Numbered from the stretch's first letter, positions 1 to 64,000 are shown. The stretch: DNA of 64,000 nt from a bacterium (GCA_965249615.1 CBDFMI010000005.1:199462-263461), one strand, 5' to 3'. Notes: generated from the sequence alone by a model not told the origin. Program-made: numbers and translations.

Positions 1-142
1 ACAAAAGATCAATCTGTCCCGCGAGACCGTCGTTTGCCAAAAGACTTCAATTGACAAGGCGGATCCCTCGGACTAGATTCGGGGGAGTCGCCCAAGGGTC
101 GAGGCATCTTCACCATCTTCACTCGGAGAATAAGGATTTCCT

Positions 143-1132
143 GTGGATCTCAAACTGACTAGTGCGGGGAGCCATCCCAGGGTAGGGGACGCGCCTGAGG
201 ATCAGCGCCTTCGCCGAGCCCGTCGTCTCTGGGAGGAAGGGGCCCTCTCTGACCCCCAATACCTGGAGACCCAACGTGCCGCGACAGCAGAGGCCATCCA
301 GGAACAGGTGGCGGCGGGGCTGGATCTCGTGACAGACGGTCAAGTCCGCTGGGGGGACCCCGTCTCCTACGTGGCGGGGAACTTCTCCGGCGTCGAGGTC
401 AACGGGCTCCTTCGATACTTTGACACAAATTTCTATTTCAGACAGCCTGTCATGCGAGGGCCCGTCAAACGCAAGGGCCCGCTCCTGATAGAGGACTACC
501 GATACGCGACGAGCGTCTCTGAGAGGCCCGTTAAGCCTATCCTGACCGGACCCTATACCACAGCCCTTCTCTCCATTGTGGAGTGGGAGGGGTATCGGGA
601 TCGAAGGAAGCTTGTGGAAGACTTGGCCCGCGCTCTGGCCGAGGAGGTGGCGGATCTTTCTGCCGCCGGGGCCAGTATCATTCAGATCGACGAGCCCGAA
701 ATCCTGAAACACCCGGAGGACCTTCCTCTCCTGGCCGATGCCCTTGGCCTCCTTGCTGCGAAGAAGGGGAAGGCCCAGCTCGCCCTGTACGTCTACTTCG
801 GAGACGTGTGCCCCCTCTTGGATCGTCTCCTTGATTTGTCTGTGGACGTTTTGGGCCTTGATTTCACTTATTCCAAAGACCTTGCAGAGCGGATCGTCTC
901 AATTTCTCCAGAGAAGGTTTTGGGACTTGGACTGGTGGACGGCCGCAACACCCGCCTGGAGACACCCGGGGAGATGCGCCGGACCTTGGAGGTTGTTCTG
1001 CCCAGCCTGAAAGCGGACCATTGCTATCTGAACCCCTCTTGTGGCCTGGAATATCTTCCCAGGGGTCGGGCCAGAGAGAAGCTGGCCCTTCTTTCCGAGA
1101 TCCGCAGGGACCTAAAGGGAGGGAAGCCGTGA
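143..1132 (+). CDS. metE: Cobalamin-independent methionine synthase, N-terminal (non-catalytic UroD-like barrel) half
   Basis: 329-aa ORF with MetE N-domain-like motifs (PRVG, VTDGQ, FDTNFYF, ILTGPYT, IQIDEPEIL). The stop TGA at 1130-1132 overlaps the GTG at 1129 of the downstream half. Confidence 0.7.
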   Translation: MDLKLTSAGSHPRVGDAPEDQRLRRARRLWEEGALSDPQYLETQRAATAEAIQEQVAAGLDLVTDGQVRWGDPVSYVAGNFSGVEVNGLLRYFDTNFYFRQPVMRGPVKRKGPLLIEDYRYATSVSERPVKPILTGPYTTALLSIVEWEGYRDRRKLVEDLARALAEEVADLSAAGASIIQIDEPEILKHPEDLPLLADALGLLAAKKGKAQLALYVYFGDVCPLLDRLLDLSVDVLGLDFTYSKDLAERIVSISPEKVLGLGLVDGRNTRLETPGEMRRTLEVVLPSLKADHCYLNPSCGLEYLPRGRAREKLALLSEIRRDLKGGKP

Positions 1133-2133
1133 GCCGAGAAAAGCTGAAGGAGCTGGGGCTGGATCTTCCCCTTCTCCCGACGACGACGGTGGGGAGTTTT
1201 CCAAAGCCTGAGGCCCTGCGGGAGGCGAGGACTCAGTTCAATCGAGGTGCCATCAGTCGGGAGCGTCTGGAGGATGAGGAGCGTCGGGCGACAGAGGCCT
1301 GGATCACCTTTCAGCAGGAGGTGGGACTCGACCTCCTAGTGGACGGGGAGATGTATCGGGGCGACATGGTGGCCTACTTTGCCGAGACCCTAAAAGGTTT
1401 TGGACGGGGGGGTCTCGTTCGCTCGTACGGGAATCGCTACTATCACAAGCCCGCCATTGTGGGAGAGGTGAAGTGGGAGGGACCCATCACCACCCAGTGG
1501 TGGAAATTCGCCCAGGGCCTCTCGAGCCGTCCGGTCAAGGGGATGCTGACCGGCCCTTACACCATCATGGATTGGTCGTTTAATGAATATTATCCCGATC
1601 GAAAAGCCGCCTGTTTCGCCCTGGCCAAAGAGATCAGAAAGGAAGTGGAGGCCCTAGGGGAGGCGGGCGCCAAGGTGGTTCAGGTCGATGAGCCCGCCCT
1701 GTCGGTGCGCCCAGAGGAGCTCCCCTTCGCTCTTGAAGCCATGAGGATGGTCACGGAGGGCCTTCCTCTGTATTTCGTCTCCCACATCTGCTACGGGGCC
1801 TTTGAGCTGGTCTACCCCGCAATCCTCGACCTTGCCGTCGATAACCTTGACCTTGAGATGTCCAACAGCGAGCTCGACCTCCTGAAACTCTTTGAAAAGC
1901 ACCCTTTCAAAAAGGACCTCTCCTTCGGCGTCCTGGATGTTCACTCTCATCAGATAGAATCCGCCAAGAAGGTGGAGGCAAGGCTCCGCGCTGCCCTGCG
2001 CTTGCTCTCGCCCGAGGCCCTCTGGGTGGACCCTGATTGCGGCCTCAAGACCCGTAACGAAGAGGAGGCGCGAGGGAAGATCCAGGTGATGATGGAAGTG
2101 GTGAAGAAGATACGAGGGGAACTCGCTCGCTGA
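1129..2133 (+). CDS. metE: Cobalamin-independent methionine synthase, catalytic C-terminal half (Zn site: HICYG / DPDCGLKTR)
   Basis: Starts LPTTTVGSFPKPEAL, which is the typical beginning of the MetE C-domain, and carries the conserved His/Cys/Glu/Cys Zn-ligand motifs. The frame is offset from the upstream half by 1 nt in an AAAGGGAGGG run. This is either a one-base artefact splitting a single metE or two translationally coupled genes. Confidence 0.8.
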   Translation: MSREKLKELGLDLPLLPTTTVGSFPKPEALREARTQFNRGAISRERLEDEERRATEAWITFQQEVGLDLLVDGEMYRGDMVAYFAETLKGFGRGGLVRSYGNRYYHKPAIVGEVKWEGPITTQWWKFAQGLSSRPVKGMLTGPYTIMDWSFNEYYPDRKAACFALAKEIRKEVEALGEAGAKVVQVDEPALSVRPEELPFALEAMRMVTEGLPLYFVSHICYGAFELVYPAILDLAVDNLDLEMSNSELDLLKLFEKHPFKKDLSFGVLDVHSHQIESAKKVEARLRAALRLLSPEALWVDPDCGLKTRNEEEARGKIQVMMEVVKKIRGELAR

Positions 2134-2138
2134 GCGGC

Positions 2139-3232
2139 TTAATTTCTTCTCTTTATTAGATCTCGGGTCCTCTCAAAGGATGTTCCATCCCCCCGTTTGA
2201 TCCGGGAAATCCCACACCCCTTCATCTTCTGGTAAAGAGTTTTTCGGTCGATCTGGAGGACGCGGGCCGCCCTCGATCGATTGTTTTTGGCGAGGTTCAG
2301 GGCCGTCTGGATGGCCTCCCGCTCGACCTGATCGACGATGCGCTGACTCATCTCCGTCAAGCTCAAGCCCTCCTCCAGCCAGGACGCGATGTCCACGCGG
2401 CTATTGTTCCCACTGGAGCCGTTCTTGCCGTTCATAAAGCTTAAATGTTCTGGTCCGATGACCCCCTTGGCCAGGAGCATGGCGCGCCGGACAATGTTTC
2501 TCAGCTCTCGCACATTGCCCGGGAAAGGATAGGCGAGGAGTGTGTCCAGGGCCTCTTTCGAGAACCCTTTGACCTCCTTGTTCAACTCCGCGCTGGTTTC
2601 CTCCCGGAAGCGATTGGCCAGGGAGGGAGGTCTTCTTTTCTCTCTCGAAGGGCCGGGACCTTGATGGTGAACTCGCTCAGTCGGTGATAGAGGTCCGCCC
2701 GGAATCTTCCCTTTTTCACCTCCTCCTCGAGATTCGCATTGGTGGCCACCAGGATTCGCACCTCCATCGGAACGGGCTTTTTGCCCCCGATGGGCAGGAA
2801 CGCCTTTGCCTCCAGGACCCTCAGAAACTTGCGCTGCATCTCCGGCGTGAGGCCCGTGATCTCATCCAGGAGCAGGGTCCCACCCTTGGCCACCGCCAGG
2901 AGTCCCTGGACCTTTGAGTCAGCCCCTGTGAAGGCCCCCTTCTCGTGGCCGAAGAGCTCGCTCTCAAAGAGCGACCCTGACATGGCCCCGCAGTCGACGC
3001 CGAGGAAGGGCGAAGCCTTTCTGTTGCTTCGCTGGTGGATCTGGCGGGCGACGACCTCTTTGCCTGTCCCCGTCTCTCCTTGGATGACGACGGTGTAATC
3101 GGTCTTTGCGATTTGCTCCACCGCGAAGGAGAGATCTTCGATGGCCCGGCTTCTCCCCATCAGGGGTTTGAGCCCATGGGGGCCTGTGCCCCGAAGGGTC
3201 GCCGCGTCCGTTGAGAGATTAAGGCTGCTCAC
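2139..3232 (-). CDS. σ54-dependent transcriptional activator (AAA+ σ54-interaction domain plus Fis-type HTH), no receiver domain; apparent frameshift
   Basis: The AAA ORF (2582-3232) has GETGTGKE, GAFTGA and ESELFGHEKGAFTGA motifs. The C-terminal HTH continues in another frame (2139-2585: NVRELRNIVRRA ... helix-turn-helix). One missing base in the GAGGGAGG run at about 2621-2630 restores the continuous LRERKEDLPLLANRFREET... reading. GTG start at 3232 with GGGAGG 9 nt upstream. Confidence 0.75.
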
Positions 3233-3266
3233 CGCGCATCACCTCCCGCCTGAGGGCCTGGGGCCC

Positions 3267-3638
3267 TCAGTTCGCCATCAAACTGAGGATCTTGAGCCAC
3301 ACGCTCTTCTCGAGATAGTTGAGGTCCAGGGGTTTCGTGATGTAATCGTCGGCCCCCATCTGACGGGCCAAGCGAATGACCTCTTCGTCCATTACCCCGG
3401 TGATCATGATCACCCCAAGATTGGGGTTCTTCTCCTTCGCCTGGGCCAGGACCTCCATCCCGTCCATCCCCGGCATGCGAACGTCGAGGAGCATCACGAG
3501 GGGCTTCTCGGAGACCACCTTGCTGAGAGCCTCCTCGCCCCCGCTAGCGGTGATCGGTTCATACCCCTTTCCCTGGAAGAATTCTCCCAGGGTTTGGCAG
3601 GTCAGGGGCTCGTCATCTACGATCAGGATCTTTTTCAT
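3267..3638 (-). CDS. Single-domain response regulator (CheY-like receiver)
   Basis: 123-aa REC domain (ILIVDDE ... LLDVRMPGMDGMEVL ... KPLDLNYL). Its own stop lies 35 nt before the GTG/RBS of the downstream σ54 activator, so it is probably a separate gene rather than a frameshifted NtrC N-terminus. Confidence 0.7.
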   Translation of the reverse strand: MKKILIVDDEPLTCQTLGEFFQGKGYEPITASGGEEALSKVVSEKPLVMLLDVRMPGMDGMEVLAQAKEKNPNLGVIMITGVMDEEVIRLARQMGADDYITKPLDLNYLEKSVWLKILSLMAN

Positions 3639-4471
3639 GGACGCTCTCCTTCAACGAGGGCTGGGAGCTCGACACGAAAGGTGGAGCCCTTCCCCTCCGC
3701 GCTCTCTGCGCTGATTTTGCCGTCATAGTTTTCGACAATCTCACGACAGATCGATAAACCCAGCCCCGTCCCCTGGTCCTGAGGCTTGGTTGTAAAAAAG
3801 GGTTCGAAAAGCTTGAGCAGGTTTTCCCTCGAGATTCCATGGCCCGTGTCAGAGAAGGAGACCTCTACCGTCTTCTTTCCGTTGACCCCCTTCACCCGTG
3901 CCGAGACTGTGAGGGAGCCTCCCTGGGGCATGGCGTCCTTGGCATTGGAGATCAGATTCAGGAAGGCCTGGGAGAGCCGGCGGCGATCGGCCTGAATTTC
4001 GGGGAGCCCCTGGGCCAGCTCCTTTTGCAGGCGGACGTTGGCCAACTGGAGCTCTCGGCCAAGTAAAGAGAGGGTTTCTTCGATCACCTCATCGACCGGC
4101 ATGCTGGTTTGTATGATGGTCTCTTTCCGCGAAAACCGGCGAAGCTGGTCTGTGATGTTAACAATCCGCTGGACCTGCTCGAGGATCCCTTGGAACCTTT
4201 CCTTGAGAGGATGTTCCAGATCGGGGCTCGTGAGGGCGAGCTGGGCCTGCATGGAGATGATGCTGAGGGGATTTAAGATTTCGTGGCAGGCCCCTGCCGT
4301 CAGCCGGCCAAGGGAGGCGAGCTTCTCAGAGGAGATGAGTCGTTCCCGGGCCTCTCTTGTCCACCCGTTTTGGCGTGGCGAGGATTTTTGGGGGACGGCC
4401 CCCGCCTTCGCCGCCGGTTTTCGTCGCCTCTCTTTTTTGACCTTCATTTCTTTCACCCTTCCTGGTTCCAA
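3635..4471 (-). CDS. Histidine kinase (HisKA plus HATPase_c), soluble, basic N-terminal tail
   Basis: H-box region LASLGRLTAGACHEILNPLS, with N/G1/G2 boxes (LISNAKDAM, DTGHGI, GTGLGLSICREIV). No transmembrane segments. Overlaps the upstream and downstream genes by a few nt, consistent with an operon. Confidence 0.8.
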   Translation of the reverse strand: MEPGRVKEMKVKKERRRKPAAKAGAVPQKSSPRQNGWTREARERLISSEKLASLGRLTAGACHEILNPLSIISMQAQLALTSPDLEHPLKERFQGILEQVQRIVNITDQLRRFSRKETIIQTSMPVDEVIEETLSLLGRELQLANVRLQKELAQGLPEIQADRRRLSQAFLNLISNAKDAMPQGGSLTVSARVKGVNGKKTVEVSFSDTGHGISRENLLKLFEPFFTTKPQDQGTGLGLSICREIVENYDGKISAESAEGKGSTFRVELPALVEGERP

Positions 4472-4478
4472 CGCGCCC

Positions 4479-5012
4479 TTAGCGCTTCCTAACGACCTCT
4501 TGCACGACTGTCTCTATGTCCACCAGCGAGACGGGCTTTCTCAGGATCATGAAAGGGCCCATTTCGAGGGCCTGACGGAGGAGGGCCTCATCTGACGTAG
4601 ATGTGATGACAACGACCTTGGCGCTGGGGGCAAACTTCTTGACGGCCCTAAAGACCTCAACCCCGTTCATCCCCGGCAGCTTGAGGTCGAGGAAGACGAG
4701 ATCAAACTGCCCTTGCCTGGCCAGGTCGATGGCCTCCTCTCCGGTTTGAGTCGTGACGACACCGTACGGGAGAAGAAAGGACATCTCTTTGAACGAGTTG
4801 CAGACGCTCTCTTCGTCATCTACCACCAAGACCCGGGGGCCCGGGCGAGTCCCCTGGCCATCAAGCCAACTCTCCAGTGTCTGCTGGCGGAGGCGCCACT
4901 GTCCGCCGACCTTGAAGGCGGGGATCTTCCGCTGGTTCACAAGGGCGTAGAGGGTGGAGAGGCCCACCTTTAAGTAGTCCGCCGCTTGACGTAGCGTGAG
5001 GATGTTATCCAT
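4479..5012 (-). CDS. Response regulator with N-terminal excisionase/MerR-like HTH and C-terminal receiver domain
   Basis: N-terminus LTLRQAADYLKVGLSTLYALVNQRKIPAFKVGGQWRLRQQTLESWL resembles the excisionase-family HTH. C-terminus VLVVDDEE ... FLDLKLPGMNG ... is a REC domain. Confidence 0.75.
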   Translation of the reverse strand: MDNILTLRQAADYLKVGLSTLYALVNQRKIPAFKVGGQWRLRQQTLESWLDGQGTRPGPRVLVVDDEESVCNSFKEMSFLLPYGVVTTQTGEEAIDLARQGQFDLVFLDLKLPGMNGVEVFRAVKKFAPSAKVVVITSTSDEALLRQALEMGPFMILRKPVSLVDIETVVQEVVRKR

Positions 5013-5292
5013 AGGGAAAACCCTACCAAGATTCCTCGATGTTTGCTACTTCTCTTATTTTTTAGTGATTATATACTTAAAATAATGGACTTATATAATT
5101 TGTCAAAAAAAATATTTAATTACTTTTATTAACAATAAAAATATAATAATAGTGTTTAATATTCTGAATATTATTGAATAATGTTTAATATTACTATGGC
5201 TTTAATGTTTATATGTAAACTCATTGAATATGCTTTTGTTATTATCAAAATACAAGCGGCTCTTGAGGGGTCCCAGGGGTCATATTGGTGAT

Positions 5293-5348
5293 AATGTACA
5301 TTAACGGTGGACATACAGGGGAGAAATGTACATCCATTGTGGACATCT
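5293..5348. promoter_or_regulatory. Tandem direct repeats (AATGTACAT-N-GTGGACAT, twice) giving four TGKACAT half-sites; candidate regulator/enhancer-binding sites
   Basis: 5293-5316 AATGTACATTAACGGTGGACATAC and 5325-5348 AATGTACATCCATTGTGGACATCT, with 32-bp periodicity. ATGTACAT is itself palindromic. Confidence 0.3.
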
Positions 5349-5482
5349 GGCTTAGCACTCGAAATGGGCCATCCGATCTCTTAGACGTGCGCGTGCCCGA
5401 TAGGCTCTGGCCAGATATCCCCCAAAGTCGCCCCCCCTTCAGCCGATATCCATCTCAGCAAAATTCTTCAGGGGACAAGCGG

Positions 5483-5498
5483 TGGCAAAAATTTAGCA
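5483..5498 (+). promoter_or_regulatory. Candidate σ54 (-24/-12) promoter TGGCA-N-TAGCA oriented toward mlaE
   Basis: TGGCAAAAATTTAGCA: GG at 5484-5485 and GC at 5496-5497 with exactly 10 nt between (GG-N10-GC core), and 5 of 6 matches to the TGGCAC -24 box. rpoN and σ54 activators are encoded in the window. Confidence 0.25.
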
Positions 5499-5673
5499 CC
5501 TAAAATCTGTTGCGGAGATGGAGCGCTCGGCTTTCTTGTTTCTTCCTTATGTAGAAGGCCGGGGGCCATTTTGTTTGAGGAATACCTTTCGCCGGCGTGG
5601 GTTTTGGGGTAAAATTCGACCGTTTTTTCCTTTGGGTCTTGCTGTGAATTGAGGAGAGGAGAGGAACGGGGCT

Positions 5674-6435
5674 TTGATCCAATATCTCGGGAGCATGGGC
5701 CTTTTCGTCGTCCAGGAGATGGGACGGATGCTCCTTTTTCTCCTTGCGGCCGTTCAAGGCGCCTTTCGGCCCCCCCTTCGCTTGGGGCTCATTGTCAAAC
5801 GGATCAACTTTATCGGGGTTAAGTCTCTTTTTGTCATTGCCCTGACGGCTGCCTTTACGGGGATGGTGCTTGCCCTTCAAGGTTTCTTCACGCTCCAAAA
5901 GTTTGGAGCCGAGGGACTCCTTGGATCCGCGGTGGCCCTCAGCCTCATCCGAGAGTTGGGGCCCGTCCTCGCTGCCCTCATGGTGACGGGGCGGGCGGGT
6001 TCTGCGATGACGGCAGAGATCGGCATCATGGCCATCACCGAGCAGATTGATGCCCTCCGTGCTATGGCGGTGAACCCCATCAAATATTTAGTCGTCCCGA
6101 ATCTCATCGCAGGACTCATCGCGGTCCCCCTCTTGACCGCTCTATTTGATCTGATTGGGATATTCGGGGGTTTTGTCGTGGGCGTGAAGCTCCTGGGGCT
6201 AAGCTCGGGGGCCTATTTTGGCCAGATGGAGGCCAGCGTGAGTTTTCAGGATATCAGCAGTGGTTTCTGGAAGTCGGTGAGCTTTGGGTTTCTGCTGACG
6301 CTGGTTGCGTGCTATAAAGGGTACTTTGCCCGCCACGGGGCCGAGGGAGTCAGCAAGGCGACGACACAGTCGGTCGTCATGGCCTCCGTCCTCATTCTGG
6401 TGTGGGACTATTTCATGACGTCGCTGTTCTTCTGA
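5674..6435 (+). CDS. mlaE: Phospholipid ABC transporter permease MlaE
   Basis: 253-aa multi-TM protein with strong MlaE/Ttg2B similarity (ITEQIDALRAMAVNPIKYLVVP ...). Confidence 0.85.
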   Translation: MIQYLGSMGLFVVQEMGRMLLFLLAAVQGAFRPPLRLGLIVKRINFIGVKSLFVIALTAAFTGMVLALQGFFTLQKFGAEGLLGSAVALSLIRELGPVLAALMVTGRAGSAMTAEIGIMAITEQIDALRAMAVNPIKYLVVPNLIAGLIAVPLLTALFDLIGIFGGFVVGVKLLGLSSGAYFGQMEASVSFQDISSGFWKSVSFGFLLTLVACYKGYFARHGAEGVSKATTQSVVMASVLILVWDYFMTSLFF

Positions 6436-6463
6436 GGTCGGGAGGCTTTTTGGGAGAGGGACC

Positions 6464-6910
6464 ATGAAGCGTGGAACGACTGAGACGATGGTTGGACTCT
6501 TCGTCCTGTTAGGCATTGCCGCCCTGGCCTACCTGGCCTTCCAGCTCGGGGACGTGCAATTCTTGGGCAGCCAAAACTATACGGTGAGGGCCATCTTCCC
6601 CTCGGTCACCGGCCTCAAGGAGGGGGCGGGTGTGGAGATCGCAGGGGTGGAGGTGGGAAAGGTGACGAGCATCTCGCTCCATGAGGACCGGGCTTTGGTC
6701 ACCCTCCGGCTCCAGAAAGAAGTCGTTCTTGTCGAGGATGTGATCGCCTCAGTCAGGACCAAGGGCCTCATCGGGGACAAGTATGTCCAGCTCGCTCCAG
6801 GTGGATCAGACACGACCATTCAGGCTGGGGGCCGGATTCGAGAGACGGTGCCGCCTGTGGATCTAGAAGAACTCATCGGCCAATTCATCTTCGGTCGGAT
6901 AGATCAGTAG
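6464..6910 (+). CDS. mlaD: MCE-domain protein MlaD
   Basis: N-terminal TM anchor plus MCE domain (VRAIFPSVTGLKEGAGVEIAGVEVGKVTSI). Confidence 0.8.
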   Translation: MKRGTTETMVGLFVLLGIAALAYLAFQLGDVQFLGSQNYTVRAIFPSVTGLKEGAGVEIAGVEVGKVTSISLHEDRALVTLRLQKEVVLVEDVIASVRTKGLIGDKYVQLAPGGSDTTIQAGGRIRETVPPVDLEELIGQFIFGRIDQ

Positions 6911-6973
6911 AGGTGAGGCCCCCTGAAGCAGGGTAGGGGGCTCGGTCCTGAGACATGAGAGGGAGAGGAAAGC

Positions 6974-8452
6974 ATGAATATTTTCTCTAAGGGGTTCAGG
7001 GTGTCAATCAGCAGGGGTACAGTCCTCCTCGCAGGGGGAGCCCTCCTTGGGGTCTTGACCCTTCCCGCATTTGCCCAAGAAACCCCAGGGAGGCGGGTCG
7101 TCAACCTTGACGAGGCCATCCGTCTCGCTCTTCAGAATAACGCCGAGATCAAAGAGTCTAAGGAGGGCATATCCGGGGCCCTGGGGAAAAAGAGGCAAGC
7201 GGATGCAGCCCAATTTGCCCAGGCGGACCTCGTGGGCTTCCTTGGGCCCTCGCCCCAAGCCCGGGGAAACCAAATCGTCTCCCCGGACGATGTGGATAGA
7301 CCCACCATCAATGGGGTCTTCACGCGGGCCATCGTCAACATCGTCCAGCCCATCTTCACCTTCGGCGAGATTAGCGGGCTTCGGGAGGCAGCCTCCTCGG
7401 GGGTGAGAGTGGAGGAGGCCAGGGTCCAAGAAAAATCGTCCAAGGTCATTGTGGCAGTGAAGCAGTTCTACTACGGGGTGATCCTGGCACGGGAGCTAAG
7501 GACCCTCGCCCAGGAGGTCATGGATCAGCTGGATGGCGCCAAGCAAAAGTTAAGGGAACTCCTTGACGGGGGGGCCGTCTCGGTGGATGAAGTGGCCCTC
7601 TGGAAGCTCGAGGCTTTTCAGGGGACGGTCGAGACCGGCCTCCATGAGGCTGAGAAGGCCGTCGAGCTCGCCCTGGGGGCCCTTAAATTCACCTTGGGGT
7701 TTGGCCCCAATGAGGACCTCGACGTGGCTGACCGGCGGCTTATCATGGAGCAAAAGTCGCTGGAGTCCCTTCCCTTTTATCAGGAGAGGTCCTTTGAGCT
7801 TCGCCCGGAGTTCACCCAGATCCAAGAGGGGCTGAAAGCCCTTCGGGCCCTCGTGCGGGTGGAAAAGAGCAAGTACTACCCGAAATTCTTCGTCGGGGCC
7901 CTGGCCGATGCGGCTGAGGCCGGAAACAGGACCGACATTAACAACCCCTTCATCAATGACGAGCTAAACCATGAGACGTTGGGCGTCGCCGTGGGTTTCA
8001 AGTGGGCCTTCAATTTCGGCATCACGACGGGGAAGGTCCAGGTGGCCCGGGCGGAGGTGGCCAAGCTGGAGCACAAGAAAAGCTTTGCTGAAGGGGGTAT
8101 CCCCCTCGAGGTCAAGAAGGCCTATGAAGAGGTAATGGAGGCCGACAAAAACTTTGCAGTGACTGAGACCTCCTACCAATCGGCTCGAAAGTGGCTGGTC
8201 GCCTCTGTTGCAAACTTTGACCTGGGGATTGGAGATCCGGAAGAGATCTTTGAGGCCCTGGAACAGTATGCGAAGATGCGAGTGAGGAACTTCCAGTCAA
8301 TGTATGAGCATAACCTGGCTGTGGCGATGTTGGAGCACGCGAGCGGCCTCCTGGTGGTGGCGGTGGATCAGACTGGGGAGGCTGAGGAAGAGAAGCCGGC
8401 GGAGCAGGCTAGGGAGGAGAAGGGTATTGACGATGATGAAAGCGTTTCTTAA
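6974..8452 (+). CDS. TolC-family outer-membrane efflux protein
   Basis: Signal peptide, LDEAIRLALQNNAEIK OEP motif, two-repeat architecture, 492 aa. Confidence 0.7.
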   Translation: MNIFSKGFRVSISRGTVLLAGGALLGVLTLPAFAQETPGRRVVNLDEAIRLALQNNAEIKESKEGISGALGKKRQADAAQFAQADLVGFLGPSPQARGNQIVSPDDVDRPTINGVFTRAIVNIVQPIFTFGEISGLREAASSGVRVEEARVQEKSSKVIVAVKQFYYGVILARELRTLAQEVMDQLDGAKQKLRELLDGGAVSVDEVALWKLEAFQGTVETGLHEAEKAVELALGALKFTLGFGPNEDLDVADRRLIMEQKSLESLPFYQERSFELRPEFTQIQEGLKALRALVRVEKSKYYPKFFVGALADAAEAGNRTDINNPFINDELNHETLGVAVGFKWAFNFGITTGKVQVARAEVAKLEHKKSFAEGGIPLEVKKAYEEVMEADKNFAVTETSYQSARKWLVASVANFDLGIGDPEEIFEALEQYAKMRVRNFQSMYEHNLAVAMLEHASGLLVVAVDQTGEAEEEKPAEQAREEKGIDDDESVS

Positions 8453-9056
8453 CAGTTGGGCGAAGTGGGCGCTTTTAGGGGCGTTCCTGGCGGGCTTTAC
8501 AATCGGGGAGCCCCTGGAGGCGCAACCGAGGAGTGAGCTGAAGGGGACAGTGGACGAGGTCCTCACTATCCTGAAGAACCCGAGCTTAAAGGGGGCGGGC
8601 AACGACCAGACCCGCCGTGACCTCCTCCGTTCGGCCATTGGCCCGCGGTTCGATTACCGCGAGATGGCCAAGCGTTCCCTCGCACGGCACTGGAGGGATC
8701 TTTCCGACGAGGAGAGGGAAGAGTTCGTCGAGGTCTTCGCAGACCTCCTGCAACAGTCCTATGTATCTAAAATCGAGGCTTTCACAGATCAAGAGATTGT
8801 CTATCCAGAGGAGCGGATTGACGAGAATTTCGCCGAAGTCGAGACCAAGATCGTCATAGAGTCGGGGCGGGAAGTCCCGATCGATTATCGTCTATACGAG
8901 ACCGAGACGGGTTGGCGCGTCTATGACGTCATCATCGAAGGTGTCAGCCTTGTTAGCAACTACCGCTCTCAGTTCAACCGCATCATCAACCAGGATTCCT
9001 ACGATGCGCTCCTGAATCGGATGCACACAAAGCAAGAAGAAGAAGTGGCCAATTGA
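8436..9056 (+). CDS. mlaC: Periplasmic phospholipid-binding protein MlaC (Ttg2D/toluene-tolerance family)
   Basis: Signal peptide followed by an MlaC-like sequence (FDYREMAKRSLARHWRDLSDEEREEFVEVFADLL). Confidence 0.75.
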   Translation: MKAFLNSWAKWALLGAFLAGFTIGEPLEAQPRSELKGTVDEVLTILKNPSLKGAGNDQTRRDLLRSAIGPRFDYREMAKRSLARHWRDLSDEEREEFVEVFADLLQQSYVSKIEAFTDQEIVYPEERIDENFAEVETKIVIESGREVPIDYRLYETETGWRVYDVIIEGVSLVSNYRSQFNRIINQDSYDALLNRMHTKQEEEVAN

Positions 9057-9118
9057 GCCCCCATTAAGGGCGACATGGCGAAAATGAGAGCGGGAAAAGA
9101 CAGTCCGAAGAGGGTGGC

Positions 9119-9559
9119 ATGGGGCAGAAGGGGGGAGCGTCCGTCCGGCTGAGGGGGGCTCTCTTCCATGGGCTTGGGGCGGGGTCCGGTTTTACCGAGC
9201 TACCCTGGGCCAAGGAAAAGTTAAAGCAAATTTTAGGATTTGTCCCTCACCCGGGCACTCTCAACCTTCGCCTGGATCTCAAAGAAAACGCCGACCCCCT
9301 CTCTACCATCCGGTCCTCGCCGGGCCACCTCATGTCTCCTCCCCCCAATGATTCCTCCTGCGCCGCCCGCTGCTATCCGGCGACCATCGCTGGGCACATC
9401 CCCGGGGGCCTCGTGGTCCCCATGGTGGAAGGCTATGACGAGGACGTCTTAGAGCTTCTGGCCCCGGTCAATCTCCGCGAAACTTTAAATCTGGAAGAAG
9501 GAGACCTCGTCTGGGTGGAGGTCTTCTTAGAAGGAAAGCGGGGGATCCCCTTCGATTGA
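9119..9559 (+). CDS. ribK: CTP-dependent riboflavin kinase, archaeal type (MJ0056/DUF120 family)
   Basis: Motif ILGFVPHPGTLNLRLD and overall similarity to the archaeal RibK fold; 146 aa. Confidence 0.6.
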   Translation: MGQKGGASVRLRGALFHGLGAGSGFTELPWAKEKLKQILGFVPHPGTLNLRLDLKENADPLSTIRSSPGHLMSPPPNDSSCAARCYPATIAGHIPGGLVVPMVEGYDEDVLELLAPVNLRETLNLEEGDLVWVEVFLEGKRGIPFD

Positions 9560-9592
9560 GCTTTCGGGATTGCGGCTGGGGACGTCTTTCTC

Positions 9593-10825
9593 TCAGGCGG
9601 GGATGACGCCGGGCTTCTCCAGCGCTGCTTTTAGCTGCTGGAGAAAATCGGCGGCTGGCGCTCCGTCGATGATGCGGTGGTCAAAAGAGAGGCTGAGATA
9701 GAGGATGTCTCGGATGGCGATGTGGCCATCCATGGCGACCGGCGTCTTGGTGATCTTCCCAATCCCGAGAATGCAGGCGTCCGGCAGGTTGACAATGGGC
9801 GTGAACATCTGGATCCCATAAGCCCCGAGGTTCGTCGTCGTAAAGGTGCTCCCCTCGACATCTTCCAGTGCGAGCTTTCCTTCTCTGCCCCGGCGGGCGA
9901 GGTCTCGGGTCTCCCGAGCGATGGTCCCAAGGTCTTTTTGGTCGGCGTTTCGGATCACGGGGACGATGAGGCCCGCCTCGGTCTGGACGGCGACGCCTAT
10001 GTGGATATCCCCTAGAATCTGAATCACGTCCCCTTCAAGTCTTGCATTGACAGCGGGGAAACGGCGGATGGTCCTGGTGGTGTAGTGGGTGAGGAGGTCA
10101 TTGAATGAGATCTTTGTCCCATAGACCTTCTCCCAGAGGGCCTGATTCGTCTCCCGCATCCGGACAATCTCTGTCATATCCACGTCGATGATCTCGGTCA
10201 CCCGCGCCACCTGAGCCCAACTCTGGGCCATGCGCTCGGCGATCACCTTCCGGATCCCCGTGACGGGAATAGTCTTGGTTTTCCCGGCGGGGACGGGGGT
10301 CCCGCGGACCCCAGGGGGAGCCGCAGATTTTGTCTGGGCTGTTCGTTCGATGTCGGTTTTGACGATTCGGCCATTTGGGCCACTTCCCCGAATGGCTTTA
10401 TAGTCCACCCCCAGTTCTTGGGCGAGTTTCCGAGCGGCCGGTGAGATGGGAACCCTTCCTTCGCGGGAAGGGAGGGTTGCCTTGCTGGCCTCCGTGCCGG
10501 TGGGCGGGGAGGGAGTCTTGGCGGGCTCTGGAGGGGCAGCAGGGGAGGGCTTGACGGCCGTTGGGGGGGTAACTTTGGGGACCGCCTCGCCAGAGGCACC
10601 AATGAAGGCGATGGGTCCCCCTGTGGGGATCACCTCTCCCTCTTTGGCAAAGGTTTTCAGGACCGTTCCCGCGGAGGGGGCCTCCAATTCATACTCGATC
10701 TTGTCGGTCTGGATGGAAACGAGAGGGTCCCCTTTCCCGATGGTCTCGCCCTCTTGCTTGTGCCAACTCAGGATAGTCCCTTCCTCCATGGTTTGGCCGA
10801 GTTTGGGCATAGTGATCTGCGTTGC
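9593..10825 (-). CDS. Dihydrolipoamide acyltransferase (E2) of pyruvate/2-oxoacid dehydrogenase complex
   Basis: Lipoyl domain (MPKLGQTMEEGTI ... IQTDKIEYELEAP), Ala/Pro linker, PSBD (ISPAARKLAQELGVD), catalytic domain with DHRIIDGA. Start taken at MATQITMP. Confidence 0.85.
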   Translation of the reverse strand, partial: ATQITMPKLGQTMEEGTILSWHKQEGETIGKGDPLVSIQTDKIEYELEAPSAGTVLKTFAKEGEVIPTGGPIAFIGASGEAVPKVTPPTAVKPSPAAPPEPAKTPSPPTGTEASKATLPSREGRVPISPAARKLAQELGVDYKAIRGSGPNGRIVKTDIERTAQTKSAAPPGVRGTPVPAGKTKTIPVTGIRKVIAERMAQSWAQVARVTEIIDVDMTEIVRMRETNQALWEKVYGTKISFNDLLTHYTTRTIRRFPAVNARLEGDVIQILGDIHIGVAVQTEAGLIVPVIRNADQKDLGTIARETRDLARRGREGKLALEDVEGSTFTTTNLGAYGIQMFTPIVNLPDACILGIGKITKTPVAMDGHIAIRDILYLSLSFDHRIIDGAPAADFLQQLKAALEKPGVIPA

Positions 10826-11246
10826 CATCCTCGAAAACCTCCTCTTATCAGCCCACGGGGAAAGGCGTTTCCGTTGAGAAAAGACCTTTTGCATCCTAGC
10901 ATGGGAAGGCGTGTTGTCAACCTCGAACCCTTGCAGTATCGGGCCTTGTGGGGGGGGAGGCGGCCTGTCGCCCTGACCTTGACGCACGCAGATAGGGGAT
11001 ATAACTTTGTTCTAAAGGAGAAGGTGGTTTCTCGGCGGATATGGGCTGGCAAAGAGCTGATGCGGGTATTTAGAAGGCAGGAGATCGAGGGGGCAATTTT
11101 AGTCGCCTGCGCCTTCGTCAGCGTTTTCTTTGGGCTCAAAGTGGGTGACTTGAATTACAAGCTCTTCCTCTTTCTCCTGGCGGGTGTCTTCGCCCTCGCC
11201 ATTTTCCGCCCGAAACACTCTCCGTAAAGAGGATCGTGGTTGGCTT

Positions 11247-11323
11247 GGCGGTGTAGCTCAGCTGGTTAGAGCATGCGGCTCATATCCGCAGAGTCCGGGG
11301 TTCGAATCCCTGCACCGCCACCA
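11247..11323 (+). tRNA. tRNA with CAT anticodon (elongator Met or lysidine-modified Ile2), with CCA
   Basis: Cloverleaf: GGCGGTG acceptor, D-loop AGCTCAGCTGGTTAGAGC, anticodon stem TGCGG/CCGCA with loop CTCATAT, T-arm GGGGTTCGAATCCCT, 3' CACCGCCACCA. Confidence 0.85.
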
Positions 11324-11394
11324 TTTCATTCCTCTTGAACGAGGCAGGCTCAGCGAAGGCCCCTCGGATGAGCCCTTTTAAGAGGGCCAAGGTG

Positions 11395-12792
11395 ATGCAT
11401 CCCTTCCTGAAAAGTTTTTCCCGCACCCTCGAGAGACATGAGATGGTTCGCCCAGGGGAGCGGGTCCTCGTCGGGGTCTCGGGAGGGCCTGACTCCGTCT
11501 CCCTCCTGCACGGTCTTCTTCACCTCGACCTTTCCCTTGAGCTTCGGATCCTTCATATCCACCATGGCCTTCGAGGAGCCGAGGCCGACGAGGAAGCCAA
11601 GTGGGTGGAGAATCTCGGGGCCCGCCTGGGTGTGCCCTGCACCGTGAGAAAGATCGAGCCCGGGTCTCTTGTGACGCCGGGGTTTTCCCTTCAGATGGCG
11701 GCCCGAAGCAGGCGCTATGAGATCTTCCGTGAGGAGGTCGAGCGCCAGGGGGCTCATCGCCTGGCCCTCGGCCACACCGCCGACGACCGGGCTGAGACGC
11801 TCCTCATGGGACTCCTTCGGGGTGCCGGCTTGAAAGGGCTTTCCGGGATTCCTCCTGTGCGGGAGGGTTGGGTCATCCGGCCCCTTTTGGAGACGACCAG
11901 AAGTCTCATCGAAGGGTTTCTCTCGAGCGAGGGGATCCCCTTCCTTCAAGACCCCTCCAACCTTCGTCAGGAATATCTTCGAAATTGTATTCGCCACCGC
12001 CTCCTCCCGGACCTCGAGGCCTCCTATAATCCACGGCTTCGAGAGACCCTCGCCCGGACAGCTGAACGGCTTTGGGCGGAGGATGAGTGGATGGAGGCCG
12101 AGACATCCCGCGCCCTGGACCGACTTCTCGTCCGATGGCCGCAAGGGGAGGTGGCCCTTCCTGTCGGGGCTTTAGCGGAGACCCATCTGGCCCTTCGACG
12201 ACGCTTGGTCCTGAAAATCTTGACGGACATGGGGGCTCCTGCCGCCCGCATCCGATCGGTCCACGTCGAGGTCCTCTTGGAGAGTCTTTGCCGCTGGAGC
12301 GGGGAGCGTCGATTTCGACTCCCCGGGGGTTTTAGCGTCACTCGAGATCGACACTGGCTCATCTTTCGCCGGGGCGCCGAGCCACCCCGACCTTCAGCCG
12401 AGGTCCCCCTTCAGATCCCGGGACGGACCGCCCTTGAGCCTTGGGGTCTCACCCTCTCGGCCCAAGTCTTCGACCGCGGGGACAAAAGCCCCTTTGAGAC
12501 GGACCCCCTTCGAGCCTGGTTCGATCTCGGGAGCGTGGGGGGAGATCTCCTCGTCCGGTCTCGAAGACCAGGAGATCGTTTCCGGCCCTTGGGGCTCTCG
12601 GGGACGAAGAAACTGAAGGATTTTTTCATTGACGCCAGAATCCCCCGGCGAGAAAGAGACACCATCCCCCTTCTCGTCGTCGGGGAACAGATTCTTTGGA
12701 TCATTGGCCATCGTCTTGGGAAAGGGGCCGAAATTTCGGCGGAAACTAAGGCCGTTTTGGCGCTTGAGGTGGTGGAAAAGGGAAAGGCCTGA
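11395..12792 (+). CDS. tilS: tRNA(Ile)-lysidine synthetase
   Basis: PP-loop VLVGVSGGPDS, TilS N- and C-domains; followed by ftsH as in the conserved tilS-ftsH arrangement. Confidence 0.8.
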   Translation: MHPFLKSFSRTLERHEMVRPGERVLVGVSGGPDSVSLLHGLLHLDLSLELRILHIHHGLRGAEADEEAKWVENLGARLGVPCTVRKIEPGSLVTPGFSLQMAARSRRYEIFREEVERQGAHRLALGHTADDRAETLLMGLLRGAGLKGLSGIPPVREGWVIRPLLETTRSLIEGFLSSEGIPFLQDPSNLRQEYLRNCIRHRLLPDLEASYNPRLRETLARTAERLWAEDEWMEAETSRALDRLLVRWPQGEVALPVGALAETHLALRRRLVLKILTDMGAPAARIRSVHVEVLLESLCRWSGERRFRLPGGFSVTRDRHWLIFRRGAEPPRPSAEVPLQIPGRTALEPWGLTLSAQVFDRGDKSPFETDPLRAWFDLGSVGGDLLVRSRRPGDRFRPLGLSGTKKLKDFFIDARIPRRERDTIPLLVVGEQILWIIGHRLGKGAEISAETKAVLALEVVEKGKA

Positions 12793-12909
12793 AGAGGGTT
12801 TCGGAGAAAAGTTCTTGAATTTGCGCCATGATTTGCTTAACTTTTTAAGTGGGAAAGGAAATTCCCTGAGACTCTGTCGCGTTCGACCTCGAAAGAGGAG
12901 AGAGGTGTC

Positions 12910-14835
12910 TTGAACCAATTCTATAGAAACTTGGCCCTCTGGCTCGTAATCGGGCTGATGATGGTGTTTGTCTTCCAGCTTTTCAGTGCCCGTCGGCCGC
13001 CCGAGACGGAGGTCATCTTTAGCCAGTTTGTCCAGGACGTGGAGGAGGGGCGCATCCTGGAGGTGACGATCCAGGGGAACAATATCCGCGGTCAATTCGC
13101 TGACGGTGGTGCCTTCAGGACTTTTGCTCCGGAAGACCCCGAGCTTATTTCGATCTTGCGAGCGAAGAGCGTCAGCATTCGGGCGGAGCCTCCTCAGCAG
13201 AACGCTTGGTATACGAACCTCCTCCTCTCGTGGTTCCCGATGTTGATCCTCCTCGGCATCTGGGTCTTTTTCATGCGTCAGATGCAGGCCGGTGGGAGCA
13301 AGGCGCTCTCTTTTGGCAAGAGTAAGGCACGCCTTCTCTCAGACCAGAAGAAGAAGGCCACCTTCCAGGATGTGGCGGGCGTCGAGGAAGCGAAAGAAGA
13401 GCTTCAGGAGATCATCGAGTTTCTGAGGGAGCCCCAAAAGTTCCAGGAGCTTGGAGGAAAGATCCCGAAGGGGGTCCTCCTGGTCGGTCCCCCGGGGACG
13501 GGAAAGACCCTTTTGGCCCGGGCGATTGCCGGTGAGGCGGGTGTGCCTTTCTTCAGCATCAGCGGCTCGGACTTTGTGGAAATGTTCGTGGGCGTGGGTG
13601 CCTCCCGCGTCCGTGACCTCTTCGAACAGGGTAAGAAACACGCCCCTTGCATCATCTTCGTTGACGAGATCGATGCTGTCGGCCGACATCGCGGGGCGGG
13701 GCTCGGGGGCGGCCATGACGAAAGAGAGCAGACCCTGAACCAGCTCCTTGTCGAGATGGACGGTTTTGAGTCGAACGAAGGGGTTATCCTCATTGCTGCC
13801 ACCAATCGCCCCGACGTCCTGGACCCGGCCCTCATGCGTCCGGGGCGTTTCGACCGCCAAGTGGTGGTTCCCCTTCCGGACCTTCGGGGCCGGGAGGAGA
13901 TCCTCAAGGTTCATAGTAGGAAGGTCCGCGTTGGAGAATCGGTGAACCTCGGAGTGATCTCCCGGGGAACGCCGGGCTTCTCAGGGGCCGATCTTGCCAA
14001 CCTCGTGAACGAGGCGGCCCTTTTCGCCGCTCGGATGGGGAAGAAGGCGGTCGGCATGTCCGACTTTGAGAACGCCAAGGACCGGGTCATGATGGGCGCC
14101 GAGCGCAAGAGCATGATAGTCAGCGACGACGACAAGCAGAAGATCGCTTTTCACGAGTCGGGGCATACGCTGGTGTCCAAGCTCATCCCTGGAACGGATC
14201 CGATCCACAAAGTGACCATCATCCCGCGGGGGCTGGCCCTTGGCCTGATGCAGCCCCTTCCGGAGGAGAAATACACCCACTCCAAGACGTATCTGCTGAG
14301 CCAGTTGGCCGTTTATATGGGCGGCCGAGCTGCTGAGGAGATCGTCTTCGGTGAGGGGGAGATGACCACTGGGGCGGCCAACGACATTGAGAAGGCCACG
14401 GACCTCGCGCGAAAGATGGTCTGTGAGTTCGGCATGAGCGATAGGTTGGGGCCTCTGGCCTTCGGGAAGAAGGACGAACATATCTTCCTCGGCCGCGAGT
14501 TCTCCCGCCACAAAGATTTTAGCGAGCGGACGGCCATCCAGATTGATGAAGAGATTACCCTGATGGTCTCAGAGAATTATGACCGGGCCAGGAAGCTCCT
14601 CGCTGAAAATCGGGACAAGCTTGACACCCTCGCCCACGCACTTCTTGAAAAGGAGTCTTTGGACGGGGCAGATGTGGACACCCTCTTCGAAAAGGGCTTT
14701 TTGCCCGCGTCCAAGCCCGTCGTCGAGGAGACCCCGCCCGACACCCCGGCCCCCGATGCCCAGCAGGAGAAAACGGACGTCGTCCCACGCTCTCAGGTCT
14801 CCGGCCCTCCCCCTCCCAGGGAGCAGCCGGCTTAG
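12910..14835 (+). CDS. ftsH: ATP-dependent zinc metalloprotease FtsH
   Basis: Two N-terminal TMs, AAA motif [22 protein letters not shown], Zn site HESGHTL; 641 aa. Confidence 0.95.
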
Positions 14836-15018
14836 AAGACCGAGGAGCTCTGGGCGAAGGAGGCTCGGCGATGGGCCCGAGGCTGACGCTCAGGCTCCCT
14901 AGAAACTCATCCCCTCCAAAGCTGGTTACTGATTCCCTCCGCCTGTGGCGGATCTCTCGCTTCCCTTTTGGGCACTCCCGGCCCAAGCGGTTCGAGGGGG
15001 CCCCTTGAGGAAGACGTG

Positions 15019-15753
15019 ATGGTTGATCTTTGTGTGAACGTGGACCATGTGGCCACTCTCCGTCAGGCCCGAAGGGGAGTCGAGCCCGACCCCATTGCGG
15101 TGGCCCTCCAAGCTGAGATGGCTGGGGCGGTGGGGATTACGGTTCACTTGAGAGAGGACCGGCGCCACATCCAGGAGCGAGACCTTCGCCTCCTTCGAGA
15201 AGTGGTCCGGGGGAAGCTGAATTTGGAGATGGCCCCGGTGGAGGAAATGAAGGTTATTGCCATCGAGGTTCGACCGGATCAGGTGACCTTGGTCCCCGAG
15301 CGGCGGCAGGAACTGACGACTGAGGGGGGGGTTGATGCCCACCGTCTGAAGGGGTCTCTGGAGGGTTTTGTCCCGGCACTTCGGGACGCGGGTCTTCTGG
15401 TGAGCCTTTTCATTGACCCCGCCGAACCTCAGATCAAGGCGGCCAAGGAGCTGGGCGTTGACTCCGTTGAGATCAATACAGCCCGCTACTCCGAGGCCCG
15501 CAAGCCTGCCGACATCGACCGGGAGTTTGCGCAGCTCCAGAAGGCCGTTGAGGAAGGCAGGGCTGCTGGACTCGGCGTCCACGCCGGCCACGGACTCGAT
15601 TACTTCAACACGGGCCGAGTGGCGGCGCTTTCCCGGATCTCGGAACTCAACATCGGTTATAGCATTGTTTCCCGCTCGCTCTTTGTGGGGGTGGAGCGGG
15701 CAGTCCGGGAGATGGTGGGAATACTCAGACAAACGGCTGCGGACGGAGGCTGA
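15019..15753 (+). CDS. pdxJ: Pyridoxine 5'-phosphate synthase
   Basis: VNVDHVATLRQARR ... typical PdxJ TIM barrel. Confidence 0.9.
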   Translation: MVDLCVNVDHVATLRQARRGVEPDPIAVALQAEMAGAVGITVHLREDRRHIQERDLRLLREVVRGKLNLEMAPVEEMKVIAIEVRPDQVTLVPERRQELTTEGGVDAHRLKGSLEGFVPALRDAGLLVSLFIDPAEPQIKAAKELGVDSVEINTARYSEARKPADIDREFAQLQKAVEEGRAAGLGVHAGHGLDYFNTGRVAALSRISELNIGYSIVSRSLFVGVERAVREMVGILRQTAADGG

Positions 15754-15754
15754 A

Positions 15755-17317
15755 ATGCTGACACCGGTTGCCACGGCGGCAGAGATGGCGGCCATCGACC
15801 AGCGGACCATCGAGGAGTTCGGCCTCCCGGGGGTGTGCCTCATGGAGAACGCCGGAACCCGAGTGGTCGAGGCCATGAAGGCCCGCTACGGTGACCTCCG
15901 AGGCCGCCCGATCCGGCTCCTGGCCGGGAAGGGGAATAACGGCGGGGACGCCTTTGTGGCGGCTCGCCACTTGGCAAATCTGGGGGCCGACGTTGCCGTC
16001 TACCTGCTTTGTGCCTTCGACGACGCTCGAGGAGATGCCCGAATCCACCTGGAGGTCCTGCGGCGGATGGAGGTACCCCTTCACCCTGTCACGAATGAAG
16101 AGGAGGTCCGAAAGGCCTTCCAAAAACACGAGGAGGCCATTTGGGTAGATGGGGTCTTTGGAACCGGCCTCGACTCGGAGCCTCGCGGCCACATTGCAGA
16201 GGCCCTCTTCGTCCTTGGGTCAAAGACGGTCCCCATCGTCGCCATCGACATCCCCTCGGGAGTCCACGCTGATACGGGAAGAGCCTTTCGGGGGGCACTG
16301 AGGGCCGACCTGACGGTGACCTTCGGCCTGCCCAAGCGGGGCCAACTCCTCTACCCCGGGGCGGAGCATGTGGGGGAGTTCGTCGTCGCCGACATCGGGA
16401 TTCCCGCGGAGGCGGTCAAGGCCCAGGGGATCACCACCTATCTCCTCGACGCCCCTGACGTGAGGGCCCTCTTTCCGCCGGTTTCACCGAACGCCCATAA
16501 GGGGACCTTTGGTCACGTCTTGGTCGTCGCCGGGTCTGTAGGAAAAATGGGGGCGGCCCATCTTGCGACCTCGGCGGTCCTTCGCATGGGAGGGGGACTT
16601 GTGACCCTGGCCCACCCAAAAGATGCTGAAGCCCTGAGTTCGGCACCTGCCGAGGCGATGACGCTTCCCCTTCCCGCGACGACTGATGGGACCATCGCCA
16701 AGGAGGGGGTGGGGCGTGTTTTGGAGATGGCCGAGCGGGTGGATGCCGTTGTCCTCGGCCCCGGCCTGACTACCCAGGATGAAACCGTCTCTTTTGTGAA
16801 GGAGTTGGTGACAAGATGCTCACGGCCGATGGTGGTGGACGCTGACGGCCTGAACGGCCTCGCCCAGGGTTTTGAGGGATGGAGTTCCCTTCCCGCTCCC
16901 CGCTGTCTCACCCCCCACCCGGGGGAGATGGGGCGTCTTGTGGGGGTGGAGACGGGGGAAGTCCAGGCCGACCGGGTGGAGACCTGCCGGGCTTTTTCGC
17001 GCTCCCGGGGGGTTTTTATGGTCCTCAAAGGGGCAAGGACCCTGATCGCCACCCCTCAGGGAGAGGTCTTTTTCAATCCCACGGGGAACCCGGGCCTGGC
17101 CACAGGGGGGAGCGGCGATGTCCTGGCCGGTGCCATCGGGGCCCTCTTGGGTCAGGGGCTTTCGCCCAAAGAGGCCCTCATCGTCGGGGTCTACACGCAT
17201 GGGCTTGCAGGAGACCTGGGGGCCAAGGAGGTGGGCGTGCGGGGTCTTTTGGCCTCGGATGTCTTGGACCGACTGCCGACTGCTCGACAGGCCCTCCTCG
17301 AGTCCTCAAAGGGATAG
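15755..17317 (+). CDS. nnr: Bifunctional NAD(P)H-hydrate epimerase/dehydratase (YjeF N- and C-terminal domains)
   Basis: ATG 2 nt after the pdxJ stop. YjeF-N (LAGKGNNGGDAFVAARHL) plus carbohydrate-kinase-like C-domain (GGSGDVLAG). Confidence 0.85.
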   Translation: MLTPVATAAEMAAIDQRTIEEFGLPGVCLMENAGTRVVEAMKARYGDLRGRPIRLLAGKGNNGGDAFVAARHLANLGADVAVYLLCAFDDARGDARIHLEVLRRMEVPLHPVTNEEEVRKAFQKHEEAIWVDGVFGTGLDSEPRGHIAEALFVLGSKTVPIVAIDIPSGVHADTGRAFRGALRADLTVTFGLPKRGQLLYPGAEHVGEFVVADIGIPAEAVKAQGITTYLLDAPDVRALFPPVSPNAHKGTFGHVLVVAGSVGKMGAAHLATSAVLRMGGGLVTLAHPKDAEALSSAPAEAMTLPLPATTDGTIAKEGVGRVLEMAERVDAVVLGPGLTTQDETVSFVKELVTRCSRPMVVDADGLNGLAQGFEGWSSLPAPRCLTPHPGEMGRLVGVETGEVQADRVETCRAFSRSRGVFMVLKGARTLIATPQGEVFFNPTGNPGLATGGSGDVLAGAIGALLGQGLSPKEALIVGVYTHGLAGDLGAKEVGVRGLLASDVLDRLPTARQALLESSKG

Positions 17318-17358
17318 GGGCTGGCTTGCGCTGGAAGCTGAAATCCCGGGGTCCTCAA

Positions 17359-17823
17359 ATGACCCGTCGGCTCGGAGTTCTTCTTGGGGAGAATCTCTTT
17401 GGCGGGGCGGCCATCTGCCTCTCGGGGGATCTGGGGGCGGGGAAGACGCTCCTGACCCTCGGAATCATGGAAGGCCTTCGCGGAGACATCTCTGGGGTTC
17501 GAAGTCCCTCATTTACACTCATTAATCACTACCCTGCTCCTATTGAGGTCTTCCACGTGGATCTCTATCGGCTCTCGGACCGGGAGGAGGTGGGGGGACT
17601 GGGTCTCGAGGAGCTCTTCGAGGCGTCGGGTGTCGTGGTCGTCGAATGGGCTGAGAAGCTAGGGGAGATGGCCCCGGCGGAAAGTTTGAAGGTCCAGCTT
17701 CAGGTCACGGGTCCCCTGGAGCGAGAGATATCCTGGGAGACTCGCGGTGAAGCGTACGAGGCTCTCCTGACCCGAGTTCGAGGGGCATGGATCCCTTCCC
17801 GGGCCCATGAGAAGGGGCGGTAA
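17359..17823 (+). CDS. tsaE: tRNA threonylcarbamoyladenosine biosynthesis protein TsaE
   Basis: P-loop GDLGAGKT ... SPSFTLINHY, YjeE family, 155 aa. Confidence 0.8.
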   Translation: MTRRLGVLLGENLFGGAAICLSGDLGAGKTLLTLGIMEGLRGDISGVRSPSFTLINHYPAPIEVFHVDLYRLSDREEVGGLGLEELFEASGVVVVEWAEKLGEMAPAESLKVQLQVTGPLEREISWETRGEAYEALLTRVRGAWIPSRAHEKGR

Positions 17824-17892
17824 GGCATCTTTTCACTTTACAGTTATCAAAATCTGTGCCATATTTGTCCCCGTCTATAAGGAGGGGGACGT

Positions 17893-18459
17893 ATGGCCTT
17901 TTGGAAAAATTTTCGACTATGGCTTCTCCTGCTCATAGTCTTCACGTCCGCCGCAGTCGGTTTTTTCGTGGCCACCAATTGGCAGGAGAAGACCCTACCC
18001 AAACGCTTTCATCTCTCCGGGACAGATGCAGACCTTCGTCTCCAGGATGTCTTCCTCCTGGAGGACAAGAAGGGGTTGAAGGCCTGGGAGCTCAAGGCCA
18101 AGTGGGCCAAGATGTATAGGGAGGCTGGAAAGACCTTCTTTGAGGACATACACGTGGTTGTCTTCGTCGAGGACCGCGAGCCCGTTCATATCACGGCCCT
18201 GCGGGCGGAGATGGACAATGAAAGTCGAGACCTCACGATAGAGGGCAATGTGGAGGTGGTCTCAGAAGAGGGCTACTCCCTCAGAACTGAACGGCTCAGG
18301 TGGTTTTCCGACAAGCGGGAAATAGTGACCGAGGCCCCTGTGATGGCTGCGGGCAAAGATATCCAGATCTCGGGTAGGGGGCTGAGGGCCCACATCGACA
18401 ACCAATTGCTCTGGCTGGACAACCGTGTTACGGCCCAGCTGATCCCGAGAAGCAGGTAG
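17893..18459 (+). CDS. lptC: LPS export protein LptC
   Basis: N-terminal TM anchor plus LptC-like β-jellyroll. Position immediately upstream of lptA-lptB-rpoN. Confidence 0.65.
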   Translation: MAFWKNFRLWLLLLIVFTSAAVGFFVATNWQEKTLPKRFHLSGTDADLRLQDVFLLEDKKGLKAWELKAKWAKMYREAGKTFFEDIHVVVFVEDREPVHITALRAEMDNESRDLTIEGNVEVVSEEGYSLRTERLRWFSDKREIVTEAPVMAAGKDIQISGRGLRAHIDNQLLWLDNRVTAQLIPRSR

Positions 18460-18474
18460 GTACCCCCGTAGAGC

Positions 18475-19161
18475 GTGGAGGAAAAAACCGTGGGGCTGAA
18501 CCGTTGGCCAAAGACCTGGGCGTTTGTGGCCGGGGTGACGATGGCTTGGACCCTGGGAGGGCTGATGACCCTGGCAGGGGCCCAGTCGTTGAGAGAGGGC
18601 TCGTTGAGGGAGGGCATTGAGGGCCCCATTCCCATTTATATCGTCTCAGACCGCATGGAGGCCGATAACAAGAACCAGTGGGTCTACTTCATTGGCAATG
18701 TGACGGCCACCCGGGGGGCAATGACGCTCCACAGTGACCGGCTGGAGATTTATCGAAATGAGGAAAAGGACCAGATCGACCGAATCGAGGCCATCGGTCA
18801 CGTGGACATCAACCACCAAGGCAAGTTCGCCACCGGCGAAAAGGCGATTTTTCATGAGGCCGATCAGAGTTTGGTTCTGACGGGAAACCCGAAGGCCTGG
18901 GAAGACAGTAATATCATCACCGGCGAAAAGATGATCTTCTATTTAGATAGCGACCGGGTCGTGGTAGAGGGCAACGAGAGCAAGCGGGTAGACGTGGTTC
19001 TCTACCCTGATGGGGAGGACAACCGATATATCCGAACTAGTCCCGCCCGTCGCGAAACCCCCAGCCCAGAAGAAAACGGAGTCGGAGGAGTCGAAGACGA
19101 TGGCACCTCCGAACTCCCGGCTGGCGGTCCAGGGGCTGGTGAAGTCTTATCGACGCCGTAG
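18475..19161 (+). CDS. lptA: LPS export periplasmic protein LptA (OstA-N fold)
   Basis: Signal peptide, OstA-like domain ([31 protein letters not shown] ...). The C-terminal tail overlaps the lptB start. Confidence 0.7.
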
Positions 19162-19837
19162 GGTTGTTGATGAGGTTAGCCTGGACGTTCGCCCGGGGGA
19201 GATCGTGGGCCTCCTGGGGCCAAATGGCGCGGGTAAGACCACCACCTTCTACATGATCGTAGGGCTCATCCGGCCCGACGATGGACAGGTGATGCTGAAC
19301 GGGGCAGACGTTACCCATCTGCCCATGTACAAACGGGCGAGGCTCGGAGTCGGGTATCTTCCGCAAGAGCCCTCGGTCTTCAGAAAGCTCACCGTCGAAG
19401 AGAACATCCTGGCCATCCTGGAGACAAACGGGGGTTACGGGCGCGAGGCCAGGAAAAAGCGGGCCCGAGCTCTCATGGAAGAGCTCAATATCTACCACAT
19501 CCGCCGCTCCAAGGGCTTTTCCCTCTCAGGGGGAGAGCGGCGTCGGGTGGAGATCTCAAGGGCCCTGGCCACCTCGCCCTCCTTCATCCTTCTGGACGAG
19601 CCCTTCGCCGGGATCGACCCCATCGTCGTCATTGACATCCAGAACATGGTGACCCAGTTGCGAGATCGCGGGATCGGGGTCCTCGTGACGGACCACAATG
19701 TCCGGGAGACCCTGCGGATCGTGGATAGGGCCTACATTATCAACGAGGGCGAGATCCTGGAGAGCGGGAAACCGGAGGCTATTGCCCAGAGCAAACGGGC
19801 CCGTCAGCTCTATCTGGGGGAACGTTTTTCCCTGTAA
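19100..19837 (+). CDS. lptB: LPS export ABC transporter ATPase LptB
   Basis: Walker [10 protein letters not shown], signature [11 protein letters not shown], Walker [12 protein letters not shown] at 19100 chosen; GTG at about 19139 is an alternative start. Confidence 0.9.
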
Positions 19838-19849
19838 GGGAGCCTCTTC

Positions 19850-21255
19850 TTGAGCCTGGAGTTACAACAAAAGCAAAGGCAAACGCAGAAGCTGGTCATG
19901 ACGGTCATGCTTCAGCAGGCCATCCAGCTCCTGCCCCTCTCCCGCCTTGAGCTCCAACAGCGGGTCCAGCAGGAGATGGTGGAGAACCCCCTCCTTGAAG
20001 AGGTCCTAGGCGGCGAGGGTGGAGTTGAAGGTCAGGAAGAAGAGGTGCAGACCCCAGAGGTGCCCGAAGGAGAGATCCTAGACCCCGACCTCGCCTTGGC
20101 GGCCTCCTTCGGTGACACCCTTGATCTCGGCTATTACGAAGAGGACCTCCCGGCGCGCCCCTCTCCGGAGGCTACACTCAGTCACGAGACTTCCCTCTCG
20201 GACCACCTCCATTGGCAGCTCTCCCTCTCGACGGCCAAAAGAGAGGAGAGGATTTTGGGGGCCCTCATCATCGGGAATATTTCCGAGGAGGGTTATTTCC
20301 AGGGGGACCTTGAGGAGATCGCCAGAGAGGGCGAGACGACCACAGAACGGGCGGCCGAGGTTCTAAAGCTCATCCGGTCCTTCGACCCGCCGGGGGTGGG
20401 GGCCTGCTCCCTTCCGGAGTGCCTTCGCCTGCAGCTGGAGTCTCTGGGGGGCCTGAGCCCGCTCCTGGACGCACTCTTGAGCGACCACCTGGACCGATTG
20501 GAGGACCGGAACCTTCCGAAGATCGCCCGCTCTCTTGGAGTCGAAGTTTCTGAAGTGTCGGCGGCTGCACGACTTATCCGGGGACTGGACCCCTATCCGG
20601 GTCTTCGATACCAGCAGTCCCGCACCGAGTGCGTCTATCCCGATGTCTACGTGATCAAGATGGGCGATGAATATCAGGTCTACCTTAATGACGACGGCCT
20701 CCCGAAGCTTCGGATCAACGGCTATTATCGAAAGATCATCCAGCAGGGGGCAAACGCCGACGACCAAGCCTATCTGGGCGAGCGGTTCAAGTCGGCCCTT
20801 TGGCTCATCAGAAGTATTGAACAGCGCCGCCAGACGCTCCTAAAAGTCTCCCGCAGCATTGTCCACCACCAACGTGATTTCTTCGATCGGGGTCTCGAAG
20901 CCCTTCATCCCCTCGTGTTGAAGCAGGTGGCGGACGACATCGAGATGCATGAGTCCACTGTCAGCCGTGTTACCACCCACAAGTACATACACACCCCGCA
21001 GGGGGTCCTTGAACTAAAATTCTTTTTCAATGGGGCGATTGGATTGCTCGACGGCGAAAGCATGTCTTCTACATCGGTCAAGGAACAAGTACGCCGTCTT
21101 GTGGGGAAGAAGACCCTCTAAAACCCCTTACGGACGAGCGTATCGGGGAGGCCCTCAGGGCCAGAAACATCATCATCGCCCGAAGAACGGTGACGAAGTA
21201 TCGAAAGGAACTGAAACTCCCCCCGGCTGGAAAGCGGAAGAAGATTTGCACCTAA
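19850..21255 (+). CDS. rpoN: RNA polymerase σ54 factor RpoN (apparent 1-nt frameshift near the C-terminus)
   Basis: Glutamine-rich N-terminus, core-binding domain, HTH and RpoN box (ARRTVTKYRKEL). The RpoN box sits in frame ≡1, while the body is in frame ≡2. One extra G in the GGGG run at 21103-21106 restores ...LVGEEDPLKPLTDERIGEALRARNIIIARRTVTKYRKE... Confidence 0.85.
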
Positions 21256-21350
21256 AGGCCCTTTAGGAGACGGCGATGTCCTCGTGTCACTCCGAGGACG
21301 GCCGCACACTCTTTGATCAGGGGTTCCTTGGGGTCACTTAGGGGATAGAG

Positions 21351-22316
21351 ATGGGTTTGCTGACGGTTCAAGAGCTCCTGGAGGCCCAGGGAAAGACCCT
21401 TGAGCTGGAAGTTCTTGCGGGGGCCAAGGGGCTTCAGAATCCCATCGGGCATCCGCGGATCCAGAAGTACAGCCTGGCCTTTGCGGGCTACTTTCGGTTT
21501 TTCCATCCCGACCGGGTCCAGATTATGGGCGAGACGGAGGTGTCTTACCTTCAAACCCTTCCGCCCCCCCGCCAGACAGAGGTCATCGAGGCTCTTTTCG
21601 CCCATCCCATCTGCTGCGTGATCGTGACGAAGGGTTTAGAAGTCCCGCCCAGCCTGTTGGCGGCCGCCGACCGGAGTCATGCCCCGGTTCTTCGTTCCGC
21701 GCGCAAGAGCTCCGTAGTGATGACACAGCTTTCGGCCTATGTGGAGGATTGCTTGGCGCCCAAGACGACGGTCCACGGGGTTCTGATGGATGTTTATGGC
21801 GTCGGGGTCCTTATCTTGGGTAAGAGCGGGATCGGCAAGAGCGAGAGCGCTCTCCACCTGATCCAGCGCGGGCACCGCCTGATTGCCGACGATGTCGTGG
21901 AGGTGCGTCAGAAGGAGAACATCCTGGTGGGAAGCGGTTTGGAGCTCCTTCGCCACCACATCGAGATCCGAGGCATGGGGATCGTGAACATCCGCGACCT
22001 CTTTGGGGTTGCGGCCATCCGTGACCACAAGAAGATTGAGCTCGTGGTCCACTTGCAGGAGTGGGATCCCAAGCAGGATTATGACCGCCTAGGCCTGGAC
22101 GAAGAGACCCACACACTTCTTGGTCTGAACATTCCGCTGGTTCGGGCCCCGGTGAGGCCCGGGCGGAATATCTCCACCATCATCGAAGTGTCCGCTCGAA
22201 ATCAGCTCCTTCGGGTCATGGGCTATCACTCCGCCGAGGTTTTTAACGAGAAGCTCCTCCAACAGCTTACCTCGATCCCCACCGCCTCGAAACCCTTCGA
22301 GTGCAATGAAGAGTGA
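21351..22316 (+). CDS. hprK: HPr kinase/phosphorylase
   Basis: Walker A GKSGIGKSE and HprK signature regions; 321 aa. Confidence 0.9.
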   Translation: MGLLTVQELLEAQGKTLELEVLAGAKGLQNPIGHPRIQKYSLAFAGYFRFFHPDRVQIMGETEVSYLQTLPPPRQTEVIEALFAHPICCVIVTKGLEVPPSLLAAADRSHAPVLRSARKSSVVMTQLSAYVEDCLAPKTTVHGVLMDVYGVGVLILGKSGIGKSESALHLIQRGHRLIADDVVEVRQKENILVGSGLELLRHHIEIRGMGIVNIRDLFGVAAIRDHKKIELVVHLQEWDPKQDYDRLGLDEETHTLLGLNIPLVRAPVRPGRNISTIIEVSARNQLLRVMGYHSAEVFNEKLLQQLTSIPTASKPFECNEE

Positions 22317-22758
22317 GGGGCCCGAAGAGGGGGCCCGGCCAGCACCCCTGGGAGTCGTCCTCGTGACACACGGGCGACTGGGGGTGGAACTTAAGGAAAT
22401 TGCGGAGGTCATCGTGGGGCCGCTTTCGGGTGTGAAGGCCGTTAGCATTGACGTGGACGTGGACCGGGCCCGGACCGCCATCGGAGAGGCCATCAATGAG
22501 GTGGACCAGGGTCCTGGGGTCCTCCTCCTCATCGACATGTTCGGGGGCACTCCCTCTAACCTCAGCCTCTCCTTCCTTGATCAGAAGAGGGTGGAGGTCG
22601 TCACAGGCGTCAATCTCCCCATGCTTCTCAAGCTCCCATTCATCTTGGACAAGATGGACCTGAAAGAGGCGGCGGCCTTCATCCGGGACTACGGGAGAAA
22701 GAATATCACCGTGGCCGGCGCGCTCTTGACTCCCTCTGAGGCGGGGCCGGAGACTTGA
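22306..22758 (+). CDS. PTS EIIA component, mannose/fructose/sorbose family
   Basis: EIIA-Man fold (VVLVTHGRLGVEL ... LLIDMFGGTPSN). Confidence 0.75.
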   Translation: MKSEGPEEGARPAPLGVVLVTHGRLGVELKEIAEVIVGPLSGVKAVSIDVDVDRARTAIGEAINEVDQGPGVLLLIDMFGGTPSNLSLSFLDQKRVEVVTGVNLPMLLKLPFILDKMDLKEAAAFIRDYGRKNITVAGALLTPSEAGPET

Positions 22759-23033
22759 GCCTACGGGTGGAGGCGGAGGTCACCATTCAGAACCGGTTAG
22801 GGCTCCACGCCCGGTCGGCGGCGGCGCTCGTGAAAATAACCAATCGGTACACCAGTGAGGTGTCGATCGCAAAAGATGGCCTGGTCGTGAACGGCAAGAG
22901 TATTATGGGAGTGATGATGCTGGGGGCGGCGAAGGGGACCTGCCTGACTTTGCAGGCCGAGGGACCTGACGCCGAGGCCCTTATCGCTGAGATGGTCCAC
23001 CTCATTAACCAGAAGTTTTACGAGGACTCATGA
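22755..23033 (+). CDS. ptsH: Phosphocarrier protein HPr
   Basis: NRLGLHARSAA (His15 region) and Ser46 region GKSIMGVMMLGA; 92 aa. Confidence 0.85.
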   Translation: MSLRVEAEVTIQNRLGLHARSAAALVKITNRYTSEVSIAKDGLVVNGKSIMGVMMLGAAKGTCLTLQAEGPDAEALIAEMVHLINQKFYEDS

Positions 23034-24832
23034 CGACTGTTTCACCCAGAGAAGAAGAGCTCTACGGGATCGGGGTTTCACCCGGGATTGTCCAGGGTGA
23101 AGTCCATCTCGTGGGCCGAAGGAACCAGGAGGTTCCCCGGTATCGTATTTCTCCGGATGAGGTGGAGGCGGAAGTGGAGCGCTTCCAGCGGGCTCTGGGG
23201 GAGGCCAGGGAGGAGCACGCCAGGCTTCTCAGACGTCTGGGTCCCGTTCTCAGGAAAGAGCACCTCGGCATCCTGGATGCCCACCACCTGCTCCTCGGGG
23301 ACGAGATGCTGATCCAGGCTGCCGTGGAGCACGTGCGCCAGGATTGCTGGAACGCCGAATGGGCCCTTCAGATGGCCGTAGACCGGTTCAAGGGGATCTT
23401 TGAAGCGATGGGCCATGAGTATTTGCGGGAACGGCAGGGGGATCTGCACCAGGTGAGCGAGCATCTCTTGAGCCATCTCCTCGGCACAGCCCGAGCGGGT
23501 AGCCCGCTGGCCCAGAGACCGATGGTCCTGGTGGCCCACGAGCTTACGCCCGCCGAGCTGCTGGATCTCCACCAAGGACCCCTTCTTGGTTTTGTGACTG
23601 ACCTTGGCGGCAAGACCTCTCACACCGCGATCCTCGCCGGTGCCCTGGATATCCCGGCCGTCCTGGGTCTCAGGGAGATCACCCAACGGGTTCAAACGGG
23701 GGATGCGATCCTCTTGGACGGGGAGACGGGGCGAGTGGTCCTTCATCCCCTGGAGGAGACCGTCCGGGAAAGCGAATCAAGTCGTCTCCGGTATATCCAG
23801 CATCAAGAGGCCCTGCAGAGGTTGAGGGCCCTGGCCTGTGTCACCTCAGACGGAGTGCGGTGCGCCCTCAGGGCCAACGTAGAGCTGGCTGAGGAGGTCG
23901 CCGCGGTCCAGGCTTACGGCGCCGAAGGAGTGGGTCTTTACAGAACCGAATACCTCTTTCTCAACCGGCCCGACCTGCCCGGGGAGGAGGAGCACTTTCA
24001 GGCCTACCGGAGGCTGGCCGAGTCCGTCCTGCCCCACCCGGCTGTCATTCGAACCTTTGACTTGGGAGGGGACATCTTTCCGGCTTCCCTGGGCCTTCCT
24101 CATGAGCAAAACCCTGCCCTGGGCCTTCGGGCGATTCGTTTGAGCCTGGAGCAAAGGGATCTCTTCTTGCCCCAGCTCAGGGGGATCTTGAGGGCGAGCG
24201 CCTTTGGAAAGCTTCAGCTGATGTATCCACTCATCTCGGGAGTGGAGGAGGTCCGCAGGGCGAACGCCTTGTTGGAGGAGGTGAAGGAGGGACTTCGTGC
24301 CGAGGGGGTGGACTTCGATGGGGAGCTTCCGGTGGGAGTCATGATCGAGACCCCATCTGCAGCGATTCTGGCCGATGTCCTGGCTCAGGAGGTGGATTTC
24401 TTCAGCATCGGGACGAACGACCTCAGCCAGTACACCCTCGCCCTGGATCGGGGGAATGAAGAGGCCTCCTCCTTTTACGAGCCTTTCCACCCCGCCGTCC
24501 TTCGCCTCATCCGCAGTGTCGTCGCACAGGCGGAAAAATCCGGCATTCGGGTCGCCCTTTGCGGCGAGATGGCGGCGGACCCCCTTCAAGCCCTTATCCT
24601 CATCGGGCTTGGGCTTCGAGACCTTAGCATGACCCCTCGCTCCATCCCCCGGGTGAAACAGATTCTTCGGTCGATCTCCTTGGTCCAGGCGGAGGAGATG
24701 GCCCAAAAGGCCCTGGGGCTTGCAACGGCCGACGAGTTGAGGGCACTGAGGGCCTGGGTTCGCGAGGACCTGGCCCCCCAATTTCCTGACCAGTTACCCT
24801 TGGATCTATCCACTCTTTCGGCCCCGGTCTAA
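23030..24832 (+). CDS. ptsI: Phosphoenolpyruvate-protein phosphotransferase (Enzyme I)
   Basis: 600 aa; [11 protein letters not shown] phospho-His region and the PEP-utilizing C-terminal domain. Confidence 0.9.
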
Positions 24833-24854
24833 GCCGGGGGCTTGGGAGGCATCG

Positions 24855-26021
24855 ATGGGAAAAACGAATTTCCTCTTTACGTCTGAGTCAGTGACGGAGG
24901 GTCATCCGGACAAGGTGTCCGATCAGATCTCCGACGCTGTCGTGGACGCTGTCTTGGAACAGGACCCCCTCGGGCGGGTTGCCTGCGAGACCCTGGTGAC
25001 GACGGGCCTTGCCTTTGTGTCCGGGGAGATCACGACAAAGTGTTATGTGCACATCCCGAGCGTCGTGCGGAAGGTCATCCACGACATTGGCTACACCCGT
25101 GCCAAGTATGGATTTGACAGCGAGACCTGCGCCGTCATTACCTCCATTGACGAACAGTCGCCCGACATAGATATGGGAGTCTCTGAGCGGGGGGGACATG
25201 AACAGGGGGCAGGGGACCAGGGGTTGATGTTTGGATACGCCACTCGGGAGACCGAGGAGCTTATGCCCCTTCCTATCTTGCTGGCCCACAAGGTCTGCGA
25301 ACGGCTGGCCGAGATTCGAAAGAATGACGTTCTCAGCTACCTTCGCCCTGACGGGAAGAGTCAGGTGACGGTAGAGTACGTCAACGGGAACCCTCTTCGG
25401 GTAGACACTGTCGTGGTGGCGGCCCAGCATAGCCCTGAGGCCGAGCTCGATGAGATACGCGAGGACATGATCGAGAAGGTCATCAAGCCGGTGATCCCTG
25501 CCCATTTGCTGGATGAGGAACGGGTGACTTATCATGTGAACCCCACTGGACGGTTCGTGGTGGGGGGGCCCAAGGCCGACACCGGCCTGACCGGCCGGAA
25601 GCTCATCGTGGACACCTACGGAGGGGTTGGGAGCCACGGGGGGGGATCCTTCTCCGGCAAGGACCCTAGCAAGGTGGACCGCTCGGCGTCTTACATGGCC
25701 CGCCACATTGCCAAGAACATCGTGGCGTCCTCTGCCTGCGACAAGTGCGAGGTCCAGCTTGCCTACGCCATTGGTATCCCTGAACCGGTCTCGGTCATGG
25801 TGGACGATTTCGGGACGGGCCGGGTTGAGCTGGAGAAGATGCGACGAAGTGTCCGCGAGATCTTCCCCCTGAAACCCAGGCAGATCATCGAATATCTGGA
25901 CCTTCGTCGGCCCATTTTCAGAAAGACAGCTGCCTATGGACACTTTGGCCGAAACGAGCCCGAGTTTACCTGGGAGAAGACGAACCGGGTGGGCGACATA
26001 AAAACCGCCCTCGGCCTTTAA
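24855..26021 (+). CDS. metK: S-adenosylmethionine synthetase
   Basis: [25 protein letters not shown] ... [19 protein letters not shown]; 388 aa. Confidence 0.95.
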
Positions 26022-27308
<1,287 letters not shown>

Positions 27309-27338
27309 TGAGGGGACAGGGCCCCTTTCAGGAAAGAC

Positions 27339-28028
27339 GTGGAGCGTCTGCTCGAGCCCGAGGTGATGGACTCCCTCGAAGAGGCAGTGGAGTATGACCG
27401 GATGGACCACCGTCTGGCGAACGAGGCCTTCGTCGAGAGGGCCCTCGAACTCGGAGCAAAGGGGGGCGACCTTCTGGATCTCGGGACAGGCCCTGCGGTG
27501 ATCTCCGTCGTCCTCTGCCAGGGGCTTCCCGATCTAAAGGTCATCGCCTGCGACCTCTCGCAAGGCATGTTGGCGATCGCCACCCAGCGGGTCGAAAATG
27601 CCGGTCTCCAGGACCGGATCGATCTTCGCCGCCTGGATGCCAAGGTGCTTCCTTTCAAAGACGCCTCCTTTGACGGCCTTCTCTCGAACAGCCTCGTCCA
27701 CCACCTCCCCGATCCGATCATCGCCCTTCGCGAGATAGCCCGTGTGGTCCGAGACGACGGGCTTTTCCTCGTCCGGGACCTCATCCGCCCTGAGACAGAA
27801 GAGCGGGCGCGGGAGCTTGTCCGAGAATACGCGGGGGAGGAGGGAGAAGGAGGAAAGAGGATGTTCTACAATTCTTTTCTGGCTTCTTTGACCCTGGAGG
27901 AAGTGGAGGCTCTTGTTGCCGATCTCGATCTTCCGGGGGTCAGGGTCGTTCAGTCCTCGGACCGGCATTGGACTCTCGAGCGGCCGGCCGGCGGGCACCA
28001 CAAAAACTCCTCAGGGGAGAAGAGGTAG
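27339..28028 (+). CDS. Class I SAM-dependent methyltransferase
   Basis: Motif I LLDLGTGPA, post-I acidic and motif II regions. Directly downstream of metK and ahcY. Confidence 0.7.
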   Translation: MERLLEPEVMDSLEEAVEYDRMDHRLANEAFVERALELGAKGGDLLDLGTGPAVISVVLCQGLPDLKVIACDLSQGMLAIATQRVENAGLQDRIDLRRLDAKVLPFKDASFDGLLSNSLVHHLPDPIIALREIARVVRDDGLFLVRDLIRPETEERARELVREYAGEEGEGGKRMFYNSFLASLTLEEVEALVADLDLPGVRVVQSSDRHWTLERPAGGHHKNSSGEKR

Positions 28029-28029
28029 G

Positions 28030-29121
28030 GTGGTTTCGTCTTGCTGGGCCTCGGGCCACAGGAGGTGGCTGTGGGGGATCCTTTTGGTTGGAGCCCTTTC
28101 CGGATGCTCGAAACCCGCTTACTTGGTGGGACTTGCCCGAGGACAGGCCAAGATCCTTGCCCACAGGGTCCCCATTGAGGAGATCCTGAAGGAGCCCCCC
28201 GAAGACCTTTCCGAGGAGCACCTTGCAAGGCTCCGCATGCTCCCTGAGATCAAAAACTTCTCTGCCCGTTTGGGACTTGAGGTTGAAGACCTCTACTCCA
28301 CCTACTCGCCTGTTCGGGACTTTGAACTCTGGGTCGTCAGCGCCAGCGAAAAGCTTCACCTGGAGTCTTATCTCTGGCGCTGGCCCCTGGTGGGGTCCGT
28401 TCCCTACAAAGGTTTCTTCTCGAAAGAGGCCGCTCAGAAGGAGATGCGGGCTCTAAAAGCCCAGGGCCTCGATGTCAACCTCAGAAGTGTCCCGACCCAC
28501 AGCACCATCGGCTGGTTTGAGGACCCCGTCCTCCCCCCGATGCTCCACGCTTCGGAGATCTCTTTCATTTCCCTTCTCGTCCATGAGGCGGTCCACGCCA
28601 CCATCTACCGCCCCGACGCCCCAGTCTTTAACGAAGGGGTGGCGGCCTTCATCGAACGGAAAGGGGTGGAGCTTTTTGTCCGGGAAAGACACGGGATTTC
28701 TTCCGAAATCTATCAGCGCTATCTAAAGAGAGAGCGGGGGCAGAGGGCTTTTCTGCGGGTCATCAACTCCCTCTTTGAGGCGCTTGAGAACCTGTATTCA
28801 CAGGAGATCCCGGAGGCCGAAAAGCTCAGTCGCCGCCAAGCGCTCTTTGGTCGATATCTCTCGGCCCACACCAACCTTCAGAGGAGGGTGGAGGCAGAGC
28901 AACGCAAAGCGGGAGAGGGCGTGGACCTGAACAACGCTTTTCTCCTCTCTTACCGGATCTATTTTGAAGAGGAGGAGAAGCTGGAGCGCCTCTACCGGGC
29001 CACGGGGAATGACCTCAAGCTCACACTCGAACTTCTTACATCTCTGGGCCGAAGGGAAGGGGACCCCTTTGTTCTCATGGAAGAAATCATGGCAGAGCTC
29101 GCGAGAAACCCCGCGAGATGA
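28030..29121 (+). CDS. Putative aminopeptidase lipoprotein (DUF2265-like; HExxH-type LVHEAVH)
   Basis: GTG start 2 nt after the upstream stop. Signal peptide with lipobox LSGC. LLVHEAVHATIY metal-binding motif. Confidence 0.5.
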   Translation: MVSSCWASGHRRWLWGILLVGALSGCSKPAYLVGLARGQAKILAHRVPIEEILKEPPEDLSEEHLARLRMLPEIKNFSARLGLEVEDLYSTYSPVRDFELWVVSASEKLHLESYLWRWPLVGSVPYKGFFSKEAAQKEMRALKAQGLDVNLRSVPTHSTIGWFEDPVLPPMLHASEISFISLLVHEAVHATIYRPDAPVFNEGVAAFIERKGVELFVRERHGISSEIYQRYLKRERGQRAFLRVINSLFEALENLYSQEIPEAEKLSRRQALFGRYLSAHTNLQRRVEAEQRKAGEGVDLNNAFLLSYRIYFEEEEKLERLYRATGNDLKLTLELLTSLGRREGDPFVLMEEIMAELARNPAR

Positions 29122-29184
29122 ACAGAAGTTGACTTTCCCCCTTAATGTGCCATATATTTCAGAGAGTTATGGGGAGGGGGGGCC

Positions 29185-30372
29185 TTGTTGAGACAAAGGC
29201 CTAAAAAATTCGCGATCTGGGGTGGAGCACTCTTTGTTGCAGGAGCGCTTCTCGTCGGGACCATTCCGGGTCTGGTCCTGGCGCGATCCCTCTCTGTGAC
29301 GAAAATCCTGGCTGAGACCCACCCCGATTCCACCCGGATCGTCATCCATGTGAGCGGTCCGACCTCCTATCGCCACGACCGACTCCATAACCCTGAGCGA
29401 CTCTATGTGGACGTCCATGGGAGTGTGCTGAGGCTTCAAACACCCGGGGACATTCCTGGTCGCAACAGTCACCTGAAGCAGATCCGGACAGCTCAAAACA
29501 GCCCCTCCGTCGTCCGGGTGGTCCTTGACCTGAAGAAAAACCCGGATTATCGGGTCTTTACGCTGGCCAATCCTTTTCGGATTGTGGTGGAGATTCAGGG
29601 GCGAGCGCTCGGGGTAGATTCCCCCGAGGCGAAGGGGAGGGCCGATCCCCCGAACATCACATTGGTCGAGCGTTTTAAACGGGGCCTCGGCAGGATTGTC
29701 ATCGACCCAGGACATGGGGGGAAGGATCCGGGGGCCATCGGGGTGACGGGTCTCGAAGAGAAAAAGGTGGCCTTGGACATCGCAAGACGCCTCGCCCCCA
29801 TCCTTCGCAAAACGCTTAGAGCGACGGTCTTTCTCACCCGGGAGAAAGACGTGTTCCTCTCCCTGGAGGCCCGCACCGCCTTTGCCAATGCCAAGAAGGC
29901 CGATCTCTTCATCTCCATCCACGCGAATTCAAGCCCTCGGTCCAAAGTCCGAGGCATTGAGACTTACATTCTTCGGGAGGCCTCGAACCGAGATGCGCTG
30001 GAGACCGCTGCCCGTGAGAACAACGTTTCCATCAAAAAGCTCTCAGACCTTCAGATCATCCTGAGTGACATGATGCTGCGCTCCAAGGCTGACGAGTCCC
30101 TGTTCCTGGCCCGGGCGGTCCATAGCGCCTTGCTGACCTCCGTCAAGACGCAGTCCCCGAAGTCGAAGGATCTCGGCATCCGGCAGGCGCCCTTTTACGT
30201 CCTCCTGGGGGCTGAGATGCCAAGTATTCTCGTGGAGACAGGCTTTATCTCCAACCGGAAGGAAGAAAAGCAGATACGCTCGGCCCGCTATCGAAAGGCC
30301 CTTGCCTTGGCCATCGCCCAAGGCGTGAGAGATTTTGTCACTGGGGCTCCCATTACTGCCCAGGCCCGCTGA
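29185..30372 (+). CDS. N-acetylmuramoyl-L-alanine amidase (AMIN domain plus Amidase_3), AmiC-like
   Basis: Signal peptide, AMIN-like N-domain (TRIVIHVSGPTSY ... VVRVVLDL), catalytic IVIDPGHGGKDPGA ... ETGFISN. Confidence 0.8.
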   Translation: MLRQRPKKFAIWGGALFVAGALLVGTIPGLVLARSLSVTKILAETHPDSTRIVIHVSGPTSYRHDRLHNPERLYVDVHGSVLRLQTPGDIPGRNSHLKQIRTAQNSPSVVRVVLDLKKNPDYRVFTLANPFRIVVEIQGRALGVDSPEAKGRADPPNITLVERFKRGLGRIVIDPGHGGKDPGAIGVTGLEEKKVALDIARRLAPILRKTLRATVFLTREKDVFLSLEARTAFANAKKADLFISIHANSSPRSKVRGIETYILREASNRDALETAARENNVSIKKLSDLQIILSDMMLRSKADESLFLARAVHSALLTSVKTQSPKSKDLGIRQAPFYVLLGAEMPSILVETGFISNRKEEKQIRSARYRKALALAIAQGVRDFVTGAPITAQAR

Positions 30373-30416
30373 GATCCCCTTAGGGGAACCCGTCCACCCC
30401 ATTTCGGATTATCGCC

Positions 30417-31772
30417 ATGCCCCCCCTGGTTGCCATTGTGGGCCGGCCCAACGTGGGAAAGTCCACCCTCTTCAACCGCCTCGTAGGAGGCCGAGGGGCC
30501 ATCGTCGAGCCAACTCCCGGCGTGACCCGGGACTACCACTACAGGGGCACCTCCTGGTCGGGGCGGGACTTTCTGGTAGTGGACACCGGCGGGATCGGCC
30601 TTGACCTGACGACCGATCTGGACCGTTCAGTGGCCCACCAGACGACCATGGCCATCGAAATCGCGGACCTCATCCTTTTCCTGGTGGACGGGCGGGCAGG
30701 GGTGACAGGGGCCGATAAAGAGGTGGCCCAGTCCTTGCGCCGTGCCGCCAAACCCCTCGCCCTGATCGTGAACAAGATAGATGACTCGGGACAAGACACC
30801 GATGTTGCCGAGTTCTATCGTCTTGGCATCGGACCGCTTTACGCCATTTCAGCAGAGCATGGCCGCAGTGTGGGAGACTTGCTGGACGCCATTGTGGAGC
30901 TCCTACCCCCTTCCCCCTCGCCGGAGACCTCCGGGGAGGCCCCGGTGGCAGTGGCGGTGGGGGGGCGACCCAACGTGGGTAAGTCCTCCCTGGTGAACCG
31001 GCTCTTGGGAGAAGAACGCGTCATCGTGAACCCAGAGCCCGGGACGACGCGAGACGCCATTGACACCCCTCTGAGAGTCCAAGGGCGGGACTACCTCCTC
31101 ATCGATACGGCGGGGATCCGGCGAAAGGGAAAGCTGCGTCTCCCTGTGGAGCGTTACAGCGTCCTATCGGCCCTCAAGAGTTTCTCGCGCGCCGATATAG
31201 TTCTCCTTTTGCTGGACGCGACCGAGGGACTGGCGGTGCAAGACGCCCGGATCGCGGGCTACGCCGCCTCGTCCGGAGCAGGCCTTGTCCTGGTGGTGAA
31301 CAAGTGGGACGCAGTCCCTGAAGAGCGCAAGGATGTCCGGATCTGGACGGAGGAGCTTCGAGACCGGTTGAGGCACGTCAGCTTCGCACCCATCCTCACC
31401 CTCTCAGCCCTGACAGGCCAGCGGGTCTCCCGCCTCTTCCCCCTCATCGACCGGGTGGCGGCCGAGCACTCCAAGCGCGTTCCCTCGGCCGAGGTGAGCA
31501 AGGCCCTGGAAGAGATTTTCTTTCGCCACCCGCCCCCCCTCGTGGGCGGGCATCCTATGCGATTTCATTCGGGGAAGCAGATCGGGGTCCGTCCTCCCAC
31601 CTTCCTCTTCTCGGTAAACCGGCCCGAGGCGGTTCATTTCTCCTATGAGCGCTATCTCGCGAATCAGCTCCGCCGGCGTTTTGGGTTTAAGGGAACCCCG
31701 CTTCGTCTGCTCTTCCGCACACGCCGGAAATCCCCTTCGCGAAGAGGAGGCCCCACCCGGGGCGCGCCTTGA
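30417..31772 (+). CDS. der: Ribosome-biogenesis GTPase Der (EngA), tandem GTPase domains
   Basis: Two G-domains (GRPNVGKS twice, DTGG/DTAG, NKID/NKWD) plus a KH-like C-terminus. Confidence 0.9.
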   Translation: MPPLVAIVGRPNVGKSTLFNRLVGGRGAIVEPTPGVTRDYHYRGTSWSGRDFLVVDTGGIGLDLTTDLDRSVAHQTTMAIEIADLILFLVDGRAGVTGADKEVAQSLRRAAKPLALIVNKIDDSGQDTDVAEFYRLGIGPLYAISAEHGRSVGDLLDAIVELLPPSPSPETSGEAPVAVAVGGRPNVGKSSLVNRLLGEERVIVNPEPGTTRDAIDTPLRVQGRDYLLIDTAGIRRKGKLRLPVERYSVLSALKSFSRADIVLLLLDATEGLAVQDARIAGYAASSGAGLVLVVNKWDAVPEERKDVRIWTEELRDRLRHVSFAPILTLSALTGQRVSRLFPLIDRVAAEHSKRVPSAEVSKALEEIFFRHPPPLVGGHPMRFHSGKQIGVRPPTFLFSVNRPEAVHFSYERYLANQLRRRFGFKGTPLRLLFRTRRKSPSRRGGPTRGAP

Positions 31773-31834
31773 CAAGGGATCGGTGCCCTTGTTAGAGTCA
31801 AGGCATCTCTTTGATCCCGAGGGGATGCCTGTGC

Positions 31835-33913
31835 ATGAAGGCCTATGATGTTCAGCATCTTCGCAATGTAGGTCTCATTGGCCAGGGAGGGGCTGGAAAG
31901 ACTTCTCTGGCGGAGGCCATGCTTTTTGACGCCGGCGCCACCCAGCGCCTGGGAAAGGTGGCGAACGGCTCTTCCATCTTCGATTGCGATCCCGACGAAG
32001 TCACGCGGCAGAAAAGCATCAACGCGATGCTAGGGTTTTGCGAGTGGAAGAACCAGAAAATTAACATCGTGGATACTCCTGGCTACGCCAACTTCACTGC
32101 TGACACTCAGGGCTGCATGCGGATCCTGGACGGGGCCATCGTCCTGCTGGACGCCTCGGCCGGCTTGAAGGTCCAGACGGAAAAGGTGTGGAAGTGGGCC
32201 GAGGATGCCCAGGTGCGCCGCCTCATTTTTCTAAACCAGATGGATGAGGAGCGGGCGGACTTCGAGGGGACTCTGGATCAGGCCGCTCAAGTCCTCAGCC
32301 CGAAGCCCGTCGCGATCCAGGTCCCCATCGGCAAGGGTCCGGACTTTCGTGGTGTGGTGGACCTTCTGGACCAGAAGGCCTGGTTGTTTGCCAGCGACGG
32401 TAGCGGGAAGATGGAGGGGGGAGAGGTCCCGGCAGAGCTCCAGAAGAAGGTTGAGGAGGCTCGGGAGAATCTTGTCGAACTCATTGCAGAGACCGATGAC
32501 AAGCTCCTGGAGAACTATCTGGAGACCGGAGAGCTGCCGGTCGAAGAGGCCAGGAAAGCGATGGCGGCGGGTGTCCGAGCGGGGAAACTGGTTCCCGCGC
32601 TCTGCGGCTCGGCTGTGAATAATATGGGTGTCCAGCCGCTCCTTGATGCCATCTCGGCTTTTTTGCCATCGCCGTTGGAGCGCCCCCCGGTGGAGGGCAC
32701 GCCCCTGGACGGAGACAAAGCCTCTCGGGCCGAGCCCAAGCCTGATGCCCCCTTGATTGCCCAGGTCTTCAAGACCCTCTCCGACCCTTATGCCGGCCGG
32801 CTGACCTTCTTTCGGGTTTTCTCAGGGACCCTCCGCGCGGACTCCACCATTTACAATTCGGCCCAGAAGGAAAAAGAGCGCGTGGGGCAACTCTTTTTCA
32901 TGCAGGGCAAGGAGCAGAAACCCGCCCCGACCGTCTCGGCTGGGGACTTTGGAGCCGTGGCCAAGCTGAAGATCACAAAGACAGGGGACACCCTTTGCGA
33001 TGAAAAGGCACCCCTGCTCTTGCCTCCCATCCCATTTCCCTCACCTCTCCTCTCCTTGGCTATCGTTCCCAAGGCCAAGGGGGACGAGGAAAAGGTGAGC
33101 GTGGCCCTTGGCCGGCTGGTGGAGGAAGACCCAGCCCTTCGGGTGGGCCGGGATCCCCAAACGAATGAGAGGATTATCTCCGGGCTGGGGGATCTGCACC
33201 TGGAGGTCATGGTAGAACGGATGAAGCGCAAGTTCGGCGTTGAGGTGGACGTCAAGACCCCGCGGGTCCCTTACAAGGAGACCGTCCGCTCGTCCGCCAA
33301 GGCCCAGGGAAAATACAAGAAGCAGACGGGGGGACGGGGTCAGTACGCCGATGCCTGGATTGAGATTAAAGCCCTGCCTCACGGTCAGGGTTTCGAGTTC
33401 GTCAACAAGATCGTGGGCGGCGCAATCCCGAGGCAGTACATTCCGGCCGTGGAAAAAGGGATTGTTGAGGCCATGGGGTCAGGCCCCCTAGCGGGTTACC
33501 CAGTTGTGGATCTGAGGGTCACCCTCTACGATGGGTCCTTCCACGCCGTTGATTCCTCCGAAATGGCATTCAAGATCGCCGGCTCTCTCGGGTTCAAAAA
33601 GGCGTTTCAAGAGGCCAAGCCGATCCTCCTTGAGCCCGTCATGAACATAGAGGTGGAAGTCCCGGACGAACTGGTGGGGGACGCCATCGGAGACCTGAAC
33701 TCTAGGCGAGGGAAGGTGCTGGGAGTCCGTTCAGCCTTCGGTTCTCAGGTGGTTTCGGCCCAAGTCCCCATGGTTGAAGTCCTCACCTACGCCTCGACCC
33801 TTCGGTCTATGACGGCCGACCGGGGGAGTTTTTCCATGGACTTCTCCCATTACGAAGAAATCCCAGGCCAGTTGGCCGAGAAACTGATCTCCAAGAGCGC
33901 CAAGGAATCCTAA
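31835..33913 (+). CDS. Elongation factor G paralog (EF-G2-like translational GTPase)
   Basis: G1 GQGGAGKTSL, G3 DTPGYANF, variant G4 NQMD, EF-G domains II-V (GRLTFFRVFSGTL ... GQYADAW ...). Confidence 0.75.
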   Translation: MKAYDVQHLRNVGLIGQGGAGKTSLAEAMLFDAGATQRLGKVANGSSIFDCDPDEVTRQKSINAMLGFCEWKNQKINIVDTPGYANFTADTQGCMRILDGAIVLLDASAGLKVQTEKVWKWAEDAQVRRLIFLNQMDEERADFEGTLDQAAQVLSPKPVAIQVPIGKGPDFRGVVDLLDQKAWLFASDGSGKMEGGEVPAELQKKVEEARENLVELIAETDDKLLENYLETGELPVEEARKAMAAGVRAGKLVPALCGSAVNNMGVQPLLDAISAFLPSPLERPPVEGTPLDGDKASRAEPKPDAPLIAQVFKTLSDPYAGRLTFFRVFSGTLRADSTIYNSAQKEKERVGQLFFMQGKEQKPAPTVSAGDFGAVAKLKITKTGDTLCDEKAPLLLPPIPFPSPLLSLAIVPKAKGDEEKVSVALGRLVEEDPALRVGRDPQTNERIISGLGDLHLEVMVERMKRKFGVEVDVKTPRVPYKETVRSSAKAQGKYKKQTGGRGQYADAWIEIKALPHGQGFEFVNKIVGGAIPRQYIPAVEKGIVEAMGSGPLAGYPVVDLRVTLYDGSFHAVDSSEMAFKIAGSLGFKKAFQEAKPILLEPVMNIEVEVPDELVGDAIGDLNSRRGKVLGVRSAFGSQVVSAQVPMVEVLTYASTLRSMTADRGSFSMDFSHYEEIPGQLAEKLISKSAKES

Positions 33914-33918
33914 GACCG

Positions 33919-34344
33919 ATGAGAAACCTACAGGGCGAAGTCTCGGAGGGCGGGGTGGCAAAGGAGCCCATTCCCGACAGGCTCTTCTTTAAGATCGGGG
34001 AGGTGGCCGATCTGGCCAGGACCAAACCCCACGTGCTTCGTTACTGGGAGTCGGAGTTCAAAGTCCTCAAGCCTGTCAAGAATGCCTCAGGGCAACGCGT
34101 GTACAGGCGAAAGGATGTCGAGCTGGTCTTAGAGATTAAGCGGCTCCTCTACGAGGAGCAGTACACCATTGCAGGGGCCAAAAAGAAGCTTTCCACCCGC
34201 AGAAGTTCTACTAAAGCGGGTGAACCGCATCAGGGGGAAGGCGCGGACCCTGGAAGTATCGACAGGACCCGCCTCGACAAGCTCCTGAAAGAGATCGAAG
34301 AGGGCCTTTCTTCCCTCCTAAACCTCCTGGGACCGCCCCCTTGA
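33919..34344 (+). CDS. MerR-family transcriptional regulator
   Basis: [27 protein letters not shown] and coiled-coil C-terminus. Confidence 0.6.
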
Positions 34345-34419
34345 GTCCCGTCGTAGCTCTTTGTGAATCCCTTGACGAAAATCCTGGCGGGTGCTAAGAA
34401 AGAATCAGAGGTTTCCGAT

Positions 34420-34497
<78 letters not shown>

Positions 34498-34508
34498 TAA
34501 AATACAGG

Positions 34509-34538
34509 GGGTTACGGAAAATTCCGTGACCCTTTTTT
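34509..34538 (+). terminator. Rho-independent terminator after tRNA-Pro
   Basis: GGGTTACGG-AAAATT-CCGTGACCC followed by TTTTTT. Confidence 0.55.
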
Positions 34539-34729
34539 CTTGCCAATATCCAGAATGTGTCTCGTGACAATACGCGTGCTAGATGGACGCGAGGCGCCAG
34601 TTTCCGAGTTCCAAAAGGCGCTTGACAGCCAAGGGGCGGACTGGTTACCATGGATTTACGCGGACGTAACAACGAGGCAGGTCTCGTTGACAGTCGGCGC
34701 CAAACGATTACGGATTTGGGGAGGTATTT

Positions 34730-35686
34730 ATGTTGAGAAAGGCTGTTTTCACCGTAGTGGGTATTTTCGTGTTTTTGTCCCTGGCCTCGGCCCAGCCCGA
34801 ATACGCCCCCGTTCCCGACGGAGCGAAGGGTCCCGCTATCCCGGAAACAGGATATTTGGTCTCGGGGATTCGCGACGGGGTTTATTCGGTGACCAATGGC
34901 GTCTATCAAGCGCTGATTATCACCACTGGAAAAGGCGTCATCATGGTGGATGCGCCCCCGAGCATTGGAGAAAATTTGCTGAAGGCAGTCTCAGATGTCA
35001 CGAGTGAGCCGGTCAAATTTTTTATTTATAGCCACGAACACAAAGATCACGTGGGCGCCGCGGCCCTTTTTGAAGGCGCAACCTATGTTTCCCACGAGAA
35101 AACGGCAGAACACCTGACGAGGGCCAACGACCCGGGCCGCCCGGTGCCCTCGGTCACTTTTACGGACGATCACACAATCAAGCTGGGGAGTAAAAGGGTA
35201 GAGCTATCTAATAAAGGTGGAAATCACACGCCCGGAAACTCATTTATCCACTTGCCAAAGCAGAAGATATTGATGCTGGTTGACGTCGTTTATCCTGGTT
35301 GGGTGCCTTTCAAGAGTTTCGCTGAGGCGAAGGATGTGGGGAGGTATATCGAAGCGCACGATCAGATATTGGAGTACGACTTCGAGCACTTCGTCGGAGG
35401 ACATCTCACCCGCCTAGGCACTCGCCAAGACGTCGAGATCGCAAAAGAGTACGTTTTGGACGTCAAAGCCAACGCTCAGAACGCGATTGAGACCGTTGAT
35501 TTCTCCGCGATAGCGGGAGAAGTCGGTTTTGCAAACCCGTTCGCCCTGTTCAAGACTTACTTGGACACGCTCGCAAATACGTGCACCAACGCGACGACGC
35601 CGAAGTGGGTTGATAAATTGGGGGGGACGGATGTTTATACCTTTGATCACTGCCTCTCGATGCACTTCCATCTGAGCATCGACTAG
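34730..35686 (+). CDS. Secreted MBL-fold metallo-hydrolase
   Basis: Signal peptide, HxHxDH motif (YSHEHKDHVGA), downstream His/Asp ligands. Gene GC is about 53%, lower than its surroundings. Confidence 0.6.
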   Translation: MLRKAVFTVVGIFVFLSLASAQPEYAPVPDGAKGPAIPETGYLVSGIRDGVYSVTNGVYQALIITTGKGVIMVDAPPSIGENLLKAVSDVTSEPVKFFIYSHEHKDHVGAAALFEGATYVSHEKTAEHLTRANDPGRPVPSVTFTDDHTIKLGSKRVELSNKGGNHTPGNSFIHLPKQKILMLVDVVYPGWVPFKSFAEAKDVGRYIEAHDQILEYDFEHFVGGHLTRLGTRQDVEIAKEYVLDVKANAQNAIETVDFSAIAGEVGFANPFALFKTYLDTLANTCTNATTPKWVDKLGGTDVYTFDHCLSMHFHLSID

Positions 35687-35815
35687 AGAAAGCTCAGTTA
35701 TAGAGAGGCTGTGAGTTCATAAACGGGGTTTATGTTATCCGGCCCAGAGGAAATAGGCGGCGGCCGTCCGTGAGCGCAGCTCCATCCGAATGACCTCTTG
35801 TCCTGTGGACTCCCT

Positions 35816-36206
35816 TTATTCATCCAGGACAGCGATGGCCTCGATCTCTACCAGTATGTCCGGGCGAGCGAGGGTCGCCTGGACCGTGGATCGGCTCGGC
35901 TTGTTGCTGCCAGGGAAATATTTGGCGTAGACTTCGTTCATGGCCTGGAAGTTCCGTATGTCGGCCAGGAACACGGTGCATTTGACCACGTCTTCCATCT
36001 TGGCCCCCCCCTCTGCGAGGACAGCCTGGACGTTTTTCATCACCTGATCCGTCTGGGCCGGGACGTCGCCAGGACCGACCAGATTGCCCTGGACATCCAT
36101 GGGTATCTGGCCGGACGTGAAAACGAACCCTCCTTGCTTGACACCTGGGGAGTAGGGGTTTTTGGGGACAGCGACGCTTGAGGGCTGAAGGGGAGTTTTT
36201 GGCATC
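35816..36206 (-). CDS. ridA: RidA family protein (YjgF/TdcF reactive-intermediate deaminase)
   Basis: GPYSPGVKQGGFVFTSGQIP ... TVFLADI ... PARSTVQA. ATG at 36206 with AAGGAGA RBS. Confidence 0.85.
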
Positions 36207-36741
36207 TTCTGTCTCCTTGCGTAGAGTTGAAACCGGCTTGATTGGAAAAGGCGTCTCACCTGGGAAGGGCGGATGAGGAGTGTAAGCAATAGGGGTAAAG
36301 GGCACAAGGGGGAATCCCTGACGATGGGCCCATGCGCTGAGAGAAAAGCGGCGTTTGAAGGTGGGAGAAGGGGTGGCTGAGCGGGCCAAGTGGATAAAGC
36401 GGCTTAGCCGACGCCGGCTCCGGATCCCGCCCGGGGGGGGGGAGATTCCTGAAAAGGGGAAGGATCCGCAGGCTGCGCGCCGGCTTGGCAAGGAGGAGGC
36501 GCGGCGGGCCCTTTACGACCCCGACGAGGTAGAGGACGGGGGGAAAGAGTCGGCCGAGGACGAGACGAATCTGGAGGAAAGAGGAAGGGGAGGGGCCTGG
36601 GAAGACGCAATAGTCCTAAGGCGGATCCCGCAGCCCATCTCCTCGTGAGCCGTTGCCGAGAGATCATCGAAAGGAAAAGGGCGAGTTGAGGACAAGAGAT
36701 CGGGGGCGCAACCCCCTAAGGGTCTTCTTCAGTAGAGGGAA

Positions 36742-38001
36742 TTGGAGCGGATGACGCTTCGGCAAGCCACACTCAGCAACGGCATCCGCCTGGTCACTGA
36801 GGCCCGAGAGACGGAGGCCGTCGCCCTTCATATCTACTTTGGCTGCGGAGGCCGACACGAGCCTGACGAAGTGGTCGGTGTATCCCACGCCCTGGAGCAC
36901 ATGATCTTCAAGGGGACGCCGACGCGGACCCATTTCCAGATTGCCCAGGAGATGGAGGGGGTGGGTGCCTCCATCAACGCCAACACCGGGGCCGAGCGGA
37001 CCTGCTATCACTTTCTGGCCCCGGCTGAGGTGGTCCCCCAGGTCCTGGAGGTCTACGCTGATGCCGTGAATAACAGCCTCCTTGATGACGCGGAGTGGGA
37101 AAAGGAGCGAAAGGTCATCCTGGAAGAGCTCAAGATGTATGAGGACATGCCCCGCATCTGGGTCAGCGACCGGCTGGAGACCACCATGTTTAATCTTCAA
37201 GTCGGGATCATCGGAGACCGCGATACCATCCAGAGCATCAAGACCCACCACATGCGTGAGCTGATGGAGCGGTGGTATCGGCCTGAGAACGCCGTCATCT
37301 CCGTGGCAGGCCGAGTCGATCATGACTCCATCCTAGACCTCGTTGAGAAAGCTTTTGGGGAGCGATGGCAAAAAGCTCCCCTTCCAACCCTGCCCAAGCT
37401 CCCGGAGAAAAGCCGCCAACGCATGTGCTCGATTGTGCGCCAGACAGACCAGGTGAATCTTGCCATCGGTTTTCGAGCCCACGGCCACACCCACCCAAGG
37501 CTTGCGGCGCTCCGTCTCCTGAATGACATTCTGGGCGGTAAAATGTCGAGTCGGCTCTTTGAAGAGGTCCGCGAGAAAAGAGGTCTGGCCTACAGCGTAG
37601 GCTCGAGCGTTGACCCGTTCATAGATACAGGCTACGTTGAGCTGAAAGCGGGGGTTGCCCTTGAGAAGACGGTGGAGGCGAGCCGCGTTATCCTCTCCGA
37701 GGCCGCCAGGCTTCGTGAAGAGCTTGTCCCGCAGGAGGAGCTCACGGCAGCCAAGCGCCACCTTCGGGGCCTTATCTTGGTGGAGGAAGAGTCGTCGGAA
37801 TTTGCAGGTCGAAACGGGTCAACCTGGCTTTTAGAGGGACGGGTCCACACCGTGGAGGAAGAACTGGCTGAACTGGACCAGGTGGAGGTCGAGGATCTGC
37901 AACAGGTTGCCCAAGAGGTCTTTCGAGATGAAGAGCTCACCGCTGCCTTCATCGCAGAGAAGGACCTGAGCGAAGATCTGGCGCCGGCCCTCCACATCTA
38001 G
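36742..38001 (+). CDS. M16-family (pitrilysin/insulinase-like) zinc peptidase
   Basis: Inverted zinc motif HALEHMIFKGT and two M16 domains. Confidence 0.8.
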   Translation: MERMTLRQATLSNGIRLVTEARETEAVALHIYFGCGGRHEPDEVVGVSHALEHMIFKGTPTRTHFQIAQEMEGVGASINANTGAERTCYHFLAPAEVVPQVLEVYADAVNNSLLDDAEWEKERKVILEELKMYEDMPRIWVSDRLETTMFNLQVGIIGDRDTIQSIKTHHMRELMERWYRPENAVISVAGRVDHDSILDLVEKAFGERWQKAPLPTLPKLPEKSRQRMCSIVRQTDQVNLAIGFRAHGHTHPRLAALRLLNDILGGKMSSRLFEEVREKRGLAYSVGSSVDPFIDTGYVELKAGVALEKTVEASRVILSEAARLREELVPQEELTAAKRHLRGLILVEEESSEFAGRNGSTWLLEGRVHTVEEELAELDQVEVEDLQQVAQEVFRDEELTAAFIAEKDLSEDLAPALHI

Positions 38002-38114
38002 CAGGGGCCTTCGCGGTCATGCGCAGGCGAGGAGCAGAATTGGCAATATTTAAGGAAGGGAAGACCTGTAAAATCCTGTGTGCCCCAGAAAACCCTGCTG
38101 GGGAGAAAGGATTT

Positions 38115-39473
38115 ATGATTTTTGTCGCATCTTTCCGCCGCCGGGTGGCCCGTTGGCTCTTCCTTCCCCTTCTTTTCGCTACCCCGGGGATGGGGGCGAC
38201 TCAGGAATCTTCCTGTCCGGGGGCGGCGGCTCATTTCCTTGAAGCGGCCGAAGGCACCGAGGACCCCGTCGCCCGGCAATCCCTTCTTGAGCAGGCGATT
38301 GATCTTTGTCCTGAGGACCCCGAACCCTATTTGCTCCTTGGGCGTCTCTACCAGTCTTTGAACCTTAAATCCAGGGCCAGGAGGGCTTACGCCGAAGCCC
38401 TGGGACGGGTGCCGCACCTGCGGGAAATTCTTCGAGAGATGAGCGAGCTTGACCCCGGGAGTCAAGACGACTCCCTTTTGCAGGCCCTCCTCTCTTCCGA
38501 GGCCGGAAAGAGGGTGGCGCTTCCTCCCCAGGAGTCGGCCGAGGAATTGCTGGTGAAGGAGCCGACGGATCCTAAGGCGCGATTGACCCTTGCTGAGGAG
38601 CTGGCAAGCCGGGGTCAAGAGATGTTGCTTCAGAATCTGCCCGGTCTCCCCCTCATTCAAAGGGCCGTCGAGCTCGCCCCGGACTATGGAAGGGCGCGCG
38701 AGCTCTTGGTGGAACACCACCGGACGCTTGGGGATTATCACTACAACGGTGAGCTGTATGAAAAGGCCTTGGCTCAATACCTCAAGGGTCTTGAGTATGA
38801 CTCAGGGGATCCCCTTCTTCACCTCCAAGCCGCGGAGAGCTATAGCCGTCTTGAAGACCGTGAGGAGAACGCCCTGGACCACTATCGAGAGGCTGACCAG
38901 GTATTTGCCTCACGGGTTGAGGAGATGAGTGAAGAAGAGCAGAGATCTCTACAGGAGCGGATCAAACGCGGCCTGACTCGTCTGGACGATACGCAGCCCG
39001 AATACCGTCAGGCCCAGGGGGCCCGCGTTCACACCGAGGGAAGACAATTGCTCGCCCGGGGAGATTACGAAGCGGCCTCCAGGACTCTGAAGGATGCCAT
39101 TGGTTGGACCCCTGGAAACGCCCTCATACACTTCGATCTAGCCACCGCCCTGAAACAGCTTCCACCCCACCGGGAGGAGGCCCTGAGCCAGTTTCAGCGC
39201 GCCTTGTCTCTCTTTGAGACCCATCCTCCGCCCGAAGTGGCTTCCCGGGTAGACCGTTTCAAGGCGCGAACCCAGATCGAGATCGATCACCTGTCTGGTC
39301 AAACCGGATCCTTGACCTACATCCTGCGTCAGCTGGCCGTGGGGGCCCAAGCCCGAGCCCTAGAGATAGGGCTCTTCGTTCTCTCCTTCGGGGCCATCGG
39401 GGCCTACCTTCTGCGGGCGGGACTCCGCTTCAGCGGAGGAGACGCTGATGCCCCTGATGCCGAGGGGACCTGA
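38115..39473 (+). CDS. Secreted TPR-repeat protein
   Basis: Signal peptide, multiple TPR-like helical repeats (YLLLGRLYQSLN ..., ALAQYLKGLEYD ...), C-terminal TM. Confidence 0.55.
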   Translation: MIFVASFRRRVARWLFLPLLFATPGMGATQESSCPGAAAHFLEAAEGTEDPVARQSLLEQAIDLCPEDPEPYLLLGRLYQSLNLKSRARRAYAEALGRVPHLREILREMSELDPGSQDDSLLQALLSSEAGKRVALPPQESAEELLVKEPTDPKARLTLAEELASRGQEMLLQNLPGLPLIQRAVELAPDYGRARELLVEHHRTLGDYHYNGELYEKALAQYLKGLEYDSGDPLLHLQAAESYSRLEDREENALDHYREADQVFASRVEEMSEEEQRSLQERIKRGLTRLDDTQPEYRQAQGARVHTEGRQLLARGDYEAASRTLKDAIGWTPGNALIHFDLATALKQLPPHREEALSQFQRALSLFETHPPPEVASRVDRFKARTQIEIDHLSGQTGSLTYILRQLAVGAQARALEIGLFVLSFGAIGAYLLRAGLRFSGGDADAPDAEGT

Positions 39474-39853
39474 GACCGATCCCACCCAATAGACGCGCAG
39501 GGGACCCGGAGGGGGGATTGGGAGGCTAAGGTCACCACCCAACAGTCATTCACCCAGCGGTCGAACCTCCAGATCCGGTCAAAGACATAGACGTGCTTGA
39601 CCTCGTAGGTGCCCGGCCCGCTTCGGCGGGCGAGCCAGTCATAGGAGCGGGCGTCGACGTTGTAGGCCGAGGCGGTGAGGTTTGTAGGCAGGCGGAGCTG
39701 GACGATCTCAATGGCCTGGGTGCGCTCCCGGGCCTCTTGAAGGTTCTTCCACCAGCGGGCCCCCCCGATCACCAGGAGAGCGGTGGTGAGGAGACCCAGG
39801 CCTATGAGGAGTCCAGGACCGCGCGACCGGGCGATTTTTGTCTCCCCCGACAT
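39404..39853 (-). CDS. Small membrane-anchored hypothetical protein (downstream of GT2)
   Basis: N-terminal TM (LLIGLGLLTTALLVIGG). Starts 4 nt after the GT2 stop. The 3' end overlaps the convergent TPR gene, so the true stop is uncertain. Confidence 0.35.
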   Translation of the reverse strand: MSGETKIARSRGPGLLIGLGLLTTALLVIGGARWWKNLQEARERTQAIEIVQLRLPTNLTASAYNVDARSYDWLARRSGPGTYEVKHVYVFDRIWRFDRWVNDCWVVTLASQSPLRVPCASIGWDRSQVPSASGASASPPLKRSPARRR

Positions 39854-39856
39854 GAC

Positions 39857-40573
39857 TCAAAAGCGGTGCTTTCGAAGCAGGATGGCCCAAAGATACCAAC
39901 GAAAGTAACTGCGGGCCACGCGGAATATCCGAAAGCTGGATGTTCCAAGTGTCCGGCCTCGCCAGACGGTCGGAACCTCTGTGATGCGGTGGCCCTTTAA
40001 AAAGGCCTTGACGCAGATCTCCAGGGACGAAGCGAAGCCCGCCTCCTCCAAGGGGGTTCTGTTCAGGACTTCGGTCCGGTACATTTTAAATGCGTTGCTC
40101 ACGTCGTGCGTGGGAATCCCCGTAAGACGCTTGAGAGAGGCACAGACGAAGCGCGAAAACACCCCTTGAAGCCACGGTCCTCCCAGGCGCTCGCCTCCCG
40201 GCATGTACCGAGAGGCACAAACGACATCATAACCCTCCTCGATTTTCTCATACATCTTCTCGATTGTGTGAGGGTCATCGGCCGCGTCCGCCATCAGTAC
40301 CACGGTGACCGGCGTGTGCACCTCCTCGAATCCCGACCGCAGGGCGTTAGTGATCCCGCGAGGCCGCTGGCTTGAGACGAGTCGCAGGTGGGGATACCGG
40401 GCCGACATCTGATGGACGACCTGGGCGGTCCCGTCATCAGAGCTGTCGTCTACGACAATGACCTCATGGGGAAGGCCCAGGACCCCCTCCAGGGATTCCA
40501 GGGTCTCTCCAATCGTCTCCTCCTCGTTGAGCGCCGGGATGACGACGGTGAGCTTGGGATCTTCAGACATCAT
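39857..40573 (-). CDS. Family 2 glycosyltransferase (dolichyl-phosphate mannosyltransferase-like)
   Basis: VVIPALNEE ... VIVVDDSSDDGT ... DAD motif. Confidence 0.8.
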   Translation of the reverse strand: MMSEDPKLTVVIPALNEEETIGETLESLEGVLGLPHEVIVVDDSSDDGTAQVVHQMSARYPHLRLVSSQRPRGITNALRSGFEEVHTPVTVVLMADAADDPHTIEKMYEKIEEGYDVVCASRYMPGGERLGGPWLQGVFSRFVCASLKRLTGIPTHDVSNAFKMYRTEVLNRTPLEEAGFASSLEICVKAFLKGHRITEVPTVWRGRTLGTSSFRIFRVARSYFRWYLWAILLRKHRF

Positions 40574-41041
40574 ACACCCCTTCACGAAAGGCAGCCGCCC
40601 CTTCACCCCACCGGTTTGAGAGATGGGGAGAGGGAAATTTTAATTCATTGTTTGGGAAAGAAAAGAAAATTGAGAAAAAAGCCCCTCTTCAAAAGAAGAG
40701 AGGCAGCGCAGGCGAGCCCACAGTGTTTCCTTCTGAAGGGCAGTGCGCCCTTCCTTCGGCAGCCATTGGCAGAGCCGGGGCAAAAAGCCCTCGGTGTCCT
40801 GGGTAGGTGCCGTTTGCGCTGGCCGCCGTCCGATTCTCTTCAGCCTGCCTCCCTGCGTTATGTGCCTGCCAACGAAAGACTCGCCTGCGCCTCTCCCACA
40901 AAGCCATCGGTTGGGCAAAAGGGGGCAAACCCAACATCTTGTGCCCTGCTATGCAGTAAAAGGCCAAATATTGGCTTGTCAAGGGAAATATAGGGTGTGA
41001 TCTGTCAGAAGACGCAGAGGCGACGGGGGAGAATTTTTTCC

Positions 41042-41070
41042 TTGACAGGCCAGTTGGGCCACGGTATGTT
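41042..41070 (+). promoter_or_regulatory. Candidate σ70 promoter (TTGACA-17 bp-TATGTT) for the DtxR-like gene
   Basis: Perfect -35 hexamer at 41042-41047, 17-nt spacer, -10 TATGTT at 41065-41070, 43 nt upstream of the ATG at 41113. Confidence 0.4.
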
Positions 41071-41112
41071 CTGCGGCCAGGACAGAGTTTTGTAAGATAA
41101 ACAAGGTTCCCG

Positions 41113-41673
41113 ATGCTAACATTTCAAATCAAAAAAGAGTTCCCCTTCACACCGAGTGAGCAACACTACCTGCGGGCGATATACGAGCTTCAGGAGGAGC
41201 AGGGGTACGCCCGGGTCACGGATGTCGCTCGCAAGCTCAACATCGGCAAAGGGGCCGTTTCTTTGGCTCTGAAAGGGCTGGTCGAGCGCGATCTGATACG
41301 CCACCCCCACTACCAAGTCATCGAGCTCTTGCCCCAGGGGAAGGTGGCGGCCAAGCAAGTGATGAGCCGGTTTGCCGTCCTCAAACATTTCCTTGAACGG
41401 GTTTTAGGCGTCAAAAAGAACATGGCTTACGTTGACGCCTGCCTGATGGAGCATTTCATCAGTGGCGAAACGCTGGATCGCCTCATTGACCTCATTCGTT
41501 TCTTTGAGCTGGAAGATGACCTGGTCCGAGAGGCCGTGCAGCGGTTTCAGGCCTACCGGCGAACCTGCGAGAGCACGGAGCATTGTCCGATCTGCGAGTT
41601 CAACTGCGAGGTGGTCCTTCCCGAGTTGGAGAATTCAGCTGCGGACCCCGGGCCGGGCCACACGGTGAGGTGA
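41113..41673 (+). CDS. DtxR/MntR-family metal-dependent transcriptional regulator with extra C-terminal Cys cluster
   Basis: HTH and dimerization/metal domains (HYLRAIYELQEEQGYARVTDVARKLNIGKGAVS ...). C-terminus CESTEHCPICEFNC (C-x4-C-x2-C-x3-C). Confidence 0.8.
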   Translation: MLTFQIKKEFPFTPSEQHYLRAIYELQEEQGYARVTDVARKLNIGKGAVSLALKGLVERDLIRHPHYQVIELLPQGKVAAKQVMSRFAVLKHFLERVLGVKKNMAYVDACLMEHFISGETLDRLIDLIRFFELEDDLVREAVQRFQAYRRTCESTEHCPICEFNCEVVLPELENSAADPGPGHTVR

Positions 41674-41857
41674 TATCAAGGCCAAAAGTTCCCGAAGGGA
41701 ACCTTTGCCTGTTCCCAATTCCTGACCAGCTACTTCAGCCCCATCGAGGCCGCAAGGAAGCCAGCCAAGGAAGGGAAAAAATTCCTTTCCCGGCTTTTTC
41801 ATGAGTGGGAGGCGAGGCACTCGTCAAGCTTCTGTCTCATTAGGGAGAAAAAGACTA

Positions 41858-42874
41858 ATGGCACTGTTTAGATCTCGGATGAGTTTTTTTCATGCGATTG
41901 CCTGCTTTGCTCTCGCCCCGCTTTTCCTTCTTCTTTGGCCCCCCTTCTCAGGGGCTCAAGAGCTTGTGGTCTATTCGGGGCGAAAGGAGATTGCCATTAA
42001 ACCGGTGATCGAGGCCTTCGAGAAGAAGACCGGTATCCGGGTGGCCTTGAAGATCGGAAAGACGGGCGGGTTCATTAATCAACTCATACAGGAGAGCCGC
42101 AACCCGCAAGCCGACGTCTTCATCTCGACGACGGCGGGGGCGATCATCTCGGTCTCGGATCGGGATCTCTTCCATCCCTATGTTTCCCCGATCGCAAGCT
42201 CCATTCCGGACGTCTACAAGGGCCCTGATGGCCTTTGGACGGGGATCTCCGGGCGAGCTCGAATCCTGATGTATAACACCCAGCTCATCAAGCCTGAAGA
42301 AGTGCCGAGGTCTGTCTTCGAGCTAACGGATCCAAAATACCGAGGTCTTCTGGCCATCGCCAGCACTCGCGAGCGGACCACCCTGGGCTGGCTCAGCGCC
42401 CTGCTGGACTTCTTGGGCGAGGCAGAGGCCAAGGCCTATATCCAGAAACTTCGGGCCAACGGTCTTCACATCCTTCCAGATAACACGGACGTCCGCCGGG
42501 GCGTTGGAAATGGGGAGTTCGCCCTTGGCCTGACGAATTCCCCGAATTTCCATCTCACCTTGAGGGAGGGGGACCCCGTTGGGGTGGTCTTTCCGGATCA
42601 GGGCACTGATCAGATGGGGATACTTATCAATCCCAACACGGTTTCCATCGTGAAAGGGGCAGAAAATCTCGACGAGGCCAAGCAGTTTGTGGATTTCATC
42701 CTTTCCCCGGAGGTGGCTGGGATCCTTGTTCAAAATGCCTTCGAGATCCCCCTTCACCCCGATGTGACCCCCGTGGGTGTCCAAGGTCTCGGGGATTTTA
42801 GTCCAGCCGCCGTGACCCAAAGCCGACTGGGGTCTCTCGCTGAGCGCACCCTAGAGATTTTCCCCGACTTCTGA
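41858..42874 (+). CDS. fbpA: Fe(3+) ABC transporter periplasmic substrate-binding protein (FbpA/AfuA family)
   Basis: Signal peptide plus class II SBP with FbpA-like motifs (ELVVYSGR ... FISTTAGAI ... ILMYNTQLIKPEEVPRS). Confidence 0.8.
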   Translation: MALFRSRMSFFHAIACFALAPLFLLLWPPFSGAQELVVYSGRKEIAIKPVIEAFEKKTGIRVALKIGKTGGFINQLIQESRNPQADVFISTTAGAIISVSDRDLFHPYVSPIASSIPDVYKGPDGLWTGISGRARILMYNTQLIKPEEVPRSVFELTDPKYRGLLAIASTRERTTLGWLSALLDFLGEAEAKAYIQKLRANGLHILPDNTDVRRGVGNGEFALGLTNSPNFHLTLREGDPVGVVFPDQGTDQMGILINPNTVSIVKGAENLDEAKQFVDFILSPEVAGILVQNAFEIPLHPDVTPVGVQGLGDFSPAAVTQSRLGSLAERTLEIFPDF

Positions 42875-42881
42875 GATATCG

Positions 42882-44492
42882 ATGACGCTGGAGACAATCG
42901 CCAGGAGGCCGTCACGAGTTCGGACCCGTCGTTCTCTCGGCGCCGTCAAGTGGTCTATCCCCGTTGCGGTCCTCCTCGTATTCTTTCTGAGCCCCCTCGC
43001 CAATCTCCTCGTGGAGGCCGTTGGCATTAAGTCTCCTGCCCTGGCCACCCTCTTTCGGTCAACCTTGCCCTGGCTTATCCTTCGGACGCTCCTGCTGGCC
43101 CTGGCGACCACCCTGGCGGCCGTCTCCTTGGGGCTTCCTCTGGCTTGGCTTGCCGTCAGGACTGATGTTCCGGGGCGAAGGCTTTGGAGGTGGCTCGGCG
43201 CTCTTCCCCTGGCCATCCCCCCCTATATTGGGGCCCTTGCCTTTCTCAACCTCCTGGGTCCGGGCGGGGTTGTCAATGTCCTCTATCGAGAGGCGACGGG
43301 TGCCCCGGGCCTCATCGTCAACCTCTACAGCTTTGGGGGAACGGTCTTCGTCCTTTCCCTCTTCACCTATCCCCTTGTCTTCCTCTTCACCGCTTCGGCC
43401 CTGGAGGGGAGCCACGCTACCTTCGAGGAGGTGGCCCGAAGCCTTGGTCACCGCTCAGGCAGGGTCTTCTGGCGGGTCACCTTCCCCCTGCTTCGTCCGT
43501 CCCTTTTGGCCGGGGGCTTGCTCGTCTTCCTCTATGTCTTGGCGGACTTTGGCGCAGTCTCCGTCCTGCGCCAGCAGACTTTCACGACAGAGATCTTTCA
43601 TTTCCTGAATACGCGCTTTGATCAGGCGGCGGCCGCGGCCCTCTCCATCATCCTGACGATCATCACTGTTTCTGTTCTCCTGGCTCAACGTCGGTTCCTC
43701 GGGCGGAGAAGCTATGTCCAGATTGAGGGCCGGGCACGCCCGGCTCGCCCCAATCGCCTCGGACCTTGGAGGCCGATCGCTGTCCTTTATCCAGTGACCC
43801 TGACGGCCGCCTCCCTGGGTCTCCCCATCTTTCTCCTCCTTTTACAGATTGAATCTTGGTCGGCTGCCGTGGCGACCGTGCTGGACCAGGCTGGTTTTCT
43901 CTGGGCGAGTGTCTGGACGGCCGCCGTCGCGGCCACGGCGGGAGTCGGCATTGGACTCTTTGCAGGCTATCTAGCCCTTCGCAGGGCCCGCCAGGGCGGG
44001 GCCTCCCTCTTCTGGGGCCTTCAGCTCTGTTATGCCATCCCCGGAACGGTCCTGGGGCTCAGCCTGATCCTCCTCTATAGCTCCTGGCTGCCTTGGGTCT
44101 ACGGGACAGCCGTCATGGTGGTGATTGGCTACACGATTCGTTTCATCCCTCAGGCTGTCCAGGGCATCACGGGGGCCCTTCGGCAAGCCCACCATCAACT
44201 GGAGGAGGCGGCCAGGGGGCTTGGGCTTGGGGCCCTGGAGACTGTCCGGCGGGTCGTCATCCCCCTCATTCGCTCCGGTCTTCTGGCCACCTGGGTCCTC
44301 GTCTTCATCTCTTCCATGAAGGAGTTGGCGGCCACCCTCCTGTTGCGCCCCGCCGGCTTTGATACGTTGCCCGTGCGCATTTGGATCCACACCATTGAGG
44401 CCGATTACTCCAAGGCGTCCACCCTAGCCCTGGTCCTTGTCGCGGTTTCCGCCCTTCCTCTCCTTTTGGTGGAGTGGAGGAGGATCACCTGA
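42882..44492 (+). CDS. fbpB: Fe(3+) ABC transporter permease (fused two-domain FbpB)
   Basis: 536 aa, about 12 TMs, two BPD-transport (EAA) modules. Confidence 0.85.
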   Translation: MTLETIARRPSRVRTRRSLGAVKWSIPVAVLLVFFLSPLANLLVEAVGIKSPALATLFRSTLPWLILRTLLLALATTLAAVSLGLPLAWLAVRTDVPGRRLWRWLGALPLAIPPYIGALAFLNLLGPGGVVNVLYREATGAPGLIVNLYSFGGTVFVLSLFTYPLVFLFTASALEGSHATFEEVARSLGHRSGRVFWRVTFPLLRPSLLAGGLLVFLYVLADFGAVSVLRQQTFTTEIFHFLNTRFDQAAAAALSIILTIITVSVLLAQRRFLGRRSYVQIEGRARPARPNRLGPWRPIAVLYPVTLTAASLGLPIFLLLLQIESWSAAVATVLDQAGFLWASVWTAAVAATAGVGIGLFAGYLALRRARQGGASLFWGLQLCYAIPGTVLGLSLILLYSSWLPWVYGTAVMVVIGYTIRFIPQAVQGITGALRQAHHQLEEAARGLGLGALETVRRVVIPLIRSGLLATWVLVFISSMKELAATLLLRPAGFDTLPVRIWIHTIEADYSKASTLALVLVAVSALPLLLVEWRRIT

Positions 44493-44533
44493 TGGGCATC
44501 GCCTCGCTGCTCGGCCTGAAGGACGTGTGACCC

Positions 44534-45661
44534 TTGTCAACGCCCATTATCAAAGTTGAAGACCTTCGGATGCGCTATGGGGCGCGCGAGCCCTGGGCCG
44601 TCTCCGACGTCTCTCTTTTTTTGGAGGAGGGAGAGATCCTGACCCTCCTTGGCCCAAGCGGGTGCGGCAAGACGACCATGCTCCGCCTCATCGCAGGCTT
44701 TGAGGTCCCCGAACGGGGCCGAGTCGTCATCGATGGGCATTTGGTGGCGGGGGAGGGGGCCTGGTATCCCCCCGAGCAGAGGGGCGTGGGAATGGTCTTT
44801 CAGAACTATGCCCTCTTCCCTCACCTGACAGTGGCAGAGAACGTGGGTTTTGGCCTGCACCCCTGGCCGCTTCCGCTTCGAAACGCCCGGATCGGGGAAG
44901 TCCTGTGCTTGGTGGACCTGCTGGCCCTTCGGGATCGCTATCCCCACGAGCTCTCCGGGGGGCAGCAGCAGCGCATCGCCCTCGCCCGGGCCCTGGCCCC
45001 GGGTCCCCTGGTCATCCTCCTCGACGAGCCCTTCAGCAATCTGGACGCCGACATGAGGGGTCAGGTCCGCCAGGAAGTCCGAGACATCCTGCGGCGCTCC
45101 AAGATGACGGCCCTTTTTGTGACCCACGAGCAGCAGGGGGCCTTTGAGATCTCAGACCGGATCGCCGTCATGAACAAGGGTCGAATCGAGCAGTTGGACA
45201 CGCCAGAGAACATCTTCCACAACCCCGGCACCCCCTTTGTGGCCCGGTTTCTCGGCCAGACTGACCTCGTGCCCGGCGTCATCCGCGGAGATTGCGTGGA
45301 GACAGAGCTTGGCAGCTTCCCCTATTTCACCGACGGCGGGGGCCTCCCCGATGGGATGCGTGTCGAGGCGGTCATCCGGCCGGCCGATGTAGACGTCATT
45401 CCCTCCCGGCAGGGAACGGCCGCGGTGAAGGGACGTCGCTTTCGAGGCTCAGACAACCTCTACACGTTGATCCTCGCCTCGGGAACCAAAGTCCATAGCG
45501 CCACGCCCTGGGATTTCGTCCTCCCCCTTGGAAGCCAGGTTTCGGTCTCGATGGAGCCCCTTCGGGTGGTCGTGTTTCCGGTGGGGGAGGAAAAAACATC
45601 TGAAAACCGGAGCAAAGAAACGCCGAGTTCGACTCTTTCAGGAAGGATGTCAAATGGATAA
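44534..45661 (+). CDS. fbpC: Fe(3+) ABC transporter ATP-binding protein
   Basis: Walker A GPSGCGKTT, signature LSGGQQQRIALARAL, Walker B ILLDEPFS, TOBE-like C-domain. Confidence 0.85.
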   Translation: MSTPIIKVEDLRMRYGAREPWAVSDVSLFLEEGEILTLLGPSGCGKTTMLRLIAGFEVPERGRVVIDGHLVAGEGAWYPPEQRGVGMVFQNYALFPHLTVAENVGFGLHPWPLPLRNARIGEVLCLVDLLALRDRYPHELSGGQQQRIALARALAPGPLVILLDEPFSNLDADMRGQVRQEVRDILRRSKMTALFVTHEQQGAFEISDRIAVMNKGRIEQLDTPENIFHNPGTPFVARFLGQTDLVPGVIRGDCVETELGSFPYFTDGGGLPDGMRVEAVIRPADVDVIPSRQGTAAVKGRRFRGSDNLYTLILASGTKVHSATPWDFVLPLGSQVSVSMEPLRVVVFPVGEEKTSENRSKETPSSTLSGRMSNG

Positions 45662-46157
45662 CAGGAGCATGTACTCACTAAGTTGGCTTGTCGCAGGATT
45701 CCTCTTCCTTTGGACCGGAATTGCCTCTGGGGACGAACAAGTCTTGGCCCAGGAGGTCCGCGAAGGACTTTCCATCGTCGTCATCTCGGAAACCGCTGAG
45801 GGGGTCCACCCTCCCGACCTGACGCTTCCGGCGAATCAGGCGACTCATCACATCGAGGTCTTCGCCACCTTCGCCGAAGGAAACCTTTACGGGGGACATC
45901 CCGCGAGTTTTTTCCCCTACCTCAGACTCCTAGTGACTACCCGTCGGGCGGGAAAGGAAGAGATTTTTCGGACCCCCCTCATCCCCCTGGCTCATCATCG
46001 CGGGCTTCACTATGGGGCCAATGTCAACCTTCCTGAGAAGGGACGCTACGAGATGACCCTTCGGGTGGAGCCGCCTGGTGAGCACGAGGTGGGGCGTCAC
46101 GACGATGTGGGGGACTGGTTTCCCCCCTTCGAGGTGACCTTCGATCTTGTCTATTAA
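45654..46157 (+). CDS. P19 family periplasmic iron/copper-binding protein (FTR1-associated P19 / FetP / FtrA-like)
   Basis: Overlaps the fbpC stop by 8 nt. Signal peptide. Matches P19 motifs: GLHYGANVNL (P19 GPHYGANI) and GRHDDVGDWFPPFEVTFDLVY (P19 GRHVDEETGVGKWFEPFKVDYKFKY). Confidence 0.75.
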   Translation: MDNRSMYSLSWLVAGFLFLWTGIASGDEQVLAQEVREGLSIVVISETAEGVHPPDLTLPANQATHHIEVFATFAEGNLYGGHPASFFPYLRLLVTTRRAGKEEIFRTPLIPLAHHRGLHYGANVNLPEKGRYEMTLRVEPPGEHEVGRHDDVGDWFPPFEVTFDLVY

Positions 46158-46204
46158 ACGCAGACTATTGGGACCTTTGTCGGAAGGGGGTGAGAAATGA
46201 GGTG

Positions 46205-46385
46205 CTAGCAAGGTAAGCTTGTGCGCTCTTAAAAAGAGAAGGCTACCGGCCACAGGATGGCTGTCCGAGCCGGTAGCCCCGCAACCAACCGCTGGCCTTG
46301 CTCCGCTGACGTCGGCGCAGTCTGATTGTAGGATTTTTGCTGCAAAAGTCAACTGCTGAGAGCAAGGCTTACCTTGAAAAGGAGG
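46205..46385 (+). promoter_or_regulatory. Structured 5' leader / candidate cis-regulatory RNA upstream of the porin-like gene
   Basis: Within a 233-nt intergenic region. A 10-bp hairpin GGCTACCGGC(46241-50)/GCCGGTAGCC(46269-78) is nested inside a long-range 10-13-bp pairing CAAGGTAAGC(46209-18)/GCTTACCTTG(46367-76). The second arm abuts the AAAGGAGG RBS (46377-84) of the ATG at 46391. Confidence 0.3.
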
Positions 46386-46390
46386 TAGGC

Positions 46391-47733
46391 ATGCAACGCC
46401 CAGCCGCCATTGGTTTTGTATGGTGCTTTCTCCTCTTGGGGACCGCTTTTGCGTGGGCCCAAGAGGAGGATGTGAAGGGGCGAATTGAGAACCTGGAAAG
46501 GGAGCTTGGGGAAGTCCGGGAACAACTTGAGAGGCAGGGGGAGGAGGTGGAGAGGAGAACGCGTGTCCTTGGGGAGGAGGTGGAGTCTTTCAGGGTGAGG
46601 CTCGCCGTTCCAGAGGTGAGAGAACTAAAGAGTGTTTACGGTCTCGGACCTGCGGCGTCGAAGGTCTATGGCGTTGAACAAGGGCTCTCCATAGGTGGTT
46701 ACGGGGAGTGGACCCTCCAGACGTTTCACGGGGATGTAACGGACGAGCGGAACAAGGCTGACATCTTGCGCACGGTCCTTTACACTGGTTTCAAGTTCAG
46801 CGACCAGTTCGTCCTGAACGCCGAGTTCGAATTCGAGCACGGCACCAGCTCGTCCACATCGAGTTCCTCCAATGGGTCGGTCTCGGTGGAGTTCGCCTAC
46901 CTGGACTGGCTGATAGCGCCCCCCATCAACTTTCGGGTGGGTGGTGTTCTCATCCCGGTGGGTTTTCTCAACGAGGTCCACGAACCCCCCTTCTTCCACG
47001 GGGTGATTCGCCCTTCAGTGGAGCGGCAGATCATACCGACCACTTGGCGGGAGATCGGAGCAGGGTTCTTTGGTGAGCCCTTGCCAGGGCTTGAGTATCG
47101 CACCTATGTGGTCAACGGGATGAACGCCAAGGGCTTCTCAAAGAGCAATATCCGGGGGGGCCGACAGAAACTGAACCGAGCCTTCGCGGAGGATTTTGCC
47201 CTGACCGGACGCTTGGACTATACTGGGGTACCGGGCCTTCTGGTGGGCGGTTCTTTCTTCTGGGGGGACTCAGGCCAGGATTAAAAGTTTGCGGGAAAGA
47301 AAGTAGACGCAGAGCTCCTGATGGGGGACCTCCACGCCCAGTACCGTTTTCGTGGTCTGGAGCTGAGGGCTCTCGGCGTGGCGACCCATATCGGTGATGC
47401 TGACCAACTTAGCAATGACCCGGACATCAAGGGTCCGATCAGCAGTTTCCTCTGGGGATGGTATGCGGAGGCTGCCTACAATGTGCTCCCCCTCTTCCTC
47501 CCGGAGACCGGTCAGTTTCTGGCCCCTTTTTCCGGTGGGAACAATTCAACACCCAGGCGGATGTGCCCAGCGGGTTCACCCCCGATCGCTCGAGGGATAG
47601 AGACCTTCTCACGCTCGGGCTCACCTATAAGCCGATCCCGAACCTCGTCTTCAAGGCCGACTATCGAAACTTCTTCCCGGACGCCGGGGTAGAGGCGGCC
47701 GAGTTCAACTTGGGTGTGGGGTTTGTGTTTTAA
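46391..47733 (+). pseudogene. Outer-membrane β-barrel porin-like protein with N-terminal coiled coil; interrupted by an in-frame TAA and a 1-nt frameshift
   Basis: Signal peptide (AFAWA), coiled coil (IENLERELGEVREQLERQGEEVERR), β-strand-rich body, C-terminal ...NLGVGFVF with terminal Phe. TAA at 47282-47284 is in frame with a homologous continuation. A T-run at 47527-47531 is one T short of giving ...APFFRWEQF... Confidence 0.6.
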
Positions 47734-47793
47734 ACGATGGATTTTCCTTATGGGTCTCGGGAGGGGCTTGCTCCCCTCCCGAGAAGGGGTTCA

Positions 47794-48345
47794 ATGCGGC
47801 AGTTTGAAATGTTGCTGGTCGGTGTTCTCCTCTTTCTCCTTGGCGTGGCTGGAGAAGTCCAAGGCCAGGTGTTTTTGTCTAAGGAGGAAGCCCTTGAGCT
47901 GGCCTTCCCAGAGGCCGATCAGGTAGAACGGAAGACCTTCTTTCTCACGGAAGATCAAAAGGAAAGGGCTGAAGGTCTTGCGAGGAGCGCACTCGATTTC
48001 AATCTCTTCACCTTCTTTGTTGGAAAAAAGGGAGAAAATGTCCTTGGTTATGCCGCCATTGACGTTCACGTTGTCCGCACCTTCCCCGAGGCCTTCCTGA
48101 TCATTCTCGGTCCGGATGGCCGGGTGACAAATACTGTCCTCCTGGCCTTCTATGAGCCGAGAGAATATCTTCCGAGCGAGAGGTGGTTGGAACAGTTTCC
48201 AGGAAGCGACTTGAACTCAGACCTCAGGGTCGGACGTAGAATCCACGGTATCGCGGGTTCGACGCTAACCGCTCGGGCTGTGACAGGGGCGGTGAGAAAG
48301 GTCCTGGCCCTTTACCGGGTGTTGATCCAGGAAGGAGATGGGTAA
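47794..48345 (+). CDS. Periplasmic FMN-binding domain protein (FMN_bind; flavinylation target)
   Basis: Signal/anchor peptide. FMN_bind domain with the flavinylation-type motif HGIAGSTLTARAVTGAVRKVL. Confidence 0.7.
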   Translation: MRQFEMLLVGVLLFLLGVAGEVQGQVFLSKEEALELAFPEADQVERKTFFLTEDQKERAEGLARSALDFNLFTFFVGKKGENVLGYAAIDVHVVRTFPEAFLIILGPDGRVTNTVLLAFYEPREYLPSERWLEQFPGSDLNSDLRVGRRIHGIAGSTLTARAVTGAVRKVLALYRVLIQEGDG

Positions 48346-48860
48346 TGCGATTTGTCGTGACAGGGGAGTGGAAACAAAACGACCTTTTGAGATTTATTCT
48401 TTACTTTTTTCTCCTTTATTCTTCTCTCCTCTGGGTGACGAACCTCCTCCTGAACCTCGGAAAGATGGGCCTCACATATGGCTCGGTGGTTGCCTATTAC
48501 CGGGGGGCGGAGGAACAATTCCTGCAGCCTCGAAGCTATCTCGGGCTCCTGGAGATCACCCATTTTCATGTGTTCGCGATGGGCATTCTCATCCTGACGC
48601 TGACCCATCTTGCACTCTTCGTTCCCGTTCACCCTAGGTTTAAGTTCTGGCTCATTGGGGTTTCTTTCCTTTCCGCCATCTCGGACGAGGGGGGAGGTTG
48701 GCTGACCCGATTCGTCCACCCGGCTTTCGCCTACTTCAAGATCGGTTCTTTTCTTCTGTTCCAAATCTCCCTGGGTACCCTCATCCTCATCGTGTTTTTT
48801 TCCCTCCTGTTTTCACAACGAAATGCCTATTCGGAGGGCCCCGGAAATTCGGCGCCATGA
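48345..48860 (+). CDS. His-rich 4-TM membrane protein of unknown function (possible heme b-binding electron-transfer subunit)
   Basis: ATG overlaps the upstream TAA (TAATG). Four predicted TM helices with conserved-looking His (THFHVF, THLALFVPVH, FVHPAF). Confidence 0.45.
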   Translation: MRFVVTGEWKQNDLLRFILYFFLLYSSLLWVTNLLLNLGKMGLTYGSVVAYYRGAEEQFLQPRSYLGLLEITHFHVFAMGILILTLTHLALFVPVHPRFKFWLIGVSFLSAISDEGGGWLTRFVHPAFAYFKIGSFLLFQISLGTLILIVFFSLLFSQRNAYSEGPGNSAP

Positions 48861-48880
48861 CCCCCGCCCATTGGCAGAGG

Positions 48881-49924
48881 ATGAATAGGCCTAAGGTGCG
48901 GTCCTTTTTCCGGTCTCCTTCGAAGCTTACAAGATTTATTCTGCCGTTATTCCTTCTTTTCAGTCCCCCCCCTGCCTCAAGCCAGGTCCTTTTGGAGGAG
49001 AGCCACTATGTGATGGGAACCTGGTTGAGAATCACCATGCCGGAATCAGACGCCCAGTCCGGCAGAAAAATCCTCCGCCAGGCCTTCGAGGAAGTGCAGC
49101 GCCTGGACGGCCTCCTCAGTCACTATCGGCTAGATACCCCCCTGAGCCGCCTAAATTGTCAGGCGGGACGCGGTCCCCAGGAGGCCCCCTTTGAGCTGAT
49201 GGAGGTGCTCCACATTTCAGCTCGATTAAGCCGTCTCACGGAGGGGGCCTTCGACATCACGATCGGGCCCCTGGTCTCTCTATTAGAGGAGGCAAGTCGG
49301 AGCGGTTTCTGGCCGCAAGATCTCGGCGACGTTCTCCCGAATATTGGGTGGGAACTACTGCGTTTTCCGGGCGGAAACCAGGTGGAACTTTCCCGACCGG
49401 GAATGCACCTTGACCTTGGAGGGATCGGGAAGGGGTACGCGGTCGATCGGATCCGCGAGATCCTGATTGAGGCGGGGACACGCTCGGCCTTCCTCAATTT
49501 TGGTGAGAGTAGCCTCTTGGCCTTGGGCAACCCCCCGGATTCCCCCTCTTGGAATATTCTGGTTCGAGGTCTCGAGCCCGACACCTTCCTTGGGGTCTTG
49601 TCCCTGCGGGACCAGGCTGTGTCTATTTCCTCCACCTTCGGTCGAACATTCCAGGTGGATGGGAAGACCTATGGACATATCTTTGACCCGAGGACAGGGG
49701 CCCCACTTTCTGAACCTGCCCTGGCAGTCGTCGTGGCAGTCAACGCCGCAGAGGCCGAGGCCCTGTCGACGGCGTTGCTGATCCTTGGCGCTGAGGAGGG
49801 ATTTTCCCTCTTGGATCAATTCCCGGGCAGCGCTGCTCTCTATGCTTCCGATGAGGCTGTTAGAATGACGCCCGCTTTTGAAAAGCTCTTCGATTTAACC
49901 ACCTTCGAGAAACAGGACGATTGA
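48881..49924 (+). CDS. apbE: FAD:protein FMN transferase (ApbE/Ftp family), secreted
   Basis: Signal peptide. ApbE motifs (YVMGTWLRITM, GAFDITIGPLVSL, DLGGIGKGYAVDRI, ISSTFGRTF ... GHIFDPRTG). Confidence 0.85.
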   Translation: MNRPKVRSFFRSPSKLTRFILPLFLLFSPPPASSQVLLEESHYVMGTWLRITMPESDAQSGRKILRQAFEEVQRLDGLLSHYRLDTPLSRLNCQAGRGPQEAPFELMEVLHISARLSRLTEGAFDITIGPLVSLLEEASRSGFWPQDLGDVLPNIGWELLRFPGGNQVELSRPGMHLDLGGIGKGYAVDRIREILIEAGTRSAFLNFGESSLLALGNPPDSPSWNILVRGLEPDTFLGVLSLRDQAVSISSTFGRTFQVDGKTYGHIFDPRTGAPLSEPALAVVVAVNAAEAEALSTALLILGAEEGFSLLDQFPGSAALYASDEAVRMTPAFEKLFDLTTFEKQDD

Positions 49925-50086
49925 CGCCTCCAACAGGAGTGGGCTGAGGGCTTCCTTTGGGACCTCTGAGTTCTCCTTCGCCATCAGAAGATGGGCCAGA
50001 TATTTTATTCGCCAGCTAGAATGAAAATGATATTTCTGTGAGGGTTTCTGTTTTTGCCGTCCTGGTTCCTCGGAGGAGCTTCAATC

Positions 50087-50608
50087 ATGACCCTAAGCTT
50101 ACGAGAATTCTAGACAGTCCTGCACGGGACAGTTTTCGGGGCCATCTATCTCATCGCCTTCGCCGGAGGCTTTGCGGGCCTTTGGAGCCTTCGAAAAGAG
50201 TTTGTCACGGCGGAAGGGCTTCGGGAACGGCTTCGCCGCCTCTACGCCGGGGTCTGGGGGATGGCGATCATATGCTGGGTCGCGGTGCTCAGCGGGACCT
50301 ACATCGTTTATCCCTGGTATCGGGCGGCCATCCCAGAGAGCCCCCGCTCGAGGCTCCTGGCCGATCCCGCGAAGGCGGCCTGGCACACCTTTGGGATGGA
50401 GTGGAAGGAGCACATCGGCTGGCCGTCGGCGATCCTGGCAACGGCGGTCGCCTTTGTCGTGACCTACTATGGCCCCGCGCTTTTGAAACGACAGCAGTTG
50501 CGGAAGGCTGTCCTCGTTCTTTTTGTTCTCGCCTTTTTCGCGGCGGCCGTTGCAGGGATTTTTAGGGCGTTTTTGAACAAAGTGGCCCCCATCCTTAGAG
50601 GAGAGTGA
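50087..50608 (+). CDS. Small 4-TM membrane protein with an in-frame TAG at codon 9
   Basis: GGAGGA RBS 10 nt upstream of ATG 50087. Reading frame MTLSLREF-TAG(50111-13)-TVLHGTVFGAIYLIAFAGGFAGLWSL... continues as hydrophobic helices to 50608. No alternative start codon occurs before 50261. Confidence 0.4.
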
Positions 50609-50610
50609 AG

Positions 50611-50945
50611 ATGAATCGTCCAAGCCAACAACTCGCCGATCCCCCGATGGGGCCGGCCCTGGCCGCATCCTCTCCTCCGCCTTCGGGGTGTTTGTCATGG
50701 GGCTTTTTACCACGCTGGCCTCAGGCCTTCCCGGGGTCAAAAGTTTCCTGAACTGGTGGTCGCCGGCAGGACCCCTCACCGGAAAGTCCGGCCTAGGGGT
50801 CATCGCCTGGCTTCTCTCCTGGCTGATCCTCCACGCCCTTTGGAGGAAGCGGGAAGGGGCCTTCGGAAAGATCTGGGTCTTCACGCTGGTCCTCCTCATA
50901 TTGGGTGGGCTCCTGATGTTTCCCCCGATTTTTGAGGCTTTTTAG
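50611..50945 (+). CDS. Small membrane protein, probable frameshift near 50640-50690
   Basis: AGGAGA RBS 7 nt before ATG 50611 (frame ≡1). A hydrophobic ORF continues in frame ≡0 from 50688 (VFVMGLFTTLASG ... 2-3 TMs). C5/G4 runs in the junction. Confidence 0.3.
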
Positions 50946-51093
50946 AGACACTAGATAGGCGGCCGAGAAGTCTTAGATAGGGACTGTAGGCCATGGGAGT
51001 TTGCAAGAGGCATAGATAGAGAAAATCTATTTATAAATTAAATCCGATAAACAAAATCCCTGAAAACGGGCAAACCAAAAGGAGTGTTGTGTC

Positions 51094-52428
51094 ATGCGGC
51101 TAAAGCGTCATTTGTTAATGGGCCTGGCCATCTGGCTCACCTTGATCTTTGCCATCGGTGCCACAGAATCCTTCGCCCAGGGGGCGGATCTCCTGGACAT
51201 CTTGAAGCGGCGGGGGGTCATCACAGAGGAGGAATTCCAGGAGCTCAAGGGGCGGCAGGCGGAGCGGGCGGCCCAGAGGAACTTTGAGGTCGGCTTCGGC
51301 AAGGGCTTTTTCATCCGGTCCCGGGACAAGCGACGCGAGCTCAAGTTCGACACCCAGATCTTCGAGCAGCTCATGGTCCTTCCAGAAGACTCAGAGGAGG
51401 ACACCACATTCCGGCTCCGCCGGGGCCGGGTGACCCTCAGCGGCCACCTCTTCAAGGATTTCACATATAAGGTCGAATTTGACGGGACCTCGGACCCCGT
51501 TGTGGATACGTCCGCCTACCTCGGTTATGAGCGGTTCAAGCCCTTGAAAGTCCGCTTTGGGCAGAGGAAGGACCCGTTTGGCGGGGAGAAGACTTATAGC
51601 CGGTACAAGCAGTTCTTTATCGAGCGCTCCATGATCTCAGACAACCTGACACCCTCCACCCAGAGAGGGGTCTGGTTCTTGGGGGACCTGTTCAACAAAA
51701 AACTCTCTTATGATGTGGGCGTCACCAACGGGGCCGGCCGGGCCCAGGACAATAACGACGACAAGGATTTTACGGGCCGGCTGATCTGGCGACCTTTCCG
51801 GGACAGCGGCATGCAGGACATTTTACCGCTGGAGATCGGGGGTAACTTCAACATCGGGCACCAGCCTTTCAGCTCTAACGGGGCTCGGACTCGCCTCTTT
51901 TTGCGTGACAACCGGAAGGTCATCTTCAATGCGAGCACCGAGGGGCTTCGCGTCCGAGGTGGCGGGGACATTTTTTATAACAAAGATTACAAGCACGGTC
52001 GCGTTTCCCTCCTTGGGGAGTTTATCTGGCAGCAGAATGAGCGCGAGGGACCTGTGCTGACCGGGACGGGGACCCTCCCCAAGAACCCGGACACTGTCGT
52101 CCGCTACGGCTGGACCCTGTCGGGAGGGGCCCTGCTCCTTGGGAGCCGGAAGAAGAACGGCCTTGAGTTTGTGGCCAGGGTGGAGCAGATCGACGCGGAC
52201 GACTCGGGGAACAACGGCGGGGCCGACGAGCTGGTGGGTCAGCAGTTGACGACCTACGGTCTGGGGCTCAACTTCTGGCCTTATTCACAGCTCCGTTTTT
52301 CCGCGAACGGCTTCATCTTTGACTTTGACCGGGCGACAGACCTGACGTCTGCGGACCCCTTTGAGCAGGAGGGGACGACCTACGGTGTTCTGTTCGCCGC
52401 CATGCTGAAGTTCAAAGGGGCCAACTAA
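51094..52428 (+). CDS. Phosphate-selective porin O/P family outer-membrane protein
   Basis: Signal peptide (SFAQG), Porin_O_P-like sequence ending ...AAMLKFKGAN. AT-rich promoter block upstream. Confidence 0.75.
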   Translation: MRLKRHLLMGLAIWLTLIFAIGATESFAQGADLLDILKRRGVITEEEFQELKGRQAERAAQRNFEVGFGKGFFIRSRDKRRELKFDTQIFEQLMVLPEDSEEDTTFRLRRGRVTLSGHLFKDFTYKVEFDGTSDPVVDTSAYLGYERFKPLKVRFGQRKDPFGGEKTYSRYKQFFIERSMISDNLTPSTQRGVWFLGDLFNKKLSYDVGVTNGAGRAQDNNDDKDFTGRLIWRPFRDSGMQDILPLEIGGNFNIGHQPFSSNGARTRLFLRDNRKVIFNASTEGLRVRGGGDIFYNKDYKHGRVSLLGEFIWQQNEREGPVLTGTGTLPKNPDTVVRYGWTLSGGALLLGSRKKNGLEFVARVEQIDADDSGNNGGADELVGQQLTTYGLGLNFWPYSQLRFSANGFIFDFDRATDLTSADPFEQEGTTYGVLFAAMLKFKGAN

Positions 52429-52435
52429 TCCCATT

Positions 52436-52466
52436 AGGGGCTGGGTCCCTGACCCAGCCCCTCTTT
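52436..52466 (+). terminator. GC-rich hairpin terminator after the porin gene
   Basis: AGGGGCTGGGTC-CCT-GACCCAGCCCCT (12-bp perfect stem) followed by a CTTT weak U-tract. Confidence 0.4.
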
Positions 52467-52564
52467 AGCTCCTTAAAAAGTATTGAAAAAGAAAAAAAGC
52501 GACATGTGCTCCGGGTTGAATCTCAGTGAGAAGAGGGGCGTGTGGGGGATAAGAGGGGGGGCAG

Positions 52565-53050
52565 ATGGAAACGGTAAAAATCTTCAGCAATGTGAAAGGC
52601 AACGAAGCCAGAAGCTTTTACTTTAGCATAGTTTTATTTTGGAATCTGTTTTGGCTCTTTAATGTGATCGACAAGTTTATCGGCGGTCCTACTTTTCTTT
52701 GGTTCGGCGAAGACAGATTTGCTCAATTTGTAAAATACTTCACCTCAATTGGCATAGAACACCCGAATGTGGCTTGGGGGTTTTTGGTCTTTACAACTAT
52801 TCTGGAGGTTACTGCCTTTCTTCTCCTGAGTCCCCCGCTATGGTGTCTGATTCAGGGTAAAGACGAAAAGGCTCATTCTTTTTATTTCTTGGGGACCCTT
52901 GTAGGGCTTGCCGCTTTCACTTTTTTTGGAGTGGGTGACCAGGTTTTTGGGGACAGAAGGGAACTTTGGGAGCATACGACGTTTTGGATAGCCATTATCA
53001 TTTCTTGGGCTGTGTATGTTTTTTGTTTCAAGAAAAATATGCCGCGATGA
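52565..53050 (+). CDS. DoxX-like 4-TM membrane protein encoded in a low-GC (about 40%) segment
   Basis: Hydrophobic 161-aa ORF with AT-rich codon usage, in sharp contrast to neighbouring genes. Confidence 0.4.
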   Translation: METVKIFSNVKGNEARSFYFSIVLFWNLFWLFNVIDKFIGGPTFLWFGEDRFAQFVKYFTSIGIEHPNVAWGFLVFTTILEVTAFLLLSPPLWCLIQGKDEKAHSFYFLGTLVGLAAFTFFGVGDQVFGDRRELWEHTTFWIAIIISWAVYVFCFKKNMPR

Positions 53051-53171
53051 ATAAATGGTGAGTGTTTTAGCTTGCTGAATTTTATAGCGAGGTTCACCAA
53101 TGAGCATGGGGTAAAGCTAAGGCTGGCCAAGAGAAAAGACCGGTGATAAACCCCGGGGGGGCAAGGTGACC

Positions 53172-53978
53172 ATGGAACACAAACATATTTGGCGTTGGCA
53201 GTGGGGAAATCTTTTTGCCATTCTCAGGATAGTGCTGGGCGTCATTTTCATTCTCGGGGGAATCAAGCTTGCCTTTCCCGCTGATCCGGGGGCGCTCGCA
53301 GCGAGCTATATAGATCCTGCCAAGGGATGGATTGCGCCCGTGTTTGCTGAAAGGATCACGGGGACGCTAGGCATCAACATCAGCTTGTTTCTGAAAATCC
53401 AAGGGATCATAGAGATCGTTATCGGTGGGCTGATGGTAATTGGGCTTTTTTCCACGTCCGTCGCTGTCGTCATGGGTCTCATGTATTGGGCGTTTATCAT
53501 CGCCAACCCGGTGGTGGGACCGGTCCGGTTGAGCAGGGACATGGCGCTAATGGGGTTCTCTTTCGCCACGGCCCTCGCAGGAGTTGGGGCTTTGAGTTTC
53601 GACGCGCGATGGCGTGGGCTCCAATCTAAATTCTCTGAGCGGAAGGACGTTATTCTGATTATGGTTCGGCTGGGCTTGGCCTACGCTTTGGTCACGTCTT
53701 CTCTGTTTTTCGGCGGCCCCCTGAACACCTCTCTGAATACGACCATCCCTCTAGTCCTGGTCTTTGTCATGGGGGTCTTGCTTGTCCTCGGTGTCATCCC
53801 CCGATGGGTAGCAGCGGCCGTCTTCATCTGGCTTCTCTTGCCCCTCGGCCAGAGCATCGCCGCAAAGGGGGTTTTTTGGGGGCTGGAAGGGGTGAAGAGA
53901 GAGTTGGGATTGATGGCCGCTTCCTTTGTCTATTTGATGGCCGGTCCAGACCGATGGGTTTGGCCCAGGCGCCGATAA
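53172..53978 (+). CDS. DoxX-family-like polytopic membrane protein (tandem DoxX-like halves)
   Basis: About 8 TM helices. Repeats of (I)LRIVLGVIFILGG / LVRLGLAYALV DoxX-like segments. Confidence 0.45.
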   Translation: MEHKHIWRWQWGNLFAILRIVLGVIFILGGIKLAFPADPGALAASYIDPAKGWIAPVFAERITGTLGINISLFLKIQGIIEIVIGGLMVIGLFSTSVAVVMGLMYWAFIIANPVVGPVRLSRDMALMGFSFATALAGVGALSFDARWRGLQSKFSERKDVILIMVRLGLAYALVTSSLFFGGPLNTSLNTTIPLVLVFVMGVLLVLGVIPRWVAAAVFIWLLLPLGQSIAAKGVFWGLEGVKRELGLMAASFVYLMAGPDRWVWPRRR

Positions 53979-54039
53979 TTTCGAGTCTGTTGTCTCCGTC
54001 ACATCCTTTTGGGTTCCCATCTCGTAACAGGAGGAAGCC

Positions 54040-54957
54040 TTGTCTGTTGTCCTGGTCCACGCAGGGGCGGGAAACCAGGAGGTCTCCTCTCATGGAGAGC
54101 TCTTGGTTCGGGCAGCCCTGGCCGGCTCAAAGGTGATGGCCGAGGGACCTGAGGCTGCCGCGGTGGCCGCCGTCGAGGTGTTGGAGGACGCCCCGGAGAC
54201 CAATGCGGGGAGCGGCTCTTCCCTCAATCTTCGGGAGGAGGTGGAGATGGACGCGGCCCTCATGATCCCCGGGGACTTTGGAGCCGTGGCGGGCGTGAAG
54301 GGGATACGCTATCCCATTCGCCTGGCCCGGGCTGTCCTCAGAGAGTCGAGCCATAAACTCCTGGTGGGGGAGGGGGCAACGGAGTTCGCACGAGCCCTCG
54401 ACTTTGAGCGTTATGACCCCAAAACCCCTCGCCGCAGGGCGGATTGGGAGCAGGCCATCCTTCGCGTGAAAGAGGGCGGGGGCCCAGGCGGGGAATTTTC
54501 GACCGCAACGCGGCAGAAGATCATGGGTCACTACGGCCTGGGCGATACAGTCGGGGCCCTTACCCTCTCCGATGACGGCCTTCTTGCGGCGGGGGCCTCA
54601 ACGGGCGGAATTTTCATGAAGCTTCCGGGCCGCGCGGGTGATTGCCCGCTTCCCGGGGCGGGGTTCTGGTGCACGGAAGATGTGGCCATCGTCTGCACGG
54701 GATACGGGGAGGCCTTCATGCGAACCCTTTGCGCCCGTCGCGCAGAGGAGATCCACCGGGGGGGAAGCGACCTCCTTATGGCACTGGAAGAAGCCCTTCA
54801 GGAGCTTTGGCAAAAGACTCAGGGCCGGGGGGGGATCATGGCCCTCAGTCGCTCCGGGCAAAAAGCCGCCGTTTATAACTCCGCTACCCTGCCTGTCACG
54901 GCTGTAGTGGGCTCCAGGGTGGACAAGAAATTTCTGCCAAAACCTCTTGCCCGCTAG
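54040..54957 (+). CDS. Isoaspartyl peptidase / L-asparaginase (Ntn-hydrolase, plant-type asparaginase family)
   Basis: Autoprocessing/nucleophile region GDTVGALTLSDDGLLAAGASTGG and flanking conserved blocks. Confidence 0.85.
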   Translation: MSVVLVHAGAGNQEVSSHGELLVRAALAGSKVMAEGPEAAAVAAVEVLEDAPETNAGSGSSLNLREEVEMDAALMIPGDFGAVAGVKGIRYPIRLARAVLRESSHKLLVGEGATEFARALDFERYDPKTPRRRADWEQAILRVKEGGGPGGEFSTATRQKIMGHYGLGDTVGALTLSDDGLLAAGASTGGIFMKLPGRAGDCPLPGAGFWCTEDVAIVCTGYGEAFMRTLCARRAEEIHRGGSDLLMALEEALQELWQKTQGRGGIMALSRSGQKAAVYNSATLPVTAVVGSRVDKKFLPKPLAR

Positions 54958-54970
54958 CTGAATGGCCCCT

Positions 54971-55727
54971 TCAGTCCCCCTGTGTACCGGGACTTATTGG
55001 CCGGACAGCTTCTTGGGCCTCCATGAGGTTTTTGAATTTGGCAAGCTGGACCTTGTCCAGGCCTGGAAGACGTCTGACCTTCTCCAGGAAGCGCCCGCCT
55101 TCTCGATAAGCCATCTCGCTTAACTGCGGTGCGACCTCGAAGGCCGCGGTGACCTCGGTCTCAAAGGCCCCTCGGACGAAGGGGCCATCCACCGGAGGAG
55201 GGTGCCAAAGATGCGGCTCTCAACGTGGAGATAGGCCTGAAGCCGAACTGTCTGTTCGTTGCCCAGGTCTCCTCTGGATACGGACTCGAACTTTTCAAGG
55301 ACGTATGAACGCGCCCGAAGGTTGATTCCTAACAAACGGAAGATCGGACGCTCAGAGGTCCCCGTCGTAGGTAGGCCACCCGCTCCGGATGGCGTTCGAC
55401 AACCCAGAAGAATCCGTGGTCGTGGCCATGAGAGATTTGGTAGCGCTCACCGTCCCTGTTGACCTGGAATTCACCCAGATCGAGCCCTCGGCTGATAGCC
55501 GCCGAAAAATCCGGGTGATCCACGAAAAATTGGAAGACAGCGGGGTCGGCCGGGAAGGTGACCTCACGATTGGTCTCTATCGTGGCGTTGTTCAAGATCC
55601 CCTCGGCCATCGACCGGTCTTCCGGCCGATAGGCGTCCAGCGGAAAGAGGACCTCGATCTCCTGTGTCCCTGCGGGGACCCCGAAGAGGAGAATCGCGGA
55701 GACGAGAAGGGGAAGAAATTTGAGCAT
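54971..55727 (-). pseudogene. Secreted hypothetical protein split into three frames (two apparent frameshifts)
   Basis: Signal peptide MLKFLPLLVSAILLFGVPAG. Consecutive ORFs 55329-55727, 55120-55335 and 54971-55192 sit in three frames on the same strand. Confidence 0.35.
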
Positions 55728-55999
55728 TAGACGTCGCCTTTTTTCAGGGGACGCTCGAACCTCTTTCCTATCTTTAATTAACGCTATATTATCATATAGA
55801 TATACAGTAATACTTAATTTAATATATAAATATGTTCCACCTTTCAGCCGCCGGGCCGAATCTCTTATGGTCTTAGCACGTCTGCACCGATAATCTCAAC
55901 GTCTATGGCGTGGTCGAATTGATGGCTAAATTTTGGTATCTTTTCATTGAGCGCGACAGCCAGCGCAGTTGGGCGGGAATTTCAGCGGAGGGAGGCGCA

Positions 56000-56400
56000 A
56001 TGAAGCAGATCCTCTTTTTCATTTCTGTTCTCGCTTTCTTGGCGGGCGTTTTTGGTCTCTCTTGGGCCCAGGAAATCCCCTCCCCGCTGAAGACGGCGAG
56101 CTCTAGCGAGCTGGGCGAAATCCTGACCGGGCCCAACGAGATGACACTTTACATCTTCGCCGTGGATAAAGAGCCGGGCAAGAGCGAATGCAACGGCCGC
56201 TGTGCTCGGCACTGGCCGCCTTTTCAGCCAGCCGCGGGTGCCCCGCACCTGAGGGGTCCTTGAGCGTCATCACGCGCGAGGACGGGACAGAGCAGTACGC
56301 CTATCAGGGCAGGCCCCTTTATTACTGGTCGAGGGACAAGAAGCCTGGCGATACCACTGGGCACAACCTCCGCGGCGTGTTCGCCGTGGCGACGCCCTAG
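56000..56400 (+). CDS. Secreted lipoprotein of the COG4315 / Lipoprotein_15 repeat family (apparent 1-nt frameshift)
   Basis: Signal peptide. Paired motifs GPNEMTLYIFAVDKEPGKSECNGRCARHWPP and SVITREDGTEQYAYQGRPLYYWSRDKKPGDTTG. The frame changes at the C-run 56241-56244 (GCCCCG should be GCCCCCG, giving AGAPAPEGSLSV). Confidence 0.65.
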
Positions 56401-56500
56401 GTTGCGCGGCTTCTCCAACGGACGAAATCGCCCAGCAGCCGGGAAGACAATCTCCATGCGCCGGGAGATCTGGAAAGTGCCCGGCTGATTCGCTAAACAA

Positions 56501-56537
56501 GCGCCCCCGGGGGTTTTTCTCCGGGGGCGTTTTCTTT
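56501..56537 (+). terminator. Rho-independent terminator
   Basis: CGCCCCCGG-GGGTTTTTCTC-CCGGGGGCG followed by TTTTCTTT. Confidence 0.5.
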
Positions 56538-56615
56538 CCGCGAGCATAGCTTCGCCCGCGCGGTGCCGGTATGATGATGTGTCTTCAACTCGTACGCTAA
56601 GGGGAGTCAACGGAA

Positions 56616-57071
56616 ATGGATGGCGTCGTGGAATGGATATATACCGCTCCGGAAGGCGGCGTGGACATGAAGCAAGTTGACGAAATCGAAGCGGTGGCCC
56701 ATGACGGACTCCAGGGTGACCGTTATTCCAAGAGCACTGGCTACTGGTCTGGCACGGACGAGTGCGAGGTGACCCTGATAGAGGCCGAGGGTCTCGAGGA
56801 AATCCAGCGGACGACGGGCCTCCATGTTGGCAACGGTGAGCATCGGCGAAACCTGATCACCCGGGGCCTTAGCCTGGAGAGTCTGGCGGGAAAGCGGTTT
56901 CAGGTGGGCGAGGCGGTTTTGGAATATGACAGGCCCCGGCCGCCGTGCGCCTATATTCAATCCATCACTGAACCGGGTATGACGAGGGCGCTTTTTGGCC
57001 GCAGCGGGATCTGCGCGAGGGTTATCCAGTCGGGCGTGATCCGTGCAAAGGATGCCATTGTGATCCTTTGA
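56616..57071 (+). CDS. MOSC domain-containing protein (YiiM-like)
   Basis: MOSC β-barrel motifs (GLQGDRYS ... GENRRNLITRG ... PCAYI conserved Cys). Confidence 0.8.
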   Translation: MDGVVEWIYTAPEGGVDMKQVDEIEAVAHDGLQGDRYSKSTGYWSGTDECEVTLIEAEGLEEIQRTTGLHVGNGEHRRNLITRGLSLESLAGKRFQVGEAVLEYDRPRPPCAYIQSITEPGMTRALFGRSGICARVIQSGVIRAKDAIVIL

Positions 57072-57087
57072 CGCCCGAGGGCTGGAA

Positions 57088-57546
57088 ATGCCGGCGGAAG
57101 AGAAGGAGAGAACGATGGTGCATATGGCGAGCAGGATCTGGGGTCAGATTGGACTCAATTTTCTGCGCATTATGGCGGGGTTCTTAATCGCGCCGCATGG
57201 CGCCCAAAAGCTTTTCGGGGTTCTGGGCGCGGAAGCGGTTGAGTTTCCTTCTCTCCTCACGCTGGCGGCGGCCCTGGAGCTATTCGGAGGCCTTGCGATC
57301 TTCTTCGGATTCTACACGCGCACAGCGGCGTTCCTGTTAGCGGGGGAGCTGGCCACGGCTTACTGGATGGTTCACGGCCCCAGGGCGTTTCTGCCAATCG
57401 TCAACCGTGGAGAGCTGGCCGTCCTGTTTTGTTTCGCCTTCTTTTTCTTGTTTACGAACGGAGGCGGCAATTTCTCGATTGACGGGTGGCTGCGATGGAG
57501 AGGGAAAGGGCGGATGAGCTGGAGAGAGAGGGACGTGGTGGCGTAA
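57088..57546 (+). CDS. DoxX family membrane protein
   Basis: LRIMAGFLIAPHGAQKLFG ... ELFGGLAIFFGFYTRTAAFLLAGELA, a typical DoxX protein. Confidence 0.75.
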   Translation: MPAEEKERTMVHMASRIWGQIGLNFLRIMAGFLIAPHGAQKLFGVLGAEAVEFPSLLTLAAALELFGGLAIFFGFYTRTAAFLLAGELATAYWMVHGPRAFLPIVNRGELAVLFCFAFFFLFTNGGGNFSIDGWLRWRGKGRMSWRERDVVA

Positions 57547-57561
57547 CGCTTTTTGGGTTGT

Positions 57562-57601
57562 GCCACCTCAAGGAGAGGGGGCGACCAGGGTGGCTTTTTT
57601 G
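57562..57601 (+). terminator. Rho-independent terminator after the DoxX gene
   Basis: GCCACC ... GGTGGC stem followed by TTTTTT. Confidence 0.45.
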
Positions 57602-57860
57602 ATAGCTCTTGTAGAGGCCGCGAACGTGATAGGGTTATCAGCGTCATTCTTGCGATTATCGCAAAATTCACTGGCGGCATTCTGTGGACAGTAACCGCTC
57701 GCTCCTACTTGCGTTTTGCACAAACCAGCTTTCTGGCGGCAGTCGCTCTGGGCGTACTGGCGGCGCTTCTCGCTTAAGTGGCATTCCCAGCCGCTGAATC
57801 TTGTGTGAACGCCCGGGCCATTGACGCCGGAGTCGGCGTCAGCTAAGTATCTACATTCAT

Positions 57861-57937
57861 GCGCCCGTAGCTCAGGTGGATAGAGCACGAGATTCCTAAT
57901 CTCGGGGCCGCAGGTTCGAGTCCTGCCGGGCGCACCA
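57861..57937 (+). tRNA. tRNA-Arg (CCT), with CCA
   Basis: GCGCCCG acceptor, anticodon stem CGAGA/TCTCG with loop TTCCTAA, T-arm GCAGGTTCGAGTCCTGC. Confidence 0.9.
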
Positions 57938-58058
57938 TTTGTCCCCATTTCCCTTGTCTTTTTTCTGGGTGCATATTAAAAAACGAGGTGTGAACAGAGA
58001 AATCTCTTGCCGAGTTCTCGACGTGAACTCGAATGTTTTGTTAGGGAGAAAAAGCTTG

Positions 58059-59045
58059 ATGAGGCCTTTTCGAAAAATAGGGGTTCTCGCATTCAACTTC
58101 TTTTTCCTGAGTGTTTTTGTTGCCGCCGTCGGGGCCGAGCAAGAGGTCTGGGTCACCAACATGAGATCCGGCGACGTCACGGTATTCGACGGCCGGACCC
58201 TCGAAGTCCTTTCCACCATCCCAGCGGGTGATGGCGCCCGCCACGTCTCCTTCAGCAGGGACGGCAGGTTTGCCCTCGTCGCCAACGTGGGGGCTGACAA
58301 CGTGAGCCTCATCGACGCCAGGGCAAGAAAAAAGATGAGCGACATCCCGGCGGGCCCAAACACCCATCACGCCATCTTTCTGCCCGACGGAAGGACGGCG
58401 TACGCCTCGAACATGGGGGCGAACAGCGTCACCGTGATTGACCTCGTCTCCCGAAAGCCCATTAAAACCCTGGTTACGGGAGAGGGGGCTACGATGGTGG
58501 TGTTGCTCAAGGGAGACAAGATGGCCTATGTGCTCAACGCCGAAGCCGGGAGCATTGCGCTCGTGGACCTGAAGAGTCACAGCGTCGTGAAGACTTTTGG
58601 GGGAGGGAGGGGCGCCGAGGTTGCCAGGTTCTCGCCCGACAGGAAGACGGCCTGGATCAGCGCGGGTGAAGAGGATGTCATCATTGCCATTGACACGGAG
58701 ACCCATGAGGAGATCGCGCGCGTGTCCCTCCCGGGGAATCCTCACGGGATCATCCTGAGCCCGGATGGAAAGCGGGCCTACGTGACAGTTCGGCAAAAAG
58801 ATGAGATCGTTGTTTTGGACACCAAAAGCAAAAAAATCATCAAGAGGGCCTCGGTGGGGATGCGGCCGGACATGGTGGTGAGATCCGACAGCGGGAGGAC
58901 GCTCTATGTCACGAGCCGAAACGAGAGCAAACTCCTTGCCATAGACACCGCGACCCTTGAGGTCATTGCCCAGGCCGACACGGGCGACGAGCCCCACGGG
59001 ATCGCCATTCGCCCTGAAAGCGGCAAAAATCCCTGCGGATTTTAA
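58059..59045 (+). CDS. Secreted YVTN-family β-propeller repeat protein
   Basis: Signal peptide. Seven repeats of the approximately 40-aa YVTN/NHL-like unit (VWVTNMRSGDVTVFD, ALVANVGADNVSLID, AYASNMGANSVTVID, AYVLNAEAGSIALVD ...). Confidence 0.75.
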   Translation: MRPFRKIGVLAFNFFFLSVFVAAVGAEQEVWVTNMRSGDVTVFDGRTLEVLSTIPAGDGARHVSFSRDGRFALVANVGADNVSLIDARARKKMSDIPAGPNTHHAIFLPDGRTAYASNMGANSVTVIDLVSRKPIKTLVTGEGATMVVLLKGDKMAYVLNAEAGSIALVDLKSHSVVKTFGGGRGAEVARFSPDRKTAWISAGEEDVIIAIDTETHEEIARVSLPGNPHGIILSPDGKRAYVTVRQKDEIVVLDTKSKKIIKRASVGMRPDMVVRSDSGRTLYVTSRNESKLLAIDTATLEVIAQADTGDEPHGIAIRPESGKNPCGF

Positions 59046-59111
59046 TTCAAGTCAACTCTTTCGGACGCTGCTAGAGGTAATTCTTTTCCCGCTTCAAGGA
59101 AACCCTAAGCC

Positions 59112-60107
59112 ATGACGCTTCAGATCGCCCTCGGCCTTCCGATGGGTTTTCTTTTTGGAATCGTCTTGCAGCGGGGGCGTTTCTGTATGAACACCGCCTT
59201 CCGGGAGGTGGTGGTCTCCCGAGACGCCGCTCTCTTCCAGGCGTACTTGGTGGCGGTGGCCGTGCAAGCCGTGCTCATTCAGCTGGGCGCCTCTCTGGGA
59301 CTGCTTGAGATGTCGCTGATTCCCTTCTACTGGAGGGCGGCGGTGGTCGGAGGGCTGATCTTCGGCGTGGGGATGACCCTGGCTGGGGGCTGCACCACAG
59401 GGACGTGGTACCGCGTCGGAGAGGGGATGATTGGCTCATTTGTGGCGCTGCTGGGTTTCGGCCTTTCGGCCTCGGCGACCCGCTGGGGGCTTCTCAGGCC
59501 ATTGGGGTTGGCGGTCCGGGGGTCGACGCCGCTGGAAATTGGAGGCGAGGTCCCCACCCTGGCGAACCTCCTCAACGTGAACCCCTGGGTCATCATCGGA
59601 TTGCTGGCGGCGGGCGTGGTCGTGTGGGTGGTCAGAAGGCCAGGAAAACCCTCCCTATTTGGGTGGAGCTGGGGGAAGACCGGTCTCCTGGTCGGCCTGC
59701 TGGCGACGGTGGCCTGGTACATCTCCGGCCTCACTGGACGCCACTATGGGTTCTCCATCACGGGCCCGACAGCCAACATGGTGAATTTCGCCATCGCCCG
59801 GGAGCCTGTGTCGCTGAGCTGGGCGGTCTTTGTGGTCCTGGCCATTCCCTTCGGGGCGTTCGCGGCGGCGAAATGGAGCGGTGAGTTTGCTTGGCGCGCA
59901 CCGTTGCCCAAAAAATTTCCTCAACAGTTCGTGGGCGGGGTCCTCATGGGCTTTGGCGCGGTGACTGCGGGGGGCTGCAACATCGGCCACGGCCTGACAG
60001 GGCTCTCGGCCTTCGCGGTGAGCAGCCTGGTGGCCACCGCCTTCACCATCCTCGGCGTGTGGACGGGCACCTACGTGTTTTTCATGCGAAGGGCTCGAGG
60101 GGCGTGA
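59112..60107 (+). CDS. yeeE: YeeE/YedE family thiosulfate/sulfur-compound transporter (TsuA-like)
   Basis: Two repeated halves with the conserved Cys motifs GRFCMNTAF, GGCTTGTWY and GGCNIGHG. Confidence 0.85.
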   Translation: MTLQIALGLPMGFLFGIVLQRGRFCMNTAFREVVVSRDAALFQAYLVAVAVQAVLIQLGASLGLLEMSLIPFYWRAAVVGGLIFGVGMTLAGGCTTGTWYRVGEGMIGSFVALLGFGLSASATRWGLLRPLGLAVRGSTPLEIGGEVPTLANLLNVNPWVIIGLLAAGVVVWVVRRPGKPSLFGWSWGKTGLLVGLLATVAWYISGLTGRHYGFSITGPTANMVNFAIAREPVSLSWAVFVVLAIPFGAFAAAKWSGEFAWRAPLPKKFPQQFVGGVLMGFGAVTAGGCNIGHGLTGLSAFAVSSLVATAFTILGVWTGTYVFFMRRARGA

Positions 60108-60331
60108 CAGAGCGCACGCTTGACCTGCACGGGGCCATCTGCCCGGACCCCCTCCTTCAGGTCCAGTCGACCATGCGAACCCTGGCGAAGGGAGACCGGC
60201 TGGTCGTCCTCCTGGATTATCCGCTCTCTGTGGACACGATTAGCCGCTGGGCCCAGGGCAACGGGCATGAGGTGGTCGAGTTGGGAAAGACAGGCGCAAG
60301 CGGGTGGCGCCTGGTGTTGGTCAGATGCTAA
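60104..60331 (+). CDS. tusA: TusA-family sulfurtransferase (TsuB-like)
   Basis: GTG overlaps the yeeE stop. CPxP motif LDLHGAICPDPLL; 75 aa. Confidence 0.8.
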   Translation: MTERTLDLHGAICPDPLLQVQSTMRTLAKGDRLVVLLDYPLSVDTISRWAQGNGHEVVELGKTGASGWRLVLVRC

Positions 60332-60474
60332 AAACAATTATCACAAAACACTACGCGCCAATATTTAATGTACTAAATTAGGTTTTGAGACTCTCCACCC
60401 CCCATTATGAAGTAGAGAAACAATCTCCCCTTAGACCTTGAAGGCTTTAGTCTCTAAAACTAACCGCCCTGACT

Positions 60475-60745
60475 TAGGCCAGGGCCTCTTTGAGCTTGCC
60501 CGCGGGCGAGAATTTCGGGACGTTTCGGGCTGAGATCTGGACGGGCTCTCCAGTCTTGGGTTTCTCCCCGTCCTTGCCTTTCGATGGCTGACTGAAAAGC
60601 TCCCAAACCCGGACAGGACCACCCTGTCGCCCTGCGTCAGGCCTGAGCGGATGGCCTGAAGGACTCCATCAATCGCTTTCTCGGCCCGGTCCTTTGGGAT
60701 GTCCCCGTAGCTTGCGACGGCCTCGATGATGTCCCCTTTGTTCAC
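60475..60745 (-). CDS. hup: HU family DNA-binding protein (apparent 1-nt frameshift)
   Basis: VNKGDIIEAV ... GFGSFSVSHRKARTGRNP, then the authentic C-terminus KTGEPVQISARNVPKFSPAGKLKEALA in the +1 frame. AACCCA should be AACCCCA (C-run at plus 60558-60560). Confidence 0.75.
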
Positions 60746-60946
60746 GTTTCTCCCTCCTGTTTTGGGCCACAATATCTTCTGGCTTCACCCAATTCTCGTT
60801 CAATATGTGGCCTTTTGGGGGAGTTTGTCAACCATTTTCTGGGCCGTTGGGGGGTCTCATTTTTGGGGAGAAATGAAGGGTTTTTGAAAATCCCACTGAA
60901 AGCGCTGAGAAGAGCCTAGAAATCTCGCGAAAATCGCCAGATTCCT

Positions 60947-61666
60947 TTAATCCACAGTCCCAGGCCTTGTCGTGTCCCCTTTTCTTTCATCCTCCTCCCC
61001 CTCCAACAGGACGCTTTCCTGGATGAGGCGCTCTGCCTCTCGGAGGTCTTCCTTCACTCGGGCGACGGCCATTTCAGGGGTGAAGTGGGCGCGTCTTTTC
61101 TCGAAGGCCCTGGGGTAGAGACCTCGCGCGATCTCCTCCGGACCCTCGCCGGCGCCAGCGCGATCCCAGACCTCTAAATACCTTTCGAAGATCCTCAATT
61201 CTCCCTGCTCTTCCTCTCCAGGGACCTCGGCCAGGGTGGGCTGGTGTTCACGGTGTCTTCCGAGGAGATCTTCGAGGAAGAGGGAAAGGAGCGTGACGAG
61301 ATGGCTCAGGGGAGCCCTGAGGTCCACCTCCAGGGTGACCCGGTAGGGGTCTTTTTGCCCCTCGCAGATTTTGAAAGCGGGAAACCCCGAGATCTCGGGC
61401 CGGTCGCTGTAGGGATACATAATGGGAAGGTGAATCCCCTCGGCGCCCTGAGTGGGGTCGGGAAGGGCCCCCAGGCGGTATTTCGCCATGAGTCGGAAGG
61501 CCTCCTCCCGCACCGGCCGGTCCTCGGAAGTTCCGTGGGTCTCAAGGAGCTGGTGGTAGTGGGCGTAGTCCTGGCGGTAGCTCTCATTTCGCCTGAGAAA
61601 CTCCCAGCGAAGGTCGAGCAGTTCCCGCAGCTGCAGGAGGAGTTCTTTTTTGATGGTGCGAGACAT
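60947..61666 (-). CDS. Hypothetical protein with WEFLRRN motif (transcriptional-regulator-like domain family)
   Basis: 239-aa acidic ORF with no membrane segments. N-terminal LRWEFLRRNESYRQDY, reminiscent of the DUF6499/DUF2285-type proteobacterial proteins. Confidence 0.35.
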   Translation of the reverse strand: MSRTIKKELLLQLRELLDLRWEFLRRNESYRQDYAHYHQLLETHGTSEDRPVREEAFRLMAKYRLGALPDPTQGAEGIHLPIMYPYSDRPEISGFPAFKICEGQKDPYRVTLEVDLRAPLSHLVTLLSLFLEDLLGRHREHQPTLAEVPGEEEQGELRIFERYLEVWDRAGAGEGPEEIARGLYPRAFEKRRAHFTPEMAVARVKEDLREAERLIQESVLLEGEEDERKGDTTRPGTVD

Positions 61667-62038
61667 GGTTTAATCTCAGTTCCACGGGACGTGAAGAGAA
61701 TCCATACGGTATGAATTCTACCGCATGCTCTTTTTTATCGCATGCTGGGTTGGTTTTTTCTCGAGCCCGCTCGGCGGATCTGGGATTCTGAAGGTTTTTT
61801 TGGAGCGCTTGGCGGCTCTTTGCAGATTCCCCAGGTTGGCTATTTTGAAGGAGTTGGAGGCCGGAAAATTTAAAAAACCAAGAAAAAGCCTTTCAAAATT
61901 GATGGGATTTGATTAAATTAGCGGGATAGACTCTACTTTACGCAAAAGAGCCCAGGGAACCACCATTGCGGGGCTGAAAGGACCAAGAGGACTCAGTTCC
62001 TGTCTGGATGGTGTTTCTGAAGAATAAGGAGGTCCTTT

Positions 62039-63091
62039 TTGGCTGGGGTTACGAAACAAAAGAAGGCGACCGCTCGCCCAAAGAGGGGCGAGGTAAAAGG
62101 GGTGAAGAACGAGATCCCGCTTTCGGAGAAAGAGCTCCGTAAGCTCCTCCGGAAGATGCAGCTTCTCCGCACATTTGAGGAGGCGACGAGGGCCAAATAC
62201 CTGGAGGGGAAGGTGTACGGCTTTTGCCACCTCTATCTGGGGCAGGAGGCTACCGCGGTCGGCTCCATTTCCGTCCTTAGGCCTGATGATTATCTCATTT
62301 CCAGCTATCGTGACCACGGACACTGTCTTGCGGTGGGAACGGAACCGGGCCGCATTATGGCGGAGCTCTTCGGCCGTGAGACGGGCGTGTCCAAGGGACG
62401 GGGCGGTTCCATGCACCTTTTCGATGCCAAGCGGAACTTCCTTGGGGGAGATGCCATCGTGGGCGGTCAAATCCCCCTCGCCGTCGGTGTTTCCGTGGCC
62501 CTGAAGCAATTAGGTAAAGGGCAGGTTATCCTTTGCTTTTTTGGGGATGGCGCCTTGAACGAAGGTGCCTTCCATGAGTCTCTGAACCTGGCCTCCCTGT
62601 GGAAGCTTCCTATTATCTTTATTTGTGAGAACAACGCCTACGGAATGGGGACCTCCATCGAACGGGCCTCGGCCGTCACCCAGGCCACCAAGCGGGCCGA
62701 GGCTTATGACATGGCGACGGACCGGATCGACGGGATGGACGTCCTGGCCGTCCGGACGGCCACCGAGAAAGCGCTTCGGAGGGCCCGCGAGGAAAACCTG
62801 CCGACCTTCTTGGAGATGATCTGCTACCGGTTCGTCGGTCACTCCATGATGGATCCGGCCAAGTACCGGGATCGGGATGAAATCCAAGAATGGGTCCGCA
62901 GGGACCCCATCGAGCAGCTCAAGACGAGGATGACGGGGTGGGGCCTGCTGACAAAGGCCGACTGGGAGGCCGTGGTCAAGGACGTGGAACGAGAGGTCGC
63001 TGAAGCCGTCGCCTTCGCCGAGACCTCTCCCGAGCCTCAGCTCGCCACCCTGGAAGACTGGGTGTACTCCGACTCGGGAAAGGGGGTCTGA
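62039..63091 (+). CDS. pdhA: Pyruvate dehydrogenase (acetoin/2-oxoacid DH-type) E1 component α subunit
   Basis: TPP-binding GDGALNEG ... ENNAYGMGT; 350 aa. Confidence 0.9.
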   Translation: MAGVTKQKKATARPKRGEVKGVKNEIPLSEKELRKLLRKMQLLRTFEEATRAKYLEGKVYGFCHLYLGQEATAVGSISVLRPDDYLISSYRDHGHCLAVGTEPGRIMAELFGRETGVSKGRGGSMHLFDAKRNFLGGDAIVGGQIPLAVGVSVALKQLGKGQVILCFFGDGALNEGAFHESLNLASLWKLPIIFICENNAYGMGTSIERASAVTQATKRAEAYDMATDRIDGMDVLAVRTATEKALRRAREENLPTFLEMICYRFVGHSMMDPAKYRDRDEIQEWVRRDPIEQLKTRMTGWGLLTKADWEAVVKDVEREVAEAVAFAETSPEPQLATLEDWVYSDSGKGV

Positions 63092-64000
63092 TGGAGACGA
63101 CCATTCGTGAGGCCCTGAATCAGGCCCTTCGGGAAGAAATGCAGCGTGACGAACGCGTCTTTTTAGTCGGAGAAGATGTGGCGGAGTACGACGGGGCCTA
63201 CAAGGTGACCCGAGGTCTCCTGAAGGAATTCGGGCCGGGCCGGGTGATGGACAGCCCCATCTCCGAAGAGGTTATCGCGGGCGTGGGGGTCGGGTCCGCC
63301 TTGGTGGGTTTTCGGCCGGTCATCGAGTTTATGACAGTGAATTTCGCCCTTCTGGCCATGGATCAGATCATCAACCATGCGGCCAAGTGGCGCTACATGT
63401 CGGGAGGCCAGTTCAAGGTCCCGGTCGTGTTTCGGATGCCGGGGGGGGCGGGTCTCAGCCTCGGGGCGCAGCACTCCCACAGTCTCGAGGCCATCTTCAC
63501 GCACATCCCAGGCCTCAAGGTGGTGGCCCCGGGTTCCCCGCGGGACGCCAAGGGGCTTCTCAAGTCAGCCATCCGGGACGATGACCCGGTCATCTTTCTG
63601 GAAAACGAGATGCTCTACAATCTCAAGGGGGAAATTCCGGAAGGAGAATGCCTCATCCCCTTGGGCTCGGCTGAGGTGAAGCGGGAAGGCAGCGACGTGA
63701 CCTTCATCGCCTACCGACGGATGCTCCAGATGGCCTTGATGGCGGCCGACCTCCTTGCAAAGGAGGGGATCGAGGCGGAGGTCGTGGACCCGAGGACGCT
63801 GCGTCCCCTGGACCTGGAGACACTGGTGAAGTCTGTTCGCAAGACGGGCCGGGCGGTGGTCGTCCACGAGGGATGGGAGCGATGTGGCGTTGGGGGCGAC
63901 ATCGCCAACCTCCTCTACGGGGCCGCCTTCGATCACCTGGACGCCCCGATCCAAGTGGTCTCCGCGGTAGAGGTCCCAATGCCCTACAACCAGGCCCTGG
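63092..64000 (+). CDS. pdhB: Pyruvate dehydrogenase E1 component β subunit (3' end beyond window)
   Basis: ATG overlaps the pdhA stop. Transketolase-like pyrimidine-binding and C-terminal domains (EAIFTHIPGLKVVAPGSP ...). Confidence 0.9.

Follow-up and report, generated by a model that had tools for sequence, protein, structure and literature searches.

Clusters that combine a periplasmic P19 protein with redox partners are known from several bacterial iron-uptake systems. In FetMP-FetABCDEF (cFtr1-P19) of Campylobacter jejuni and E. coli, P19/FetP (PF10634) shares an iron-regulated cluster with ABC-transporter genes and a periplasmic redox helper; the helper of the plasmid-borne FetMP cluster in E. 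coli is an FMN-binding protein resembling NqrC (PMC6083913). There an FTR1/FetM permease (FTR1 family, PF03239) stands beside P19, the ABC genes are of the MacB/FtsX type without a binding protein, and a DUF2318 Fe-S protein and thioredoxins complete the set. FtrABCD of Bordetella, Brucella and Azospirillum places P19 (FtrA) in an iron-uptake cluster with a dedicated electron-handling partner; its other members are the cupredoxin FtrB, the FTR1 permease FtrC and the polyferredoxin FtrD. Clusters of P19, FTR1 and FMN-binding proteins have also been published, and FMN-binding or thioredoxin proteins have been proposed as the source of reducing power for iron in the periplasm (PMC8238504, PMC6083913). 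Meheust et al. (2021; PMC8238504) described 260 clusters, mostly Gram-positive, in which P19 occurs with an ApbE-flavinylated FMN-binding protein and FTR1 and with no dedicated transmembrane component. Flavinylated assimilatory iron reductases join ApbE, an extracytosolic flavoprotein and a small membrane protein (PepSY-like, MsrQ-like or DUF4405) in iron-regulated clusters (PMC8238504, PMC11334425).

The locus considered here lies in a 64,000-nucleotide stretch of bacterial DNA (the window; GCA_965249615.1 CBDFMI010000005.1:199462-263461). Five genes follow each other head to tail on the plus strand; they encode a regulator of the DtxR family, a binding protein of the FbpA family, a fused permease, an ATPase and P19. 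In contrast to FetMP-FetABCDEF, there is no FTR1, the importer is type-I with a binding protein, and the accompanying proteins are an Aq_1264_TM membrane protein, ApbE, a porin and a P19 that has lost the methionine of the copper site. The three partners of FtrA are likewise absent. Whereas the clusters of Meheust et al. are mostly Gram-positive, the window cluster is regarded as diderm because it has a porin, and it carries Aq_1264_TM and an ABC importer in place of FTR1. Its membrane protein (PF27139) has four transmembrane (TM) helices and no detected similarity to the PepSY-like, MsrQ-like or DUF4405 cytochromes. The features are as follows.

41042-41070, plus strand: sigma-70-like promoter match TTGACA-17-TATGTT (10/12 consensus positions), upstream of the regulator gene
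41113-41673, plus strand: DtxR/MntR-family metalloregulator, 186 aa, C-terminal Cys4 motif (PF01325, PF02742)
41769-41800, plus strand: terminator-like hairpin with T-run, between the regulator and binding-protein genes (from sequence)
41858-42874, plus strand: FbpA-family periplasmic binding protein without Tyr-Tyr iron ligands (Pfam SBP_bac_6)
42882-44492, plus strand: fused double permease, FbpB-like, 536 aa (two BPD_transp_1 domains)
44534-45661, plus strand: ABC ATPase with TOBE_2 domain (Pfam ABC_tran, TOBE_2)
45591-50083, no strand assigned: 4.5 kb accessory cassette, absent from L009, L174 and L175; a deep-divergence block relative to L001
45654-46157, plus strand: P19/FetP-family periplasmic protein, 167 aa, rare subfamily without the copper-ligand Met (PF10634)
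46241-46278, plus strand: perfect 10 bp stem hairpin after P19, no T-run (GGCTACCGGC ... GCCGGTAGCC; from sequence)
46391-47733, plus strand: outer-membrane porin-like gene with N-terminal coiled coil, inactivated here (weak beta-barrel Pfam matches)
47794-48345, plus strand: periplasmic FMN-binding-domain protein, presumed ApbE substrate, motif IAGSTLT (Pfam FMN_bind, sub-threshold)
48345-48860, plus strand: 4-TM membrane protein, family Aq_1264_TM (PF27139 in homologues)
48857-49924, plus strand: ApbE FAD:protein FMN transferase (PF02424, 207.2 bits)

P19 occupies an open reading frame at 45528-46157 (+), with its ATG at 45654-45656 preceded by a ribosome-binding site (AGGAAGGA). It matches PF10634 (Iron_transport) with 80.6 bits (cut-off 21) over residues 34-167 and FetP in the PDB (3nrp) with E = 1.7e-14, and its N-terminus (MDNRSMYSLSWLVAGFLFLWTGIASGDE), judged by eye, looks like a signal peptide. 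The sequence-only reading had recognized a P19 homolog by the motifs GLHYGAN and GRHDDVGDWFPPFEV, both of which stand in the translation, and had described an 8 nt overlap with the ATPase (fbpC) stop codon, which is confirmed (TAA 45659-45661); the P19/Tp34 family assignment, named there as one of the points on which the idea might fail, holds. Aligned to FetP, H44, E46, H97 and H127 correspond to H66, E68, H119 and H149, so that E68 matches the acidic iron-site residue and all three histidines of the copper site (FetP H44, M90, H97, H127') are present. The methionine is absent, and the M90 column is Leu (L112). The same column is altered from wild type in the engineered FetP variant M90I (entry 5i0x), and is Met in 91 of 130 P19 family members; all six members of the window subfamily have Leu or Ile there plus an extra His65, giving the signature THH[IV]E plus Leu or Ile. 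The window P19 is intact and, with a dN/dS of 0.29 against L001, under purifying selection; it is probably a periplasmic metal-binding protein.

The importer has the complete FbpABC-type architecture shared with FbpABC, FutABC and HitABC: an FbpA/FutA-family binding protein, a fused double permease and an ATPase with a TOBE domain. The binding-protein reading frame spans 41801-42874, the more likely start being ATG 41858, which gives 338 aa and agrees with the gene calls in L001 and L174. The protein matches SBP_bac_6/1/8/11 in Pfam and, in the PDB, FbpA, FutA and HitA best (7w3w 1.5e-36, 2pt1 3.7e-31), FbpA-type proteins being the closest solved relatives. The His, Glu and Tyr-Tyr iron ligands of these systems are nevertheless all replaced. 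The FutA1 ligand columns H, Y, Y and YY read K, E, T and P-N (S-P-N at the last site), leaving none of five FutA-type Fe ligand positions, and GLTNSPNF stands where NHYY or NTYY is expected. The window protein was compared with 82 relatives and two PDB references, and 74 of these 85 sequences have YY in these columns; SP[NDSA] unites the window protein with Nitrospirales and Methylomirabilis relatives. The sequence-only reading of a P19 joined to an Fe3+ ABC importer stands for gene order and importer family, while the Fe3+ label, with the ferric ligands missing, is valid at family level only.

The regulator matches Fe_dep_repress (PF01325, 43.4 bits) and Fe_dep_repr_C (PF02742, 49.3 bits), so both the N-terminal helix-turn-helix and the metal-binding/dimerisation domain are present. 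It lacks a FeoA domain, in place of which it has the Cys4 motif CESTEHCPICEFNC at 41566-41607, kept in L003. Its scaffold scores highest against MntR, but alignment to MntR (1on1) shows just two of six Mn ligands retained, with E99 replaced by Cys110 and D8 by His18, a pattern resembling the DtxR primary site. In DtxR the ligands of that site are Met10, Cys102, Glu105 and His106; the regulator has Cys110, Glu113 and His114, with His18 at the Met10/MntR-D8 position. That the operon is headed by a DtxR-like regulator and a σ70 promoter, as the sequence-only reading had it, is borne out for the regulator and for the 10/12 match. A single operon headed by the regulator is less certain, as the hairpin and T-run at 41769-41800 intervene, and the promoter region contains five sigma-70-like sites against 2.4 +/- 1.7 in shuffled sequence, which makes TTGACA-17-TATGTT a suggestive consensus match rather than proof of a promoter. 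A search for an operator motif common to the sequences preceding the regulator, binding-protein and porin genes found none.

These residues bear on whether the system handles iron at all. A Tyr-less binding protein and a Met-less P19 could instead serve Mn, Zn, Cu or an organic phosphonate-like substrate; the vacant iron ligand positions, the MntR-like scaffold and the best NCBIfam matches of the binding protein, which are PhnS-type and far under cut-off, all fit such a system. It is nonetheless quite improbable, given that every one of the closest structural matches to the binding protein is a ferric-binding protein, that the regulator has the Cys, Glu and His of a DtxR-like site and just two of six MntR ligands, and that the flavin genes described below neighbour FTR1, ferritin, Bfd, Fur and IdeR in other genomes.

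P19 is the first gene of a cassette that continues with the porin (a pseudogene here), the periplasmic FMN-binding protein, the 4-TM Aq_1264_TM protein and ApbE. The sequence-only reading stopped at 46157 and overlooked the flavin genes. The FMN-binding and Aq_1264_TM genes overlap by 1 nt, and the last 4 nt of the Aq_1264_TM gene are shared with the start of the ApbE gene. The FMN-binding protein scores 16.8 bits against FMN_bind (cut-off 22) and carries AGST where [S/T]GA[S/T] is expected; its L008 homologue (51% identical) scores 31.4 bits with SGAT, and among the 45 homologues with a detected motif its form is [TSAVM]G[AS]T, the Thr being retained. An AlphaFold2 model of Aq_1264_TM has four TM helices (mean pLDDT 79) and matched no PDB fold, including no known electron-transfer fold. 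H73, H75 and H88 are invariant and H125 nearly so; in the model, three of these four histidines lie towards one membrane face, unlike in a classical di-haem cytochrome b.

Comparison with relatives shows that the cassette behaves as a unit. The L009 sequence runs collinear with the window at 91% nucleotide identity but lacks 45591-50083. The regulator, binding protein, permease and ATPase are retained without P19 and the four following genes in L009/L176, L174 and L175, and in L174, L175 and L176 the ATPase gene is followed directly by the next genes. The flanks of the block are 98-99% identical to L001, whereas within it the figure drops to about 79-93%. Synonymous divergence (dS) from L001 is 0.35-0.53 for the cassette genes and 0.02-0.05 for those of the regulator, binding protein and permease (the permease being 99.6% identical in amino acids); the ATPase gene, which spans the block boundary, has 0.10. 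The deep divergence is common to P19, the porin, the FMN-binding protein, Aq_1264_TM and ApbE, which have a separate ancestry from the ABC genes. The last ~24 ATPase codons are not conserved, and the C-terminal tails differ among the window, L001 and L009.

The sequence-only reading saw P19 as an accessory of the importer, in which case it would be a dedicated periplasmic chaperone or redox partner passing metal straight to the binding protein, and the flavin genes would form an unrelated operon. Adjacency without FTR1 does recur: P19 lies behind an FbpABC-family importer in the same order in L001 and L002, and in L003, a rearranged 40%-identical relative (ATPase, DtxR, P19, BFN_dom, binding protein), it sits between the regulator and binding-protein genes, with the ATPase gene adjoining. 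The 8 nt overlap and P19's own ribosome-binding site are in keeping with this, and a metal-presenting partner would make sense for a binding protein without Tyr ligands of its own. Yet the overlap is not kept in L001, where a 27 nt tandem duplication marks the junction and P19 begins 20 nt past the ATPase stop; three close relatives have the operon without P19; and Tyr-less binding proteins occur without P19 in L009-L013, L171 and L172 as well. On the question of fbpABC versus FTR1 raised in the sequence-only reading, the importer association is borne out in L001-L003 and no FTR1 was seen near P19 in L001-L008, most of these contigs being short, but P19 lies within 10 kb of related binding-protein genes in 0 of 80 genomes. 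With the divergence block shared with the flavin genes and not the ABC genes, and the L008 order of FMN-binding protein, Aq_1264_TM and P19, the accessory role is rather unlikely. The flavin redox module is the better-supported partner, and P19 may well travel with a swappable five-gene flavin redox cassette and not with the importer as such.

The porin pseudogene and the loss of the BFN_dom gene found in L001 suggest that the cassette may be decaying in this genome. The porin, intact in L001 (449 aa), has TAA at 47282-47284 for a CAG in L001 and a 1 nt deletion near 47530, a small reading frame at the right cassette boundary has a premature TAG, and close relatives have lost the whole block. 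That the cassette is a remnant in which P19 is no longer functionally integrated is, however, very improbable: P19, the FMN-binding protein, Aq_1264_TM and ApbE are all intact with dN/dS values of 0.12-0.29 against L001, the 1 nt and 4 nt overlaps suggestive of translational coupling are retained, and the porin frameshift, which falls in a stretch rich in C and T, could stem from misassembly.

The core of the cassette is widespread: its family counts 2,234 members, each of which either has no name or carries just a hypothetical-protein annotation. At 80 sampled metagenome loci with Aq_1264_TM, an FMN-binding protein was present at 73, a porin at 45 and ApbE at 42, together with a Fur-like gene at 11, bacterioferritin at six and FTR1 at four. 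P19 was found at 0 of these 80 loci, so its pairing with the module is rare. Neighbours of the module elsewhere include FTR1, cupredoxin, multicopper oxidase, ferritin, Bfd, and Fur or IdeR. L097 combines DtxR, an ABC importer, FTR1 (177 bits), BFN_dom, ApbE, porin, FMN-binding protein, TM protein and bacterioferritin. L178 has IdeR, cupredoxin, FTR1, Bfd, ferritin, ApbE, porin, FMN-binding protein and TM protein without P19, an arrangement complementary to the one here. In L171 (Ca. Methylomirabilis limnetica) and L172, a Tyr-less binding protein, permease and ATPase precede ApbE, porin, FMN-binding protein, TM protein and multicopper oxidase. No description of the porin/FMN-binding/Aq_1264_TM/ApbE set as an iron redox module was found in the literature searched.

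The module adjoins FTR1 in L097, L178, L108, L126 and L137, and canonical P19 stands beside FTR1 in, for example, the FetMP cluster on an E. coli plasmid and FtrABCD of Azospirillum (PMC8238504). The partner of the window P19 could accordingly be an FTR1-family permease outside the 64 kb, which represent part of a 699 kb contig, the importer adjacency then reflecting shared iron-starvation regulation only. Within the window, the absence of FTR1 asserted by the sequence-only reading is verified: no reading frame carries paired REXXE motifs, and searches by tblastn and with an HMM derived from four verified FTR1 proteins gave no hit (best E = 0.7). No FTR1 was seen at the loci with this P19 subfamily (the window and L001-L008, mostly on short contigs), and the loss of the copper-site Met suggests an altered mechanism; according to the title of a study cited in PMC10783030, FetM/FTR1-dependent transport requires the copper site. 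A distant permease is therefore unlikely.

The best reading, with a probability of about one half, is an iron-regulated flavin redox module that, with a variant P19, feeds an ABC route. The cassette would have docked on the 3' end of a DtxR-associated FbpABC-family importer, with which it may be co-transcribed. The FMN-binding protein would be covalently flavinylated by ApbE in the periplasm, and the 4-TM protein would link this flavoprotein to the membrane electron pool. Electrons could then be exchanged between the flavoprotein and periplasmic iron or P19, in whichever direction they flow. P19, with its copper-ligand Met changed to Leu and an extra His gained, would hold the iron, which would enter by whatever inner-membrane route exists: here the adjacent ABC importer, by hand-off to its binding protein, and elsewhere FTR1. 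The whole would amount to a chain of reductive iron uptake, with an ABC importer substituting for FTR1 and the flavin module for the polyferredoxin or thioredoxin partners. Several observations speak against this reading: the low FMN_bind score and AGST motif of the FMN-binding protein, the lack of a fold match and the histidine placement in Aq_1264_TM, the pseudogenized porin and missing BFN_dom gene, the rarity of P19 at module loci, the replaced ferric ligands of the binding protein and the absence of a common operator motif.

A broader and distinctly more tentative proposal is that the porin, FMN-binding protein, Aq_1264_TM and ApbE constitute a widespread flavin-based periplasmic iron redox module with interchangeable partners. 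If so, its import route would be either a Tyr-less FbpABC-like importer or FTR1, and its copper/iron accessory a Met-less P19, a cupredoxin or a two-domain multicopper oxidase. The arrangement in the window would then correspond in bacteria to the reductive Fre-Fet3-Ftr1 pathway of yeast, with an ABC transporter replacing the FTR1 permease and a P19 without a canonical copper site shuttling iron between flavoprotein and binding protein.

The interval 41113-46157 holds five genes with one common direction:

41113-41673, DtxR/MntR-family regulator (Pfam PF01325, PF02742)
41801-42874, ORF of an FbpA-family binding protein, likely start 41858 (Pfam SBP_bac_6/1/8/11)
42882-44492, fused double permease (two Pfam BPD_transp_1 domains)
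44534-45661, ABC ATPase (Pfam ABC_tran, TOBE_2)
45654-46157, P19 homologue (Pfam PF10634, 80.6 bits against a cut-off of 21)

The binding-protein start follows the gene calls in two close relatives, L001 and L174. A sequence-only reading had described this P19 gene as following an FbpABC-family importer with no FTR1 permease in the window, and that observation is confirmed. The family assignment holds, both P19 motifs it quoted occur in the translation, and the P19 ATG (45654), preceded by a AGGAAGGA site, gives the reported 8 nt overlap with the ATPase gene (stop 45659-45661). No FTR1 turned up in the 64 kb window, whether by REXXE motif search, by tblastn or with an HMM made from four confirmed FTR1 sequences. 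The overlap is not conserved, since at the same junction in L001 (9957-10010) a 27 nt tandem duplication, two copies of AGGAAGGGTGTCAAATGAATAACAGGA, puts 20 nt between the two genes. The proposed transcriptional layout fares less well. TTGACA-17-TATGTT at 41042-41070 does match a sigma-70-like consensus, but the region contains five such matches against 2.4 +/- 1.7 expected, so the "textbook" promoter is only suggestive. Similarly, a DtxR-family gene comes first in the run, but a terminator-like hairpin with a T-run (41769-41800) lies between it and the binding-protein gene, which leaves a single regulator-headed operon tentative.

P19 is followed by four more co-directional genes, overlooked in the sequence-only reading:

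46391-47733, porin-like gene (intact in L001, 449 aa)
47794-48345, 183 aa secreted protein with an FMN-binding-domain C-terminus
48345-48860, 171 aa membrane protein with four TM helices, whose homologues carry Pfam PF27139 (Aq_1264_TM)
48857-49924, ApbE (PF02424, 207 bits)

The last three overlap successively by 1 nt and 4 nt. The secreted protein scores 16.8 bits for FMN_bind, under the 22-bit threshold, and its assignment draws also on a 51% identical homologue in the related locus L008 (31.4 bits, canonical SGAT motif) and on the motif [TSAVM]G[AS]T, with Thr retained, in the 45 FMN-binding homologues where a motif was detected. A search of the sequences ahead of the regulator, binding-protein and porin genes gave no convincing shared operator or palindrome. 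In the window the porin frame is broken by a TAA at 47282-47284 (CAG in L001) and by the loss of 1 nt near 47530, within a C/T-rich stretch. Sequencing error is unlikely for the nonsense codon, which needs two or three substitutions, and could be the source of the frameshift. Between the porin and FMN-binding genes L001 carries a BFN_dom gene (PF02577, 'bifunctional nuclease'; 12187-12660) that is missing from the corresponding 47733-47794 of the window. BFN_dom genes recur in related iron clusters (L003 2294-2773, L097 6192-6683, L172 4183-4689).

These four genes and P19 form a cassette with a history of its own. L009, a close relative collinear with the window at 91% nucleotide identity over 34531-45590 and again from 50084, lacks the whole of 45591-50083 (P19 through ApbE), and its only cassette trace is 28 nt of the P19-porin spacer. 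On the 2.1 Mb contigs of L174 and L175, and on L176, which is the L009 contig, DtxR, binding-protein, permease and ATPase genes lead directly into the next genes. The window and L001 are 98-99% identical on either side of 45433-49892 and about 79-93% identical within it, and synonymous divergence follows the same division.

Divergence between window and L001 genes
Regulator, binding protein, permease: dS 0.02-0.05, dN/dS 0.09-0.30
ATPase, spanning the boundary: dS 0.10, dN/dS 0.40
P19, porin, FMN-binding protein, TM protein, ApbE: dS 0.35-0.53, dN/dS 0.12-0.29

Together with presence and absence, these values indicate that the five cassette genes descended together as a single block that has a history of its own and is under purifying selection. 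That the cassette is a decaying remnant, as the interrupted porin might suggest, is very improbable given this selection. By comparative sequence analysis, P19 appears to belong to the cassette rather than to the importer. Its position beside the importer genes had led to the proposal that it is a direct accessory of the ABC importer, but the cassette is missing from importer-bearing relatives, and the pairing did not recur in a neighbourhood check, in which none of 80 genome loci carrying related binding proteins has P19 within 10 kb. The accessory interpretation is partly supported, and a direct role of this kind is unlikely. To the right of the cassette, a small membrane-protein ORF, 58 aa long in L009 and L174, is cut short in the window by a TAG at codon 9 (50088-50114), and about 650 bp (50217-50864) have no counterpart in L009 and are replaced by different genes in L001, marking this flank as a variable region. 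Just downstream, a second outer-membrane porin gene (Porin_O_P, 70.5 bits, 51094-52428) is kept in all relatives, with or without the cassette.

The porin, FMN-binding protein, Aq_1264_TM protein and ApbE constitute a module that is widespread. The Aq_1264_TM family comprises 2,234 members at E <= 1e-5, and all those bearing a source name are called hypothetical or uncharacterized. The AlphaFold2 model consists of four helices (pLDDT 79, pTM 0.71) and has no fold match in the PDB; H73, H75 and H88 are fully conserved and H125 almost so. Among 80 metagenome loci with Aq_1264_TM, many on short contigs, 73 carry the FMN-binding protein, 45 the porin, 42 ApbE and none P19, and the iron genes beside the module are Fur-like (11), bacterioferritin (6) and FTR1 (4). 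The literature searched yielded no description of the module. Its gene orders in related loci are as follows:

L097: DtxR, ABC importer (YY binding protein), FTR1, BFN_dom, ApbE, porin, FMN-binding protein, TM protein, bacterioferritin
L178: IdeR, cupredoxin, FTR1, Bfd, ferritin, ApbE, porin, FMN-binding protein, TM protein
L173, and also one other place: IdeR, ferritin (alone or with Bfd), module
L171 (Ca. Methylomirabilis limnetica) and L172: binding protein without the Tyr-Tyr ligands, permease, ATPase, (BFN_dom), ApbE, porin, FMN-binding protein, TM protein, two-domain multicopper oxidase

The module is thus found repeatedly next to differing iron-import routes and differing copper proteins, and in the window P19 takes this slot. 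The multicopper oxidase (about 383 aa, Cu-oxidase_3 + Cu-oxidase_2; L171 8530-9678, L172 8569-9723) lies directly 3' of Aq_1264_TM, downstream of a Tyr-less ABC importer like that of the window, and may be a ferroxidase counterpart of P19.

P19/FetP proteins are generally considered to depend on both a copper site and an FTR1 permease. In the window protein, H66, E68, H119 and H149 correspond to FetP (3nrp) H44, E46, H97 and H127, and the copper ligand M90 aligns with L112, the column at which engineered FetP M90I (PDB 5i0x) deviates from wild type. The title of Chan et al. 2020 (Metallomics), a study cited in PMC10783030, reports that FetM/FTR1-dependent transport needs the copper site. The M90 column holds Met in 91 of 130 family members. 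All six members of the window's subfamily, as collected by word-indexed search, have Leu or Ile there and, in addition, a further His (THH[IV]E) shared by just 16 of the 130. An exhaustive HMMER search of 1.84 billion representative proteins gave only two others above 40% identity, and scans of genome and metagenome contigs with the subfamily alignment gave no matches. An FTR1 partner encoded elsewhere in the genome would suit the usual pairing, and is rather unlikely for a P19 with this altered site. Gene orders in L003 (ATPase, DtxR, HemP-like ORF, P19, BFN_dom, binding protein) and L008 (FMN-binding protein, Aq_1264_TM, P19) connect P19 with both importer-type and flavin-type neighbours. 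The HemP-like small ORFs, ending ...Y(R/L)L(Q/R)(V/I)TK..(K/R)L(L/I)LTK, occur in L003 (1261-1479) and L097 (5753-6100), with none in the window.

Among solved structures, those nearest to the binding protein are all ferric-binding proteins (7w3w, 1.5e-36; FutA1, 3.7e-31). The FutA-type ligand columns H, Y, Y and YY nevertheless read K, E, T and P-N, so that with every column substituted Fe3+ is a putative substrate only and the "Fe3+" importer is atypical. The comparison covered 85 sequences, made up of 82 relatives, two PDB references and the window; 74 of them have the YY pair, and TNSP[NDSA] replaces it in a clade comprising the window, L001, L009, Nitrospirales L010-L013, L017 and the Methylomirabilis-type L171/L172. 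The closest named relatives of the binding protein are from Nitrospirales MAGs. Orphan Tyr-less FbpA-like proteins (49-53% identity) occur there (L010 5269-6177, L011 6761-7672, L013 10001-10903), flanked by queC-like and glgA-like genes with no permease or ATPase gene nearby. The regulator scaffold is closest to MntR. Manganese was set aside as its metal, because only two of the six MntR ligands remain and the E99 position is taken by a Cys, as in DtxR; iron would fit this site better. In place of the SH3/FeoA-like domain of IdeR and DtxR, the regulator has a C-terminal Cys4 motif, CESTEHCPICEFNC (C-x5-C-x2-C-x3-C, 41566-41607), spaced equally in the 50% identical L003 regulator (CESEKSCRICAFHC). 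An Fe-S or Zn site is a possible role for this motif. A substrate other than iron, to which the lost ligands could point, is improbable beside the ferric-binding relatives.

The best-supported reading, with a probability of about one half, is an iron-regulated periplasmic flavin redox module with a variant P19 and an ABC importer route. ApbE would add flavin to the FMN-binding protein, Aq_1264_TM would link that protein to the membrane, and the flavin module would handle periplasmic iron, with the variant P19 as the partner holding it and the neighbouring importer as the most available inner-membrane route; all of these chemistry steps are inferred. Clusters of P19, FTR1 and FMN-binding genes have published precedent (PMC8238504), and FMN-binding or thioredoxin proteins have been proposed as a source of periplasmic reducing power for iron (PMC6083913). 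The accessible part of the supplement text of Meheust et al. contains no match for PF10634, PF13343 or PF03239. Canonical P19 contexts inspected directly are an E. coli plasmid (DsbA-like, NqrC-like, FTR1, P19, Fe-S protein, MacB-type ABC, TlpA) and Azospirillum (P19, cupredoxin, FTR1, polyferredoxin). The window cluster is a variant of such P19 and flavinylation-linked iron systems that incorporates a widespread module for which the literature searched gave no description, and it differs from them in having no nearby FTR1, a P19 without the copper-ligand Met and a binding protein without Tyr ligands.

In this lineage P19 comes together with a flavin module and an ABC importer. Should the combination be functional, P19 would be a portable periplasmic iron handler rather than an obligate FTR1 subunit, and the large, uncharacterised Aq_1264_TM membrane-protein family would gain its first functional handle. 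The family occurs in iron regulons of Methylomirabilota and relatives, and with a clade of FbpA-like binding proteins devoid of the classical Fe3+ ligands. Because near-identical genomes naturally differ in having or lacking the cassette, they provide a ready comparison for its share in iron uptake.

Follow-up and report, generated by a model that had tools for sequence, protein, structure and literature searches.

What do four genes that lie directly behind an iron-uptake gene set, and that seem to encode a flavin-based redox chain, contribute to iron uptake? They occupy positions 46,391 to 49,924 of a 64,000-nucleotide stretch of bacterial DNA (GCA_965249615.1 CBDFMI010000005.1:199462-263461), referred to below as the window. 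The probable task of the gene set is electron transfer to or from iron as the metal is imported. Flavinylation tied to P19 and iron uptake has already been published as a general idea (PMC8238504).

Layout of the locus

The genes of the module were recovered where the initial annotation had placed them, directly downstream of fbpABC and a P19 gene, and these are in turn preceded by a gene for a DtxR-type repressor. All features lie on the same strand:

41113..41673 (+): DtxR-family iron-dependent repressor, heading the locus (Pfam Fe_dep_repress E 4e-11, Fe_dep_repr_C E 5e-13)
41801/41858-42874 (+): fbpA, ABC importer of the ferric-binding-protein type (ORF; L081 ortholog)
42882-44492 (+): fbpB (ORF; L081 ortholog)
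44534-45661 (+): fbpC (ORF; L081 ortholog)
45654..46157 (+): divergent P19/FetP-like periplasmic metal-binding protein (Pfam Iron_transport, PF10634, E 1.8e-22)
46158..46390 (+): intergenic leader with a 10-bp GC-rich hairpin, GGCTACCGGC...GCCGGTAGCC (folding, MFE −92.9 kcal/mol)
46391..47733 (+): outer-membrane beta-barrel protein (OMP) with N-terminal coiled coil, distantly Porin_O_P-like, interrupted (comparison with the intact L081 ortholog)
47794..48345, ORF opening at 47737 (+): secreted RnfG/NqrC-like FMN-binding protein, 183 aa (profile and fold matches)
48345..48860 (+): four-helix membrane protein, 171 aa, PF27139 (Aq_1264_TM; precomputed assignment)
48552-54, 48561-63, 48567-69, 48606-08 (+): codons of its conserved residues E70, H73, H75 and H88 (alignment)
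48857..49924 (+): ApbE FAD:protein FMN transferase with an N-terminal signal-like hydrophobic segment (Pfam ApbE E 2.7e-61)

The fbpABC orthologs in the related locus L081 (93.6-99.6% protein identity) comprise SBP_bac_1/6/8/11, BPD_transp_1 and ABC_tran domains. No Fur/DtxR operator was found at the locus, and a search for IdeR-type boxes returned 0 matches. The P19 protein scores 80.6 bits against PF10634 (cut-off 21) and could be aligned with FetP (3nrp; E 1.7e-14) and P19 (3lzl; E 2.4e-10). In the FetP alignment the HLEADIH motif reads HHIEVFATF, with loss of the Asp and the second His, and the Met position of MPM is occupied by Leu, while the His residues of HYG and RH(T/D)D are kept. In P19, FetP and FtrA, HLEADIH is the canonical metal-ligand motif, and the Met belongs to the Cu/Fe sites.

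The OMP gene begins with an ATG at 46391 preceded by AGGAGG. Compared with the intact, 449-aa ortholog of L081, it carries an in-frame TAA at 47282-47284 in place of CAG and a 1-nt deletion near 47521 which shifts the last ~70 codons, and is a probable pseudogene. In the family, 109 of the 449 positions are at least 90% conserved among 57 sequences, including NxExExEH and HEP motifs. The match to Pfam Porin_O_P (PF07396) reaches an E of 0.15 only, but comparison of family profiles by hhalign relates it to the Porin_O_P-type porin family of the window (prob 94%, E 1e-7, 267 columns). This relation is distant: Porin_O_P porins feature a basic ladder where the OMP has acidic and His motifs. The start position of the earlier description stands, but the reading frame is broken here. 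As the OMP gene appears inactivated in this genome, the redox system may be incomplete here.

Other parts of the initial description were likewise confirmed in part. Gene positions and overlaps held, whereas the OMP gene, the FMN_bind label, the term 'His-rich' (see below) and the 'structured leader' call for correction. The folding z-score of this leader (−2.73) is modest, the leader is kept only in the closest relatives (L081 and L082) and Rfam gave no family (best match E 0.67).

P19 through ApbE diverge as one block from a relative that is ~99% identical in the flanks, with dS values of 0.35-0.53 in the block and 0.02-0.10 in the flanks. Nucleotide identity to L081 starts dropping at ~45520. 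All genes of the block are under purifying selection, the lowest dN/dS (0.108) being that of the gene for the 171-aa membrane protein. The P19-ApbE cassette is inherited or exchanged as a unit.

The flavoprotein and its flavin transferase

The FMN protein contains GIAGSTLTARAV, in which the Thr encoded at 48262-48264 is the predicted flavinylation site. It had been annotated as an FMN_bind-domain protein, yet reaches only 16.8 bits against Pfam FMN_bind (PF04205; cut-off 22), in a match spanning the motif alone (last 25 profile positions), and precomputed PF04205 assignments exist for only ~20 of 120 homologs. The family profile, however, matches RnfG (9eri_G; E 2.9e-9, residues 53-178) with the motif opposite ITGSTITSKAV. 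The best 18 Foldseek matches of its confident AF2 model (pLDDT 91.5) in the PDB are all RnfG/NqrC (prob 0.98-1.0; TM 0.4-0.6). Because of these profile and fold matches we regard the protein as RnfG/NqrC-like. A flavinylation motif of the [S/T]GA[S/T] kind is present, reading AGST in this protein and (S/T)GAT in the majority of homologs, and the acceptor Thr, to which the initial annotation had drawn attention, is invariant in a 32-sequence alignment as well as in ~77 locus-derived homologs. From sequence, the Thr of GIAGSTLT is predicted to be the site of FMN attachment.

Fold and covalent-FMN motif are the same as in RnfG/NqrC of the Rnf and Na+-NQR complexes, IHGIAGSTLTARAV aligning with IQAITGSTITSKAV of Acetobacterium woodii RnfG. 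The other Rnf/Nqr subunits are absent at this locus; here the FMN protein, which carries a signal peptide, stands by itself except for its four-helix membrane partner.

The ApbE protein matches PF02424 over nearly its full length (207.9 bits, cut-off 25.6, profile positions 1-263 of 266), bearing out its assignment as a flavin transferase; the NCBIfam ApbE match (E 1.8e-28) lies under the equivalog cut-off. Read by eye, its N-terminus shows a hydrophobic FILPLFLLF after a basic stretch and no lipobox Cys. The tight linkage noted at the outset is real: the stop of the FMN-protein gene overlaps the start of the membrane-protein gene (TAATG), whose stop overlaps the start of apbE (ATGA).

The four-helix membrane protein

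The 171-aa protein, for which no family could initially be named, belongs by sequence to PF27139 (Aq_1264_TM), itself an uncharacterised family: PF27139.1 is precomputed for an identical protein (P0001) and for 120 of the 120 homologs listed. Scanned against a Pfam copy without this model, the protein gave no match, also not to cytochrome families such as PF03929, PF01794 and PF14358. The PDB returned neither a sequence nor a fold relative.

The AF2 model shows four long helices (pLDDT 76), and the predicted topology is N-in/C-in. To call the protein His-rich was overstated, as it has 5 His in 171 aa, but three of these are conserved: H73, H75 and H88 are present in 80-83% of 150 cluster representatives, the exceptions being mostly halves of tandem-duplicated forms, while H125 is present in 34%. 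These three and E70 are all on TM2, spread along it from the periplasmic to the cytoplasmic end, and E70, H73 and H75 are predicted to lie at the periplasmic end, facing the flavoprotein.

Many proteins of 305-330 aa carry the membrane domain twice, in tandem. Their first half keeps H73 and the second H75 and H88, three His in total. Because all conserved His are on one helix, a bis-His site would need a dimer, and the His pattern of the tandem halves fits a site built across a dimer interface. Two bis-His pairs for two haems b are not seen, only H73, H75 and H88 being conserved and all on TM2; a classical two-haem wire is thus not supported, the tandem forms also keeping only three His. At L014-L016 the gene for the membrane protein comes after one for an FTR1::Rieske fusion, without FMN protein or ApbE, and the membrane protein thus pairs with a second kind of redox domain.

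Membrane cytochromes associated with flavinylation are known, namely PepSY-like (FoxB), MsrQ-like and DUF4405 proteins (PMC8238504, PMC10979944). These and FezC are likewise small membrane proteins in which transmembrane His are the best-conserved residues; their genes neighbour those of ApbE and of a flavinylated periplasmic protein and often, as here, those of iron transporters. The haem sites of FezC arise by homodimerisation (PMC10979944), a parallel to the dimer proposed for Aq_1264_TM. However, FoxB, MsrQ and DUF4405 have no sequence relation to Aq_1264_TM, nor is there a fold match to FoxB, and the known cytochromes have six helices with two bis-His pairs on different helices, as against four helices and three His on one helix.

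Distribution and possible role in iron uptake

Of 80 genome loci, 77 have the FMN protein and the membrane protein side by side, 64 include the porin (OMP), and 41 encode ApbE on the same strand; the co-occurrence expected by the initial annotation thus extends well beyond this genome. The genes occur in two orders. Even with ample flanking sequence, at least 23 loci show no ApbE in the neighbourhood, and fusions of membrane protein and ApbE occur in P0244, P0245, P0247 and P0272. Some 35 of the 80 loci are from Methylococcales, together with Methylomirabilota and Binatia; the module was also found in Rokubacteria, Myxococcota, Entotheonella and 'delta' MAGs. Most loci have no other transporter.

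Iron genes (FTR1, P19, FbpABC, ferritin, DtxR) lie near the module in ~15 loci from several phyla, and those of several unrelated types, including iron-dependent repressors, adjoin it in at least four lineages. FTR1 is found in seven loci (L002, L011, L012, L014-16, L022), ferritin/Bfr in ~10, FbpABC and P19 in three each. A multicopper oxidase lies beside the module in L006 and L014/15, and a TonB receptor next to it in other phyla; DtxR-type genes adjoin it in L002, and in P0283 one stands next to the membrane protein or is joined to it in a fusion. These neighbours in other phyla reinforce the iron link. On the other hand, ~80% of the core-module loci have no iron gene within 10 kb, and the genes around the module in Methylococcales encode CDF transporters, a lipoprotein and di-haem enzymes resembling MbnH/MauG (TIGR04039, E 1e-42, a score under the cut-off).

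Tentatively, we favour a quinol-linked flavin relay as the role of the module in this iron-uptake operon; it would act as a ferric (or metal) reductase of a split flavocytochrome type. It would span three compartments with an OMP channel, a periplasmic flavoprotein and an inner-membrane protein. The acidic Porin_O_P-like channel would be the outer-membrane component, and ApbE would load FMN covalently onto the Thr of GIAGSTLT in the secreted RnfG/NqrC-type protein. We propose that Aq_1264_TM works as a dimer in which His at the periplasmic end of TM2 would ligate a redox cofactor, haem b being the likeliest, and that it would thereby link the flavin with the quinone pool. The module of this lineage is part of a DtxR-fbpABC-P19 operon, and the acceptor of its single electrons would most likely be either iron in the periplasm or the copper/iron site in P19. 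Such a ferric (or metal) reductase step would stand upstream of Fe(III)-handling transporters, as the Fre-type step does before Fet3/Ftr1 in yeast.

All transporters beside the module (FbpABC, FTR1) handle Fe(III), though, which fits iron oxidation at least as well as reduction. It is a real if minor possibility that the flavin takes electrons from periplasmic Fe(II) and passes them via the membrane protein to the quinone pool. Fe(II) would then enter by the porin, a passive channel suiting a soluble ion, and be held by P19, and the resulting Fe(III) would feed FbpA or FTR1. The module would in effect be a ferroxidase coupled to an electron sink and comparable to FtrB/FtrD in the FtrABCD model, which combines P19, cupredoxin, FTR1 and a membrane ferredoxin. 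The FTR1 loci L002 and L011 lack a separate ferroxidase partner on the available sequence, and some carrier lineages, e.g. Methylomirabilota and Rokubacteria, are known from habitats poor in oxygen. But RnfG/NqrC-type FMN sites are low-potential, and Fe(II) oxidation would be feasible only if Fe(III) were strongly stabilised. With a multicopper oxidase beside the module in L006 and L014/15, a further oxidase would be superfluous. The iron-linked flavinylated systems characterised or proposed so far are all reductive (PMC8238504). The scarcity of iron genes and the share of Methylococcales, Methylomirabilota and Binatia among the loci, with the Methylococcales neighbours listed above, could also mean that the core module supplies electrons to the periplasm in general or is copper-related, its position behind fbpABC-P19 being lineage-specific. 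P19 family proteins do bind copper. We consider this unlikely, given the recurrence of unrelated iron-gene types in at least four lineages, the exchange of P19 together with the module, and carriers (Myxococcota, Entotheonella, the 'delta' MAGs) that are not methanotrophs.

The membrane protein might, alternatively, carry no electrons and serve the maturation of the flavoprotein, by delivering FAD through the inner membrane to ApbE or by anchoring and docking ApbE and its substrate. The fusions with ApbE and the translational coupling of the three genes would agree with this, the route of FAD to periplasmic ApbE has been described as obscure (PMC12052999), and part of the Listeria EET locus proved to be a flavin transporter, according to a citation in PMC10979944. 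Yet the membrane protein tracks the substrate (77/80) far more closely than ApbE (41/80), ApbE is missing from the well-flanked loci counted above, the FTR1::Rieske neighbours come with neither ApbE nor FMN protein, and three conserved His and a Glu on a single helix of a four-helix protein suggest a cofactor site rather than a channel for nucleotides; a maturation role is accordingly quite unlikely. Those same residues, running along the helix from one membrane face to the other, might line the pore of an Fe(II)/Cu(I) permease for which the flavoprotein prepares the ion, and the module would then be self-contained at the many loci without another transporter. We hold this to be very improbable: the flavoprotein would be left without an electron source, complete iron permeases such as FTR1 adjoin the membrane protein in several loci, and it resembles no transporter family.

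The reductase reading that we favour can be compared with known systems. FtrABCD, EfeUOB, FetMP and yeast Fre-Fet3-Ftr1 are iron systems that need an accompanying redox partner; here, too, a P19/FetP-type protein and an Fe(III)-handling transporter are combined with one, and in some other loci the module lies beside FTR1, ferritin and multicopper oxidase as in oxidase-permease systems. Cupredoxin, EfeB, polyferredoxin and FTR1 are absent in this window (for FTR1-family permeases, ORFs and Pfam matches of 38-54 kb), and the redox partner would instead be flavin plus Aq_1264_TM. Listeria-type EET, invoked by the initial annotation, has a similar logic: one locus combines an ApbE homolog with small membrane proteins and an extracytosolic protein that is flavinylated, and ferric iron may serve as acceptor. 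The likeness goes no further than this logic. Ndh2, DMK/quinone-biosynthesis genes and a two-domain PplA lipoprotein are absent among the ORFs of 41-54 kb, which also gave no EetA/EetB-like match in searches run without dedicated EetA/EetB profiles. The FMN protein here is single-domain without lipobox, and the Gram-positive, respiratory setting of Listeria contrasts with a diderm with an outer-membrane porin in an assimilatory context. The initial annotation had named three outcomes that would refute it, namely homologs of the 4-TM protein without conserved His, an alignment without the flavinylation Thr and genes that do not co-occur in other genomes; all three checks spoke for it instead. 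Of the original interpretation, then, the conserved His and Thr, the co-occurrence and the iron link are supported, while the EET resemblance extends to logic alone, 'His-rich' is too strong and the OMP is broken in this genome.

Meheust et al. 2021 (PMC8238504) described P19/FTR1 clusters that include FMN-bind genes, and these come nearest in content and in proposed role, a redox step in iron assimilation: as here, a P19-family gene stands with an ApbE-type flavinylated FMN-binding protein in an iron-uptake cluster. In Bifidobacterium breve, mutants in bfeUO (FTR1 family plus partner) and apbE grow poorly under iron limitation, and the same screen also yielded the neighbouring sif cluster, in which sifE encodes an FMN-binding domain (PMC5449479). 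The published clusters come mostly from Gram-positives and centre on FTR1, and they were described as lacking a transmembrane electron-transfer component of their own, whereas this one is from a diderm and has FbpABC as importer. The present FMN-protein family falls mostly below the Pfam threshold of that survey (PMC8238504). A dedicated outer-membrane porin and the dedicated membrane partner Aq_1264_TM also distinguish this locus from the published clusters.

Gene order and the flavoprotein

The module lies behind fbpABC and a P19-family gene, and the features of the region are all on the forward strand.

Features of the flavin module and its upstream neighbours (window coordinates, strand, feature)
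41113-41673, +, DtxR-family repressor
41801-45661, +, fbpA, fbpB and fbpC
45654-46157, +, P19-family gene (Pfam Iron_transport, E 1.8e-22)
46158-46390, +, spacer of 233 nt
46391-47733, +, outer-membrane protein (OMP), reading frame interrupted
47794-48345, +, FMN protein (the open reading frame opens at 47737)
48345-48860, +, 171-aa membrane protein
48857-49924, +, ApbE

The last three genes are joined by stop/start overlaps (TAATG, 48343-48347; ATGA, 48857-48860), exactly as initially annotated. A search for IdeR/DtxR-type operators gave no matches with up to three mismatches allowed, promoter and terminator scans gave no signal above chance level, and for the structured leader proposed in front of the OMP gene, Rfam searches of 40.5-51.2 kb returned no credible match. 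The spacer, which is conserved with locus L081, a close metagenomic relative, has a folding z of -2.7 and includes a perfect GC hairpin of 10 bp; its motifs were found in this nearest relative only and not in the other loci. The spacer may serve in intercistronic processing or attenuation. The P19-like protein is divergent: in the alignment with FetP (3nrp) the canonical HLEADIH reads HHIEVFATF and the Met position of MPM is occupied by Leu. Three His positions are kept.

ApbE gave an unambiguous full-length Pfam match (E 2.7e-61). The identity of its putative substrate as an FMN-binding protein was not supported by Pfam FMN_bind, which scored 16.8 bits against a cut-off of 22 and matched the motif region alone, but it was supported by the RnfG/NqrC profile and fold. 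A profile built from 32 homologs matched Acetobacterium woodii RnfG (9eri_G) at E 2.9e-9, the segment IHGIAGSTLTARAV of the FMN protein pairing with IQAITGSTITSKAV in this alignment. The AlphaFold model obtained from the same 32 homologs reached a pLDDT of 91.5, and the best 18 Foldseek matches in the PDB were all RnfG or NqrC. The Thr that had been suggested as the flavin acceptor (codon 48262-48264) is invariant among the homologs, within a motif that is canonical (S/T)GAT in most of them and AGST, VGST or MGST here and in several Binatia genes. Precomputed PF04205 matches exist for only about 20 of the 120 closest homolog clusters. Surveys at the Pfam threshold therefore overlook most of this subfamily, which leaves the list of flavinylated systems incomplete.

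The 171-aa membrane protein

No match to the 171-aa protein was found in the local Pfam and NCBIfam copies; in a large protein database this exact sequence and every one of its homologs carry the label Aq_1264_TM (PF27139). We found no mention of the aq_1264 family in the literature, no match of the sequence profile in the PDB and, when 26 family members were run against Pfam at E 10, no family of cytochromes or transporters. The structural model consists of four long helices (pLDDT 76), and the positive-inside rule gives an N-in/C-in topology. The initial annotation had described the protein as His-rich and as a possible haem b carrier. H73, H75 and H88 on TM2 are invariant in 26 homologs, as are E70 on the same helix, E115, W119 and R122. 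In a wider sample of 150 representatives of 50%-identity clusters, conservation was 87% for E70, 80% for H73, 83% for H75, 82% for H88, 92% for K132 and 34% for H125, the non-conserved cases being mostly halves of tandem-duplicated proteins.

Such a tandem double membrane domain occurs in many proteins of 305-330 aa (P0256, P0274, P0276 and others), in which copy 1 retains E70 and H73 while copy 2 retains E70, H75 and H88. This split retention argues for dimers of the single-domain proteins, in which a site close to the periplasmic face may combine H73 from one subunit with H75 from its partner. In several clusters (P0244, P0245, P0247, P0272) the membrane domain is fused to ApbE, and the two are separated by a fifth hydrophobic segment, which an N-in/C-in topology makes necessary. 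The domain is also fused to PilZ in P0265 and, in P0283, to the C-terminal half of a DtxR-type repressor and FeoA, although the latter may be a gene-call fusion.

The membrane partners known from flavinylation systems are NapH-like, MsrQ-like, PepSY-like, DsbD and NQR/RNF-like proteins, to which DUF4405 and FezC were added later (PMC10979944). Neither sequence nor fold places Aq_1264_TM among them, and it lacks their four-His pattern.

Divergence of the block and the porin gene

The window and L081 share 97-99.7% nucleotide identity in both flanks. Within the block from P19 through ApbE (window 45520-49892, L081 6700-11547), identity falls to 73-91% and synonymous divergence rises to dS 0.35-0.53, compared with 0.02-0.10 outside, whereas dN/dS is 0.11-0.29 for every block gene and lowest for the membrane protein (0.108). 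This block-limited rise in dS at low dN/dS indicates exchange as one unit under purifying selection; P19, OMP, FMN protein, membrane protein and ApbE look like a five-gene unit replaced by allelic recombination. Downstream of ApbE, window 49925-50945 and 53166-54025 also differ from L081 (11548-13950). L081 encodes a methyltransferase and a membrane protein of 221 aa in this region, and the window has two short membrane ORFs (50261-50608 and 50688-50945), the second of which contains no more than a 33-aa remnant of the 221-aa protein; a paralog lies at 53166-53978. A Porin_O_P porin follows the short ORFs at 51094-52428.

Neither Pfam nor NCBIfam assigned a family to the OMP; at profile level it is distantly related to this Porin_O_P-type porin, encoded 3 kb downstream (hhalign probability 94%, E 1e-7). 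In 57 sequences from several phyla, 109 of its 449 positions are at least 90% conserved, which is unusually high for a barrel, and the conserved motifs are acidic and His-containing (NxExExEH, HEP, RPxVE..IIPxTWRE). The gene contains an in-frame TAA at 47282-47284, which the initial annotation had missed, and its last ~70 codons lie in another frame. Relative to the intact 449-aa ortholog of L081, the lesions are a two-base change of CAG to TAA and a single-base deletion at ~47521; none of 11 neighbouring genes compared with L081 carries a comparable lesion. As the stop differs from CAG at two bases and these neighbours are lesion-free, assembly error is unlikely as the sole cause, and the gene is probably a recently inactivated pseudogene. 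Its dN/dS of ~0.2 implies that the porin was functional until recently. L081 carries a gene for a 'bifunctional nuclease domain' (BFN_dom, PF02577) between porin and FMN protein (8953-9426) that is absent from the window; similar genes lie in or beside the module in L004 (6220-6720) and L012 (918-1427).

Conserved neighbourhood and proposed role

A scan of one genome per species returned 465 relatives of the membrane protein, and the following counts refer to the best 80 loci among these. The co-occurrence expected from the initial annotation was borne out, with the FMN protein directly upstream of the membrane protein in 77 of the 80. The OMP is encoded on the same strand in 64 and ApbE in 41, either upstream (21 loci, in the order ApbE-OMP-FMN-TM) or downstream as in the window (20 loci). 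Adjacency, start/stop overlaps, ApbE fusions and co-inheritance tie the membrane protein to the flavoprotein. Iron genes recur as neighbours. FTR1 adjoins the module in L002, L011, L012 and L022, the last also with canonical P19, and FbpABC occurs in L004, L006 and L081. About ten loci have ferritin or Bfr, and iron-dependent repressors are encoded in the window, L081 and L002; L004 also has a TonB receptor and L006 a multicopper oxidase. In L014-L016 (Methylobacter/Methylomicrobium) there is no FMN protein, and the order is multicopper oxidase, bacterioferritin, an FTR1 permease with a C-terminal Rieske fusion, and Aq_1264_TM (L014 5493-10510; L015; L016 1725-3886). The Rieske domain could be a second redox partner of the membrane protein in these loci. 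The FTR1::Rieske fusion is interesting in itself; the multicopper oxidase of L014 is split by a DDE transposase.

A link of extracytosolic flavinylation to iron assimilation is already published, with 260 P19 clusters that contain an FMN-bind gene, most of them from Gram-positives and built on FTR1 (PMC8238504), and has genetic support from B. breve (PMC5449479). We found no paper describing the present gene set, nor a dedicated, highly conserved acidic porin in any described system. Beside cytochromes and thioredoxins, periplasmic proteins with covalently bound flavin are coming to be seen as a third general currency of electron transfer outside the cytosol. To our knowledge, no electron route to or from the periplasmic metal site has been described for P19-type iron uptake, and the locus, with a four-helix His protein of an unstudied family, is a testable candidate for it.

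The initial proposal of flavin-based electron transfer is reasonable and agrees with the conserved His, the acceptor Thr and the co-occurrence; the underlying description also holds, except for the interrupted porin. The best-supported reading, to which we give slightly less than even weight, is a flavin relay in the periplasm that connects to the inner membrane. ApbE would attach FMN to the secreted RnfG-like protein, an Aq_1264_TM dimer with a cofactor ligated by His close to the periplasmic end of TM2 would join the flavin to the quinone pool, and the porin would let the substrate in. In the favoured, reductive direction electrons would pass from quinol through the membrane protein and FMN to an Fe(III) chelate or the P19 metal site. 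We infer the cofactor identity, the dimerisation, the electron donor and the direction of flow. In the window lineage, iron is indicated as the substrate both by the neighbours of the module and by the co-inheritance of the module with P19.

A serious rival runs the other way, with Fe(II) oxidised and the quinone pool taking up the electrons: Fe(III) is the form handled by both FbpABC and FTR1, and Fe(II) is well suited to a passive porin. Reduction is favoured because flavins of the RnfG/NqrC-like type are low-potential and because a dedicated multicopper oxidase stands beside the module in L006 and L014/15, which recalls yeast, where a reductase precedes the oxidase/permease. Moreover, every iron-linked flavinylated system put forward to date is reductive (PMC8238504). 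Alternatively, the membrane protein might serve FAD delivery or ApbE docking, as its ApbE fusions would allow; the route of FAD to ApbE is an open question (PMC12052999). However, it tracks the substrate far better than ApbE (77 against 41 of 80 loci) and also occurs with FTR1::Rieske alone, and we regard it as improbable that Aq_1264_TM is the missing route bringing FAD to periplasmic ApbE. Were it a metal permease, the flavoprotein would have no electron source.

Beyond the relay, it is possible, though we rather doubt it, that Aq_1264_TM represents an unrecognised class of dimeric flavinylation-associated membrane redox proteins with the cofactor between two TM2 helices. Together with the divergent RnfG-like flavoprotein and the dedicated acidic porin it would then make up a self-contained pathway for redox uptake of metal across the envelope. 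Such a pathway would be widespread in Methylococcales, Methylomirabilota, Rokubacteria, Binatia and Myxococcota, and Pfam-based flavinylation surveys would largely fail to see it. The family's presence in culturable methanotrophs, including Methylococcus capsulatus, whose ortholog of the 171-aa protein is AAU91823.1, makes genetics and biochemistry feasible.

In the Methylococcales and other methanotroph lineages, the role may instead be related to copper or unconnected to iron: methanotrophs are strongly represented, and in Methylococcales MbnH/MauG-like di-haem enzymes lie beside or within the module (TIGR04039, E 1e-38 to 1e-44, below cut-off). These neighbours may indicate a link to copper or protein modification.

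MbnH/MauG-like di-haem enzymes at the module (locus, coordinates)
L037, 5673-6845 (-)
L060, 4314-5522
L029, 7909-9345
L059, 7961-9265

M. capsulatus also encodes a 232-aa lipoprotein between porin and FMN protein (L037 8629-9327; Bath ortholog AAU91821.1), which gave no match as an MbnP-like protein. Just downstream of the module, seven loci (L022, 11596-11898; L079, L080, L006, L017, L005 and L008) share a family of ~100-130-aa proteins that has no Pfam or NCBIfam match.
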